Shown: in pieces, positions 1 through 64,000 of the stretch
Position numbering within the stretch: position 1 is the first letter of the stretch
Layout: each line of letters begins with the position of its first letter
Assembly: GCA_010015805.1 (NCBI GenBank)
Contig: ML978127.1
Span: 186,001 to 250,000, forward strand
DNA: 64,000 bases
Direction: 5' to 3'
Source of the DNA: Rhizodiscina lignyota
Lineage: Eukaryota
Notes under the pieces: generated by a model
What the model was told of the DNA's origin: nothing
The model's input: only the letters and a program-made list of their open reading frames with translations
Databases searched by the model: none
Made by a program: the position numbers and the translations under genes

Positions 1-455
1 GCCGAACACCTTCTGAGTTGGGACGGGTCCATGTTGCCGGAGGAGCACCGATGTCGCCCGTCGTTGACAGCTATCAATCGACCCCGCTAGGATAGCTTCC
101 CACCTCCGTTTGATACTCTTTGTCATGAGAAAGTCCTCGGCCCTGCATGAGTCTTGCGTATCAATCGAGCCGATGCGGGCATACGCGATAGAGCATTTTC
201 TGCTTGCAGAATCAGGTAAAGTATGGCTGGTATAAGAGATTCCAATTCCTTTCCTGTCTCTACTCCACCTCCTCACAAGTACAGAAGCCCTCCTCCCAAT
301 CTTGGGTATACTGAACCAGCGCTTTCTTCAGTGAGGGACGGTCCTGCCTTTGACTGCCGACATTCTATATTCGACCGTTTACCAAGTCGGGAGCGTGTAT
401 CTAGCCAAGCAAGGGAGCATTAAGACTGCGTGTAGAACCGGCTACAAGCTACAAT

Positions 456-2352
456 ATGACAGCTAGTTGGGAGCAGACGGCTACGGCAAAGCGTAATGCC
501 ATATATGAGAAGATCCCACAGGAATGGCGCCTTGCGAAGATTCCCACTGCCGAAGAACAGAAAGATGTTACAGGCACATATGTCCATCAATTCCTATCGG
601 AGAAGGAAATAGAGATAACTGAGACGGATGCTGTTGGTATTGTCGAGAAGACGACGAGTGGGGCGTGGACAGCGGTGGAAGTAACTAAGGCATTCTGTCA
701 TAGAGCTGCAATTGCTCACCAGCTTGTATGTGCAGAATACTTCATCCTGAGCCTGGAGTCTCTTCGAGGACAGTGCTAATACGATGGCTTTACAGCTCAA
801 CTGCCTCCTCGAAATATTCTTCGACGCTGCTATTGCCGATGCACAAGCCTACGACGACTACTTTGCGAAGAACAAAGCTCCCATCGGCCCCTTGCACGGT
901 CTCCCAGTCTCTCTGAAAGATCAGTTCCATGTCAAGGGCGTGGAGACTTCAATGGGATATGTTGGCTGGATTGGTACATTTGAGGGCAAGAAAGGGACGG
1001 GCAAGGAGAAGGTCTTCGAGTCTCTGATGACAACGGAACTGAAAGATCTCGGTGCAGTGCTTTACTGCAAGACAAGTGTGCCGATGACACTGATGACTGG
1101 CGAAACGATCAATAATATCGTAGGCTTCTGCTTGAACCCGAAAGACAGGTTTCTGAGTGCTGGTGGGAGTTCCGGTGGTGAAGGAGCTCTAGTGGGATTT
1201 AAGGGAAGTCCTGTAGGCTTTGGAACAGATATTGGTGGCGTGAGTGGTTCCATACGCTATGATTTGTTGCCAGCTGATCGCATCTAGTCAATCCGAATTC
1301 CTGCTGCATTCAATGGTATGTACGGCCTTAGGCCATCAGCGGGACGTTTACCATACGAGGGCATGGCGAATAGCTGGGATGGACAGAATACCATCTTGTC
1401 TGTTGTTGGGCCAATCGCGACATCGGCACGTTCGCTCAAGTTGCTCGCCAAATCTATCTTATCGACCAAGCCATGGCTCCACGACCCGCTTGTACACGAG
1501 CTGCCATGGCGGCCTGAACAAGAGCAAATCGATACAAGCAAGTTGACGTTTGGCGTCATCAAGCACGATGGTATTGTTACACCCACCCCACCAGTACGAA
1601 GAGCGGTGGACATGGTCGTAAAAGCGCTCGAAAAGAGCAGCCATGAGGTAAAGTCTGGATATGTCTGCAGCAATTCTCCTTTTAGCTAATTGGCTTAGGT
1701 CATTGATTGGTCTCCCACACCTAATCACGAAGCGATTCTCAAAACCGCTTTCAAAACCTGGATTTATGATGGCGCAGCGCACGCACATGAGTCTTACGCG
1801 CTGTCCGGCGAGCCTGCCGTACCGCAGTTGGCCAACTTCGGTGACGAGCCGGGACCCCAGTACAACGCGTCACAGATTGCGGCTGTCAATGTAACGAAGC
1901 GCCAACAACAGAAGGAATACATGGAGTATTGGAACTCAACTGCAAGCAAGACGAAGAGCGGAGCACCTGTCGACGTAGTGATATCCCCCGTTGCCCCATA
2001 TCCTGCTGCAAGGCGAGAATTGTTCAAGTATTACGGGTATTCGGTGTGGGTGAATCTGTTAGATTATACGAGTGTTGTCGTGCCCGTTACAGTGTCGAGT
2101 AAGGAGTTGGATCCGGTAGACAAAGATTTCAAGGCGGCGAATACAAGTGATCAGGAAGCCCACGATGCTTGTGAGTGGCACTCTCGTACGAGAATTGGAC
2201 ATTGAATAAGAGCTGACATGACCATAGATGATCCCGACATTTACGATGGTGCAGCCGTCAGCATCCAACTTGTGGGCCGTCGACACCAAGAAGAAAAGAC
2301 TATTGCGATTGCCGAATATGTTGCAAAGGTCCTCAAAGATGCTGCTACATGA
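456..2352 (+). CDS. Amidase-signature family enzyme (acetamidase/AmdS-like), 5 exons
   Basis: Spliced protein contains GPLHGLPVSLKD, GGSSGGEGAL and GTDIGG|SIRIP, the amidase Ser-cisSer-Lys signature. GT-AG introns at 726-795, 1240-1287, 1648-1698 and 2171-2227 restore one frame ending QLVGRRHQEEKTIAIAEYVAKVLKDAAT*. Confidence 0.93.
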
Positions 2353-2418
2353 TACCAAGCCAAACTATAGTCAGGTCATACTGTAAGATTGGATCAACAG
2401 TCTGATTTGATAGACTGG

Positions 2419-3398
2419 TCAGGATTTCCTGCCTATGACAGTTTTAATGTAAAACACCACATACGCACCGTTCTCAGCCTCCTTCTCCATCTGTGCTACG
2501 ACGTACTCCAATTCTTCCAAGCTCCATGCTGCTTCCGCTCCATTTTGTATCGCCTGTTTACCAACGCCTAGCACCACACGCATCTCCACCTTCGTACTGA
2601 TCTCCCGAAGCTCAGGAAGACGATCACTGGTCACGGGGTCCAACACGACATCGTTCAGACCCGCCCCTTTGAATGCATTGAAGAGATTCTTGCAGGCTCC
2701 GGACAACCGATGCCTGCACAGCTCCCACAATTTGTCGCACCCTTTTTGCAGATATTCCGTTGATGCGCCAAGCTTGTCGCGAAGAGCGGTGTGCATGGGT
2801 TCAAGGTCGATTTCAGCCCACTGGATCCAACCTCCGGGCTTCAGCAAGGTCTTCATATTGTTCACGACAAGGATCCAGTCCATGGAATCCATGGCGAGAA
2901 GGAGCAGTCTCGCGTGGATCATATCGAATTGGCCGTGGAATTCTGCTGGGAAGGGGCGCTTGACGTCTGCAATGTGTAGGTGCACATTTGACGGTACTGA
3001 GTCCTGAGACGGGAACTGCGCGCTTGAAATATCGAAGCCATCAAAGGTCCAAGAAGGATGCGTGTCTTTCGTAGAGTGTGACAGGTCGAGGGTCCAGATT
3101 CCAGTGCCTGTTGCTATGTCTGCAATACGAGCATTAGGAGGGAGCGTCGCTTCAATGGTGGGGTGAACGCGATAGCCTTGGTTTCTGAGCAGTGTTTCAG
3201 TGACATGCAGAGTTGAGGCAGAGTTGAGGAGAGACGCCGCACTTTACCCAGACGTGATGCTGCTCTATGAGGCGCCGCGATTCATATGAATCACGATTCA
3301 GCAGGTAGTTCTGGAGCGTATTAGTTCCATGACTGGCAGTATATAGGAGTCAGCTGCACTTTACGCGATGCATCAAGCGATGCGTCGAGATTCTCCAT
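2419..3398 (-). CDS. Class I SAM-dependent methyltransferase (LaeA/TdiE-like fungal family), 3 exons
   Basis: The frame extends upstream of the listed ORF to RIADIATGTGIW (motif I) and FDGFDIS, followed by FDMIHARLL and LKPGGWIQWAE. The N-terminal exon reads NYLLNRDSYESRRLIEQHHVW. Introns are inferred at about 3311-3359 and 3185-3242; the start codon is less certain. Confidence 0.85.
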
Positions 3399-4538
3399 CG
3401 TAATGCTTTCGACTTAATGAACGGTTCTAGTTTGACGACGTCAACTCAGCGCCACGCTTTATAGATGCAGCACGATGCGCTTATATGTAATCCATGCCTT
3501 AATAAGCACTATGATGGTATACGAGAAGAGATAGACAATACTGATCGAAGAACATCTGACCGCAGCAACAATGACATTTCGATGGAAGCTAACCAAGCAA
3601 TATCAAGATTGTAAACTTCAGGTCAAGTCCACGGCGCCATAATCGGCTTACCGCCAGACACTCGCGCGAGTACCTTCAAATACGACGAACGCCTCTGGTA
3701 AAGACACAAAATTCAACAGGCGTATGAACTTGTTTCTATGGAAATGCTGACCTGAGCAAGATCTCCACGTAAAGTTCTCTCGTGAGCGTATGGACCCGAC
3801 TGAGGTAATGTGGAGAGGCTAGACGAGGTCTCGTTTCAGCAAAGGAAGTTCCTTAACTTGGTGCATCAGTCCGGCGCAAAATTCGTGGATTCAACAAGTC
3901 TGGTGTGGCTTGAGGATGCTGGTGGGATGAAGGCCGTCTATGAGACTCCTCTACCGTAACACAGCATAGCTGGCTACATCTATCGGCAAATCGTTCTGTG
4001 GCTTGCAGGTGGCCTCTGTTGAAAATCCTTCGGCAAATGACTAAACGCTTGCGCTCCACATGCTGCTTTGGTAGTTTGCCAGACACCAGGCATTTTTGGT
4101 GTTTTGAATCTATCTGTCCGAAACACAAGTTCATGGCGAAGTGTTCTCTAGATGTGGCAGTGCAGAATATTTCGCTTCCAATCGCTAAGTGCATCAGCTC
4201 GCCGTAATCCAGCTTGCTCGGCCTGGGTGACTGCCCCTCAGCTCCCGAGAGCTCTCTCGATTCGGACACCGCGGGAAGAACAATGTCAGCGGTGTAGTCG
4301 CATCGCGCAAAACGATATAAATATTAGATTATCGACTTACTGAATGAAATCTCCTAAGCTTGAGAAGTTAGCCTTAGGCAATGAAGTATATCAAAGTGCT
4401 TGGTTTCCCCGGCTACGCACAAGTTCAAATACATTTACGGCAAGAACCAATCAATTCTACATCTTGACACTCAGGCTTTCCTTTACCTAACTCTATCTAA
4501 TTCGGTCTTACACATACAATTTCCTCTGTTCTCTCACC

Positions 4539-6897
4539 ATGGTTCGAAAAGCAAAAGATCCTGTCATTGGTGAAGGTATCACGGTGACCGCACAGCAATC
4601 TCGCTTCCACGTTGACTCGGTTGAAGCTCCAACTCTGAAAGAGATTCTCGTGAAAGACCTTAGCATCTCTATTAACCAGCGAGAGCTTCTTGCCCATGCA
4701 GAGCTGTTCTTAAAAGAGGGTGGCCACTATGTGCTAGTGGGACGGAATGGCACAGGAAAATCGACTTTGCTGAAAGCATTGGCAGAGGGCATGATTCCCG
4801 GAATTCCCTGGAGCTTCAATATCCTCTTGCTTGGGCAGACGACGATCTCGGCGAGTGTAGAGGAAGATATGTCAAACTTGGGCATTCGGGACGAAACGGT
4901 GTTGCAGCATGTGGTTCGCAGTGATAAGAAGAGGGAAAGGTATATGCGGGAAGCTTCTCGTGAGCATTCGCCAATTCTTTTGGGCCGTTGCCGGCCGTAT
5001 ACGTTCTCTAATTGGCTCTATAGTCTTGTCGTCAGCGTTGGAGAGTACGACCGACCCCACAAAGCCTGTGACAGCATTCCGGCGGATCACTCATGAAAGG
5101 CTGGAGCTCAAGATGGAGGAATCAAGTCGGAGAGCCGACCGTATCAGCTCATCAAGAAGAGATGGCGCGAGAGGGTTAAAGGCCAGGAAGGCACTAGTCG
5201 CAGCAGAGGGAGAACTTGAAGCCTCCCAAGAAAAGCTCGGCCAAGAGCCTTCCGCAATCGACACGGAAGAGATTAGTCGGGAGACACAGGCTGCAACAGA
5301 GATGCTTGGAGACGTACAGAGTGCTCTGGAGCTGGTACGCAATTCTTAGGAGAGAGAGAAGAAATGAGCTGACAATATACAGATGGATGCTCCGGCAGCA
5401 GAAGCAAAAGCTCGTACCGTCCTGCGGGGTCTCGGCTTCTCTGTCGACAAAATCGAAGACTCCATGTCGCAGCTTTCCGGTGGATGGCGAACGAGGTGTA
5501 AAATTGCATGCGCACTGTGCCAGTATCCGGATATTCTTCTACTGGACGAACCGACAAACTTTCTCGATCTCCCGTCAATTATCTGGCTCCAGAACTATAT
5601 CCAAAGTCTGGAAAAGACCACCGTTGTGGTGGTTACTCATGATCGCGACTTTGCCGACGCCGCAGCGCAAGAGCTGCTCGTGTTGAGGAATCAGCAGCTC
5701 GAAACATTCCGCGGTAACCTCTCACTGTATGAAGCGGAGCGTTACAAGAACCAGAAATACATGGCACGTATGAAGGACGCTCAAGAGAAGCAGAAGAAGC
5801 ATATCGAGGCCACAATCCAAGGCAATATTCGGGCTGCGAAGCGAGCAGGTGATGATAAGAAGCTCAAGCAGGCAGCGTCCCGCCAGAAGAAGCTGGACGA
5901 CCGAATGGGGCTCGAAGTCTCGGCAAAGGGTACCAGGTTCAAGCTTAATAGAGACCGGGCAGGTCAGTATGGATTGTCAAGCCGGGCGGAGATCAAGATT
6001 GATCGCTTTGAGACTCCGGTGAGGCTGAACATACCGGTTGCAGTACCCGATCTGAGATTTCCTGGCGCACTGGTTAACCTGGAGAAGGTTTCGTTCGCAT
6101 ATCCCGGGAAGAAAAGGTTGGAAGTTTTGAAGGAAGTTAGCTTGACGATCCATCCTGGAGAAAGAATCGGCCTCGCTGGTCTTAATGGATCAGGAAAGAC
6201 AACGTTGGTGTCGCTTATCATAGGTTCCGGAGAGGGCGCTTCGAGCACGGGTGGCATGAGTCCGACGAGCGGAACGATAACGCGCCACTCAAGAGCAAAA
6301 TTCGCTAGATTTTCGCAGGACGCAGTTGAAGAGCTAGAGGAAACAGCTGCAAGGGAATCGCAGTTGACGGCTCTTGCGGATTTAATGAGACGTAGTGAAA
6401 ACAGTCTCACGGAGCAAGAGGCTCGCGGGATTCTGGGCGGCCTCGGGCTGCAAGGACCGATTGTATCAGACGTGCCAATCATTGCACTGTCTGGAGGTCA
6501 GAAGGTTCGATTGGCACTCGCAAAACTGTTATGGAATCCACCGCATTTGCTCGTGCTCGACGAAGTAACGACTCATCTGGATGCCGACACGATATTGGCG
6601 CTAGTATTGGCATTGCGAAGGTACGAAGGTGCACTACTGGTGGTGACGCATGACAGATTCTTCATGAGATGCGTGGTGGAGGGTGAGAGCCCATACAAAG
6701 AGGCAGATCGAGTTGGCCTGGAAGAGGAGGATGATGGGGATAGTGACGAGAGTGATGAGGATGGAACGGGGAAGAGGGGAGTGGTGTACAGGATGTTCAA
6801 GGGGAGTTTGAAGCTGCTTGAAGGGGGCATGACGCAGTACGAAGAGATTGCCTCAAGGGCGAGCTCGAAGTTTGGAAAGATTCCAGCAGGATTGTAG
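4539..6897 (+). CDS. Soluble ABC-F family ATPase (two nucleotide-binding domains, no transmembrane domain)
   Basis: NBD1 has GRNGTGKS, LSGGW, LLLDEPTN and THDR. NBD2 has GLNGSGKT, LSGGQ, LVLDEVTT and THDR. A charged linker joins them. Introns at 4960-5023 and 5335-5382 join the three ORF pieces in frame. Confidence 0.92.
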
Positions 6898-7700
6898 AGC
6901 TTGTGCTGAAGACCTGGCCACAAAGGTCAAAGCGGTCATATTTGCGCTCCATATTGTCATCATAACAGGGTATGGTCTTGATAGGAGACTGCTTCAGCGT
7001 GTCTGACTCGTGATATCGTTCTTGTTCGGAGACTTGCGGAGAAGTCTCCTAGGTTTTAGCGCTTGAAAATGAGGCTGCTCTGTGCGGGAGACGTGCAAAG
7101 GCAGCCCTGAGTATTGTTTTCGGAATGCCGGGAGAAAGATCAATTCAGCTTAGATTGGCAGGGAGACGACCATGGGCTAAATTCGTGGGAGCACTGCATT
7201 TCCTTGCAAGCCGTAGCAACGGACTAGACTCTCGTCGCCAGAAGCGACCTCTCCAAAGAGTGTGACGCTGTCCAAGACGGCTGCGGCAGGCTATATAGGG
7301 AAGGGGAGGCAGGGGATGTAAGGAGGCTAAAGGAGCAAAAGTCGGGGAGAGCTCAGGGGTGACTGACCCGGCGTCACGTTAGCGCGCGCCACGATCGTGG
7401 GCTGGCGTGCACGTCCCACATCGAAAAGGGACGGTACGTCTTTTGACGCTCTCTAAAACTGGCAAACATCGTTGCGTCTCTTTGCCCGTTTGCGTTTCCG
7501 CCGCGTCCTCCACCTTTTCTGTACATTTCCTACGCTCATTTCCCATCTTACTTCAATGTAGCCACTACAATCTCCAAATTTTCCGCTTTCCTTTCTACCC
7601 TAGTCATTCGTTAGCAAACCCCCGCGTCTCCGCATTTGCAACTTCTCCTGCCCTGTACCAATTGCTCTTAACTGTTCTCGACGCTCTTCCGAAGAGCAGC

Positions 7701-10004
7701 ATGTCGGAACAAGTACAAACGACTTCTTCGACGCCTGTTTCTACGCATGAATCATCTACCCCTGTTGCAACGACTACTGTCTCCACCACAAAGGCTCCGA
7801 AGGACAAGATCTGCCCCTTCTGCCAAACGCCGTACACAGCATCCTCACTTGGCAGACATCTTGACGCGTATATCCGACCCAAGAACCCAAAACCGGTCGA
7901 TGGCTTACACGACGTCGACAAGATTCGAGAGATGCGGCAAAGCATCACGCGGAGGCAGATGCTAAAGAAAGTGAACACCAAACGAGCATCATCTACTTCA
8001 CAGTCACGCAAAGTTTCTGGGGCAAGCTCCAAGCAACCTTCAACTGGAGACGGTGACGAAGATATGGACGACGACAGCCCGACCTCCCCTCTTACCTCGG
8101 CGCCACCGAAGAACCCGAACATGACAGAGAATGGGGAACAGATGCGGTGGAAGATAAATGAGCTCAGCTGGCATGATACGGGTGTGATGAAGAATATCCC
8201 TCCACGGTCGTTGTCAATTGGCTCGGAAGCCCAAAGAGACACATCGAGGCAGCGGAATCTGAAGTCTGGCTTGGAGTCACGACGGAGGGTTTCGGACGAG
8301 CTTGATACTGCTAAGGCAGCGGAGATGGCATTGAAGGAGGTCCTTGGTAAAGTGAAAGAGGCCAGTGCACGGTCGGTGCAGGCGGGCATTTTCGATTTCG
8401 ATCCTTATGAGCTCAACTTTCCTGCGCTCTGTCTTAAGATACTACCTTCGCCTCCTACTTTGCGGTCTCAAACCCCTTTCCCAACGAACGAATCGTGGAG
8501 TCTCTCTCCACCGGGCCAGAGACAGTGGGAGTCTCTGCAGCGTGCTGTAAAAGAGAAGCTTGTAGGATATCAGAGGGCTTTCAATGGGATCTCGGGGTCG
8601 TCGCCCCTGCTTACCCCACCCCCTGTGGACATGGACTTGAACCGGTTGAAACATCACTTGCACGAGGCCTACAGCAATTGGCAACGTCTACCGGATGCGC
8701 AGAAGCAAGAGACGTGGCAGTTGGAAATACTGCGATCATATTCTCTTGCCGAAGAGAATCGGAAGGATCTGCAAGATAGGTTGGATGTCACAATCAAGGA
8801 GAACGAGGAACTAAGGAGACAATTGGAAGTAATGAGACAGGCGCTTGAGGATGACGGCGTGGAAAGAGGTCGTGAGATCTCGCGCATCCCTTCTGTGCCT
8901 TCTATCTCTCCGCAGACAGTGCAAGAGATTTGGAAGCTTGGATTCGACACACGACAATGGGATTATGAGTCTTTGATCGAGAAGTGGAAAGCAGCAATGC
9001 GTGAACAGAACCAGGGTGCAAATGGAATGGCTGCGCAACGGAAGCTCTCCGCCGCTCCTGCGCTGACGGTGAATTCGAGGGCTGAAAAGCCAAAGGCTCG
9101 CCAGTCCAATGCGAGGGATAAGGCTATCCAAAGCGCTGCTGGATTGAATAGCCGTTCTGCATCACGGTCCAGATATCAGAGAACATCCGATCAGGGGATC
9201 GTGAATACAGACATGACGGGTCATCAACATGAGCAGAGTAATGACCCGGATGCAGACGCAGAAGCAGAAATGGATCATCCATCCCAGTTGCAACCGGTAC
9301 ATGTACACCATGGCCTTCCACAAGCGCGATCTCCCAGGCCGCCCACTCCGCAGATGAACACTCATTTATCTGCACATCCTTATCATGACCAACGTCGGTC
9401 TTCAGCACAGCTATCTCCACACTCGATGCCAGGCCAGCAGCGTCGCCATTCTACTCAGTTTCAGCTTTCACCGCAACCCCCGCAAGGTCAACAACAGTCG
9501 CATCCAGACACACTCAGTCGAGCACCGCAGCAGATGATGCAGTTTTCGCAAGCACCTCCTCTTCTGCAAATCCCACAAAACTCTGAGGCACAGAACATGC
9601 CAGTGCAATCATACACGACGCAGTCACTTCAACAACCAACGATGCAGAGCTGGATGCCACAGCATCCGCAGCACCCACAGGCTCACCAACAAGCCCCTAA
9701 CCCCGTACAAGCCCTCACGCCTGTTTCAGTCTCGATGCCAGACCAGCCGCAATTCAACCAGCCTACAATTGCGGACCCTCAGTTCCAGCATCTTGGGTTA
9801 CAAGTGCCTTCAAACGACGGAAGACGCAACTCGCATCCCATGATCGACCCTGGCCATCACATCGATATGCAAGGCGTCGAAGCGCCATCCTCCGCAGGGC
9901 CATTCATGAATCATAGGATGGCTCTTGGTATAGATGGTATGCCGATGGGGTATGTTGGGACTAACATGGGGATTGTCGGTGGCGGTGGAGGAAGAGTAGG
10001 ATGA
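7701..10004 (+). CDS. Uncharacterised protein with a CxxC..H zinc-binding-like motif, a coiled coil and a Q/P/H-rich low-complexity C-terminus
   Basis: Long intronless ORF with first ATG at 7701. It contains KICPFCQTPYTASSLGRHLD, a heptad-like segment (EENRKDLQDRLDVTIKENEELRRQLE) and a Q-rich tail. Confidence 0.8.
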   Translation: MSEQVQTTSSTPVSTHESSTPVATTTVSTTKAPKDKICPFCQTPYTASSLGRHLDAYIRPKNPKPVDGLHDVDKIREMRQSITRRQMLKKVNTKRASSTSQSRKVSGASSKQPSTGDGDEDMDDDSPTSPLTSAPPKNPNMTENGEQMRWKINELSWHDTGVMKNIPPRSLSIGSEAQRDTSRQRNLKSGLESRRRVSDELDTAKAAEMALKEVLGKVKEASARSVQAGIFDFDPYELNFPALCLKILPSPPTLRSQTPFPTNESWSLSPPGQRQWESLQRAVKEKLVGYQRAFNGISGSSPLLTPPPVDMDLNRLKHHLHEAYSNWQRLPDAQKQETWQLEILRSYSLAEENRKDLQDRLDVTIKENEELRRQLEVMRQALEDDGVERGREISRIPSVPSISPQTVQEIWKLGFDTRQWDYESLIEKWKAAMREQNQGANGMAAQRKLSAAPALTVNSRAEKPKARQSNARDKAIQSAAGLNSRSASRSRYQRTSDQGIVNTDMTGHQHEQSNDPDADAEAEMDHPSQLQPVHVHHGLPQARSPRPPTPQMNTHLSAHPYHDQRRSSAQLSPHSMPGQQRRHSTQFQLSPQPPQGQQQSHPDTLSRAPQQMMQFSQAPPLLQIPQNSEAQNMPVQSYTTQSLQQPTMQSWMPQHPQHPQAHQQAPNPVQALTPVSVSMPDQPQFNQPTIADPQFQHLGLQVPSNDGRRNSHPMIDPGHHIDMQGVEAPSSAGPFMNHRMALGIDGMPMGYVGTNMGIVGGGGGRVG

Positions 10005-10251
10005 TTGTAGATTCCCCATGCATAGCGGTTTGAGAATATCTGGGACGAATTCGTGAAAATATTATGCAGTCTGGCACGGCTGCGAAGATAAAAGCTAGTA
10101 ACTTGTATTCACATAGCTAGTGAGCTGAACAAAAAACTTTGAACACCGCCTAATGCGTTAAATATCATCCGTGACCGGGGTATATCCGTTTTCAAACGCC
10201 AAATATGCAATGGCCTAATGTCAAGCCAGCCGTTTTACCAATGTCTCTGTT

Positions 10252-11385
10252 CTAGAAAATGTCATCTGCGCTACTCGCCGCCGCAACAGCAGCAGTCTGT
10301 GTCGCAGCAGTTGCATCACTCGGTTTGTCCTTCCCTCCAATCTCATCCCCAACAAATACCGCCAGGCCCGCAAACGCGTCGGAGAGAGTGCGCGAATAAT
10401 ATTCTTTGAGATCGTATCCTCCAGCATATATCTGTGGGTCCTTCTTTGCCATGTCGAACCAATCCCACTTGTAATCGTCCTGCACGACGAAATAGCTGTG
10501 GTCCACCTTGTAGCCGCCGAAGGGGTCGTATGGCTTCTCTGGCTCGGGAGCAGCAGCACGCCCTTTCAATCCCTTGAAACGGAGACCTGTATCTTCCTTC
10601 GCCATAGACTCCTGCTGCGCTGCTGCTGCGGCAGCCTGTTTCTTCCTCATTAACGCACGCGCAGTCTCACTCGCTATCTTCCGTGCGTCGCTCACGTCCC
10701 CGCTCGCCAGGCGATTAATGACATCTTGTCTCCCCTCTAGCCGCTCTCTTCGCTCTTCCTCGTCTTGCCTGACTGCTGCTGCACGCCGCTGCTTGGCTGC
10801 CTCGTTCTCCGCCGCCTGCCGTGCTTGGAAGGACTTTGTCTCCGTCGCTGCGAGGACTTCGTTTTCGTCAATCTCGCGGCGATTTGATTCTTGGTACTGC
10901 GCAATCTTTCGATTTGTGGCTTCGATTTCAATGCCGTTGAGCAGGTTGAATGTAATGTCCTCCACTTGATTCAGATAGTCGTTGTAATCCCTCAGCGACT
11001 CGAAATCTTCCTCGCGCTTGTTGAAGGTCTTCGCCATCTTCCGACGAATATCGACTTCTCGCTCCACGGCGATATCTTCGAAAGTGAGAGGGCGGAATTT
11101 GCCTTTTCGTAACGTGCGCTTGCAGCCGGCGACGGGGCAAGGTGCCGGTCCGTGAGTGAAGATACGGTCGACGCACGACTCGCACATTTTGTGGTAGCAT
11201 TCCGGATTGACGAGGAATCGCATGTTCGGGTTGAGGTACGTGGAGGATTTACAGACTGGGCAGATTTCTGTGGGTTGAGGTATTAGTATGAGACCGTCTG
11301 GAATTGAGCTCTTGAACATACCTCCATCGTTGACGAGGCTGCGCTTGACGCCCTGCGCGCCATCGCGGTGCGCGAGCCTGGACAT
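10252..11385 (-). CDS. TFB3: CDK-activating kinase assembly factor MAT1 / TFIIH subunit Tfb3
   Basis: N-terminal RING (CPVCKS..YLNP..ECYHKMCESCVDRIF..GPAPCPVAGC) followed by the MAT1 domain (FEDIAVEREVDIRR; YNDYLNQVEDITFNL). Probable 54-nt intron at 11268-11321. Confidence 0.95.
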   Translation of the reverse strand: MSRLAHRDGAQGVKRSLVNDGGMFKSSIPDGLILIPQPTEICPVCKSSTYLNPNMRFLVNPECYHKMCESCVDRIFTHGPAPCPVAGCKRTLRKGKFRPLTFEDIAVEREVDIRRKMAKTFNKREEDFESLRDYNDYLNQVEDITFNLLNGIEIEATNRKIAQYQESNRREIDENEVLAATETKSFQARQAAENEAAKQRRAAAVRQDEEERRERLEGRQDVINRLASGDVSDARKIASETARALMRKKQAAAAAAQQESMAKEDTGLRFKGLKGRAAAPEPEKPYDPFGGYKVDHSYFVVQDDYKWDWFDMAKKDPQIYAGGYDLKEYYSRTLSDAFAGLAVFVGDEIGGKDKPSDATAATQTAAVAAASSADDIF

Positions 11386-11874
11386 GGTTGCTCCTAGTAT
11401 TTTTGGAGAGAGGGAGGTGAAAAAAGGACGCCAGGAAAGTGAAGAGGGGGATGCTTTGGAGAGAGGGGGGAAGGTGGAGGAAAGATTGCTAATATAAAGA
11501 GGGCGCTGAAGCTTAGATAGCACGCTAGGTCCCACACATGAATGTGGCGTTTTCTGCGGAGGCGGATGTTGCCGAGCACGCCTATGCCCCGTCTACATGT
11601 AAGGACCTGAATAGTTCAACGCAGCCATCGCGAAATCCAGTTGAGCGCGAGGCTGTCTAAACAATTCGATGGCTCTTCTGTAGACCTCTTCTCGGCGCTT
11701 CTTCAAATCTCTGCCGCACCGTCTCTCCCGTGACTCACACTACTAACATCTCGCGTCAAAGTGTCCGGCAGCTGGTCTCTCTTTAATGTCGAGCGTCAGA
11801 ATTGGGCATGTATCTTTGGTCTCTGGAAATTATTTCATGCATTCACTCCTCTTGCCTTCAGAATTCGCTTGATC

Positions 11875-14802
11875 ATGACTACCCCCGACACATCAGATCT
11901 CCGAGAACCTCTCCCCAGCCAGCAAAATGGAGATTCCAGCACAGCAGGCGACATAATAGCTACTGCCAGCATCGCAGTTGACGAATGTGTATGCAAAATA
12001 CCGCCATCCGCCTTGTTACGGATGCTTCACGGCGTGGGCGTGGCAACAAAGACCCCCGAGGGCATTATTGAACTAGTCGCTGCATGGATCTTGTCTCGAA
12101 GAGTTACTGGATTCCATACTCCAGATAACGATCAAATTGATGCAGATGTTTCCTTTCCACTTTCGAAATGGATTGATACGATAGACTCTAGCCATCTTAG
12201 AGAATCCGACGACTTTCTGTCACTGGCCAGCATGGCAATCGGAGTTGCATTTCTGCGGGAGTCCTGCCGGCAGGACCATCATGTCACCGATGCAGAACTC
12301 GAGATCGTCTGGCAACTCATTTTCAAAGCGCTCACATCTACGCATCTCAGCCAGCCCTTTTACACTGCATCTCGCAGCGCGCAAGGGTTCCTGTCAGTCG
12401 CCCTCTGTAGTCTGGTGAAGGAGAATGGAGATATTGACGAGCTATACCGACTTCATGTTTGGCTACCCGATGAGAAGCGTGGAAGTCACGAATTTGCAGT
12501 ACATTCCCACCAACCTTTTGCCCAGAGCTGGATACTAGCTGGTGAAGGAAAGGATCATGCTTATAAGGTTCAACGAAATGTAGACTCGGAAGTTGCCACT
12601 CACGCGGAATATGAGCTCGCATGGGAGATTGGCAGAAATCTTCCAGGCACTACTTACAGCGCAGATCATAAATATTCCGTTGTCAAAAATACAGGAAGAT
12701 TGGTTCACACTACAGAATTGGGCTCGGCGGCTCACACTCGAGACATGACTTATACGATCGACGCAAATTGCTTCCACACAACAGAGGTTGCGCCGGATGC
12801 GTTCCATGCTACTCTTTTCTTCTTCGACTCTCACCGTGGATTCGTGAAAGATGCAGGCGTCCTGGGCCCCAAAAATGGAGATTCTAATGTCGTGGTTCGT
12901 GACTCTGCCGGTGTGACACCAGCAGATCTCGCCAGCGCCGCTAATGCTGTACGCTCCTGGGAAAAGTACATGGAACGAGGTCGGAGATACGGTCGGCGGT
13001 CTGAATTGGAGCACGAATTTCGAGAATTCAACAATGCACTCAACGAGTGCGATGCAATCGAAAGTGTACCACATGCAACTCGCTACAGACATCTGGTTCT
13101 TGGAGAGTTGGGATACCTGAACAGGAAGTTTGGAAAGTACGAAGTAGCCAAAGACCAATTGGAGGAAGCCATCAGAGGCCTGGACGGCACTGTGGAGCAA
13201 GTGGAGGTTCGCGGTGAATTAGGCGTCGTTTACCGTCATATGAATCGTCTTGAGGATGCAAGACGCGCATTCCAGACTCAATACGACAAAGCGAGGCAGA
13301 TTAACAACGACCTTGCAACATGTCGTGCCATCGGAAATTTGGGCATGGTCAACTATCAGCTATCTCAGCAAAATCACGACGGTCAGTTACTGGAGCTAGC
13401 CATCCAACAGCAATTTGAACGCATTCGCGAGGCACGTCGTATCCAGGAGACAATGGAGGTTCGAACGACGGATCAGAGAAAGAAAGCCCAATGGACGAAA
13501 CAAGTGTCCTCCTGGGAGTCTATTGGCCTGGACCGTCTGTCCCTTTGCTATACAGCACAAGGAAACACAAAGGAGGCAGTCAAAATTTGTTTACAGTCAC
13601 AAAAGATTACATGCCGCTCAGAAGATCCTACTGTGATCGCATTCTCACGCTTTTTCTTCGGCCGGGCGTTGTTACACGACGGACAATGTGAGGAAGCACT
13701 AAAGCAGTTCAATTCTTCTGACAGATGTACTCCTGCTATTGCGTTATGTAAAGAGCCCTCTGAGGAACATCGGCGATATTTGAAGGAATTGGTGGATGCC
13801 GGGGCGAACTTGGATCTTACCGACGAGAATAGCTACACTGCATTGGATTACGCCGTGTTTAATGGCGACTCAGCAGCGGAGCAGATAGTGCTTGAAGGAC
13901 TCCACCAAAAGCTCGAAGGCGATGTTGGGCGCAAGATTGTGGAGAGTCAGAGAGAGGCAAGGCTTCGGAAAGCCTATCGCGAGCTCTTTCAGGAAAAGAT
14001 GCGACCAGTACTCCTACGTGGCGGCGGCCATAAGACACAAGAGAATCTTCGGCGTGTTTACGACAATGCTCTCGCTGAAGACAAGGGCAAGAGAGAGATG
14101 TTTGATCAGCTCAAATTTGTGCGCTACTCTAATTTCCTCAACTTTGGCAGGCTGCCCCGATCCAGCGACGGACTTGCGCAGCCACTTATGACTGGACCCC
14201 AGGGATGCTACGGTGAGGCTTCGGTTGATTTCGTCATCTTCTTCTCCTATCGATGGATCAATAAAGAAGGAGGAATATCCTTACCGGACGACATGATGAA
14301 CACCCAGTATCACAGAATGGTCGCCGCAACTGAAGAGTTCCTGAGACTTCATGGAAGAACAGATCGAGACAAATTGGGCATATGGATGGTAAGTCACTCT
14401 GTCACAGTAAACTACTGGTCGACATCTCATTCATCCGCTTGACAGGACTATGCCTGCGTAAACCAAGACGAACCGGCCTCAGGTGTCGCGGCACTTCCCA
14501 TGATTCTTGCTCAGTGCGACGCAATAATAAGTCTCGTCGATGATATTTTCTATAGCCGGGCGTGGTGCTGCGTCGAAAGTATCATTGCACAGACACTGAA
14601 GAAATCGTACAACGAGCATCTATGGTACGAGCATGTGCCTATTCAACTAGACGAGAGCGGAATCGGTGGTGGTGGGAGATGGGGCTTAAGGGAAGGGCCA
14701 ACAGATTTCCAGATTGTCATGGCAGAGAAAGACCTAACAAAAGAAGAGGAGGACCGACCCAAGGTCTTGTTCTTAGAAAGGCAGAGCAGGTTGTTGGGAT
14801 AA
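11875..14802 (+). CDS. Multidomain protein: cupin-like domain, TPR repeats, ankyrin repeat and C-terminal HET-like domain
   Basis: Cupin-like: YRLHVW..AVHSHQPFAQSWILAGEG..FHTTEV. TPR-like: LGELGYLNRKFGKYEVAKDQLEEA, GELGVVYRHMNRLEDARRAF, IGNLGMVNYQL. Ankyrin: GANLDLTDENSYTALDYAVFNG. HET motifs: FFSYRW, IWM|DYACVNQD, YSRAWCCVE. Intron 14389-14445 joins the two ORFs. Confidence 0.85.
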
Positions 14803-14814
14803 ATCACCAGTGCC

Positions 14815-15618
14815 ATGAAAGGTGAGTATTGAAACACCAAATGCAAGAGTAGACTGACCAACTTGCTCTGCTCGAACAGCGGTATGTTGCGAAACATTTC
14901 CTTCAAGTGACATGCTTAGGTTCGTTGAAGAACTCTGCCAGGAATTCGCATCCTCGAACACAGTTGCCACAGTTGAAAACTTCGACGAAGGATGCAGTGC
15001 TGCGGTAAAGGCAAAGCTGGCTTATAGCAGGATATGGATTTCAAATTGTGTTGAGAGAAGCTTATATATTTCTGACAGAGCATCTACTCTGCTCAGCACG
15101 GTAACCGTCGCATACGAAGCTCGGGAGATAATGCTGGACTGATATGACCGCAGTGCTACAGTTTGATGGCTCAACGCGACAATTGGCTCAATCTTCGCAC
15201 CGCTACACGTTCATCGAGATTGCAGAACTTAGTCGCAATGACAACCTCCAGATGAAGGAAATCTCGCTTGCCGCGCAACGAGACAGCACCGACATGCGCG
15301 CGATTGCTGTTCTGACGTTAGTGTTTCTGCCAGCTACATTTGTCGTTGTAAGAATCCAAAAAGGCGTCTCGGGTACATGCAGACCCACTACTGATGGCAT
15401 CATTTCTAGACGGTTTTCAGCACTAGCTTCTTCAACTTTACCAAGACTGGCCTGATTGTTCAGATCTTCATTGGGTCTACCGGGTCACTACTGTGGGCCT
15501 CACAGCAATCGTCGTAGCTTCCTGGCTCCTTTTCTCCTGGCGCATTCAGAAAAAACGCAAAATGGCTTCACGATCTGATAGCGATGGTAGAACAACGATG
15601 GCGAAGAAGACTGTCTAA
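14815..15618 (+). pseudogene. Truncated, frameshifted CorA-like (fungal Mg2+ transporter-like) gene relic
   Basis: It contains AAQRDSTDMRAIAVLTLVFLPATFV, then an intron, then TVFSTSFFNF. The second TM segment (HWVYRVTTVGLTAIVVASWLLFSWR) lies in a shifted frame near 15460. The long N-terminal cytoplasmic region is missing. Confidence 0.65.
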
Positions 15619-16228
15619 CTGAATGTCTGCGCGAGCATGGGAGCAGAGTCAGGGTACCGTCGAACCAATCCTCTTCCGGCTGCAAGATCCGCATTTCTGC
15701 CTAGATAACCTGACACTGTACATATTATACCAGGCTCCGCAGAAAGTTGGAAGTCCTACTTTCTAGAGGTATTCATGTCAGCGTACACTGCAAAAGTGCA
15801 TCCGATGAATGAGCGAACTCTTGCTTGAAACCCGGGTCTTCACATAAAGAATAAAGAACAAACCACGAAGTCAGCAAGAAGTACAAAAAGATCTGAAGAT
15901 CAAGCTGCTGCTTAAACAGCTGGAATACTAGCCCACGAACGCCATTTCACATATTCTGATTTGTGCCGCACAACCGTGGAAGATGCCTTCTCCTCTGTAT
16001 TCATCATCAGTATTCGTTCTTCTCTCGCCTACTTTCAACCAAGAGTATACTGGCACTGTTAATCAATTCAAAGTCTTGTTTCCGCACAAACTTTCCTTTG
16101 TATGAGACATTGTATCGCGTCCGCATCGACCTCGCGAGCGGAAACCTCACTCGAGCATGGGTTGAAATATGGCTTCCTCCTGCCTTCTTCCGTGTTCTTC
16201 TTTCATTTCAGAAACTCTCAAACCCATC

Positions 16229-16870
16229 ATGGCTTTCGAGTACTCTCCGGATGCAGAGCCAGATGCAGGGCCAGATGACGATGACAACGATTCAAGCCGG
16301 CTCCCTAGCCTTCCCATTCTTTTATCTGTCTCTACGTTCTTTCTGAGCTTTCCGATGCTCTTCAGTTTTCCGATCTGCTTCGGCACGTTCCTATGCAGTT
16401 TTCCGTCGCTCCAGTTCACGCTCAAAGCACTGATATCTTTGGCAATCCTGATGATGCCAATACTCTTCCTACCGCGAGAGCGAAGGGGGAAAGAGGAAGA
16501 GGAAACCCCTCCCCGCCCGCAATTGATGTTGGAGACATACGTCAACTGGCGCAAGGAGTGCGACTCAGTGCTCGCCAACAAAGAGACCATGACTTCAATA
16601 CCGACTGCTCCTTGGTGGCCTTGCTCTGTCCCCTCGTGTGAAAAGCTAGAAAGCCTTCACGCGTGCCAACATTCTCTTGACCAGCTCTTCCGCTGCGCTG
16701 ATGGATACAACGGACTTGACTTGGGGAGCGTGCTCAAAGAGGAGTGGCGTCGATGGCACCCTGATAAGTTTAGCAGATGTCCCGAGGCTGCGAGAAAGAG
16801 CATTATGAAGGAAACGACCGTCATATTCCAAGTCATTGGCAACCTGTTGGATAAGGCAGCCAAGGAATAA
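16229..16870 (+). CDS. Hypothetical membrane-anchored protein with a C-terminal J-domain-like WHPDKF motif
   Basis: Acidic N-terminus, a long hydrophobic stretch, Cys/His motifs (CSVPSC, ACQH) and LKEEWRRWHPDKF..FQVI. ATG 16229 has a good context; an alternative start lies at 16169. Confidence 0.65.
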   Translation: MAFEYSPDAEPDAGPDDDDNDSSRLPSLPILLSVSTFFLSFPMLFSFPICFGTFLCSFPSLQFTLKALISLAILMMPILFLPRERRGKEEEETPPRPQLMLETYVNWRKECDSVLANKETMTSIPTAPWWPCSVPSCEKLESLHACQHSLDQLFRCADGYNGLDLGSVLKEEWRRWHPDKFSRCPEAARKSIMKETTVIFQVIGNLLDKAAKE

Positions 16871-17093
16871 GATTGTCGAAGCTGTTACACTTTTCGATTG
16901 GAGTTATGGAGAGAAATCCCTTTTGATCATTTCGTCATCTGTATGGAATAGCGTAAGTGTCTTCATGTTTGAGGAAGAATGATAAGTTGATTTCCAGTAA
17001 AAGATTTGTAAACTGTTGAATCACCGTGACTGTGACGTTGCCCTCCATGCTCTAGCCTCTCCATTTCCACCAGAGCTCTGACCTCACCGCAAC

Positions 17094-18299
17094 ATGCCAC
17101 CCGCCCAACCATCCTCGTCCACCTCATCAGCTTCCAATCCACAAGCACCATCTCTACTACCCGTATCTCAGGGCCCTCGTCTTATTGTTTACCACCAGAC
17201 GCATCATCTCTCAAATGGCGATCCTGTTTCTCTCCTTCCCCTCATAACGAATAACACTGGCATCACCCATGTGATTGTCGCCGCGCTACACCTGAACGAT
17301 GGACCTGGCAATATCACGTTAAACAACGATCCCCCTTCGCACAATAAGTTTGACCAGCTATGGGGTGAAGTGCGATGGCTACAAGGTGCGGGGGTTAGAG
17401 TGCTACTGATGCTTGGAGGAGCGGCACAAGGGACTTATGAGAGATTATGCGGAGACAATGCTTCGGTATGAAGATGGCATCTCTTCACTATATATACGAT
17501 CATGTCTTGCTAATGTAGGCCTCAGTTCGAAGCCTACTACCAGCCGCTCCTCTCCATCCTCCGAACCTACAACTTCAACGGCATAGACCTTGACATAGAG
17601 GAACCCGTGACGCATTTACCAATCCGTCGTCTCATCCTCCGGCTCCACCAAGACATGGGCGATTCCTTTCTCATCACTCTCGCACCCGTAGCCACTGCTC
17701 TGACCCCGGACCCAAAGATACCCATCATAATGCCCGTCTTCGGCCTGCTGCCTTCCCTTCGCCATCTCTCAGGCGACAAATTCAGCTACTTTGTCCTCGA
17801 GAGCGATCCAGAGCTCAAGCGCATAATAAGCTGGTATAATGTGCAGTTCTACTGCGGATGGGGTGATGCGAGCCGGACGACGCACTATGATACAATCATT
17901 CGGGCGGGCTGGGATCCGAGCAGAGTCGTCATGGGCGTGGTCACGAACGCTGAGAACGGCGCTGGCCATGTCCCTCCCGAGCGACTGAGCGAAGTGATCA
18001 CAACGCTGAGGCAGACGTATCCGGACTTCGGTGGGGTCATGGGATGGGAATACTTCAATGCTGGGTTGGAGAGCAAAGAGGGGAATGGGCCGTGGGAGTG
18101 GGTGGGGAAAATAGGAAAGGCGGCTAGGATGGTCTCGCCAGCAGCTTCCGTACCGATAGGCCCAAAGCCGAACATGTGGAAAGAGGAGGACGTGCAATGG
18201 CTGATAGAGATGGGGGCGGATAGGGGCAAAGCAGAAGGAGCGCTTGAGGCGGCGGATGGGAACGTGGAGGTCGCAGCAGGATTGCTGTTTGAAAGCTGA
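17094..18299 (+). CDS. GH18 endo-beta-N-acetylglucosaminidase (Endo-T-like, cytosolic) with C-terminal UBA domain
   Basis: Motifs RLIVYHQT, THVIVAALHLN, LMLGGAA, catalytic GIDLDIEE after intron 17466-17525, WYNVQFYCGWG and FGGVMGWEYFN. No signal peptide. The C-terminus EEDVQWLIEMGADRGKAEGALEAADGNVEVAAGLLF fits the UBA pattern. Confidence 0.88.
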
Positions 18300-18671
18300 T
18301 CGGATTCTCCTGCACAGCGCGGAAGAAGCATCTTCTTTTAAATGAGAGCCTCTGCACAAGGACACCACTTGGGGCTAGTGCAATACAGGAGCTATCATGA
18401 CGACCGTGGGGAGTTGCACGTGAATTCAGATAACATTGCACACATATAGGTAGCACACGGCTCCAGATGAAAAGCGAGTAACTGATTGAATTTCGTTTAC
18501 TATGGGTGCTACCTTGAGACAGTCACAACCCAATGCAATCCATTCTCAGTCCTCACTAACTTTGGATACCATTCATTTTTGGATATCACTCATGGCCAGC
18601 CATTGAACTGGTTATTCTGAAAGCCGTGTGCGTCGTAACTCGAGCAATGAGAAAAGGGTCATCAGCAGCTG

Positions 18672-20273
18672 TTAAGCACCAATGGCCTGTGGATTCCAGA
18701 AAATGTTCCCTGGATCGACTACCTCCTTCAGCGCAAGCAATTTGGCGTACAGCGTACTACCGTAGTATTCCTCATGAGCCTCAGCCGGTGTCAAGCTCGG
18801 ATCAATATAGTTCAGATATGCGCCAAACGTGGTGTTCGGCATGTCCTGCTCCAGCGCCGTGTTCATGCCTTGGACAAAGTTGAATGCGGTCGCTGGGAAA
18901 GACACGTTCGCTGGTTCGGAAGAATAGTGTTGGAATACCCAGAGTGCATCACGATCGGAATACGCGGCGAAGTCGATGGTCTTAGTGTTGATCTGGCTGC
19001 CTGGGCCGCCGTAGAGATTGCAGATGCTGAACCAACTGCCAGTGTCGGGATTCGCGCCTTCATTGATGAGATAAGTGAAATAGTTCGTCACGGCGTCTTC
19101 AGTAAGAGGCGAGATCTCGGGCACTGTAACACTTTTCGCGAAGAAGTTGTCATGTTCGTTGACTGGAGGATTCAGGCTTGTACCATCGAGGATTGTAAGA
19201 GCATCAAGCCAAGCAATTGACTCCGTCGTGTTCTGCGATGGCGATGGAAGGCCACGAAGCATCTCCGTAACGATTGGATCGAAACTTGCAAGAGTCCCCG
19301 TATAGATGCCACGGACGAGGAAAACACCTCGGTCGACGTACGTGCCAAACGAGAGGTTCTCATCAACCACAGATGAATTGCGCGCGAAGTCCTGGAGATG
19401 GATGAATGCAGAAGTCGCCTTCTCGACAGACTCATTCAGGCCGGGAATGGTATACGTGAACCAAACAACATCCGACGGAGCAGGCTCAGTCTGGAAGTAA
19501 AAATTGAGGACGACGCCAAAGAACTCTGCTGCTCCACGAAGCGCCTGTGTACGTAAACAAGAGCTGTATGCACGCGACGTGGGACACTTACGTAGAATAT
19601 TTCTGGGTAGGAAGTCATGGAGGTGGTTATGTAGGTACCATTCGGTAGCACAGCGTCCATAGCAATGATATGATCGAGTGTCAAGCCCCAAAGGCGAGAA
19701 GAGTATCCATACCCACCGTGGGTGGCATGACCACCGATGCCAATACTACAGCATTGGTCAGAATCAGAATCCAAGATAACCACTGGAGTCGACTTACCCA
19801 GAACAAGTGCCGTGAGGCAGAGCGCGTGTTCCTTCATTGAAGAGCTTCTGGGCCATCGTGCCGAGGCGCATACCACCTCCCACTTTGGCGACCTGGTTGC
19901 TGTCGATTGAGAAGTCTTGGAAGTTGCGAACGTCGATAACCATGCTTCCGTTCTGACCACCCAATCCAAAAGCTGCATAAGAGTGTCCACCGCTACGAGA
20001 TGCAACCTTGATGCCAGATTCAGATGCGCACACAACGGCATCCGAGACGTGCTGAGGAGTGGTGGGCAGCACGATGACCACAGGCTTGTATGGCAAGCGA
20101 AGATTGAACGGAGCCGAGAGGTTCGCGTATTGAGCGTCAGTAGAGTTGACATATGGCACTCCCTTCGTTGTTAAGCAGTCGCTTGGACATCCCTGCGCAC
20201 TTGCATCGACGACCAAAGTCACCGAAGAGGCCAGAAGGGTAAACGCCAAGCCGGACGTGAAAGAGAGTCTCAT
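18672..20273 (-). CDS. Secreted FAD-linked oxidase, berberine-bridge/glucooligosaccharide-oxidase type (CAZy AA7-like), 3 exons
   Basis: Signal peptide MRLSFTSGLAFTLLASS. RSGGHSY and HGTCSG|IGIGGH give the His and Cys covalent FAD sites. C-terminal BBE motif AYLNYIDP..YYG..KLLALKEVVDPGNIF. Introns at 19746-19797 and 19545-19591. Confidence 0.92.
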
Positions 20274-22686
20274 CTTCGATAGAGTCCAGTTGATCGATAT
20301 GAGAATTTGGCAATGTAGGTAGCAGCAGCTTCCAGTTAAAAGATCTCGCCGCAAAACAGATGTTTGGTGTGAGATACTTTCTGAAAAGTGGTTGGAAGTA
20401 GGTAAGTAACAGAGCGAAAGACAGAATCGGAGAATTATATACTCTGGGGATCAGTCTGACGGTGCTCGTATTAAGCCTGGCGAATGATTCACAAACCAAC
20501 CCTATCAGAGTGAAGTTGGAGGAATCTATTTTCTGTGAGCAGGAAGTGACTCTCAGAAAGTAGTGTTCTCCGTGTCACTATAGCGGGTTCGCTCGGCTCT
20601 ACTTTCTGCAGCTTCGGGTAGTGTAGCACAAAAACAAGATGAGCCACGTGGAGATGAGTATAAACGAGCCGAGAGTTTCAAATTTCGAGATCCATCATCC
20701 GAGGTCGGCATTAGATTCGCGTGTTACGTGTAACTTTAAGCGATGAGATGGGAGAGGGAAAGTCTAAACTGCCGTACCACCTAACTAGGAAGTTACGATA
20801 TAGCTCTCCCGAACACACAGGATTAAGATTGCATCGCGAGGTCTGCAAATGCAGTGATTCGTCGCTCCTAACCAGCAACCGCATCTGCTACCAAAGAGTC
20901 GAGGGAAGCGGAGGCTGGCGGGCTTCAGCTGTATTAAATTCCGGGGGTTATCCCAGGGTTGAGAGCATCCTCGTCGAGAGGATTTGATCAATTTTGACCA
21001 ATTTTGGGGGCCTTCAGGTAGGATGAGGAGCCAAATAATCTCTCCTGCTTGCGCTCTCAGGGGGGCTAGGGTTCATATGTGCCTACGGAGGACCGGAGAG
21101 GCAGTTGGAAAGTCCAGTGAGGTCAATGAGCAGCGCCAAGTCGACGTCGGAAGAAGCGCTGCAGCCATCCGAAATTGGAATAGAGTGCCCTGGCGTGTTA
21201 GGCTTAGCGCGATCTTCCGCGACGCGTATGATCTCTTCACGCGTTTATCATTCCTCTTTGATTAATTTTGACTTCTCCGCTCTGCTCTATGTGCAATGGC
21301 TACGTCCAACTTCCCAATATACACCTGAGCATTATGTGGAGTGCTGTGGCGCCATCCTTTTAATCTTTCGAGAGAACCGAGAGAATTCTGCTTAATCCAC
21401 TGCCTTCCGAAAGATGAGTGGCTGCTCCAAGAAGGACGAAGAACTCCGGCGAATCTCGACAGGAGACAACAATTCGTGAAGGAGCAGACGAGGCTGGATT
21501 TTTATACCATCTACTGCCTTTCCGAATGTCCGCTCGTGCGCCGCGACGAGATGATCCTACGGATGCCCCTGATCACGCCGGGATTGAGGACAATATCACT
21601 GAGCGGTTCAAGGTGACAATACCTAGTATTGCAATTCGAGCTTGAAAATCATCTGGTGGTACGCTGCCGCGCTCGAATTATCAGCTTCAACAATTGCTAG
21701 CGAAGAACATCTGGAGCCGGGACTTATCACTTTTAACGAGAAATTTCAATGGCTTACTTTCCAAACTGGCCACAACGTTCTCGAACAAGCTATCGCATTG
21801 CTCGGGGGTAGTACTTCATGAGTTTATGGAGCTGCTAGAGACATGAGAACCTCCGTCCATTCAACTGACTATTCGGATTCGCTGCTGCTGTTCCAGGCTG
21901 CCTCACCTCTCATCCATTTTAGAGCCTCCTCGGATACTTTTTGGAGCAGCCCTAACAAATCGCACGGTCTATCAAGGTCAAGCAATGTCAATGCGTTTTC
22001 GCCATCCTTTACATCCGTACTCAATATCAGTGATGGTTTCAAACACCATGCTGGAGTTGAGGCGTGACGCACAGCCACTCTAAGCCTGCGAACCCGGCCT
22101 TGGCATGCCGATACACCTGCGGCTCTTCTGCGAGGATTACTCCGCTCTGCTGATCCTAATCCAACAGCAATTTTTGGCCCGAGCGATGTAGATGCTCTTC
22201 TAATTTAACTAATTCTTAGCAGAGCCCGCAACTCGTCAAAAATTAACTGGAAAAGTTTAGTCGGAAAGTCTTCCTTCGCCTCGTATTTGGACGGGAGAGT
22301 ATCATAATGTTCCTGGAATTAGGTCGACTGCGAGAATCCTGTGGCAGGGAAGTCTGCCATGGCCTCTCTCGTCTCTCGCTGTTATTTTTACCACATTCTG
22401 ATGTAGATCTGTTGCAGCGAGTCGCCCATACCGTTTCAGCCCCAAGTCCCTCTCCACATCCTTTCAATACAGGCACCGCCCAAACCGCGCCTCCTAGCGC
22501 CCTGTACGTCACTCCAGGCAAATGTAACGCTAATCATGGGCGAGAAGACTTGAAAATAGTCGATCTACGTTCGATCTGTCTTTTCCGCATCTTCACTTTC
22601 CTTCATAACATTCACTTTTGGTTCAGATTCATTCTTCGTCCACCACGTTCATTTCGGATTGCCATCGACATTAGTAAAATTCGAAC

Positions 22687-24287
22687 ATGAGGGTAAATCG
22701 CGCCTTTTTGGCGGTAGCTGGCGCCAATTTTGTTAGTTCTGGTGAGAAAGCGCAACGGATCCCATTCTGTAGGACGTCTGCTGATAGAGTAAAGTCGCAG
22801 TAAATTCCGAGGCTCTATACAGGAGAGCATCGAGCGATTGTAATCCGAATGTTTTCACGTCGCCTGTCGGTCTCGACTTCGATATGCATTGCGGGGAGAA
22901 CCAAATAGGTTCGTTACCACTCTTCAGCACCTTGACAAGCCGATGATTTTCACGTTTGCACCATTTGGAGGAATTGGGGCTTTGAGTGCCCATCGAAGCA
23001 CACCTCTTATATCTTGTGTGTAGGCGCATGCGCTAACCACGATTCGTTCGGACAGGATGGGACTTACACCCAGTCGGCGCGAATCCAGGCGGGACACTCT
23101 CAGGAAATTCCATCACAGATTGCATGAATGACTGCGCAACCATAGAGCCGCTATGCTATGGCACTGTTTTCGATGTTACTACTGGAACGTGTTGGTTCAA
23201 GAACAGTACCTTCTCATACCAACCGAACATCGTCGTTCAGGACAAGAACTCCCATCTTGCCGTTCCTCGATCCTCCGAGATTGAACCCCTCGACACCGAT
23301 TGCCCATATAAGAATGGATCAGTTCAGTCCTCCAATGATGAGAATTTCACTGTGCACTGCAGCCAGGACATTTTGGGAGCTGATTACTCTCCAAGCAATG
23401 CTCCAATTATCGGAAAGCCCTACCATGCTACCAGTCTTTCGGACTGCATGAACAAATGCTCGACGTCAGAGCCCCTTTGCGAAGGTGTGGCCTTCAACCC
23501 GGGCATGGGCAATGGATTTGCCAACTGTTATCCCAAATTCAACAATGGGAAACCTTTCTCGTTCATCACAAACTGGGCCTCCTCCAACAAGCCCGAAATC
23601 CGTCATTCAGCCGTTGCGAAACTCCCTAGCATCCCTTTTGACTGCAAGGATAGTCAAATAGTAAACTCGGGCAACGGAACAGCGTTTACATTGTCGTGTA
23701 ATCAGGATCGCGTTTCGAGCGACATCACAAACTACCACGACACGAGCCTCGAATCATGTATAGATACATGCGAGCAGTACACGAAGACAAAATGCGAAGC
23801 CGTTATCTTCGACACGAAGATGACATCGGGATTTCAGAATTGCTACCTTAAAGGCAACATCGGTACCCCTGCAGACGGCAGAGAAGGCTATATCTTTGCA
23901 ATGCCAAGCAGCGCAATGAAGAAGAAGTCAGAAGCCTGGATCGCAGGTCCTGTTGTTGGCGGCGTCGCTGTTCTTGTGCTCCTGGGAGCGGGGTGGTGGT
24001 ATTTCCAGCGCAGACGCAAGCGACAGGCACAGGCCCAAGTCTACGCATCCATAAAGCCAGATGAGAACAATGGCAATCAAGCGCGCGATGCCTACGGCAA
24101 CGTCGACTACAAGTACCAGCATCAACAAGGACACCAAACACCACAATTTGTTCCGGAAGGAGCAGTATGGCAAGAAGAACATCAAGAACCTGCCTATGAA
24201 CTGGACCCGGAGCCCGCAAGGCAAGAGATGCCAGCGACACAGACGGAGAGCGTAGAGCTGCCAGCGCACCATTCACCTACCAAGTGA
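22687..24287 (+). CDS. Single-pass type I membrane protein with three PAN/apple-like Cys repeats
   Basis: Two upstream exons add a signal-like MRVNRAFLAVAGANFVSS, with introns near 22742-22800 and 22909-23055. Three repeats follow the pattern F..C..D..S..(D/S)C..C..C.(G/A)..F..C(W/Y).K. TM helix AWIAGPVVGGVAVLVLLGAGWWYF is followed by RRRKR and a tail with YELD/VELPA. Confidence 0.82.
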
Positions 24288-25399
24288 ATATGAGATGAAG
24301 TTGCTTGAGAACTACTTATATTGGTCGATACTTTCAATGTTTACATAACTGCTTAAATGGCGTAGGTACTGTTGTACGAATCATTCTGAATCATCAAATT
24401 CTGACACAAAAACAGGGTTCCCAAGCTCGCCACTAAGCATCACATCCTCCTCCGCTCTCCATGAGAACACCTTTCTATGGGCCGTTCTCTCCCTCTGCAC
24501 ATCATACCGCCTACAAATCTGGTCGGCTCAGATCTCCTCTCTACTCTGAACGGGTACGGATTTCACCACCAGACTCCAATCATCGCGCAAAACTCTCCAG
24601 TGGGATCAAACCCGACAGGATCATCTCCCGCCCATTGAGTTTCGACTGGAATTCCTGCAACACCTTGATAACTCCCGGCTCAACCTTCGACTCAGCCACG
24701 AATGTCTCTTGCTCATATCCAAAAAGCTCCCCGTGCTTTTCACTACGTGCTCTGTCCCTGATGCGGGTGGAGCGGCAATCTCGCTTGTACTCGTTCACGA
24801 ACGAGTCCAAAGTCGGTGGCAGGCATGAAGGCGCACTGATCAAGTCCGGGGGAGCAGCCGAGACCAATTTCTGACAGTGTGGTCATCCGGTCTAAGTTGC
24901 CCCTTTGTGCACCCTCCGCGTCCATCGCGGCAAGTGCAGCGCCTCGCGGTAGATGTTCTTCCAGCGACGACAGATTGGGAATATGGCTGCCCCATAATGG
25001 ACGGTACCCTCTCAGAGTGAAGCGCGGATCATGGCGGTAGCGCATCTTCAATGATTATGAGATGATATGTTGGAAGTGCGAATGGATGCTGTCTTGGAAG
25101 AGTGGCTGATTAGTTTATTTTGAAGAAAGATTTGAAAGAATAACTTAATACTATCTGCACACATGTTCTCTTATGCATGGTGAAATGTTCGAATGAATCC
25201 TACGGAGTATCAAGCAAGCATACGTCGCGCCGAAGAACAACATCTGTGAAGTTATTTCTGTAGACAATCACATCATACCTCTTCCCAAGCAAAATTTTGA
25301 CTGCTTTCTGGAGTCAGTCTTTCGGCATTCATTATTCCTTTGAGGTGCCGGTTTCTGTTCCAGCGCTAAACATCGCTCATGCCACAAGCAGCTCCCGTT

Positions 25400-26599
25400 T
25401 TACACAATCTTGAGTATCTTCGCCACTTTCTCCGTCACCCAAACCGCGCGTCTGTTTCCTGGTCCAGCCGTACCCAAACCCTCGTTGTCGAGGACTTGCT
25501 CCTGGGTCGCATTTAATTGACTTCGTCTGGCGGCCACAAATTGGATCCACTGGGCCTTTCGCTTTGATGGTTTCTTGCCAAAAGCTGCAAATGATCGGTT
25601 CCCCGTCACGTGGTAGATTGCGTTAGATTCCGGCATATCCGTTTCGATGTTGACGCCTGAAATTCTCTTCACAATAGCTGCAACGGTCGCTGCAGCTGAG
25701 TCATACTCAAGATTGCCACGAGGGATACAGCGCAGCGAGCCACATTCATGGATGAATATGACTCGGACTCCCAGATTCAGAACAGATAAACTTGGTATTT
25801 GTGGCAAGAAATATTGCCATAATGTATCCAGCAGCCCGCCAGCTTCTGTGGGTAGAGGTGGTGTTTCTATGACTATGTCGATGCGCAGGAGTCGTAACGT
25901 CAAGCTGTCGGCAATGACTTGCAGCATTTGCGGCTCTTTCATAGAACCAACTAGGTCGAGCTCAAGGTGCTTGAATTTACGTTGTGAGCTCTCGGATCTA
26001 TCTTGGATGAACGCTCGCAGCACATGAGATGTGACATGAGGAAGTTCAGAGAGGAGGTGGGGGTAGTCATCGGTTTCGCGCTTGAAGCTGAATGCATTTT
26101 TGCCGTAGAGGACATCAGTGCCTTCGTCATACATCTGTCGACACGTTTCCAGGATGGACAAGTTCTTGTCGCGAAAGTTTGGAGTAGTGTACGTAAAGCG
26201 TGTGCTGTGTCTCCAGTTGCCATTGTGCCCCAAGCCTTTGCCATTCGAATGTTGCTTCTCAGAGACCTGCTCCTCATAGTCTTCCACATCGGAATCTTCC
26301 TCATGTGAGACTTCTGAAGATGTATCCCACAGTCCTTTTGGAATGCCCAACGCCATGCCGTGACAGCATTCTTCGAAATCATTGTGTGGGCACTTTTCAA
26401 TCCACGTTGACCGGTAGGTATGCTTAACATTTGGAACCGATACAAAGGCTTCGCCGAAGGCGTCCCAAAGCTCAAAATCGACTGAAAGCACTTGCACGAG
26501 GCCGTTCAAGCACAAGACATATTGACAGATCTCATCGCGTAGTTCTCGTGGAAGTTTCAGCAGCGGGAAAGGACGATCGTTGACCGGTAGGTTTGACAT
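25400..26599 (-). CDS. F-box-like (LPRELRD-motif) fungal protein, paralog 1
   Basis: FPLLKLPRELRDEICQYVL, then LSILETCRQMYDEGTDVLYGKNAFSF, then FIQDRSESSQRKFKHLELDL. Intronless. Confidence 0.78.
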   Translation of the reverse strand: MSNLPVNDRPFPLLKLPRELRDEICQYVLCLNGLVQVLSVDFELWDAFGEAFVSVPNVKHTYRSTWIEKCPHNDFEECCHGMALGIPKGLWDTSSEVSHEEDSDVEDYEEQVSEKQHSNGKGLGHNGNWRHSTRFTYTTPNFRDKNLSILETCRQMYDEGTDVLYGKNAFSFKRETDDYPHLLSELPHVTSHVLRAFIQDRSESSQRKFKHLELDLVGSMKEPQMLQVIADSLTLRLLRIDIVIETPPLPTEAGGLLDTLWQYFLPQIPSLSVLNLGVRVIFIHECGSLRCIPRGNLEYDSAAATVAAIVKRISGVNIETDMPESNAIYHVTGNRSFAAFGKKPSKRKAQWIQFVAARRSQLNATQEQVLDNEGLGTAGPGNRRAVWVTEKVAKILKIV

Positions 26600-27149
26600 T
26601 GTGTGATTTGTTGTCCTCTCTATAAGGGATATCGAACTAGAGTGCAGAGAGTAGATGGCGTTGCCGTGTGTTGTAGAACTTGACGTCGATGAAGCGTACG
26701 TGTTCAGGCAACAGTGTTTGAGTGTAAGGTTGGAAAGAGCGGAGGGAGCCGCCAATCTGTGTTCTTTCCAACCAACGTGTCTTTCGCCAACCCGTGTACC
26801 AGAATAACTGCAGAGTGTCGGTGGCGAGGAACACATTCAAGCTCCACACATTGGCATGAGGCCTACTTCGCAACGCCTCAGAACCAACCTTACTTTCGAC
26901 ACTTTCTCGGTGCACTGGCGGAAACACGCGACACTCCACTTGATCGCTACTCTTCAGTCACTGCTACACGCGTTAGCCTCCATTGTCAATTAGACACGAT
27001 TGGTGATTCTACAATCTACACCAACCTCTGCGATCGAACTCCAGCGATCGAACGTCAAATACATTCCCAAGCCCGCGAGCTTCAGTCACTTCCCTCTCCC
27101 GCTTTCACCTAGCGCCAATTCGGCAACACAATTCTTCTATTGCGGCAAT

Positions 27150-28475
27150 ATGGTGCACATTCTCAATGGCCTCCCTCGAGAAATCAGGGATCACATTTAT
27201 CGACACCTTGCCGTCCAAGACTTCATAGGAGGAGAACGGATCAATATAACTGCTGTGCGAGTGAGCTTGTCGCACAGCACGAGGGACGACAGTGCAGTGC
27301 GCTCAGGATGGTCCAGTGTAGAGTTGAAGGACGATACCACTAGCGCCGCTGGCCTTGGTCTTGATTTTCCTGCCGAATACAGAAACAGGATATTTCATGG
27401 TGGTGTCAACGAAGGCCAATATCCTGAAGAAAGCCAAAGGGGATTCCATCTAAAGCCAGTTGATGTAATTATCGAGGATAAGTTCTTTGAGACTTACCAG
27501 CGCTGCACAGACACCCCGATACCATCATTGGCTCTTATGAGGACCTGCCGACAGGTCTATGCTGAAATGACCGAAGTGTTCTATCGAGAGAACAAATTCT
27601 GCTTCCTCTCGACATCCAACTTTCCCCTATCGACGCCAAGCTCGTTCATTGCGATCAACTTTCTGAACGACCGATCGCAGGAAGCACTTAAGAATATCAG
27701 ACACGTGAGCCTAAAACTCGAGCTCGCAAAGGGAAGAATAGTTACTGGACAGAAGGGAATACCTGAAGACGATATTGACGATGATATCTATTGTGTCTGT
27801 CCAAACAGTATTCGCAACTTATGGCGGATTTTCAGTCGAATGGCTCTCCAAACGCTCCGTATTCAGCTTGAAGACAAGGATTACGACCTAAACAGGGGGT
27901 TGGACAACCTCATTTACGATTCTGACTGGATCGATGAATTCCAAAAGCTTCCAAACCTTCGACGAATATGGGTTGGCATTGGGGTGGATACGGACGAAGG
28001 TTGTCAGATAACTGACGATGGGTTACGCTTCGAGATCTTTCGTGCCATTCGTGATAAAAAGCACGAACTCCGAAGCCCTGTCGGACCATCATCCAGTTTG
28101 TCTCTGGAAAGAGTGTCAAAGGACGTCAACAAGATTGTGGCCAAAGTAGCTCCACATCTACACAGAGTGATGAGAAAAAGACCCAGATCACGGGTAGATA
28201 TTCTTGCCACAGTTCACCGGACAACCAAACGACGAGTCGCGTGGTGGACACTTCCAAGACAGCGAGTCTGGTTTGTGATGCATAACGAGAACAACAACCG
28301 AGTGCGACTCCCACACCTTCGGCACCGCGAGAAGTCGAGCGATCTTCCTACAATCAGAAACAAAAGTTGGGAGGTCATTCCACATGACGTTTTCAACGGG
28401 CTCCCTCCTGGGGTAAAGAGGCGAGATATCTGGCTCACGAAGTATTGTAAACTTGGACAAGGCGGGAGCGAATAG
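27150..28475 (+). CDS. F-box-like (LPRELRD-motif) fungal protein, paralog 2
   Basis: ILNGLPREIRDHIYRHL, then LALMRTCRQVYAEMTEVFYRENKFCF, then FLNDRSQEALKNIRHVSLKL. Intronless. Confidence 0.78.
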   Translation: MVHILNGLPREIRDHIYRHLAVQDFIGGERINITAVRVSLSHSTRDDSAVRSGWSSVELKDDTTSAAGLGLDFPAEYRNRIFHGGVNEGQYPEESQRGFHLKPVDVIIEDKFFETYQRCTDTPIPSLALMRTCRQVYAEMTEVFYRENKFCFLSTSNFPLSTPSSFIAINFLNDRSQEALKNIRHVSLKLELAKGRIVTGQKGIPEDDIDDDIYCVCPNSIRNLWRIFSRMALQTLRIQLEDKDYDLNRGLDNLIYDSDWIDEFQKLPNLRRIWVGIGVDTDEGCQITDDGLRFEIFRAIRDKKHELRSPVGPSSSLSLERVSKDVNKIVAKVAPHLHRVMRKRPRSRVDILATVHRTTKRRVAWWTLPRQRVWFVMHNENNNRVRLPHLRHREKSSDLPTIRNKSWEVIPHDVFNGLPPGVKRRDIWLTKYCKLGQGGSE

Positions 28476-29025
28476 CTTGGTGGACGCCCAGGCTCAGGGG
28501 CTGAGTGGTTATCGAGGGCAACCGATTGAACCGAACACGTGTGGATTTCAGAGAGTGGGCATTGACTTCAATTGCTGCAAGAGAATCGTGATTTTCTGGA
28601 GGTTATCAAAGCGAGATTGACTCAGTCTCTCAAGGCATGCTGTGGCTTTAAATTGCAATTCTGGCTGACTACACGCTTCATTATCGTCAGAAAATACTAT
28701 AGCAATTGCCAGGTAATGATTAAGGAGTTCGTTGCAACAAAAATATCTTCCAAGCCAAGAACTTTATTGCCCGTTAGAGTAAAGTTTCTAGATTATGCTA
28801 CCCCTGCCAAGCTGTCGTCTCGATCCTCATTGTCGGACCTACCTCAGCCCAACGGCTTGAGCATACCCTTCAAGATGAACGCGATGTTGGAACCAAAAAA
28901 ATTCACCTGACTAACATTCCAATACAATTCGACACTGACCCTCCACGGCGACCAGCCAGCCTGGCAAAACGAAGCTTTCTTGAATTCCGGCGCATTGAAA
29001 AGGGAAGCTCCAAAGCATTTAGACG

Positions 29026-30327
29026 ATGGCTCACTTCCTCGACCTCCCGCGTGAGCTCAGAGATCAAGTTTATCGAGAACTTCTTGTGAGACCAAGGGTC
29101 ATCATTCAAGACCGACGCATTCATCACCCCACTTCAGGCAGATCTCATTGGATGGGGATAATACACAACATCCGAGGAGGACGACGCGTTGTTCAAAATA
29201 GGGGCATCGAAACATATGAGATCCGGCGCGACGAAAGATGCAACAACCCAGAGATACAGCTTTTACGTGTTTGTCGTGAAATCAATCGCGAAGCATCACA
29301 GCTGTTTTACGTAGAGAACAGTTTTGCCTTCGAAACTAAGCTCACACCCGAGGAGAGACTTCCGTTCGCAACCCCCCCAAGCGTCGTTGCGATGCACTTC
29401 CTGGGCGATCGCTCAGAGAGTGTTCTGCGAAGCATTCGCTCTGTTGAGGTCAGGCTGGACACTGAATCGTCATGTACTCAACCATTGGAATGGAGAGTAG
29501 ACCACGATCAGATCCCACTTTGCTCGAACGCCATTTTGGCCTTGTGGGAAACCTTTATGAGGATGGAATTGCGGAATCTGGCACTTCATTTCCACGTACA
29601 TAAACAGGACCTAGAAGGCTTCATTAAGCGAATGACAACTTCCGATGCAGCGTGGATCAATCAAATCCAGAAGATCCAAACGTTGCAAAATTTATCTCTC
29701 ACTTGGTCCACGAAGCCCGAGGACAATCCAGTTCCACTAATTAATGAGGGCCTAACGTCTAGGGGCGAACTTATGTTTCCTTCTTTCGAGATCGCCGTGA
29801 GGAGCCCGGATCGTACCATCTCTATATATTCTGAAGAGTATGCACCAAAGGGAGCAACCTTGAATGATTTGACCAGGCTCCTGCGCACTGTGGCCGCAAA
29901 AATCGCCCCACAGAGCTTATACCATACAATTCAGCATTGTCCTCCAACTGGCCAGCTTCAGTTCTGGGGGAAGGTGGTCCGGACTAGATATCGCGACATA
30001 CGCGTGGATGAACAGTTCAGGCATCGCCTGTGGCTCGGGATAAGCAGCGAAAGTAAATGCAAAGTGTCACCGGATTTGGAGGAGCCCGAAGCACCGAAAG
30101 AACGTCATGCTACAGAGCTACTGAAATTCCGGAACCAGGACTGCATTCCCGGGTCCATCTTTGGAAGACGTATACCCGATAATGCTCCTTACGATACCTT
30201 CGAAGAAGATGAAGACCATACTCTATATGACGTTTTCGGACTGGTGGATCGTGAAAGTGAAGATGAGGATGATCCTGTTCTTGATTCTCGAGAGGTGTAC
30301 ATAACCAGTGATTTACTAAGGTTCTAG
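29026..30327 (+). CDS. F-box-like (LPRELRD-motif) fungal protein, paralog 3
   Basis: HFLDLPRELRDQVYRELL, then IQLLRVCREINREASQLFYVENSFAF, then FLGDRSESVLRSIRSVEVRL. Intronless. Confidence 0.78.
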   Translation: MAHFLDLPRELRDQVYRELLVRPRVIIQDRRIHHPTSGRSHWMGIIHNIRGGRRVVQNRGIETYEIRRDERCNNPEIQLLRVCREINREASQLFYVENSFAFETKLTPEERLPFATPPSVVAMHFLGDRSESVLRSIRSVEVRLDTESSCTQPLEWRVDHDQIPLCSNAILALWETFMRMELRNLALHFHVHKQDLEGFIKRMTTSDAAWINQIQKIQTLQNLSLTWSTKPEDNPVPLINEGLTSRGELMFPSFEIAVRSPDRTISIYSEEYAPKGATLNDLTRLLRTVAAKIAPQSLYHTIQHCPPTGQLQFWGKVVRTRYRDIRVDEQFRHRLWLGISSESKCKVSPDLEEPEAPKERHATELLKFRNQDCIPGSIFGRRIPDNAPYDTFEEDEDHTLYDVFGLVDRESEDEDDPVLDSREVYITSDLLRF

Positions 30328-30563
30328 TTCCACGAGGGAGTTGTTCGAATCCAGCTTCGGGCCAGGGTCCAGTGGACTTGCAATCTGCTTCAAATTTGTC
30401 TCAATTTGTCATACTGTTGCTGATACCAAGGACATATCCACTCCTCGTGGGCTATTGATATTGCAAGTAATCCTTGATCAAATGATTTTCTATACCCATA
30501 GTGTTGTAGTCTTTAGAACGTTGTCGCAAGACAAAGCACTCTCAGTAGGATCTCCATAACCGG

Positions 30564-32075
30564 CTAACCCATGAGACCTTCCCTTCTAAACTCCAACCCG
30601 TCGTCGAGATTTGCGAATTTGATGTCCCACATATCCCGAAAGTAGCTGCTCCTTGCCATCCAAGGCGCCTTATCCCCGCTCTTCGGAATCAAATCCTTCG
30701 CCCGCTCGAGATATGTGCTCTTCAGATTCATCATCGGTGCAGCCGTCATGCTCGCCTCTTCATCAGGAGACAGCCGCGGTACAACGCTCGAATACCCGTT
30801 CTTCCGCATGTGGTTCAGGATCCTCGTGGCCATCTGCGCCGTTGCGTCTGCGCCCAGCGTCCAGCTCGCGTTCGTGTAGCCGATGATGAACGAAGCATTC
30901 GGGAGATCCTGCAGCATTACGCCTCTCCACAAGAACTTCTTCCCTGGCTCCGCCATCACGCCGTCGACGCTGATATCTGCACCACCAGCGAGCTGGATTT
31001 TCAAACCTGTCGCCGTGACAACGATATCTGCTTCTACACTCTCCCCATTCTCAAGGAGGATGTCATTCTCCCTCACGGTCTTGATATGCCCAGTGACCAC
31101 ATCCGCCCGACCTTTCTGCAGCGCCCTGTAAAAGTCACCATCCGGGCACACGCACAGCCGCTGCTCCCACGGATTGTACTGCGGATTGAAATGTGGATCC
31201 CAGGGAACGTTATCCGGCAGTTGGTTCTTGGTCAAGCGTCGCATTATGCGCTTGGCGGCGTTGGGATATGCGCGACAGAGACGGAAAAACAGAAATGGAA
31301 TGACGAGGAACTTGACGCGCACAATTTGGAACGCGAGCCACGCTGGAAGAAGCTTGTGCGCGAGCCAACCCGTGTTGTCAACGCTGGGCAGCGACATGAC
31401 GTACGTTGGGGTCCGCTGTAGCATCGTGACTTTGGCCGCTTTCTGGGCTAAGGCAGGAAGGAGGGTGACGGCCGTCGCACCAGAGCCGATGACTACGATC
31501 TTCTTGTCGGTGTAGTCGAGATTCTCGGGCCAGAATTGTGGGTGCACAACCTCTCCCTTGAAATTGTCAATGCCTGGGATGACTGCAGGCAGAGGATTCT
31601 CGTAGTCGTAGTACCCTGTACCAAAGATGATATAGCCAGCGGTATAGATCTTCTTTTCCCCATCGTGTTCAACTGTGAGCGTCCACTGCTGCGCCTTGGA
31701 ACTCCAGTTTGCCGCGAGCAGCTTGTGGCGTAACCGGATCTTTTTATCAATCCCAAACATGCTCGCGGTGTCATTCAGGTACTTGATAATGCTCGGGCCG
31801 TCGGCAATGCTCTGCTGCTCCGGCCATGGCCGCCACGGGAAACCAAAGGTGTACAGGTCGGAATCTGAGCGAATGCCAGGATACTTCCAAAAGTCCCATG
31901 TCCCACCGAGATTGTTGCGAGATTCCAGAATGGCGTAGGAGCGGCCTGGGCACTGGGTTTGAACACGGTAGCCTGCATTGATGCCACTGATGCCGGCGCC
32001 GATGATAACGACATCGTAGTGATTTTCTGCGTTGCCGTTCATGGAGACGGATGCAATTGAAGTATTTTCTGACAT
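30564..32075 (-). CDS. Flavin-dependent monooxygenase, Baeyer-Villiger/EthA-like
   Basis: Two Rossmann motifs (GAGISG, GSGATA), GGTWDFWKYPGIRSDSD, BVMO fingerprint FKGEVVHPQFWP, YNPWEQRLC and ATGL. Intronless, 503 aa. Confidence 0.93.
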   Translation of the reverse strand: MSENTSIASVSMNGNAENHYDVVIIGAGISGINAGYRVQTQCPGRSYAILESRNNLGGTWDFWKYPGIRSDSDLYTFGFPWRPWPEQQSIADGPSIIKYLNDTASMFGIDKKIRLRHKLLAANWSSKAQQWTLTVEHDGEKKIYTAGYIIFGTGYYDYENPLPAVIPGIDNFKGEVVHPQFWPENLDYTDKKIVVIGSGATAVTLLPALAQKAAKVTMLQRTPTYVMSLPSVDNTGWLAHKLLPAWLAFQIVRVKFLVIPFLFFRLCRAYPNAAKRIMRRLTKNQLPDNVPWDPHFNPQYNPWEQRLCVCPDGDFYRALQKGRADVVTGHIKTVRENDILLENGESVEADIVVTATGLKIQLAGGADISVDGVMAEPGKKFLWRGVMLQDLPNASFIIGYTNASWTLGADATAQMATRILNHMRKNGYSSVVPRLSPDEEASMTAAPMMNLKSTYLERAKDLIPKSGDKAPWMARSSYFRDMWDIKFANLDDGLEFRREGLMG

Positions 32076-33168
32076 TTTGAATCAAGTGGAATGAAGGGAT
32101 TTGGATTGTACGACAGAACTCGGAAGCATTGAGACGCAACGAACAAGACAAGTGCAATGGAATCGCTACAATGAAAAGTGCACATGCCTCGGTGCACGAA
32201 GCAGGTCGAATAGAACAATTGAGACAGACATCGTATGGGAGAAGCAAGCTGCCCTGGCCTGCGAAATCCTGCCGGCGGATGCTGTTTCGTCCGCTCGCGT
32301 GTCTCCTGCCCATGGCGAGCGCCACACGCGAAATCATGCCAGAAATGGACGAAGCCGAGGCAGGCGCTGGGACTGCAGATAGCATTAAAGAGAGTTGGAA
32401 GCGAGTCCACCTACATTTTCTCGCTCGATCTCGTTTGCCGCGCGCTGATTCCAAATCAGGTATTGAATGCGAAACATATGCAAAGGTGGTGTGGGAACGA
32501 TTGTGGTGGGGATGGAACCGAAGTGTGATGCCACTGCAGGCTTCAGGATCATCGGTTGTCAGCACCTTATTCTCACATGCACAGGACAGCTATATACTCG
32601 TAGGAGCCATTGATTAGCATCTACTGGATACTATCGCAAAGCTAACTTATTGGAGTAAGTGAAATCAAGGTGCTTCGTTCGATGTTGAAATGTATATGTG
32701 GGAAACAGGAGAATCGGGCAATGCAAATCTGTAGCAGCTGTCTCTTCATCATTCGGCTCACTGTCTACGACCTTGATAGACCCATCTCTGCAGCGCTCTT
32801 TCCTCTTTTCGAGCCTCAAGTGGGTGCAACTCTTGATGGTTGTAATTGACTTTCCGAGAGTTCCGAACGCAGGAATTCTCACTGGCGCAAACATAAATAC
32901 GGCTCACATAACGTGCGCTGTGGAGATTAAGATCAAACTGCACTTCTTCATACAGCTATCAGCCCTATTTACAAAACAAACGCCCGGCCTTGCAAATGTA
33001 CATGAAAAAGACTCAACTCTATGGTATCAAGTCGAGCAACCCGAATTTGTACAATCCGCATCAACGGGCTGTATACAGAATGGAAAGTAAATGAACAAAC
33101 GAAATAGGGGAATCTCACGGAGCACTTCCATTGGAGATCCGGGAATTAGAATAGAAGTACAATTCGGT

Positions 33169-35760
33169 TCACCACCAGATCTGCTGCTCGTTAGCACGGA
33201 GATTAATCCAGCAATCAGGGGACGACTTACCCAATTCAAGACCCACATTCCTGCCAGCAACACACCCATCCGGAGCCTCAAATCCTTCGGCCATACTCTA
33301 GCCCGCCATTGTTTCTGCGTTACGCTTATCCACGCGCCCTTCTCCAATGTGTCCATCTCCATCGCTCCCGAATCGCTCTCATCGCCCTCCTTCAGCATCC
33401 ATGCGGTGATTGTCCCTGTCGCAGCCGCAAGCTTCCAGCTTATCCAGAAGAATACCGGTGTGAGGACAATAAAGTCCCGCCACCTGTCTCCCATCAAACT
33501 ACCATCGCCGTGGAAGATGCCGATAGACAAGAGTCCCTTGGTATCCGCCGCAAGCCAAATGTGGAACTGCAGCGTGAAGGTCTCGAGACTGCACTTGCCC
33601 AGCCACGCGAATACGCTCGAGTGGAAGTTTCGCAGGGTGGGACTGGCATTGCGCAGGACGACGAATGCGAGGATCGGAACCGCAGCAAGGAAAGGCTGGA
33701 TAGCGTTCGAGGACTCTTTGGACGGGAACGTGCGATAGATGAGCTGCACTGCTGGGAGGGCGATGATGGAGGCGACGATGGCGGAGATGCGAATGGCGTT
33801 AAAGGATCGAAGTGAGCTGCCGGAAGAGACAGCGGTGTTGTATCGTTCGAAGAGGAGCGCAACGAGCATGCCGATAAAGACAATGTAGCGGTCGAGGCCG
33901 AGGCGGAATTTCCATTCATGCACATCCCAGTGGATGCGAGCAATGAACCCAAGAACTGCAAAGATTGCATCGAAGATTGGAGTCTCCAGCAAGATGGTAA
34001 CAAGAATTGCAGAAATAGCAATTTTGGCGATGACAAAGCCGGTATTGTCATTGCGTGATGAGTAGACGCGCATGGTGAGGTACACGACGCCAAACCAGAA
34101 GGTGACAAGCGGTGCGAAATAGTAGAAGAGGTAGTCGGTGCCCATGACGTACGGTAAAGCGCAGGAGAGAAGGTTGAGGCGAACGAGAACGCCAGCTACA
34201 CGCTTGAAGGAGAAGTCGCCCTTCTTGAGGAAGTAGCACGTGTGTCCGAAGCCGGTGAGGAAGAGGTAAGATGCCACCATCAAACGGATGATCTCGTAGA
34301 TCCAGAGGACGCTCGAGGCACCAGTCCAGTGGTAGATCAAGATCGCAAATTGCATCCAGCCTTTCCATTCCTCGGTCTGGTCTCGTGAGAGGAAGGGCTG
34401 GTCCTTTGGTGGACCACCATTGGAGGGTCTTCCAGATCGACGAATAGATAGGACGCCTGCCAGGAGAGTGAGGCCGGACAAGAGGAAGAATTCGCTGTTT
34501 TCAAAGTGCTTCTTGTCCTTGTCGAAGAGCTGAGTGCGATCTGCGAGATAGCAGTATGCAAGCGTTGCTACTGCAAAGAAGAGCGCCTGCTTGGTAGCAT
34601 CTTGCTGCTCAGCCCTAAAAGCATTGTATAGAGCGAAACCTGCAATGGCCAGCCCGGCCAAGAGAACTCCCCACTGAACAAAAACGGCAGGCTTGTATGC
34701 CGAGCAGCATGTTCGATCATAGGGATATCCGCCTGTTTGATCCAGCTTTGCGTTGCATCTCAGGTTCAGAAGAACGTCTGCTTTCGCATCGGCAATGTTC
34801 TGCACGACGTGGAATCCTGTGGGGTCCAGGCTGTCTTCCTCCTCTTCCGTCATTGCCAGATAACTCCACAAAACATTGTTCCGATTGCTCAAATCTTCCA
34901 GATAAACGTTCATCGTCTCAACTTCTCCCTGGATGATCGTTTCTCGGCGTATCCCTTCCAACTTGTCGTAGATGGGTATCTGAATCGGTGTTAAAAATAC
35001 CTGATCACCGACATCATTCGCTTTGGAGGTCGAAATCGTATCAGCCAGGCTCATCTCAGAGCGCGTGAACTCGGTGATGTTATCGAGGGTCTCCTGGTAT
35101 TCACGAAGGCTGTGTGCGAGGTCAAACCACCTCGAAAACCAAGCTCCACCACCCACCACCATCAGCGCGGCGCTGTCTCCGGTGTTATTTGACCAGACCT
35201 TTCCAGTTTTCTTGTGATTATAGGCCCTGAGCCCGTCATAGAGGCTTGATCCGTTGAGAAATGGATCCCACAGGAACTCTAGAGTGACACCATTAATTGT
35301 TGATTTCTGATCCTCATGTTTGTATGCTGAGTGCTCCAAGTCCTCCGCTTCGGTCTTGTTCAACTTCCGCGCCAGGGCCCAGAACACCTGTCGGACGGTC
35401 GAGTCGCCAGCAAAGACAATCTTCCTGTCGTCAACACATCGGGCAATCTCAGCGGGTTTGTACTGGTGTATTAAACATCCGGGTGCCTGCCAGCCCTTGT
35501 AGGGAGATCTGCTACCGTTCGATTGTAGGGAGTCGAGCCACTGGCCATCGTTCAACAACGCCTCGCATTTGTACGGATCTTGAGAATCTGCGCGAGTCAA
35601 TTCGAGTCAGCCTTGTCCTGCGAATATTCATTGCTGATGTCTTACCAAGGTCGTATCTCCTGTATGTGGCGGAGAGGAGAATTGCAGCAATGAGGAAGTA
35701 GGCAACATAATTGAAGATTTCAGCAAAGGAAGCCGCATGGAGAGGCTTCGCTTTGATCAT
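33169..35760 (-). CDS. CAS1: Cas1p/CASD1-type membrane O-acetyltransferase (SGNH-like lumenal domain plus multi-TM Cas1_AcylT domain)
   Basis: FAGDSTVRQ (GDS) and DPTGFH in the esterase-like domain. LSRDQTEEWKGWMQ, YLFLTGFGH, YYFAPL, EWKFRLGLD and SLETFTLQFHIWLAADT follow. Introns at 35588-35645 and about 33181-33230. Confidence 0.9.
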
Positions 35761-37115
35761 GATGAGCCTCTGTAGTAGTCGCGCAAGTCGAGCAATAATT
35801 CGCATCAAGAGGAAGGACAGGGACGAGGGAGCGACCGACAATAGCAAATGTAGAATAGTTGTCTGAAAGATGTTCACATGCTTTCAGAGCCAGATGACCA
35901 AAAAGAAGGAGGGAGTGGAGGCCGAACGACGGAGCTGTTGGCGTTGAAGAAGAGTGGCAGGTGCCAAAAGTTTGGAGGTTTAGAGTACGAAGTTCTTACG
36001 CGTACGGAAGAGCCATAGGCGAGTAAGGGATACGATCTACAAGCGCAGAACCTCTATACTGCGGCCCCTGCAGCGCGTGGAAGCCAACGTATCTTATTAG
36101 TACGCCATCGCCAACTACAGAGAATTTGATCGCCAGAAAAGATAACTAATTCGCGGCGGGGAACGAGTGCGCAATCACCCGCGGACAGGGCAGGGTGGCA
36201 TCAGGCCATGCGTCTGGGACGGGACTTGCATTGACGCGACTTCGCGCCTGCTGTGAGTGGCCCGCTAAACAATTGCCAAGAGCTTGGCAACAGAGCGCAG
36301 CCTGTCCGGCGAAAGGGGGTTGGTGCAGTGGCTTATGACTCTCCCCTTTCTCGCTTGGTGCCAAGCGAGCTGAGCTTGCCGAACGACAAGACTTTGTTCG
36401 ACTGGCCGTGTGTGCATCCTGCTGTGCTGCCTCTCACATCTGAACCTCAACACTTTGCAGGCGCGGTGCTGTGCGAGACGACAAAGAGGTACAGCTGCAC
36501 GTGCGGAATCCCGCCTCAAATTATCTCCCCGTCGTCCAGGATAGACGCGAGGCGCATCTAAAACGCTCCTTACGGTCTACTAAGCTGTCGACCGGGTGCT
36601 ACCCGACCTTCCGTGCTTTCCTAATCTTGCAAAAGGATTTGATAGACCCTGCGTTTGAGCGATTCGTATTCATTTGAAACGAAACGACGTGCCTTTATAT
36701 ATACCTCATGTCTTTCGGTATTTCCGGGTAAAGCAGGTTGGAACATCAGCTTTGATCATGGACAATATTTCCATTATTACTTCGCTATGTGCAAAGCTCT
36801 ATTTCGCCAATTCTTCTTCAGATCAGTTTTGCGTATTCTCAGCGTCTCACTGACACGTTGCCTCCGACAATCTCATACTGAATGGGGCTTCTATGCATGA
36901 CGCGTCCTTGCGCTTCTCCATCCTGCAGACTCCCGTTCCCAGCGGTTACAGAGTGCTTCGCAGGTTTGAAGTACGTTGGACCACGTACTCATTACTTCCG
37001 ATCCGTGTGCAGTTTGGAATCGTCATTGTGCAACTCGTCGAGCCGCCGGCCAGGCTACGCACCAATTTGTGATGCAAACACCATATGAGATGCCCTTGTC
37101 GCTACGTACCACCTA

Positions 37116-38374
37116 TCACTCGCAACATTGGGGCGGAGCTACTCGCTCTACTTCGACCAGAGCTTGCTGATATGTTGGCATGCCCTCTCCCTCTGCAATA
37201 TCTGTGCTGGTTCGGTTACTCGATGAAGCTCCTGCTTGGGCACCGGACGACACCTGGTGTTGCGGTGACTGAAACCGCGGCAGAACAGTCACTGCAATCG
37301 CTGTAAAACTTCCCGACTTGGCCTGATATAGGAACTTTTTGTCTGCGACGGTCACGGTGGCCGATAAATGTAGGAAATATGACCTTTTGACCTTGTAAGT
37401 CTCAAAGGCCGGTGGAATGTACTCCGGAATTGTAGCTGAAAGCATCTTGGTCCAGCCTTCGCCCTTTGTGAAAAGCCCCTCATTGTTCCAGTCATGTCTC
37501 CACAGCGTGGCTGCTGTGCGATCGTATGCATCATGCGCCGCACCGTCAGCTTCAAATCTGTCATGCGCCTTGAGCTCGATGGTCAAAGACTCTAGATGCA
37601 CCTGTGGCAAGCAGGGACAGGTCGATTCCGGATGCCTTGGAAGATGTTCGATGCCGGCACAGACTAGGAGACGGCTACCAATCATCACGACTGAAGGGAA
37701 TGTAACGGTCAGTCTGAAGGCTGCCGTCGGAAGCTCGCTGCTGTTCAATACTGATTTTATCTTTTCCTTAAATGTCAAATCACGCCCTTCATTTTCTGGC
37801 AGGAGCTTCAAACTTCTCACAACGAATGTCTCCGGGAAGGATATATTCCGCGTATCCGGCAAAGGCGAGCCGGGTGGAAGTGAGAGAGTCGAGAGAACTT
37901 GATCGCTTGTTCAGCCTCATACATTGATAGGTGCGACTCGTGTTTGTAGATTGACGCCGTCAATTTGTATTCCACGAAAGCTCCTGAACCATATTGGTGA
38001 TGTGTGAAGGTTGGCGGCAATGTGTCATCCACATGGTGTAGAGTTGGACCGCTGCGCTTGGGCATCAGCGTTGGGAATGATATTGCAAACGGCCAGCTGT
38101 AGTCTCGGCCTCCGTCAAGAGGTGTCGAATGCGCATTAATCGTGCTTTGCTTCACAAACATTAGGTGGTGTGATGTATAAGTTGTCTGGTTTCTCGAGTC
38201 GCCGCGCGTTATCTCCGTTCTGATTCCACCCCAGAGTTTGATCTCGATCGCCCCGATGAGCTCTGGCTTCGAATTGAAGATGTTTACTTTGCCAGTGACC
38301 TGCTCTCCCGGCCCATACGTTTTGGGTGGGAAGTAGCCCGTGGAGATAAAAACTTGTGTTTCATCAGGAGACAT
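37116..38374 (-). pseudogene. Alpha-arrestin-like protein with a 1-nt frameshift (pseudogene or sequence error)
   Basis: Arrestin-N motifs YGPGEQVTGKV, YSWPFAISFP, LPPTF and VEYKLTA. The C-domain has IPPAFETYKVKRSYFL and a terminal MPTY. The two halves lie in different frames, with the switch at about 37880-37897 and no usable intron. Confidence 0.7.
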
Positions 38375-38790
38375 CTTGAATTGGGTAGAATAGTAATTAA
38401 ACAAGAGAATTCGTGATATCAGGAGCAGTGAAGGAAAGCTGAAAGATTAAAGGCTTCGAAAGGATTAAAGACAAGTGCGATGAAAAGGAGAGTCAGACGC
38501 GAAGGCAGAAGCCAGTCGGACGTTTGAATCGATTTACCTACAGCCCGCAAACAAGAATTGCCATGGCCAAAATATAATTCTTCAGCTATGTATATGTTCA
38601 AGTTGGGCCCAAAAGAAGAGGGCAATGAGAGGGTTGGAGCACAGCAGAAGGCTTCGCTTCACAGCCTCCGAGTCATGAACAGAACAGGCATTGGATCCCT
38701 GCTCGAGGCGTTTATGGGCGGGTCATCTCTGCAGAGCGGATAGTGAACAGCCTCTCAGTCGCTTCCTCAACACATCGGAGTCTACGCGCA

Positions 38791-40655
38791 ATGAAGTCGC
38801 TTCTGGCCTTAGCATTATTTCTCTCCTCTGTACAATCTGTAATACCATCTCATCAAGAGCCGCTCCAGCCTCACGGACGGAAGCCACCCACACGGCATAG
38901 CTGGACACCTTTTACTGAGGAGTTCGACCGACGCGTCGCGCATGTCCTCGAGCACTTCCATGTGCCTGCCATATCAATTGCTGTGATCAATGGAAACGAG
39001 ACCTATGCAAAGGTAGTGCAATCAATGTTCATTGTTATTTTAATCCGTATCTTTAGGTGCGCCTCTTGATCTCACTTCCCGCGTTTTTTCGATATGTTTT
39101 CCATTGCGTCACCTTCGTCTCTCCACCTTCCAATTCGAGAGGCGATGCTATCAATTTTCATGTACGCTGAGGCAAGTTCAATAACTCTGTTAAGGGCTAT
39201 GGCATCGCAAACTTTCCGGACACCCAGGCTACCCCCGACACCCTCTACTACTGTGGCTCGACTACCAAATCGTTTACTGCCGCGGCTATTCTCAAGCTGA
39301 TTGAACGCTCCGCAAATGATTCGCAACCACTTAGTCTTCAAACTAAGATACAACCAATCATTCGAGAAGAATTTGTTCTCCCGGACGAATACGCCACCGC
39401 GCATGTCACTTTTGAGGACGCCCTCTCTCACCGGACGGGGATGCCACGCCACGATAACTCATATGGCGAACCCAACGCGACACTATCTGCCATGATTAGG
39501 CGCCTACGGTATCTCCCGATGACAGCTGAGATCCGTCAAGAGTGGCAGTATTGCAACATGATGTTCGCCGTTCTCACGTACGTCGTGGAAACCCTGACAG
39601 GCTCCTGGCTGGGCGATTTCTTCCGCGAGAATTTCTGGCACCCACTTGGTATGCACTCGACATTCCTCAGCTTGGCAGATGCAAAGAGAGCTGCCGCAAT
39701 GGGGAACGGGCACCTTGCTACAGGCTACTTCTGGGACAACTCGACCGAAGAGTACGTTGCAGAGGACTACATGGAGGATACGCCTGTCGTTGGAGGTGCA
39801 GGAGCCGTGATCAGCTCAGTTCTGGACTACGCAAGATACCTCCGTGCAATGGTCACCATGAATTCTACATTACTTTCCGCGGATAGCTTCCGTGAACTCC
39901 GACATCCCCGTATTATTACAGAGCATGAGAACGCAGAGACTGGATGGACTGGACCGATGATGTATGGCCTAGCTTGGATGTATTCTGTATATCATGGCCA
40001 CAACATCTTTCATCATGGCGGCAGTGTCACCGGCTTCGGGGCGCTCATGGCGTACGCGCCAACCATTAAAGACGGCCTTGGCATCGCCATGATGGCGAAT
40101 ACGGATGTCACGAGTAATTCCGTGGAGCAGATCCTGTCATTCGATATTTTGAACGATATTCTTGATATTCCGCACGAAGAAAGATTCGACTGGATCAAGC
40201 AGACTGAAGAGGGCTTCGAACGAAAACGAGCTGCTATGACACCTAAGGCAGCTCGCAAGCGACATTTCCCCGACGCGCCTGAGCCGGAGAAGGCGCTGCC
40301 GCCATCACAAACCCTCGAAGCCTATGCTGGCTCATACTGGAACGATGGCTATCGGAACCTTACTGTCACTGTGAAGGCTCGAAAGGACAGCCATGGTGCT
40401 TCGACAGAAGTCCTGGAAATTGTAGTTCTCGATAAAGTTTGGCCGCACGCGATCACGTTTGAGCATATCAGCGGAGACTACTTCTTAGCTTGGATCCATC
40501 AACCCGAGAGGGAGCCAGGGATGTTAATGGATGATGTGAAGCCTGCAGAATTCCGCTTGGGGGCGAGTGGGAAGGTGGAGCAGATGGGTATTGCGTATGA
40601 TACGCAGATGAAGGGGGAGATGATTTGGTTTAAGAAGACGGAAACAATTGGTTAG
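38791..40655 (+). CDS. Secreted beta-lactamase-family (class C/AmpC-like) serine hydrolase
   Basis: Signal peptide MKSLLALALFLSSVQS. After intron 39013-39194 the frame reads GYG..GSTTKSFT (SxxK), LSHRTG, WQYCN (YxN) and HHGG. C-terminal YAGSYWNDGY domain. Confidence 0.9.
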
Positions 40656-41276
40656 CCTAGCGAACCATAAGAAACGATAACCCTGGACATATTTCGTTTC
40701 TGTGGTCCTGGTTGAAGACTGTCTCCGGGCTCCTTGGCTACGGACTGGTGTAGCAGGTTTACTCTTCCACAGGAACTAGCCCCCGAATCACTGAAGTGAA
40801 CGAGGCAGATAACATAGGTTAAAGGCACGATGGAACAGAAGGAACGAATTGAGATACAGCAATTAGGGAGTGAACTTTGATTATTTCAATGTCTCTTATT
40901 AATATCAACATTCTCTCAAGGGTGGAATGTGGAGGGGCGGTTTGCTCGGAAACCTCCATTCGACTTAGCTGAACCAACGACAAAAATAACAATTCTGCCG
41001 CCCATTACTGTGAAAAATAGACACTTCAAGTGATTATTAATTTACCTGACTCATCTCAATATGAAGTGAATCCGCCGGGCATGAATTAATGCATCACTGC
41101 GCTTCGGAAGCACGCGCTAAATAGTGACACGGAAGTGGCCCCCTTCTTGTCGGCTCTTCCTCATCTTCAGCAAAACATTATGATCTCACACGAACCGAAT
41201 CAAGCTTCTGACTTTACTTTACCTACTTCAACTGATAGTTTCGTTGTTTCCATCTCCATGTGAAAGCAACATCATC

Positions 41277-42617
41277 ATGGCTAAGGCAGCCGATGCTTCA
41301 AGTTCACCGCAATCCGTTGACAGACCTATTCGCTCCCCCTTTACTGAACTCCCGCGTGAGCTCCGCGACAAGATCTACCGCGATCTTCTCGTGATTCCCA
41401 AAGTCGTCATTGATACAAGACCTGTATCCGAATTGGCAGGTTCCGACTCTAACCCGAAGCTACGTCGTTCGACATGGCGCGCTGATGGAGACGATCGCAA
41501 TCGCCGCAAATTCGACGACTATTGTATGGTTACTTATGGTCGGCCGAAAAAGCAGAAATACGAGGAAGAAAACTACAATTTGGACCTGCATATCATGGGC
41601 ACCTGTCGTGATATGTATCGTGAGGCCACGAAAATATTCTACGCAGAGAACATATTCCACTTTCCACATGTCAGATATCTCAGTCCGGCTGTCCAGTTCA
41701 CGCCCGTGGCAACTTTGGTCGCTCGATTCTTGCAAGACCGGCCCTCCGAAGCTCGAATGATGATCAGATCTATCATATTCAATGCATACGTCTGCAGTCC
41801 CGGAAACTTGATATCACATATTCTGAAGCCGTTCTCTTACTGGTATGGTTCCCGGCGCGGGAGGCGGCGGCGGCGGCGGCGAGCTCAACGCGAACCCACG
41901 AGAGAGCTTGCTACTTCAAGTAGTATGAATACTCTTTGGGATCTACTGAAGGATATGCGAATTAGGGAGCTCTCGATTTATCTCTTTGATGCCGTTGAAG
42001 GGGCAATGGCCGAGCAGGCCGAGCCTGAGGAGAACTTTAACGGGGACGTTTATGCCCTCGACACTCACTGGACGTCACAAATGACTACTCTGCCGTTCCT
42101 CAAGCAGTTCAGTATCATAGTAATTGACGACAGACAGCATCATATCGAAGTAAAAGAAGAGTACATACATTTCGAATTCAACGAGCGCCGAAAACAGGGT
42201 GTCAAGAATTGGGCCAATTGTCTGTGAGAGCTGATCCAGCAGATCGTCCCACCCGATCTCTTACGGAAAATGCCCGTTACTGTACATGGCGAAAGACAAG
42301 CAGAGGTTTGTTTATATAACAAGGAAAGCAAATACGACGTCGATATCTATCTAGACTTTCTGTGGGAGAGGAACATCTACTTCTTATGCCTGAGCGTAGC
42401 GAATGGGAAATCAAGTCAGCCTCCCAATGGAGTCGCTGATTGCTCCCATCCAATGCCAGAAGAACTCAAGGATCGTGCACACGCTAAACTAAGAATCGTA
42501 CGGACGGACGTTGTGAAGCCTGAGAAGCTGGATGCCAAGCAGATGAGTAAAGAGTGGATCTTTTTCTACGAAGATATCTCACATTTAATCACGTCTGAAG
42601 GATCAGGGGTGGGTTGA
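41277..42617 (+). pseudogene. F-box-like (LPRELRD-motif) paralog 4 with one in-frame TGA
   Basis: PFTELPRELRDKIYRDLL, then MGTCRDMYREATKIFYAENIFHF, then FLQDRPSEARMMIRSI. The TGA at 42225-42227 is followed by 14 sense codons that run in frame into ORF 42270-42617. Confidence 0.7.
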
Positions 42618-43127
42618 GCAAGCCTTTTTTCGATGTCTTTCTACCACAATTCTTTTCGTGAGGGACGCCTGGATGAGCTCAGTGTATCTACCATTCGTTG
42701 TGTGGTATTTTCTCTAGCGTTTTGCTCTCCGGTGAAATAGTATCGAGAATTCTCTCATCAGAGAATCTTGCATGAGTCACATTAATCTGGGCTCACATGG
42801 CGTCATGTTAACATTCCAAATGGATATTATGGATGTGCAGACTCTTTTTTCCAATTATGAAACTAGATTCCAATGTGCAACGCCAACCCCAGGCATCGGA
42901 GACTTCTTTCCAACAAAGCAAAACAGCGCGTCAAGCGCAAGGCTCGGTGAGCATTCCGTCTGCACCGGCCGTGTGATGTAGTTACAACGCCTCTGAACAC
43001 CGATTAATGCTCTTCATCGCTCCTTCGTGCTCCACAATGCAATCATCGCTCTCATCCTTATGTCAAAGACATTCATCGCTTCCAAAACAAAATAAACTGC
43101 AAAGGTAAGCATACATATGGCAATCAA

Positions 43128-45738
43128 CTATCGCACAGGCCTGGGGGCCGTCTTCTTAAGGAACGGGCTAGGCATCTCGTCCCTCGTCGGGTCCCACTTC
43201 GGTGGTTCTTCTGGGACGGTCGTTCTCGTTCGGACCTTGCTCGCCGGCTCCATCTCGCTGTCGCTCCCAGCACCGCGAGATGGGATATCCCGTCCTCCGG
43301 CACGAGCTTGTGCGAGCTCGACAAGTGTGCGGCCTTGGATCTGGTTTCGCATCGCTTGACGGATCATGTCCTCGTAGGGCAACCCCTTCTTCGACTTCAG
43401 ACCTGTCCCTGTCGTCTCGCTCGATTTGCCATTCGCTGTAGAATTCGATGTTGCAGGAGCAGCACCAGTCTTGCGCGGCGATGGCCTCGTCGGACTAGCT
43501 GGAGCAGTAGTTGTTTTGCGTGTTGGCGAAGTTGTGACGACAGGGACTGCAGAGTTCGGCCGTGGCTTCACTTGCGCGCTGCTGTTGGCAGTTATGCGGT
43601 CCAATTGAGATTGACGTTGCTGCGCGGTAAATAAGCTTGGGGCTGACGCCAGACGCTGCTGCCCGCCTACCCTGTGGAGTGGATTGGGTTGACCCTTCTG
43701 TCCAACTGCGCCGCCAATGCTCGGTCGACCAGAGGCCTTGGATCTGGGACGAGGTTTGAAGGGATCGGTTGTATCTGCATTCCTTGTTGGAGATGGCAGA
43801 ACCGGAATACCATCCAATTCGTCGATTGCAGCATCATAATCCGTGTCGTCCGCATCAGAGTCCTCGATGTCGGAAATATTGGGCAAAGATGATGCATTTG
43901 TGGGCTCCCACTTGCTCGCTGGAGCGATGGCAAAGATGTTTTTCCCGGAACTGAGGATGTTTGATGAGCCGGCATCTGTTGCTGCTGCGGCAGCGCCAAA
44001 GTCAGGCTGTACACCTGGTTGTGTACGACGAGGAGAGAGAGCAAGAGCGCCGATGGTCATAGGTGACGGAGATGCCATATGGACGTCCATAGGTGAGTGT
44101 TGGTTCGCTGTGTCCATCATGGTCTTTGCGCGAGTAAAAGGAGTGCGTGTGGGACGCTTAGGTGGCTGGTTGCCGGGCAGTGAAGGCCGAGGTGCCTTTT
44201 TGGAGAGTAATGGTGATTCAATATGAAGGTCTGAAAGGTCTGAAAGATCGGTCTGTGATGGAAACTCGGACGCCTCTCCCAGTGTCGAGAATGACTGGCC
44301 TCCATTCCTCGAGATATATCCATCTTCATCGAGATCCGTATTCGTCGAATTACTCCGTGGTTTGGTCGGAGTGCACGACTGGACGTATGCTGGCCCTTGG
44401 TTTTTCAATTCCACTAGGCGTTCGGCAAGCCTCTTCTGCACTTCCTTTTCTACTTCATCCGGATAGAGCTCGTTGAGCTTTTTAATATGCTCTTGGACCC
44501 TCCTGTCAATCTCCAACTGAGCGCGGACCTCCCATTCTCTCCTCAATTTCTCATCTATTTCGTGGCGAGACTTTTCCATCTCTGCATTGACATTTCTAAC
44601 TCTGTCCTCTAGTTCTTTCGCTTTTCGGCTAGCCATGCTCTTCTCTTGCTTCAACTGGTTGCCAAACTCTACAACTTCTGTTTGTTTCCTCATCAATCTG
44701 ACAATTGGCAAATTGATCAACTGTGCGGTGTCTGGTCGGCGCGATGGGTCTGTCCTTAAGCAGCTGCCAATGACGTTCTTGAGTTCTTGGCTGTAGATTA
44801 CAGGAAGTGGCGCGGTCTTCCCTGCTTTGATCTTCTGGATCAAATCGAAGTGGGTCTTTGCATTGAACGGCGGCTCCTTCGCACAAAGCTCATACATAAT
44901 GCAGCCCAAAGACCAAATGTCGGAGTAAAGAGTATATCGTTCGGCAGCGCAGATTTCTGGAGACATGTAGAAGGGTGTGCCGACATAGGTGCTGGCGAAG
45001 TCATGGGAGGCGATGATCTTGGAGAGGCCGAAGTCTCCAAGCTTGACAGAGTTATCTTCACCGAGGAAGACTGCGAACTGTTAGCCATCACTCAGATTAA
45101 TTTGCAGTAAGGAGACCGACTGTTCTCTGGTTTCAAGTCTCGATGCAGAACCATCCTTGAATTTGCCCTTGGAGGCTTGATTTCTCTGCTTCCTCCAAGG
45201 AGATTTCGTAGCCCTCCGACCTCGGGTGGGTCCTCCCCGTAGTGACATCGGTACAGCGCAGAAACAATCTGCGAGAACATGCTCCAGACAAATTCTTCGT
45301 CGGCGTATTTGCTTTCGCGTTTTAATTGTTTGATGACCCTTCCCAGGTCTCCATTGCCGCAGTATTCCATGTATAGATGCACGTCCGCAGTGTCTCTGTC
45401 GTGTGCTCGATTGAAGTATGCGACAATGTTTGGATGTCGGAGTTCTTTGAGGATTTGGATCTCTGCGGAGAGTTGCTCACGCTCTTTTGGTGTCATACGA
45501 AGGTATGAGATCTCCTTGCGGCACAATATCTGAATGTCAAGATTAGCACGTGCTTTCTCTTCAATGTAGCGACAGTGTACATACCTGCCCGTCTGACTTC
45601 TTTCGCACTTTGTTGATGACACCAAATGAGCCTTGACCTGCGTGGCGTATAAGTAATAGTCTTGTATGAGGAAGGGAACTTTATAGATGTACCAATCTTC
45701 TCCAGCACATCATATTTGTCGCTTTCCTTTTCCGCCAT
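43128..45738 (-). CDS. nimA: NIMA-family G2/M Ser/Thr kinase, 4 exons
   Basis: YDVLEKIG|QGSFG, ILCRKEISY, LYMEYCGNGDL, LHRDLKPEN, KLGDFGLSK, YVGTPFYMSPE and SDIWSLGC. Coiled coil and C-terminal GRTLVELAQAR..WDPTRDEMPSPF are typical of fungal NIMA. Confidence 0.95.
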
Positions 45739-46126
45739 CTTGTTTGCGTCGGCGGCAACTAGTGTGTTTAAAATCCAATGCGTTGGTACCTGAGTCAACT
45801 CATGCCCAGGAGATCGGGTTGAAGAAAAGTTTCCAAGATATAAAGGCAGTGAGGTTGTGTGGAGATGGCCGTGTGCATGTACAAGTCACAGGTACTTCAC
45901 GGTGCATGCAGGCAGAGATTCTTGTTGTCCGTCTGTGTTGCGAGGAGCAACACCGGGAGCGCTAACCTAATAAAGCCTAGCGCAGCTACCATGTGCTGTA
46001 GATCTTAAAGCCGCGGTATCGCCGAGTGGCGTCAGCGGCTCCGCTCAACTTCAAAATGTCTTCCACGCCCAAATTCTCGAGTCGCCAGCGCCGATTGTTT
46101 CTGCCGTAGAGTGCCAAGTCATCGCC

Positions 46127-48306
46127 ATGGCAGCGGTATTCAAGAAGCACGATATTGAGGCCACTCTGTACGCCGAAAAGCAAGATATCGCCAGTGGTCG
46201 ATTAAAGGACGATAATCCATTGGATCATAGTGAAGGCTTTCGCCTTCTCTGCGAAGCTTGTCGAAGAGGTGATTTAAAAATCTGCCAGGAACAAATCTCA
46301 ACTGGCGTCAACATCAACGCAAGGGATCGATTCGATTATACGCCTTTGATATTGGTATGCTCTCCAATTACGCAAAGTTCACCGCCCACGCGCACCCACA
46401 ACCATTCGCCCAATTGGACTTTCGACTACCTAGATTTCCAATAATTCTGTATGCTAATAAAGTGTTTTATATATAGGCAAGTCTCTGCGGCCACTACGAA
46501 GTCGTGCGCCTCCTTCTCGAGTCCGGCGCACTCTGCGAACGCGATACTTTCCAGGGCGAGCGCTGTCTATACAATGCGCTGAACGACCGAATCCGCAATC
46601 TCCTTCTTCAATATGACTACTCCAAATCAACAGACCCGCTTCAACCTCTAGCTGGCCACATTACCTCTTTGCTTGCGCGAGAACATCCAAATACCAGCGA
46701 CATCAGTGTAGTAACTGATGGAAGGGAATTCAGGCTGCATAAGTTCATATTAAGCGCGAGAAGTCCCTTCTTTGAGAACAAGCTGTCGGTGGCTCCAGAG
46801 ACGACAATGTGGAGATTACCAAATAGTATACCGAGTGACTCATTTCTGGTAGCGATAAAATATCTCTACTTATCAGAAATGGCGACAGATCTTGGTGCGC
46901 ATTCGGATGACGAAGAGCAGGCGACCCTTACTGGCATTGATAAGCTCAGCCGCCAGCTAGAAATTGAGCGGCTGTTCGAGTACATACTCGAAAGGGGTGA
47001 CAGGCGGTTGACAAGGCAAAGAAGACAGGATGAAGTCTCCCGTGGGAGGGATCAATTAGAAGGCTGGTTCAAGGACAATGTCATACGACACAAGGTCACT
47101 GTCGATAAGGAGAAAGCAAACGAAGTGCGCTGGGATCGTAGCAATGGCATTTTCGCTGACGTACTCCTCCGCGCGGATGAAGAGGAAGATGAATGTGAGG
47201 AAGACGGAGTGATAGATCAATCGAAACTTACGGTCACGAAGACCGAAGGACCTCTAAACGGATTGCCCATCGGCAACTTCGACAGTCGTTCACGATCCGT
47301 ATCACGAACGAGAAGAAAGCGAAAATCCGTCCTGTATCCATGCCACCGTGCAATGCTCACTCGCTCGGAGTTTTTTATGACCATGTTCTCTTCTTCTTTC
47401 CGCGAGGCACAGCAGACGCCGTACCTGCAGATAATACCCATAGATTGCTCGCCCGCCGTCCTCGAGGTAATCCTCACGTATCTGTACACCGAGAGGGCAG
47501 ACTTCGATCTCAGCGTCGCAATAGACGTGCTGTTTGCCGCCGACTTGCTGCTGTTAGAGAAGCTCAAGGCTCGTGCTGCATTAATTATCTCGACATTAGG
47601 AAACGGCGCAGCAAGCATTGTGGAAGCAGCTGACCCGAGAGGCGAGACGGCAGAAGAGGAAGTCATTGACATATATGAGGTCGTAAGGGCAGGATGGGAT
47701 ACGAGGATGCATCGACTGGAAGAGTTTGGCGCTCGGTACATTGCGTATAGACTGGAGAGATTTGTTGACGAGGAAGAATTTGCTCAGTTGGTAAGGGAGA
47801 GTGCGGCAAGGATCAAAGAGAGGCAAGAGACAGATACTGTGGAGTTGGTTGATGAGTATGTTTCACCTCCTTTTCCTTCAACCAATTTTTGTTCCGGCCT
47901 TAGCTTTTGTTCAAATATAATGAAGCTGACAGAACACAACAGCATACGCTACTACCTCTCCGAGCGATTCCGCCTGCGCATGGAAGATGCCGGCCTCGAG
48001 GAAATGATGGATGATCAGGACATCGACGCCCTCGCTTCTACGCAAACAAAGCCCGATTTAGATCCAACATTTGCAGATGTCATCCCCACGGCCAACTTCG
48101 ACCAAGACGAAGGTATCGATATCCACTCTGGCGCCACTCCGCCAAGAGAAGAGATAGGATACGCAGCTGACTTAGAGACCGTGGCCGTTGTACGTACACT
48201 GGATGGCGAGGAGGTTGAAGATGAGTTTTCGCAGGATGCAATGAACTACCAGATCCTTCTTGGAAAGATTGATGGGCTACTGGACCGGTTGAAGTTGGAT
48301 GCTTGA
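46127..48306 (+). CDS. Ankyrin-repeat and BTB/POZ domain protein (Btb3/ABTB1-like Cul3 adaptor)
   Basis: Ankyrin CEACRRGD..NARDRFDYTPLIL|ASLCGHYEVV. Two BTB motifs (LHKFILSARSPFF; CHRAMLTRSEFF). Introns at 46355-46476 and probably 47856-47942. Confidence 0.9.
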
Positions 48307-48599
48307 GCTGTTTTATATGTACCGGTGTTGGCCTGGTGTAGGACTTCAGTCACGAAGATTCAGAGGGCCATTTACGGTGTGAATACCTTGCACTTAGACG
48401 AAGCGATTGGCATGTAGCGTTCTTTGTTCACGACTGTCGATAGTGGCAGAATTGCGTTTCAAGGAAAGCAGAAATCGATGCCTTTGGTATCTGTTACCGC
48501 TCGCTAGAGTATACGCCATATAGGAAACATTTAGGCGTCATATACCGACAAACTCCCTCTATTACCTCTCACTCAATCCAAGTAACCATGGAACATCTC

Positions 48600-50021
48600 T
48601 TATAACGCCACCTCATCGAAATCGCCTGCTTCTTCCTGCCCCTGAGCCTGCGCCGGGGCACCTTGAGCTGCACCTTCATCTGCCCTTCCTCTTGCTTTGC
48701 TCAACGCACCTTCAGCAAGTTCTCGTTGCCTGGCATAGTCCTCATCCTCATCCTTTCCCGTGTCTCCATTTCCATTCGTACTGAGCTCGTCATTCTCATC
48801 GTCATCGTCATCCTCCAGCGACGCTCGCTTCTCCGCCAATGTCTCGCCACCAAGCGTGGAGGTATCAGCTTCATGCTCTGGCCTAGATTGCTGGGGCACA
48901 GAGCTCGATGTAGACGGCGGCTCTGCCTCTTGAATTGGAGCAGATGTCGGAGCGTGCATTTGCACTGGCGGATGTGGCTGATCTGGCGTAGGCGGTGTGA
49001 CCTCTGTGCGAGGACTCTGGATTGGCGTCCTTGGTCTGACCGGTAATTGCTCCTGGCTGCCCTGCTGTTGTTGAGGCGGCGGCGGCGGTGGCTGCCCCTG
49101 TGTGGGCGTTCCCATCTGCCTGAGCCTTGGATCCGCATTAAGATAGTAACCTCTCACGCCCACGATCCTGCCCTCACGCTCGCAGCCTTTCACCCAGTCT
49201 GGCACGACCACAGGCACGTTCATCTCCACGGCTTTCTCCCAGTCTCTTCCCCTACCCTCAGTGGTGACGAAGTGTGTCGTGTCAATTCTCACCCCTTCAA
49301 TCATTCTCGCGCCCATCCTATCGATCGTCTCCTTCAGACTCGTCAACAGGGACGCAGGCATGATTCCAGGGCTGACCGTGATTCCGCTCAACTGCGTCAT
49401 CTTGTGCGTCCTGACCGTCAGCTTCTCACTACTGAACGTGCCCGCGCTCGTCCGCAGCACTAAATGGAACGTATACTCCGTATCGACTGCTAATCCGCTG
49501 ATCTTCGTGCTCATCATATCACGAGGGCGCGGGATGTTCCCAGCCTTCTGGCCATTGCGATAAAGGGAGAGGCTGCGTAGTTCGGAGGTTGCGAAGTCAA
49601 TAGCGTCCCATTCTAGAACAACGGAGGTTTGTGTGGCATTGCGGCAGCGTAAGACAGGCGCAGAGGGAGAATGTGCGCCAAAAGTGCGGTAGATGGTGTC
49701 CTGGAGGGCGGCGAACTTCGAAGCAGCCAGAGACTCGGAGGTGAGGTTGCGGGAGACGGTCACGTCGACGATGGAGCCGGAGGAGATGTCTGGTGGGAGG
49801 AGAACGGACGGGAATTCGATCTGCAGGTGGCACGTTAATATGAATTCTAGTATCAAGCAAACAAATGCGACAAAGGTTTTTAAATCGGCCACTACGCAAC
49901 GCGGGATGTAGCCTCATGAGTATGGGGCCAGGAAGTTAGAAAGTCATACCAGTCTCTTGTCTTCTGTTAGGAGGACAGCAACGCCAGCGTCGACTTTACC
50001 GACGGTGAGAGAAACGAGCAT
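48600..50021 (-). CDS. CHS5: Exomer subunit Chs5 (N-terminal dimerisation, FN3 and BRCT domains, acidic tail)
   Basis: MLVSLTVGKVDAGVAVLLTEDKRL|IEFPSVLLP, TQTSVVLEWD, TKISGLAVDTEY, IDTTHFV and VPVVVPDWV. Intron at 49821-49949. Confidence 0.95.
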
Positions 50022-50419
50022 CTTGGGCGTCGTGAGGCACAATTGGAGAGTTAAGGTTGAGCAGAGTCTGAAGTTGGAGACAGCTTGATGTTTCGCGATG
50101 CGCTGCGCTCTCGCTTCTGCTCAGCTCACCCTTGCTCAAAATCTAATCTTATCATTTTCCATATTCATCTTTAGATGGAAGAAAGCACAAATAATGCCAC
50201 TGTTGAAGAGTCCCATTTGTGAATAAGGCGCTGATATGTATGCAGACAACTTTTCCTCCACAGTTGTATATGAGTTTTGTAAAGTCATTGCGCCAGATCA
50301 CGTCTATTCATACAGAACATGCGCCATTTCCAGAATCCTCAAATATATTCTCAACAGAGTCGAGATGCCAACAGTCCTTGTTGCTTTTGCATGACGCCAA
50401 GAGGTAACCGGCCAAGAGT

Positions 50420-51902
50420 CTACATAATAACCTCGTTCGAGACATCCTATGGAGGCCATTAGCAAATGTCAAAATGTCCACGTTTGAGCTAGACTCACCC
50501 TCTTCAATGCCTTGTATGGCAAGCAGACGCAGTTCTGAACGCGAACTTCATCGCCAACTTCGCACTCCTTGCCCAAGATAGTGATGCTCTGCACCTTGAC
50601 ACCGTTCTTGACAATGCTTGTGCTGTGGCTCGTCACAGGTGTTGGTGTGCCCTCAACCCGTGCCCAAGCACCAACTTTGCTGCCCCATCCGACGATGGAA
50701 TACAGCACGCAGGCATCGTGCTTGACCTCCGCATCCTCGAGGATGATGGATTCCTTGATACGTGCGCCAGCACCAATTGTCACACGGGGGCCGATGGAGA
50801 CATTGGGGCCAAGCTTAGCGGTTGGGTCAACGTTCGCAGAAGGGTGAATGAAAACTGGGGGAAGGATAGTAGCGCTTGGAGCGGCCAACTCATCCGACCC
50901 GCTCTGGAATGCCTTCATGAGGTAGAGAGCATTCGCAGGCACAGCAGAACCGGCAGTCTTGATCTGACGCCAGAAGTCCTTAGTCTCGAGGACAAAAAAC
51001 TGTCTGCTGTCCGCGAGGTCGGAAAGAATGTCCTGCTCCAAGCGAATCACCTCATTGCTCTCGCCATTCTCCTCCTGCCCGTTATAATAGCTGTCGAGGT
51101 TCTCGGAGGACGGATAAGACACGAGACGCGGTCGCTCAGTGCGGCGCTTGATGGTACTGCGAATGGCGGGGAAGATGCACTCCGTCGCAAAGAGATACAC
51201 TCCGCAGTTGATGAGATTTGAGACATGCGATTCGGGGCGCTCGACGTAGTGCAGCACGCGCTTGTTGTGTGCGTCCGAGACGATGCAGCCAAAGTTCGAC
51301 GCAGCGTCGTTGCTCACGCGGGTGCCCAGAATGACTGCCTCTGCATTCTTCTCCTCGAACAGCTTGAGCATCTCCTGCAGGGGAAACGAGCAGCAGACGT
51401 CGACATTCAGGACGAAAAACCTATCTGGGTTGCCCTTGAGTATAGCATCACGGAAGTGGTATAGTCCTCCTGCCGTGCCCAATGCCTGGTATTCGCGCAG
51501 GTACTTGATGCTGATTTGCGGGAAGGCTTTCGAGGAGTCTTTGATGAAGTCGCGGAAGACGGTCTCGTCATAGTAACCGACAATGAACACTTCCTTGATC
51601 TCGGGGACCTTTGTGATAGCGCGGAAGCAATGCTCTAAGATTGGGTGGCCGGCGACTTCGAATAGAGGCTGCGAGGCGGTCAGTTGAGAGGGTAATACAA
51701 TTGAAACAAGGTTTGAGGACTGACTTTCGGGACGTCCAGAGACAGCGGTCGGAAGCGAGTGCCTCGAGAAGGCCCGCCAACCTGGAAACTGTAAGTGTGA
51801 ATACTGTCGAAGTGCGCCCTGAACTTTGCATACCAAAATGACAGCTTTCGTTGAGGGAGTGGCGCCGTTGGCCTTGCCTCGCATTGGGACCTGGAGGCTC
51901 AT
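50420..51902 (-). CDS. Mannose-1-phosphate guanyltransferase, alpha (GMPPA/Mpg2) type, 4 exons
   Basis: Spliced KAVIL|VGGPSRGTRFRPLSLDVPK|PLF is the GMPPA-type signature. ALGTAGGLYHFRD, INCGVYLF and hexapeptide beta-helix repeats follow. The last exon reads DVSNEVIM*. Confidence 0.92.
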
Positions 51903-53183
51903 ATTGGCAGCAGTATAGGGTGAGGAAATACTCGAGGTATGCACGGAAATTTTCAATTGCTTAGAGAGCCAGAGAAGACTTGTAGAATTCAAACTGCGGT
52001 GTGCCCCAAAAAATTCAGGATGCTACGTATGCAGCTTGTGACAAGGGAGCTCAGGCCAACATCGTGAAAGGGGGACCGCCGCTGTGGCTGGAGCCGCGTG
52101 GTGACGATGAGCGCTGTGAGACGGCCACGCCTCCTTATCGATTCTCCAGAAATAATAGAGGCGATCCTCATCATGCTTAATACTGTATCCATGTTCCATG
52201 CTCGGGAACTGGCTGGGTTTCTCAGCTGGGCCAGGCCTACGGAGTACCTACTACCGACGAGGTGTGAGCGCAGCATGTGGATCTGTCCGTAAGTCGCCAA
52301 CTAGCGATGCCTCGACGATGTGGATTGCACTTGTTTCGCGACGAGCATTTTCGTGTGAGACGATTCACTGGCATGCAGCTGGCCATAATCTCGCATGTCC
52401 TCTTGAAGAATTGTTGGCGTGCAGGCTTGCCCAATTCCTTACGGCACTTCGTAAGGTTGCGCGTGCTCTCTCCGCAAACCGTCCCATAACGCCGTACGAT
52501 GCTGGACGCTCCACCTCAAACTCAACCCGCCTCTCGACTTTCTATTCCCTGAGGGGAAGTAGCGGCGAGTGCTCTAATTGGCCACATTTCTCTTACAGCT
52601 TTACACTGATCGCCCTGCTTCCCTCTCCCGAAATGTGAGCAGTCACTCCATGGCATTGGAAGCTCTTGTAAAGAAGCAGCTTACGGCCTCTCACATTGAT
52701 CTGCGCTACGCAGTAGCTGCCTGAAGGCGTTTAAAAGGAAAGTTTACGGTGCCTTATTCTGAAAATATGTTGAGCTGTCTTATTTTGAGAGGCGATTTTG
52801 TGGAGATCTCTGCCTTAACACGCACCTCTCCTACCTACCCGTGTGAATTGAGGCCGACTTTAACGCCTCCAGCTCCCGTTCATCGTGTTACTGGAGCCTT
52901 AGTCTTTTTTATGACTCACCCTTGATCTAATTCTTCGATTCTTTCCCTCCGGACTTCTTCCTCTCAAGTACAACCCTCAACCTCCTACCTTCCCCTTCCA
53001 CCTTCAACCTCTCACATCTAACCTCCACCCTTCTCACTTCTGCTATCAGTCTCCTGTGCAGTACTTCGCACTTGTACTTTTAGCTTCTCTTTCCTCTAAC
53101 GTCACTCGAAGTGACGCTTTTCACTTTTCACTGCACGTGAGGCGCGTGTTCGCGCTCGAAAATTAGCCTCAACCTCCACTACC

Positions 53184-55855
53184 ATGCCTACATTCAGCAT
53201 GGAACGCAGCAGTTCGCTGCCATCTCGTACACAATCCTCAACAACAAAGACACAAGAAGAAGAAGACATGGAAGTTGACGGCCTTAGCGGACAGACACAC
53301 GCGAATTCGTTCTTCGGTAACTTACCTTATCATGAATTGTCACCCAGATCTAATCAAGTGATAGGAAAAAACATTCACGTGAATGGTCATAGAGCGACTT
53401 CTACCAACCCGTCGACAGTATCGGACAGCTTCGATATCATTGGTGCCGACATGAAGGAGTTAATCGAGGCAATGACAGCGCTGGAGCGCCTTGGCGTCGA
53501 AAAGTCGGAGATCGCGGTACCCAAGGTTGTGGTCATTGGTGATCAATCCGCTGGAAAGAGCTCGCTCATCGAAGCGATGTCTGAGATTCAAGTCCCTCGT
53601 AATGCAGGAACATGCACACGCTGTCCTCTGCAGATTACAGTCGCTCCCGATTCCGAGCCTTGGAGATGCACAGTAACACTGGTGTATAAGTACGCTTGGT
53701 ACGATATTGAGGATCCGTATCCGTCCGATAAAGCTCAGCAGCCATTCCATCCGTGGACCGAAAGTGACACGAGCACGACTCACTTTGCTACGCTGACCAA
53801 CAAGGACGACCTGAAGGATGTCCTCGAGCGTGCCCAGATCGCGATCCTCCACCCGTCGCAAAATCCTACGAAGTACCTCAAAGGTCGGAAGCCAGTAAAG
53901 ACCGAGGTCGAATTTTCTCCGAACTACATTTCGTTACAGATCCAAGGCCCCAATCTTCCCAATTTGTCGTTTTATGATCTTCCCGGCATCATAAACCAAA
54001 CAGAGCATGGGGACAAAGAGTATCTCGTCGATATCGTCAGGAACCTCGCGAAGGAGTACATCTCCGATGACAGCTGTCTTGTACTGTTGGCCTGCTCAAT
54101 GGAGAGCGATATTCACACTTCAAGCGCTGGAAGCATTGTGCATAGCCTAAAAGCCAACGACCGCTGCATTGGAGTCCTGACCAAGCCTGATCGCTTGCCA
54201 AGTGGCGACCCTGTAGATATCTGGCGAGATATCTTGTCCGGCCGCAAATTCAAACGTGGCCACGGCTACTACGTTACCAAACAACCTGCTCAAACGGAGC
54301 TGGCCTTGGGTCACACGGAAGCACGTACTCTTGAGGACGAATTTTTCGCGAGCGCAGAGCCCTGGTGCTCGACTTTCGCCGATTTCAAGCACTTGTTCGG
54401 CACCAAACACCTTCAGCAGGCACTTTCTCGCAAGTTGGCGTCTCAAATCATGCGGTTCCTCCCCGATATTGAGCAGAAAGTGGAGGATAGGCTAGCATCG
54501 ATTGAGGAGGAACTAGCCACGCTTCCGAAAATTCCGGAGGCTGATGCCTATCACATCGTCACCGAATGCCTCAACTCTTTCATGAACGAGGTGAATAAGT
54601 TTGTGAAGGGGAAGTTTCCTGATTACGGGTTTCGTAATACCTGGAAGGCGGAAAAACAGGCCTATAGGGAGGCCATAACTGACCTGCGCCCACGCCTATC
54701 AGTGGCCTCGCAGCATGATGCGAAAATCCATCTACTTGCTAAGGCGTCGCCCTCGAAACCGAAGGCTCTTCACAACGTGATTTCTCTCGATGATGATGAC
54801 AATTCGCCAGAACCAGTGGCTGCAACGCCGACGAAGAAGCGCAAGGCGGATGATGGTCGTGTTGCTACACCAGCATCGACGCCATCTCGCACAGCGAGGA
54901 GGTCAACAACAAATTGTGAGTAATCCCAGTTATGCGTGAACACTAGTCAAAATGATATTAACCTCTTACAGCGCACGCAGTGACCATTAGTCTCGACGAT
55001 GTGAAGAAGGTGCTTGAGTTATTCTCCGTGTCCGGCCGCCCTGGCACCTTCGACCCGGAAGCTGTGGATCATCTCATCCTGAAGGGTCTCCAGCATTGGG
55101 GCAGTCCCACGGAACAGCTGAAAATTCACACACGTGTACACCTTGTTAAGGCCCTGAAGGTTGCACTGGACAGAGCCTTCGGCAAACATAAAGACACTCA
55201 ACTTTTCGCGCTCGTACAAGATATTGTGTTCACGTTTCTTGACCAGCGCCTTGTCAAACATCAGGAGATCTCTGAGATGTTTTTGGAACATGAGCATCAT
55301 CAACCTTCCACCGAGAATCACGACGGTCTGGAGCATGCACGCCTGGCCATGCTGAGCGAAATCGAAAGTTACCGGTTCACGCATCGCGCTCGCAAGCTGC
55401 TGATGGCTGAGGCGACCCAGGCCGGCAAGACTATCACGGAAGAAGAGTTCGAACTTAAGTTCAATAAGGATCAGAAGCGTCTCAAAGATGTGCTAGGTGC
55501 CGACCCCGCACAGAGAGAAATTGATGTTATGGCGGAGATCCGTGGTTACTATAATGTCGCATCTATGCGCTTTGTCGATAACATCTGCCGCAGCATGGAC
55601 GTGGAAGTCTTCGAGCACCTCAAAGAGAAGCTCCGTGCTGTGCTCGATCGCGAGGTCTTGTTCGTGGATGGCATGCATGTTCAAGAACGGTGTGTGCTTC
55701 TTCTCGCGGAAGATCCAGAGCGGGAGAAGCGCAGGGGAGAGTTGAAGATTGAGAAGAGCAACCTCTTGGAGGCGAAGACGGTCTTGGGGAAACTGCAGGA
55801 GAAGTTCTCTACCGACCCAATTCGTCAGGTTGACTGGGACCAGGCCATGTGCTAG
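53184..55855 (+). CDS. Dynamin-superfamily GTPase (Mx-like fungal dynamin-related protein) with stalk and GED
   Basis: G1 VIGDQSAGKSSLIE, G2 GTCTRCP, G3 DLPG, G4 TKPD. GED-like end GYYNVASMRFVDNI..LLAEDPEREKRR. Intron at 54916-54971, with an alternative in-frame acceptor at 54980. Confidence 0.9.
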
Positions 55856-56463
55856 ATGCGGTGCATACGCTACTGAGATTGGGCTCACAGAATCGGGATA
55901 CGAATACCAGTTGAATGCACTTTCTTTTCCTTTTTTCCTTTTTGCCTTTGGGTTATGGTCTCGAATCACCACACACTGGTGAGATTTTGACTTCTTGCGA
56001 CACAAGAAGCTCTCTGCTGAGATACTGTACTCAGCGGGCCACTCTAATGGCAATGGAGCTGCTGAGAAGCTTTTCGGACGACTCTAGATAGCAAACTGAA
56101 TATGCTGTCACTGAAATAAAAATTTCTCCCAATCCACTCGCACGAGACGTAACATGCTCTACGTAGTGGTGATGTCTAATCAAGGTGCAGGCAAACTTCC
56201 GCTCCCTTCGGAAGACTGGACTGAGCGGCACAGAAGATACCTTTTTCACTGCCTATAAATAATACCGTAAATACAGCATTCGTCCTTCAAATCTTATATC
56301 CTAAACATCTTCAAGAGATCAGACCCACCTTCAAGCATTGAGCATCGCAAGGCTGAACCCCACAAAAATTTAGCGAACGCCACATCCGCCTTTGTCCCTC
56401 ACCATCCCATCTTCAAACCATTTTTTTTACACGAACCAAATTCTTGAATTCTCGCTGCCAAAA

Positions 56464-57188
56464 ATGGCTTCTCAAGCGCGCAATGGCATGTCTGCACCTG
56501 TCTCCAAGCCAGAACCCGTTTCCAATCCAAACGCAACACCAGGTATTCCCCAAACCCCGCCACTCCATTTCCACATCCGCAATGCTAACTCCCATCCTTC
56601 GCAGAGCAAAAAGTCGCCAACTTCACACTCGCAGTCTCCCTCCTCCTCGTCACCTGGCCCGCGCTCTCCCTCGCCGTCGCAAACTCCTGGGGCGGGCCCG
56701 ACAGCGCCGACAAGCGCGACTGGCTAGGCGGCGCGATCATCGACCTCTTCGAGTCTGCGCCGGGCACCGACGTCGAGGACGTGGAAGACGTACTGTTGCA
56801 GGTCATGCAGGACGAGTTCGAGGTGAATCTCGAGGATGGGAGCGAGGTGGGCGTCGCGAAGGGGATTATGAAGGCGCGAGAGCAGTGCGCGAGAGGGGAC
56901 TTCACGGAGATAAAAGAGATGGAGAGGGTGTGGAGGGAGAGGAAGGGCCCGGTCCCGAAGCCGATGGAGGTGATTGAGAATGTGCATGATGGGGAAGAGA
57001 TTGATGATGACGAAGACTATGAAGATGACGACGAGGATGAAGACGAAGACGATGGTGATGTACGGATGGGAGATGCGGAGGCATTGGTGCCGGATTTGGT
57101 ACCGGTATTAAAAGAAAGGGCCAAAAAGCCGGAGCCGGAGGTCGACGAAGATGGCTTTACGAAGGTCGTGGGCAAGAAGAAGAGATGA
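56464..57188 (+). CDS. TSR2: Pre-rRNA-processing protein Tsr2
   Basis: After intron 56543-56604 the frame reads WPALSLAVANSWGGPDSADKRDWL (WGG motif), then QVMQDEFEVNLEDGS, an acidic tract and VDEDGFTKVVGKKKR. Confidence 0.93.
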
Positions 57189-57666
57189 GAGGTTATGCGT
57201 GAGACGGACAGCAACATCGATCGCTCGTTAATTAGAGCACGACAGCACTACAGAATGGAGGATTCAAATTTGCTTTGGTCCAATCCTAGATCTGGCAGAG
57301 CTGACAGGCCAGGATGGGCCTCATAGATCGATAAAGCAGCGATTAATCCCGTCAAAAGGCTCACTTAACCGAAGAGGCTCAGACTCGCAATACCGGGGAC
57401 AGCGAGGACGCAAACGAGCGCCTTGTTCAGAACCACCTAGCGATAGTCTCATTCGCTTCGAGCAGCAGCTATGGACACTGATAGAGAAGATAGTGCGCAT
57501 CTTGAATTGGAAAGACGATCATCGTTTTGTCTCTCATACGCCTATTGTACAATGCTGGTCTCAGAAAGGCGTATCTCATAGGCACCATGCCGTACCGCGC
57601 TATGCAAAATAATATTCACATCGCAATTCCCAGAATCCCAAATGCCAGTAATCGAAAGCACGTTCC

Positions 57667-59678
57667 TTACATAAACGCCATGATAACCCCACTGACCACC
57701 AACGCCATCCAGACTGGCGCATGTCTCCCAACCGCAGCGCTCTTCACATCAATCTGCTCATTTTGCAGCTTCAATGAGGGATTATACACCGCATCGGAGC
57801 TATTCGTCGTGCCATCCCAGCAATATTTCTTCATGCACTGCTGGCACACATCGGGCACTGTCGTCCCCGTACGCTCTAAACTCCTTGCAATAATCGCACA
57901 CCCGACGCACGTCGGCCATTGCGAATCGAGCGTCCCATTGCCCATTGTCGCGACGTCGTAGCCGTTCGTGATTATGGCGTTGCGCTCCGTGGTGTTGTAC
58001 GTCAAATCGAAGGTGCTGACGTTGCTGTTGTACACGTACGGCGCGTTGGCGATGTAGATTACCAAAGGAGTTCGAGCATTGATCTCTGCGCTGTCGTTGC
58101 AGCCGAAAAAGGTCGGGCGCGTGTTCAGGCCCTGGTTGACGAACGTGTTGACGTCCGGCACAGCGGGGAAGCGGGTTCCGTTAGCTATGTCGCTCTGAGA
58201 TCGCTCGTAGGATGCAACGAGCGATGTGCCGTTGGGCCAGTTCTGCGAAATGGTACCGGCAGGCGTGTCGGCGGAGCTGTCGACTGCGAAGATGATGTCC
58301 ACGTTACGGCGCGGCTCGACAATGGGGGAGAGGCCAATGTTCTGTCCGTCCTCACCGCCATCGACGAGCGTGAGGCGCCGGCTGGTGGCACCTGGGTTGG
58401 AGGCGTTATTCCAGAAGTAGAACGGGTTGATCCAATCGGAGATGTCGTTCTCATCGGCGCCAATATCTTCGAGGATGCTGGAGATGGCGGTTTTCAGGAA
58501 CTGCGGTGCGGTGGTACTGTTGACATTGAGGATGAGTTGGTTGAACAGCGATGAAGAGGTGCCCATGATGAAGCCGACGTTGTCAAAGCCTGCAATGCAC
58601 GACTCATTCTGGAAGACTTGGCCGCCACTGAACCGCGTGCCGACGTACTTCGTGGGTGCGAAGCCGAAAATAGTCGGGTCCCAAGAGCCCATTTCGAACG
58701 GATTGAATTCAAAGTTTGTGCTGTTGACAGGGATCAGCGTCTCGCCGGGATCGCGGCCGTCGGAGACACTGATGGGCATTGGCGCAAGACCATTGGCGAA
58801 ATCCGGATCATCGGCAATTGAAGACCAGGTGAAGGAAGGTCCTCCATTACTGGCATTGACGAGATAGTACGAAAGTCCTCGGCCCCAGTAATCTGTGAGA
58901 GATGTGTTATAGCCAGCGTCGGCTTTGCCATGGACGGAATCGAATAGTTCTGTGTAGTAGTCGGCAGTGGAGAGTAATTGAATGCCGCTTGTGTCAGGTC
59001 CTACTACGATCGACTTTCGAAAGTCCCACAACGACCCGCAGTTGTTACTGTCGCAATTCATAATATCTTCGACGGAAGTAAAGTTGTTCGTATAGATGCT
59101 CCCTGTCAGCCAGTTTCCGCCGGACAGACCAACAATATACGTGGCGGCCTGCAGAACTCCACCAATATGGCCAGATGAAGTGGAATTGGATGTTCTGTTA
59201 TCAAACGCAGCCAAGTTACCAGCTCCGTTCAACATTGCTCTCCAACCGCCACCAGAGAATGATATGGCAATGTTCGGAAGGGCGCTGATATTTTGAGAGG
59301 CGCTATCGAGATATGAGTCGACATCGAAACCCTCGATATTCAATCGTCCCAACAGGTCCTTCATCGCCGGAACGGTGTTGTTCCGTCTCTTTTCTAGCCA
59401 TGATTGTTCTTGTGATGATAGGGAGGAGGCGGATCGTATGGAGGGTCTATCGGATGGGCAATCGACCTTGGAAGGAGTGTAACCATCTGGTGCTTGTGGA
59501 GTTGCACGCTCCCGAAGTGATAATATATCGGAGACTGCATGGTCTGAAGGGGGAAGAGCACTGGCTGTGATTGTTTGTTAGCACGTGGACATTTCGGGAC
59601 CATCGGGATACTGCTCATACCTTGTGCGGCACTCAATAGGAGCGCGGAGAAGTACACTGGGTAGAAGTCGAGCTTCAT
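57667..59678 (-). CDS. PLB1: Lysophospholipase / phospholipase B, secreted, probably GPI-anchored
   Basis: Signal peptide and intron 59565-59620. Motifs SGGGWRAM, GLSGGNW (nucleophile), LVDGGED and WPTCVGCA. Hydrophobic C-terminal GPI-like signal. Confidence 0.92.
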
Positions 59679-62600
59679 GTTTGCAAACAACAAAGGAATG
59701 AGACAAGAAGATGGTGATACCGAAGTGGGAGTTCGGATGAAGTTATATGAGATCAAGCACCCTACGCGTAAATATGGGGCCCTGCGCCATGCTAACTTGC
59801 ACCAGTGACGTTATCCAGGTACGAGGTACCTACCCGCCCCAAGCTCGTGTCGTGTGCTCGTATGCTAACCCCGACGACATGCTGATCAGACGTTTATTTT
59901 TGGAGCTGGGGCGACTTAGCAGCCAACGATTAAAGGTGAAACGAGAAATCTCTGCGAGGTACGAGGATGTTGTGAGCCGCAGAAATGACAGCGAGCTGGC
60001 GTCTGTCTGAGATCTCTCACGTATGTACGAGACTCCGTAGCACGTTGGACGGGCCATATGCGTCAGTCTTAAGGCTTGCCTTCAGAGGCGAAGAATACAA
60101 GAGTTACCTTTTTCCTTCGTCGTGCCTCGTCCGCTTACGGCGCGCCGGCGGTGCCCTGCAGATGCAGACAGCCACATCTCCTTCGGGCCAAGGCGGATGC
60201 GCTGCCGATCGCAAAGCTCAGCCTCATCCAACGTTCATTTCAAAATATATCAAATCTTGGGTTTCACGTTACGGGTGCCGAGCCATATGCTGGGAGCGAC
60301 GTCGAAAATAGACTTCCAGTATCGATGTCGAGAGCACCTGGATATTCGTCTCGACTGTCCGAACTGCGACTTGGAATGGCGTCAGAACTCAATCGTCGAG
60401 AGGGTACCCTCATACTTTCTAGTGGGCCCTGATCTAATCTGATCAGATATCAGCTCCAGCCCAACTCCAACTAACCCAATCCAGAGTTCAGTCCTCCGAT
60501 GGCAAAATATCTGTTATGGTGTTAGCACAGTGAAAGATGGTATGCAGTGGCTGCAGAGTGCGGACAACTAAGCCGTATTTGTGGTAACAAATCGATTAGT
60601 ACCATGTTGGGGTTGATCCTCCATCAGACAACCTTTCTACGAGCGTTAAGCAAGCTTCTTCGCCTGACAAAGACCATCTCTGAGTAAAGAGTAGCGACAC
60701 TTCTTCATTTTCAGCTCTTCATCGCTCCGGATCTGCACCTAACCAACACACATTCCGACGAAGCAACTCCTTAGATGTGTTGACCTCTAACCCCCTTGCG
60801 CGCTTTAATCCCTCGATATCAATTGACATCCGCTTGATCAGATCCTCCTCATGTGCGGTCCCATTGGTGTTCATCAAGCACTCAGTCTTCTCTCTATATC
60901 GTAGATTCGAAGGTTTCTGCCCGAAATACAGCACCGGATGTGTGTAATCGGCGATTGACCAGTTCCCTCTAAAGTCTCTCGATTTAACCCCAGCTCGTTC
61001 CACAAGCATGTGCCATCGTCGACGTACTTGAAACCAAAGGTCGTGAGACAGTATGGATCTTGCACGGAGTGTCGAGGATTCCGTGACAATAGGTCCAAGA
61101 TTAATCGTTGTTACGGTCGAACAGGATGCATTGGGTGCGGTAGGTAATGCCAGCGGATGTAGTGGTAAGGGTCGACGACATCAGTTTGCGAATCTGCTTT
61201 AGACACGGTGCTGAATTGCTGACGTCCACAAAGTTGACCGCCATGCTCAACCTACTCCAGCTCATTGAGCTATTTCGGTGAGTGCCTCGTTCAGGGGTTT
61301 GATCGGAGAGGTGAATGAGGAGGGCAAAGTTGCATTTCACGTACCGGATGTACGTCGTACGCGATGGAGACACTGAAGACTACTGTGAGTAGAGTTCGTA
61401 TTTGGATCTCCAGTTTGGTACATTGCAGAGGCGGAGCTGCTCTTGCAGACCATCGAACTTGGCAGCTTCTAACCGAGCGTTGAGATCCTTCATTGTGCTG
61501 GCTGCTAACCTTGGTTGCAGTCTCGGCTGAACAGATTATGCTTGCCCAATCGCCCAGCCAAACATATTCGGATCGATAAGATCCGGGTCAAGCCCTCTCA
61601 CGGGCTGCTATATTCCAGTGCTCCGAATACGATATCAAGGAAATTGAATCCCAGAAACGAGGAAATAACCCTACCGCATCGCGCTCCAAAGCTGCTCTGG
61701 ATGCCTCTTAAAACGCGAATCTGAATGCTGCAGCCATTACAGAGAGTTTATGCCGCCACGGAGCACATTATTCAGCATAAGCGCTCCTGGGTCGGACGGC
61801 TTCCACGAAGAATTCGGGGGAATTCAATCCGGACGGGGAGGTAAGGCTGTAATATCGATGCAATCCAAGTCCACGACGAGCGCGCCCATCCCCTTCGCCC
61901 AGGTTTTCATGTCAGTTCCTCTTGGCAATGATTGATAGCTTAACTCCCTTGGTAGAACGGGATGGTATCCCTGGCTTTTGGGACTCGTCAATACGCTGGT
62001 GCTGCTGGAGGAATGTTGAGTTGTCAATGCTGTAAGATACAGGTCAATCGTGAATTTCGGGTCTCGTGTCATTGATGCTCGGTTGCGGGACGACTGAAAG
62101 TTGTCGGAAGAACTCGTTGTTTTCCAGACACTTTGATGGCGGATCTTGGAACGTTTGATATCTGCTGACAATCAGTTAATACGACCGGCTAGAATGTCTT
62201 CCGCTGCGGTTAGAGCAGCCATCATCGAGCGGATGATAGCCGTGCAGGTACAGTCTACAGACCCCCGGAAATCCGATCGGCTTGAGTCTCCAGGCGCCGC
62301 TTATTTGCTCCTTGGTGTGTGCTCCACACTTCCCAGCCTCCAGTAGCTGTCTCTTTCATTAAATTCATTGGCTCTGCGGGCTAAGACGAGTGTCGTCACG
62401 TAAACATTGATAAGTAGGGGTGACACTAAGAAAGCGCTGAAACGAATGGTCAAATTGAGCTGCGAAGAAAACCATCTGGATTCCAGATGATTGGTAAAAC
62501 ATGGGGACCTTTATAAACATTCAAAAGTGGAATACAAGTTGCTGAAGCCGTGACGCCATTTTGCGAATCTCTAGAGGCGTGCCACAGCCATGAGCCACAA

Positions 62601-63638
62601 TCACATTGACAACATCTTCATGAATGGATGGTCTGTGCAAGTGGCTTTGCTAAATCCAACATCAAAGTGCTGGAGAGGCAAAATTAGTCGACAAAGGATA
62701 CGGACAAACATGAGTTAGCCTTTCTCCTCTTCTGTTTAGAGAATTTAGGCTTCCTTAGATGCTCTTCTCGCTCGTAACGTATGGCGAGCAGAGGCTTGAG
62801 GTTGACAAGACATGCACACTAAATGGAGACGCCGCTGCCGATCGCCTATGTTTGGTTTAGTCAACAAGTCTGGGGCTTTTTCGCCTAGTAAGAAAACGGA
62901 AATACAGCGAAAGCGATATTGTCGGCGTTCGAATTGCGGGGCGTGTGAGCTCAGGGGTACATACATAGCAGTGTCGGTGTGAACGAACAATGTATAGCTG
63001 CGCCCCCGGCTGCACAGTGTGGAGCCACAGATGCCCATGCCTTGTTGCCTTTGAATTGGTTGGCATGGAAAAGGGTCACAAGAGAGATATGAAAGGCGTG
63101 ATTGTGTAGAAACGAGTTATGGGGCCGGGGATGGGCCTGGCTATGAAGTTGAGTCAGCATGGAGCACAACGTCACTCTTTCCCTTTCGAGGCGAAAGTGC
63201 GAGCTTCACGCAGCGTGGGTCCTGCTTGCGCCCTTGTTCAGCCTCAACTCGTGGGCGACTCTAATGTATGTACAGACGTTGATTTCTCCCTACAGCCCTA
63301 CAGTCTCGCGCGGTTCTTTTCATGGCATCTGTAGCCGTTTTGACAAGCATCGGGCGTATTTCCACGCTGTTTCCGGCAGACCAACCTCTGATCTCTGCTC
63401 CTTTCCCACTATTCTGTCGATAGTTTTGGATGGGCACCTTGTGCTGTTTGACGCCGAAGCCCCGCGCGTGGTTGTTCAGCCTTAATTCTTAAATTCAGGG
63501 TGGCGTCTATATGAGATTATCTAAGGGCTCGAGAAACAGCTTGGAGGAACGCTATTTGATTTGATTTTCGCCTTACGCGGGGTGCATCCTTAGTCGGACA
63601 ACATTATCAATTGTATCGGAGTTACACAGAGGAAGAGG

Positions 63639-64000
63639 ATGACACAGATAGGAAAGTGTGATACATGTCGAAAGCGGAAAGTCAAAGTACGGACCTCTCA
63701 GATCTCATCTCGCATTTTCCAGGTCTAACAGTCTCGACCATAGTGCGATGAGAAGAGGCCACAGTGCCGCGCCTGCATGAAGAGAGGTAGGGCTTGCACC
63801 TACAACTCGGCATACAGCAGATTGGCCCAGTTCATGAACGTTGGCAGCAATGCAGACCAAGATTCTGGGTATGATTCTCCTATTCCTAGTGTGGAGGAGG
63901 ATAATTCACCGGAGCCTGAGTATATCGCCGTCGAGGATGCCATAGTCCGTGACATCAGCTTCAAAGCCAAGTCTATCCTCAGTCTGAGGTCATATGCACG
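63639..64000 (+). CDS. Zn(II)2Cys6 fungal transcription factor, 5' part (runs off the window)
   Basis: MTQIGKCDTCRKRKVK, then intron 63687-63743 (GTACGG..CTAAC..TAG), then CDEKRPQCRACMKRGRACTY. Together these give CX2CX6CX6CX2CX6C, and the frame stays open to the window end. Confidence 0.88.

Follow-up and report, generated by a model that had tools for sequence, protein, structure and literature searches.

The 64,000-nucleotide window analysed here, the whole stretch of DNA under study, encodes a conserved single-chain, NTPase-free protein that, by a reading that we hold to be slightly better than an even bet, links a sensing or regulatory front end with a C-terminal domain of divergent HET type, TIR-like and enzymatic or signalling in role. 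The protein may be sensor and effector in one. In the parts of the HET literature consulted (PMC10890737, PMC10197012), the mechanism by which HET domains kill is unexplained, and no enzymatic activity has been demonstrated for them. Most HET genes evolve fast and compare poorly, whereas this cupin-HET-like family is conserved and single-chain, and it joins an invariant candidate catalytic Glu with an attached, probably metal-binding, candidate sensor module.

The gene starts with an ATG at 11875, its reading frame continues to 14388, and splicing of the two exons yields a product of 956 aa, in line with the single spliced ORF of about 955 aa described in the earlier note. This product (P0003) is identical in every letter to the NCBI hypothetical protein NA57DRAFT_40367 of Rhizodiscina lignyota. 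It is not a chance ORF, since 325 database proteins match it at E<=1e-3 and the 120 of these that are listed all align over their full length (E<=4.5e-216). The gene is real, is well conserved among fungi and encodes an intact single-chain protein. The position of its intron looks conserved in sequence comparisons across assemblies, because, of 91 C-domain fragments shorter than 160 aa found in other assemblies, 79 start at profile positions 60-84, which corresponds to the start of exon 2, and exon 1 of L006 ends at this same profile position.

Features of the cupin-HET-like gene and its product, with positions in the window
Feature	Position	Strand	Basis or remark
Exon 1, codons 1-838	11875..14388	+	Translation; joined to exon 2 gives P0003
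N-terminal helical subdomain, aa 40-160	11992..12354	+	Model helices 44-153
Cupin barrel, aa 161-345	12355..12909	+	Model pLDDT 85.9; Foldseek; VIA-align; conservation
TPR region, aa about 365-610	12967..13704	+	TPR_12 and TPR_2 exceed their Pfam cut-offs
Ankyrin repeat region, aa 611-682	13705..13920	+	Pfam Ank_4 23.6-23.9 bits, cut-off 22.7
Helical pre-C segment, aa 683-775	13921..14199	+	Model helices 2-61 (model residue i = aa i+681 in the C-part model); co-occurrence
HET-like/TIR-like domain, aa 776-956, intron-interrupted	14200..14799	+	Model pLDDT 91.4; HET/TIR comparisons
Intron, 57 nt, GT..AG, in-frame TGA	14389..14445	+	Falls between M838 and D839, within the HET-like domain
Exon 2, codons 839-956 and TAA stop	14446..14802	+	Spliced translation

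All the motifs quoted in the earlier note were found in the protein, RLHVW at residue 192, HSH at 210, SWILAG at 218 and FHTT at 300 in the N-terminal part, and SYRW at 791, WMDYACVNQD at 837 and RAWCCVE at 876 in the C-terminal part, with WMDYACVNQD straddling the exon junction. The TPR-like repeats and the ankyrin repeat that it reported are likewise recognised by Pfam above the respective cut-offs (52.2 bits against 30.1 for TPR_12 and 30.3 bits against 27 for TPR_2; Ank_4 as tabulated). The TPR region is present in 51/51 relatives, with a conservation of 0.53 across members, and the ankyrin region in 49/51 at E<=1. The helical pre-C segment that follows is found together with the C-terminal domain in nearly all non-fragment proteins classified. 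Equally sound was the claim that P-loop, NACHT and NB-ARC motifs are missing: no Walker-A pattern occurs in P0003, on which Pfam NACHT and NB-ARC give no match at E<=1, and a Walker-A-like pattern occurs in two of the 51 members, inside the cupin, where it is chance-like.

The protein is well conserved between fungal phyla, with an identity of 47-62% across Ascomycota, Boletales and Umbelopsis among the matches listed, where Neurospora, Sordaria or Podospora relatives also occur. Its repeats are conserved among members, in which no hypervariable repeat region was found, and the gene is flanked by housekeeping genes, for instance those for MAT1 and an ABC-F ATPase. Conservation, stable repeats and housekeeping neighbours are unlike what is seen for fast-evolving HET or NLR genes, and HET genes are indeed described as fast-evolving and poorly conserved in the part of PMC10197012 consulted. 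Fungal HET-NACHT-WD40 NLRs have in common with this protein a HET-type domain and TPR/ankyrin-type repeats. However, it differs from them by the lack of a NACHT, NB-ARC or P-loop, by its reversed domain order, and by repeats that are conserved rather than hypervariable.

As for the N-terminal module, its predicted structure is a double-stranded β-helix, or cupin, which bears out the earlier proposal of such a fold; its His residues are conserved. The confidently modelled part consists of a helical bundle and a cupin barrel. VIA-align superposes the model on 4e2g with a Z of 12.8 and an rmsd of 2.0 over 91 residues. Of 999 chains, 433 reach Z>=8, nearly all of the best 50 rows being cupin or RmlC-like folds. 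Foldseek against the PDB gives 26 matches at E<=1e-3, cupins except for a few, headed by thiol dioxygenases (8vni, with E 4.2e-5, 6xb9, 4tlf and 4qm9). These 3-His enzymes, which include cysteine, 3-mercaptopropionate and mercaptosuccinate dioxygenases and ADO, also have N-terminal helices before the cupin barrel and the HxH...H pattern, with a Gln at the position of the Glu of classic cupins. In P0003, the metal-binding His pattern of cupins is made up of H210-S-H212 (the HxH of motif 1) and H301 (the His of motif 2). Together with H194, these residues are invariant or nearly so, in fungal members and bacterial relatives alike. The cupin module is therefore, on this pattern of residues, probably metal-binding.

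In contrast to the thiol dioxygenases, the module has no match to CDO_I, which was found nowhere on the protein, nor to any other named cupin family of Pfam or NCBIfam at E<=1. Searches of PDB sequences with the single sequence and with a 25-sequence profile returned 0 matches at E<=10, and the TM by target of the structural matches is about 0.5. By sequence comparison, the helical-plus-cupin module is a distinct, previously undescribed family without a named model. This family is small, with 227 representatives at E<=1e-3 among 1.84 billion, and its helical subdomain (aa 40-160; mean pairwise identity 0.32) is the most variable of the folded parts. The survey of fusion partners that the earlier note had proposed shows the cupin module with the HET-like C-domain in fungi and with TIR_2 in bacteria; among 147 newly listed representatives, 37 have the C-domain, some of them without TPR or ankyrin repeats.

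The C-terminal domain contains FFSYRW (789-794), WMDYACVNQD (837-846) and RAWCCVE (876-882), which we take, partly by comparison with consensus motifs, to be the blocks of HET domains. Residues S791, Y792, W837, C842, Q845, R876, W878, C879 and E882 within them are invariant in 51/51 members. Three conserved HET sequence blocks are described in the part of Dyrka et al. 2014 (PMC4986451) consulted. In the form SYxW, WxDxxCxxQ and RxWxxxE, the three blocks are common to the C-domain and to HET-domain proteins (PF06985; HET-E/D/R, TOL, HET-6, BH). So is an alpha/beta fold: a structure search of the ESM Atlas, with predicted models on both sides of the comparison, gives TM 0.62-0.64 over 140-144 residues for three clusters that are 99-100% PF06985. 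At the level of these models, the C-terminal domain shares the fold of canonical HET domains. The HET assignment of the earlier note thus stands as regards the three motifs, the fold and the C-terminal location, but not at the Pfam threshold (gathering cut-off 22.5 bits). PF06985 has no match on P0003 at E<=1, scores 10.6-16.8 bits in four of five relatives, below the cut-off, and matches 37/51 members at E<=1, again sub-threshold, with a best E of 0.0014. The protein also differs from HET-domain proteins in that the domain is C-terminal here and N-terminal there, in the conserved helical segment ahead of it, and in the conservation of the family across phyla.

A search for shorter proteins with the C-domain gave 107 matches, none of which carries a PF06985 label. 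The 17 classified matches of at least 160 aa are all pieces or shorter forms of the same architecture (for example, TPR-ANK-preC-Cdom of ~470-490 aa), and the rest beyond the classified ones are mostly exon-2 fragments. This is no proof that the domain is confined to the family, because the word index probably misses canonical HET proteins.

Among solved structures, TIR domains are the best matches of the C-domain in all three PDB comparisons, with weak scores throughout (Foldseek E 0.05; Z 5.9, with an rmsd of 3.6 over 102 residues; Z 5.7), and 0 of 48,161 chains reach Z>=8. The relationship to TIR domains put forward in the earlier note is thus upheld in part: the modelled fold appears TIR-like and TIRs come first, but the similarity is weak (Z<6) and no TIR Pfam family (PF13676, PF01582) matches P0003 at E<=1. 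These families are also absent from the 25 families most often matched in the 51 members, and a PDB sequence search with the C-domain returned 0 matches at E<=10. Enzymatic TIRs (plant TIR-NLRs, SARM1, bacterial ThsB), which differ from the C-domain in these respects, nevertheless have in common with it a Glu after the third strand. In the model of the C-domain, the invariant E882 (codon 14575-14577) lies early in the helix that follows this strand. Its place after model strand 183-187, together with the motifs of TIRs, suggests that E882 is equivalent to the catalytic Glu of TIRs, whose motif in enzymatic members its W-C-x-x-E context presumably resembles.

An independent line of evidence comes from bacteria, in which the cupin module has distant relatives. 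Pfam TIR_2 scores above its cut-off of 28 in 4 of the 43 representatives of odd architecture that were scanned (30.7-39.8 bits), and it lies N-terminal to the cupin module in these bacterial proteins. At L001, L004 and L007, the bacterial gene forms a two-gene operon with a downstream ORF for a SLATT/2TM effector, the ORF overlapping the gene's stop by 10-20 nt. These ORFs match the PADLOC 2TM effector PDLC00712 (E 7e-19, 2.3e-16 and 4.1e-14, respectively), and the one in L007 also matches Pfam SLATT_fungal (27.5, cut-off 26.5). TIR_2 exceeds the Pfam cut-off only in the L001 protein of these three; those of L004 and L007 are TIR-like by alignment. The region downstream is visible at six bacterial loci, three of which show a SLATT gene, and a Lentzea homologue is adjoined by a TIR_2-NB-ARC-WD40 gene. 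The Glu at the aligned TIR position is missing in four of nine bacterial relatives, one of which has a SLATT partner. When the profile of the fungal C-domain was aligned by hhalign to the TIR segment of the nine bacterial relatives, the probability was 0.3%, showing no detectable relation; therefore, the fungal and bacterial pairings do not go back to a single inherited fusion. Co-occurrence of the cupin module with a TIR-type domain takes two independent forms, cupin...HET-like in fungi and TIR_2-cupin in bacteria. Since the module is linked independently to TIR-type effectors by the bacterial TIR_2 fusions and SLATT operons, the earlier idea that it acts with such an effector gains support from outside the fungi.

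The bacterial arrangement resembles type VII Thoeris, which consists of a TIR protein, ThsB, and a SLATT effector, ThsH, Thoeris TIR proteins being described as sensing infection and producing a signal (bioRxiv 10.64898/2025.12.03.692087, in the part consulted). The genes of L001, L004 and L007, with their TIR_2 or TIR-like domain, overlap the SLATT/2TM effector gene, a likeness of gene arrangement. The fungal protein, in contrast, carries a HET-like domain instead of TIR_2 and has the reverse order, and the SLATT partner is a feature of the bacterial loci. The word "cupin" has a count of 0 in the text of that preprint, whose supplements may nevertheless list TIR proteins with such a C-terminal module. 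Our literature search yielded, among the matches listed, no paper tying a cupin to bacterial or fungal TIR/HET proteins, and it found no mention of a C-terminal HET domain, a HET-like domain or cupin-TIR.

How could such a protein work? In the preferred reading of a sensing front end coupled to a TIR-like domain, the cupin module would use H210, H212 and H301 to bind a metal, H194 being close by, and might report the presence of a ligand, the redox or metal state, or a cue derived from an invader. The TPR and ankyrin repeats would form a scaffold or a second binding surface. Activation would lead to self-association of the HET-like domains, whereupon E882 of the RAWCxVE block might cleave NAD+ or a related nucleotide, the outcome being either a nucleotide signal or a depletion that ends in death or stasis. 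Since the family is conserved and not polymorphic, it would be expected to respond to cues of foreign origin or of stress rather than to serve in allorecognition. A complex prediction for the N-module (aa 30-350) and the C-part (aa 683-956) scored 0.00, which is evidence neither way. A broader version of this reading is tentative, and we would not bet on it: the helical-plus-cupin module might serve TIR-type effectors as a dedicated partner for trigger sensing or regulation, kept across the bacteria-fungi divide, which in bacteria would be the sensor half of Thoeris-like TIR proteins signalling to SLATT pores, and in fungi would be joined through TPR/ankyrin repeats to a HET-type domain, giving a conserved receptor for immunity or stress that has no NTPase. 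If this cross-kingdom sensor reading is true, the family is a tractable entry to HET enzymology and to the trigger of HET activation. Since it is conserved and has bacterial counterparts on TIR proteins of Thoeris-like operons, it offers a clean fungal/bacterial test pair, which could address whether HET-type domains are TIR-like enzymes, what the cupin reads, be it a ligand or a state, and to what extent fungal HET biology shares parts with TIR immunity in bacteria.

The main competitor, which we regard as unlikely but deserving of attention, is that P0003 is an enzyme of housekeeping or stress metabolism, the cupin being a metal-dependent oxygenase or isomerase, the C-terminal domain a Rossmannoid that, as LOG or nucleoside 2-deoxyribosyltransferase do, processes nucleotides or nucleosides, and the repeats holding a partner. 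High identity across fungal phyla with all domains conserved, the housekeeping neighbours and the thiol dioxygenases at the top of the Foldseek matches are all in keeping with it, as are the scores of the C-domain against LOG (Z 5.4) and nucleoside deoxyribosyltransferases (Z 4.7-5.0), which nearly equal those against TIRs. However, the blocks of the C-domain and its sub-threshold Pfam matches indicate HET and not LOG/NDT, the bacterial relatives occur in conflict-system contexts (TIR_2 fusion, SLATT/2TM pairing, TIR-NB-ARC-WD40 neighbour), and the taxonomic distribution is patchy among the matches listed, with several paralogues in Pisolithus. Less probable still is a non-catalytic adaptor, in which the HET-like domain would recruit HET/TIR-like proteins by homotypic contacts on a cupin-TPR-ANK scaffold. 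Such a role has been proposed for HET (Dyrka et al. 2014, PMC4986451, in the part consulted), and the Glu is missing from some bacterial relatives. Nevertheless, the invariance of R876, W878, C879 and E882 in all 51 members is more in keeping with an active site than with just an interface, and the W-C-x-x-E context is similar to the catalytic-Glu motif of enzymatic TIRs. Finally, a polymorphic heterokaryon-incompatibility (allorecognition) gene under balancing selection, as hinted at by the HET-like domain and by a "Heterokaryon incompatibility..." name in one UniRef label among the matches listed, is very improbable and was set aside as the principal explanation in view of the family's conservation across phyla, with orthologue-like identity among those matches, conserved rather than hypervariable repeats and housekeeping neighbours; het genes are only a small fraction of HET genes in the parts of PMC10890737 and PMC10197012 consulted.

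A quick maximum-likelihood tree of the 51 members recovered genus-level clades. Its backbone is unresolved, and Boletales and Umbelopsis are placed amid ascomycete groups with weak support, so that no conclusion on horizontal transfer is possible. As for the surroundings of the gene, a 2TM remnant lies downstream, which matches Pfam CorA at E 0.12 only and has one database relative.

The gene encodes a spliced product of 956 aa that is the same in every letter as the database protein P0003, NCBI 'hypothetical protein NA57DRAFT_40367 [Rhizodiscina lignyota]', and the motifs quoted in the earlier note are all located in it, at aa 192, 210, 218, 300, 791, 837 and 876. Its TPR and ankyrin repeats, also claimed there, pass the Pfam cut-offs (TPR_12, 52.2 bits vs 30.1; Ank_4, 23.9 bits vs 22.7), and TPR_2 is confirmed as well. 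The reported absence of a P-loop or NACHT/NB-ARC is borne out, with no Pfam match and no Walker-A pattern in P0003. No HET or cupin family of Pfam matches the protein at E<=1, and NCBIfam returns weak TPR and ankyrin look-alikes only.

Coordinates of features in the window and at two bacterial loci
Feature	Position	Strand	Remarks
Gene	11875-14802	+	ATG at 11875, TAA at 14800-14802, two exons
Intron	14389-14445	+	57 nt, GT start, AG end, in-frame TGA inside
Exon 2	14446-14802	+	closes at TAA 14800-14802
DUF7730 and/or 2EXR ORF	25400-26836	-	
DUF7730 and/or 2EXR ORF	26994-28475	+	
DUF7730 and/or 2EXR ORF	29023-30327	+	
DUF7730 and/or 2EXR ORF	41184-42227	+	
L001 TIR-cupin gene	8001-9473		Chitinophagaceae MAG; overlapped 10 nt by 166-aa ORF
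L001 upstream gene	4432-6156	+	574-aa PLD-like protein; PLDc_2, weak DrmC-like PADLOC matches
L003 NLR-like gene	8586-12380	-	Lentzea sp.; 1,264-aa TIR_2-NB-ARC-WD40

As for the N-terminal cupin module, its AlphaFold2 model (pLDDT 85.9, pTM 0.84, 56 aligned sequences) has helices within residues 44-153 and an all-β portion at 165-341. Solved structures give no sequence match to it, profile search included. Foldseek against the PDB returned 26 matches at E<=1e-3, cupins save a few, with thiol dioxygenases topping the list (8vni at 4.2e-5, then 6xb9, 4tlf and 4qm9). VIA-align gave a Z of 12.8 against cupin 4e2g, with an rmsd of 2.0 over 91 residues, and a Z of at least 8 for 433 of 999 chains; the double-stranded β-helix is therefore confirmed on the predicted model by both methods. 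H194, H210, H212 and H301 are invariant in 51/51 fungal members and stay invariant or nearly so with bacterial relatives included, conservation of H311 being confined to fungi. We take H210-x-H212 and H301 to be at the positions of the metal ligands in classic cupin motifs 1 and 2, with Q217 in the place of the classic Glu. The module profile matches four relatives (P0171, P0172, P0194 and P0205) as two pieces with about 45-75 residues between, which reflects either an insertion within the module or gene models that retain introns.

The C-terminal domain (C-domain, aa 776-956) had been described as a HET (TIR-related) domain. When modelled with its preceding helices as aa 682-956 (pLDDT 91.4), it shows three helices, then an α/β core with strands at model residues 105-110, 153-156, 183-187, 216-223 and 235-240. 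Foldseek found nothing in the PDB at E<=1e-3, its best five rows being plant TIR domains (RUN1, E 0.052, probability 0.94). VIA-align of this list gave Z 5.9 for RPPT-TIR (rmsd 3.6 over 102 residues), 5.6 for SPARTA TIR-APAZ and 5.5 for MyD88. In an exhaustive search, the IL-1RAcPb TIR scored 5.7, MyD88 5.4, a LOG protein 5.4 and nucleoside deoxyribosyltransferases about 5; none of the 48,161 chains reached Z>=8, and these scores fall in the tool's own "common" range. The predicted fold may thus be called TIR/SLOG-like, on PDB evidence that alone is weak. E882 lies in the model five residues into the helix after the third strand, presumably where enzymatic TIRs have their catalytic Glu. Pfam HET stays below threshold, with E<=1 in 37 of the 51 members (best E 0.0014) and always over the profile's first blocks; three ESM Atlas clusters, 99-100% PF06985 in content, resemble the C-domain in structure at TM 0.62-0.64; and the blocks FFSYRW, WxDxxCVxQ and RAWCxVE are invariant or nearly so across the 51-member alignment. 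We therefore call the C-domain HET-like; by the cut-off that Pfam sets, it does not belong to PF06985. The blocks and the predicted fold uphold the earlier assignment, which falls short of the Pfam threshold and has weak TIR matches. Proteins of haptophytes and other eukaryotes also score TM 0.65-0.77 in the Atlas, in agreement with passages of Dyrka et al. 2014 (PMC4986451) that describe homologues of HET among protists, haptophytes included, and place the three HET blocks on TIR secondary structure. The haptophyte folds are joined to HNOB (haem NO-binding), MORN or ankyrin partners, which hints at possible other sensor and HET-like pairings outside fungi.

A search with exon 1 of the gene scored 7,999 candidates and found 325 proteins at E<=1e-3, the best 120 of them all at E<=4.5e-216 with 44-62% identity across nearly the full length. 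The matches listed come from Dothideo-, Eurotio-, Sordario- and Lecanoromycetes, Umbelopsis and Boletales (Pisolithus, with several paralogues, and Astraeus), under names such as 'TPR repeat protein 28' or, from UniRef, 'Heterokaryon incompatibility...'. Among 51 full-length members of the family, mean pairwise identity is 0.32 for the helical subdomain, 0.61 for the cupin, 0.53 for the TPR, 0.64 for the ankyrin, 0.50 for the pre-C helices and 0.58 for the C-domain, and their alignment shows no repeat region to be hypervariable. A quick tree resolves clades at genus level but not the backbone. Among proteins from metagenome assemblies, dozens about 107 aa long (within P0274-P0372) are exon 2 alone: prokaryotic gene callers cut these fungal genes apart. 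Since short C-domain hits from such assemblies begin at the exon-2 start (profile positions 60-84 in 79 of 91), the intron position appears widely conserved.

The cupin module (aa 30-350) is rare, with only 227 representatives at E<=1e-3 among 1.84 billion. We classified the 147 newly listed ones using local profiles taken from the alignment of the family. The C-domain is present in 37, most with the full architecture; some lack the TPR (e.g., P0168 and P0140), and P0187, P0161 and P0212 have neither TPR nor ankyrin. Many others are stand-alone modules or fragments of about 320-360 aa, and in another set an unexplained N-terminal 100-430 aa precedes the module. ESM Atlas likewise shows stand-alone clusters (fungi, TM 0.90; bacteria, TM 0.77-0.82). 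In 4 of 43 odd forms scanned, TIR_2 exceeds its Pfam cut-off of 28 bits, N-terminal to the module (P0231, 30.7; P0241, 38.4; P0243, 39.8; P0267, 39.3); 38 have no Pfam family and one has sub-threshold TrkA_C only. Alignment adds five more proteins with a TIR-like N-terminus, and the Glu at the aligned TIR position is kept in 5/9 bacterial relatives and absent from 4/9. Two separate fusions link this rare module to a TIR-type domain, cupin...HET-like on the fungal side and TIR_2-cupin on the bacterial one; they count as independent, since no similarity emerges when the profiles of the two TIR-type parts are compared.

Single scans of species-representative genomes (3 loci from 36 pattern matches) and metagenomes (5 from 94) placed the module in genomic context. 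One metagenome locus, L006, is fungal and belongs to the family. At L001, the ORF overlapping the TIR-cupin gene matches the PADLOC '2TM effector' PDLC00712 (E 7e-19), with Pfam SLATT families just under cut-off, and the PLD/DrmC-like gene upstream of the pair suggests a defence-island setting. L004 and L007 show the same arrangement (overlaps of 20 and 11 nt; PDLC00712 at E 2.3e-16 and 4.1e-14), the L007 partner also matching SLATT_fungal (27.5 vs a cut-off of 26.5). A SLATT gene is thus downstream in 3/6 loci with a visible downstream region; the L005 sequence stops 50 nt past the gene. At L003, the cupin-module gene converges on the NLR-like gene, with 13 nt between their ends, and the surroundings of L002 and L008 hold nothing telling. 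The main text of a 2025 preprint (10.64898/2025.12.03.692087) describes type VII Thoeris as TIR + SLATT operons in which infection is sensed by the TIR protein, whose product cADPR turns on the SLATT effector; the word 'cupin' is absent from that main text.

The cupin module keeps company with the C-domain even after loss of TPR and ankyrin. On the most parsimonious view, the module would regulate or trigger the TIR-type domain. Candidate inputs to the module are a metal, a redox or oxygen state, a small ligand or a foreign protein, and the C-domain may deplete NAD+, make a signal or serve as an adaptor. On this view the proposed 'one-protein sensor-effector' gains support, from the fusions and this co-retention, that the earlier note could not have had. 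The strong conservation, conserved repeats and housekeeping neighbours argue against an allorecognition gene and leave genuine scope for a non-immune regulatory enzyme instead of an immune device. Its neighbours in the window are of ordinary kinds: MAT1, upstream and divergent, followed by an ABC-F ATPase and others, with no other HET gene within the 64 kb. We rate the protein, with its module as putative regulator, as of a known HET/TIR-type kind, the unnamed cupin family and the cross-kingdom link being new; in open-access literature we found neither a C-terminal HET-like architecture nor a cupin-TIR pairing described.

Directly downstream of the gene, at 14815-15620 (+), lie several short ORFs, with an ATG 13 nt past the TAA, then GTGAGT, finishing in two hydrophobic stretches, ..AIAVLTLVFLPATFVV.. 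and ..GLTAIVVASWLLFSW... They have Pfam CorA at E 0.12 only and one database relative, P0378, and may represent a gene for a small 2TM protein, or a remnant. Having a membrane protein beside a TIR-like gene recalls the SLATT pairs of bacteria, but no evidence connects the two. An 873-aa open frame at 7383-10004 (+) has no Pfam family at E<=1. The four DUF7730/2EXR ORFs cluster locally and belong to a family expanded in fungi.
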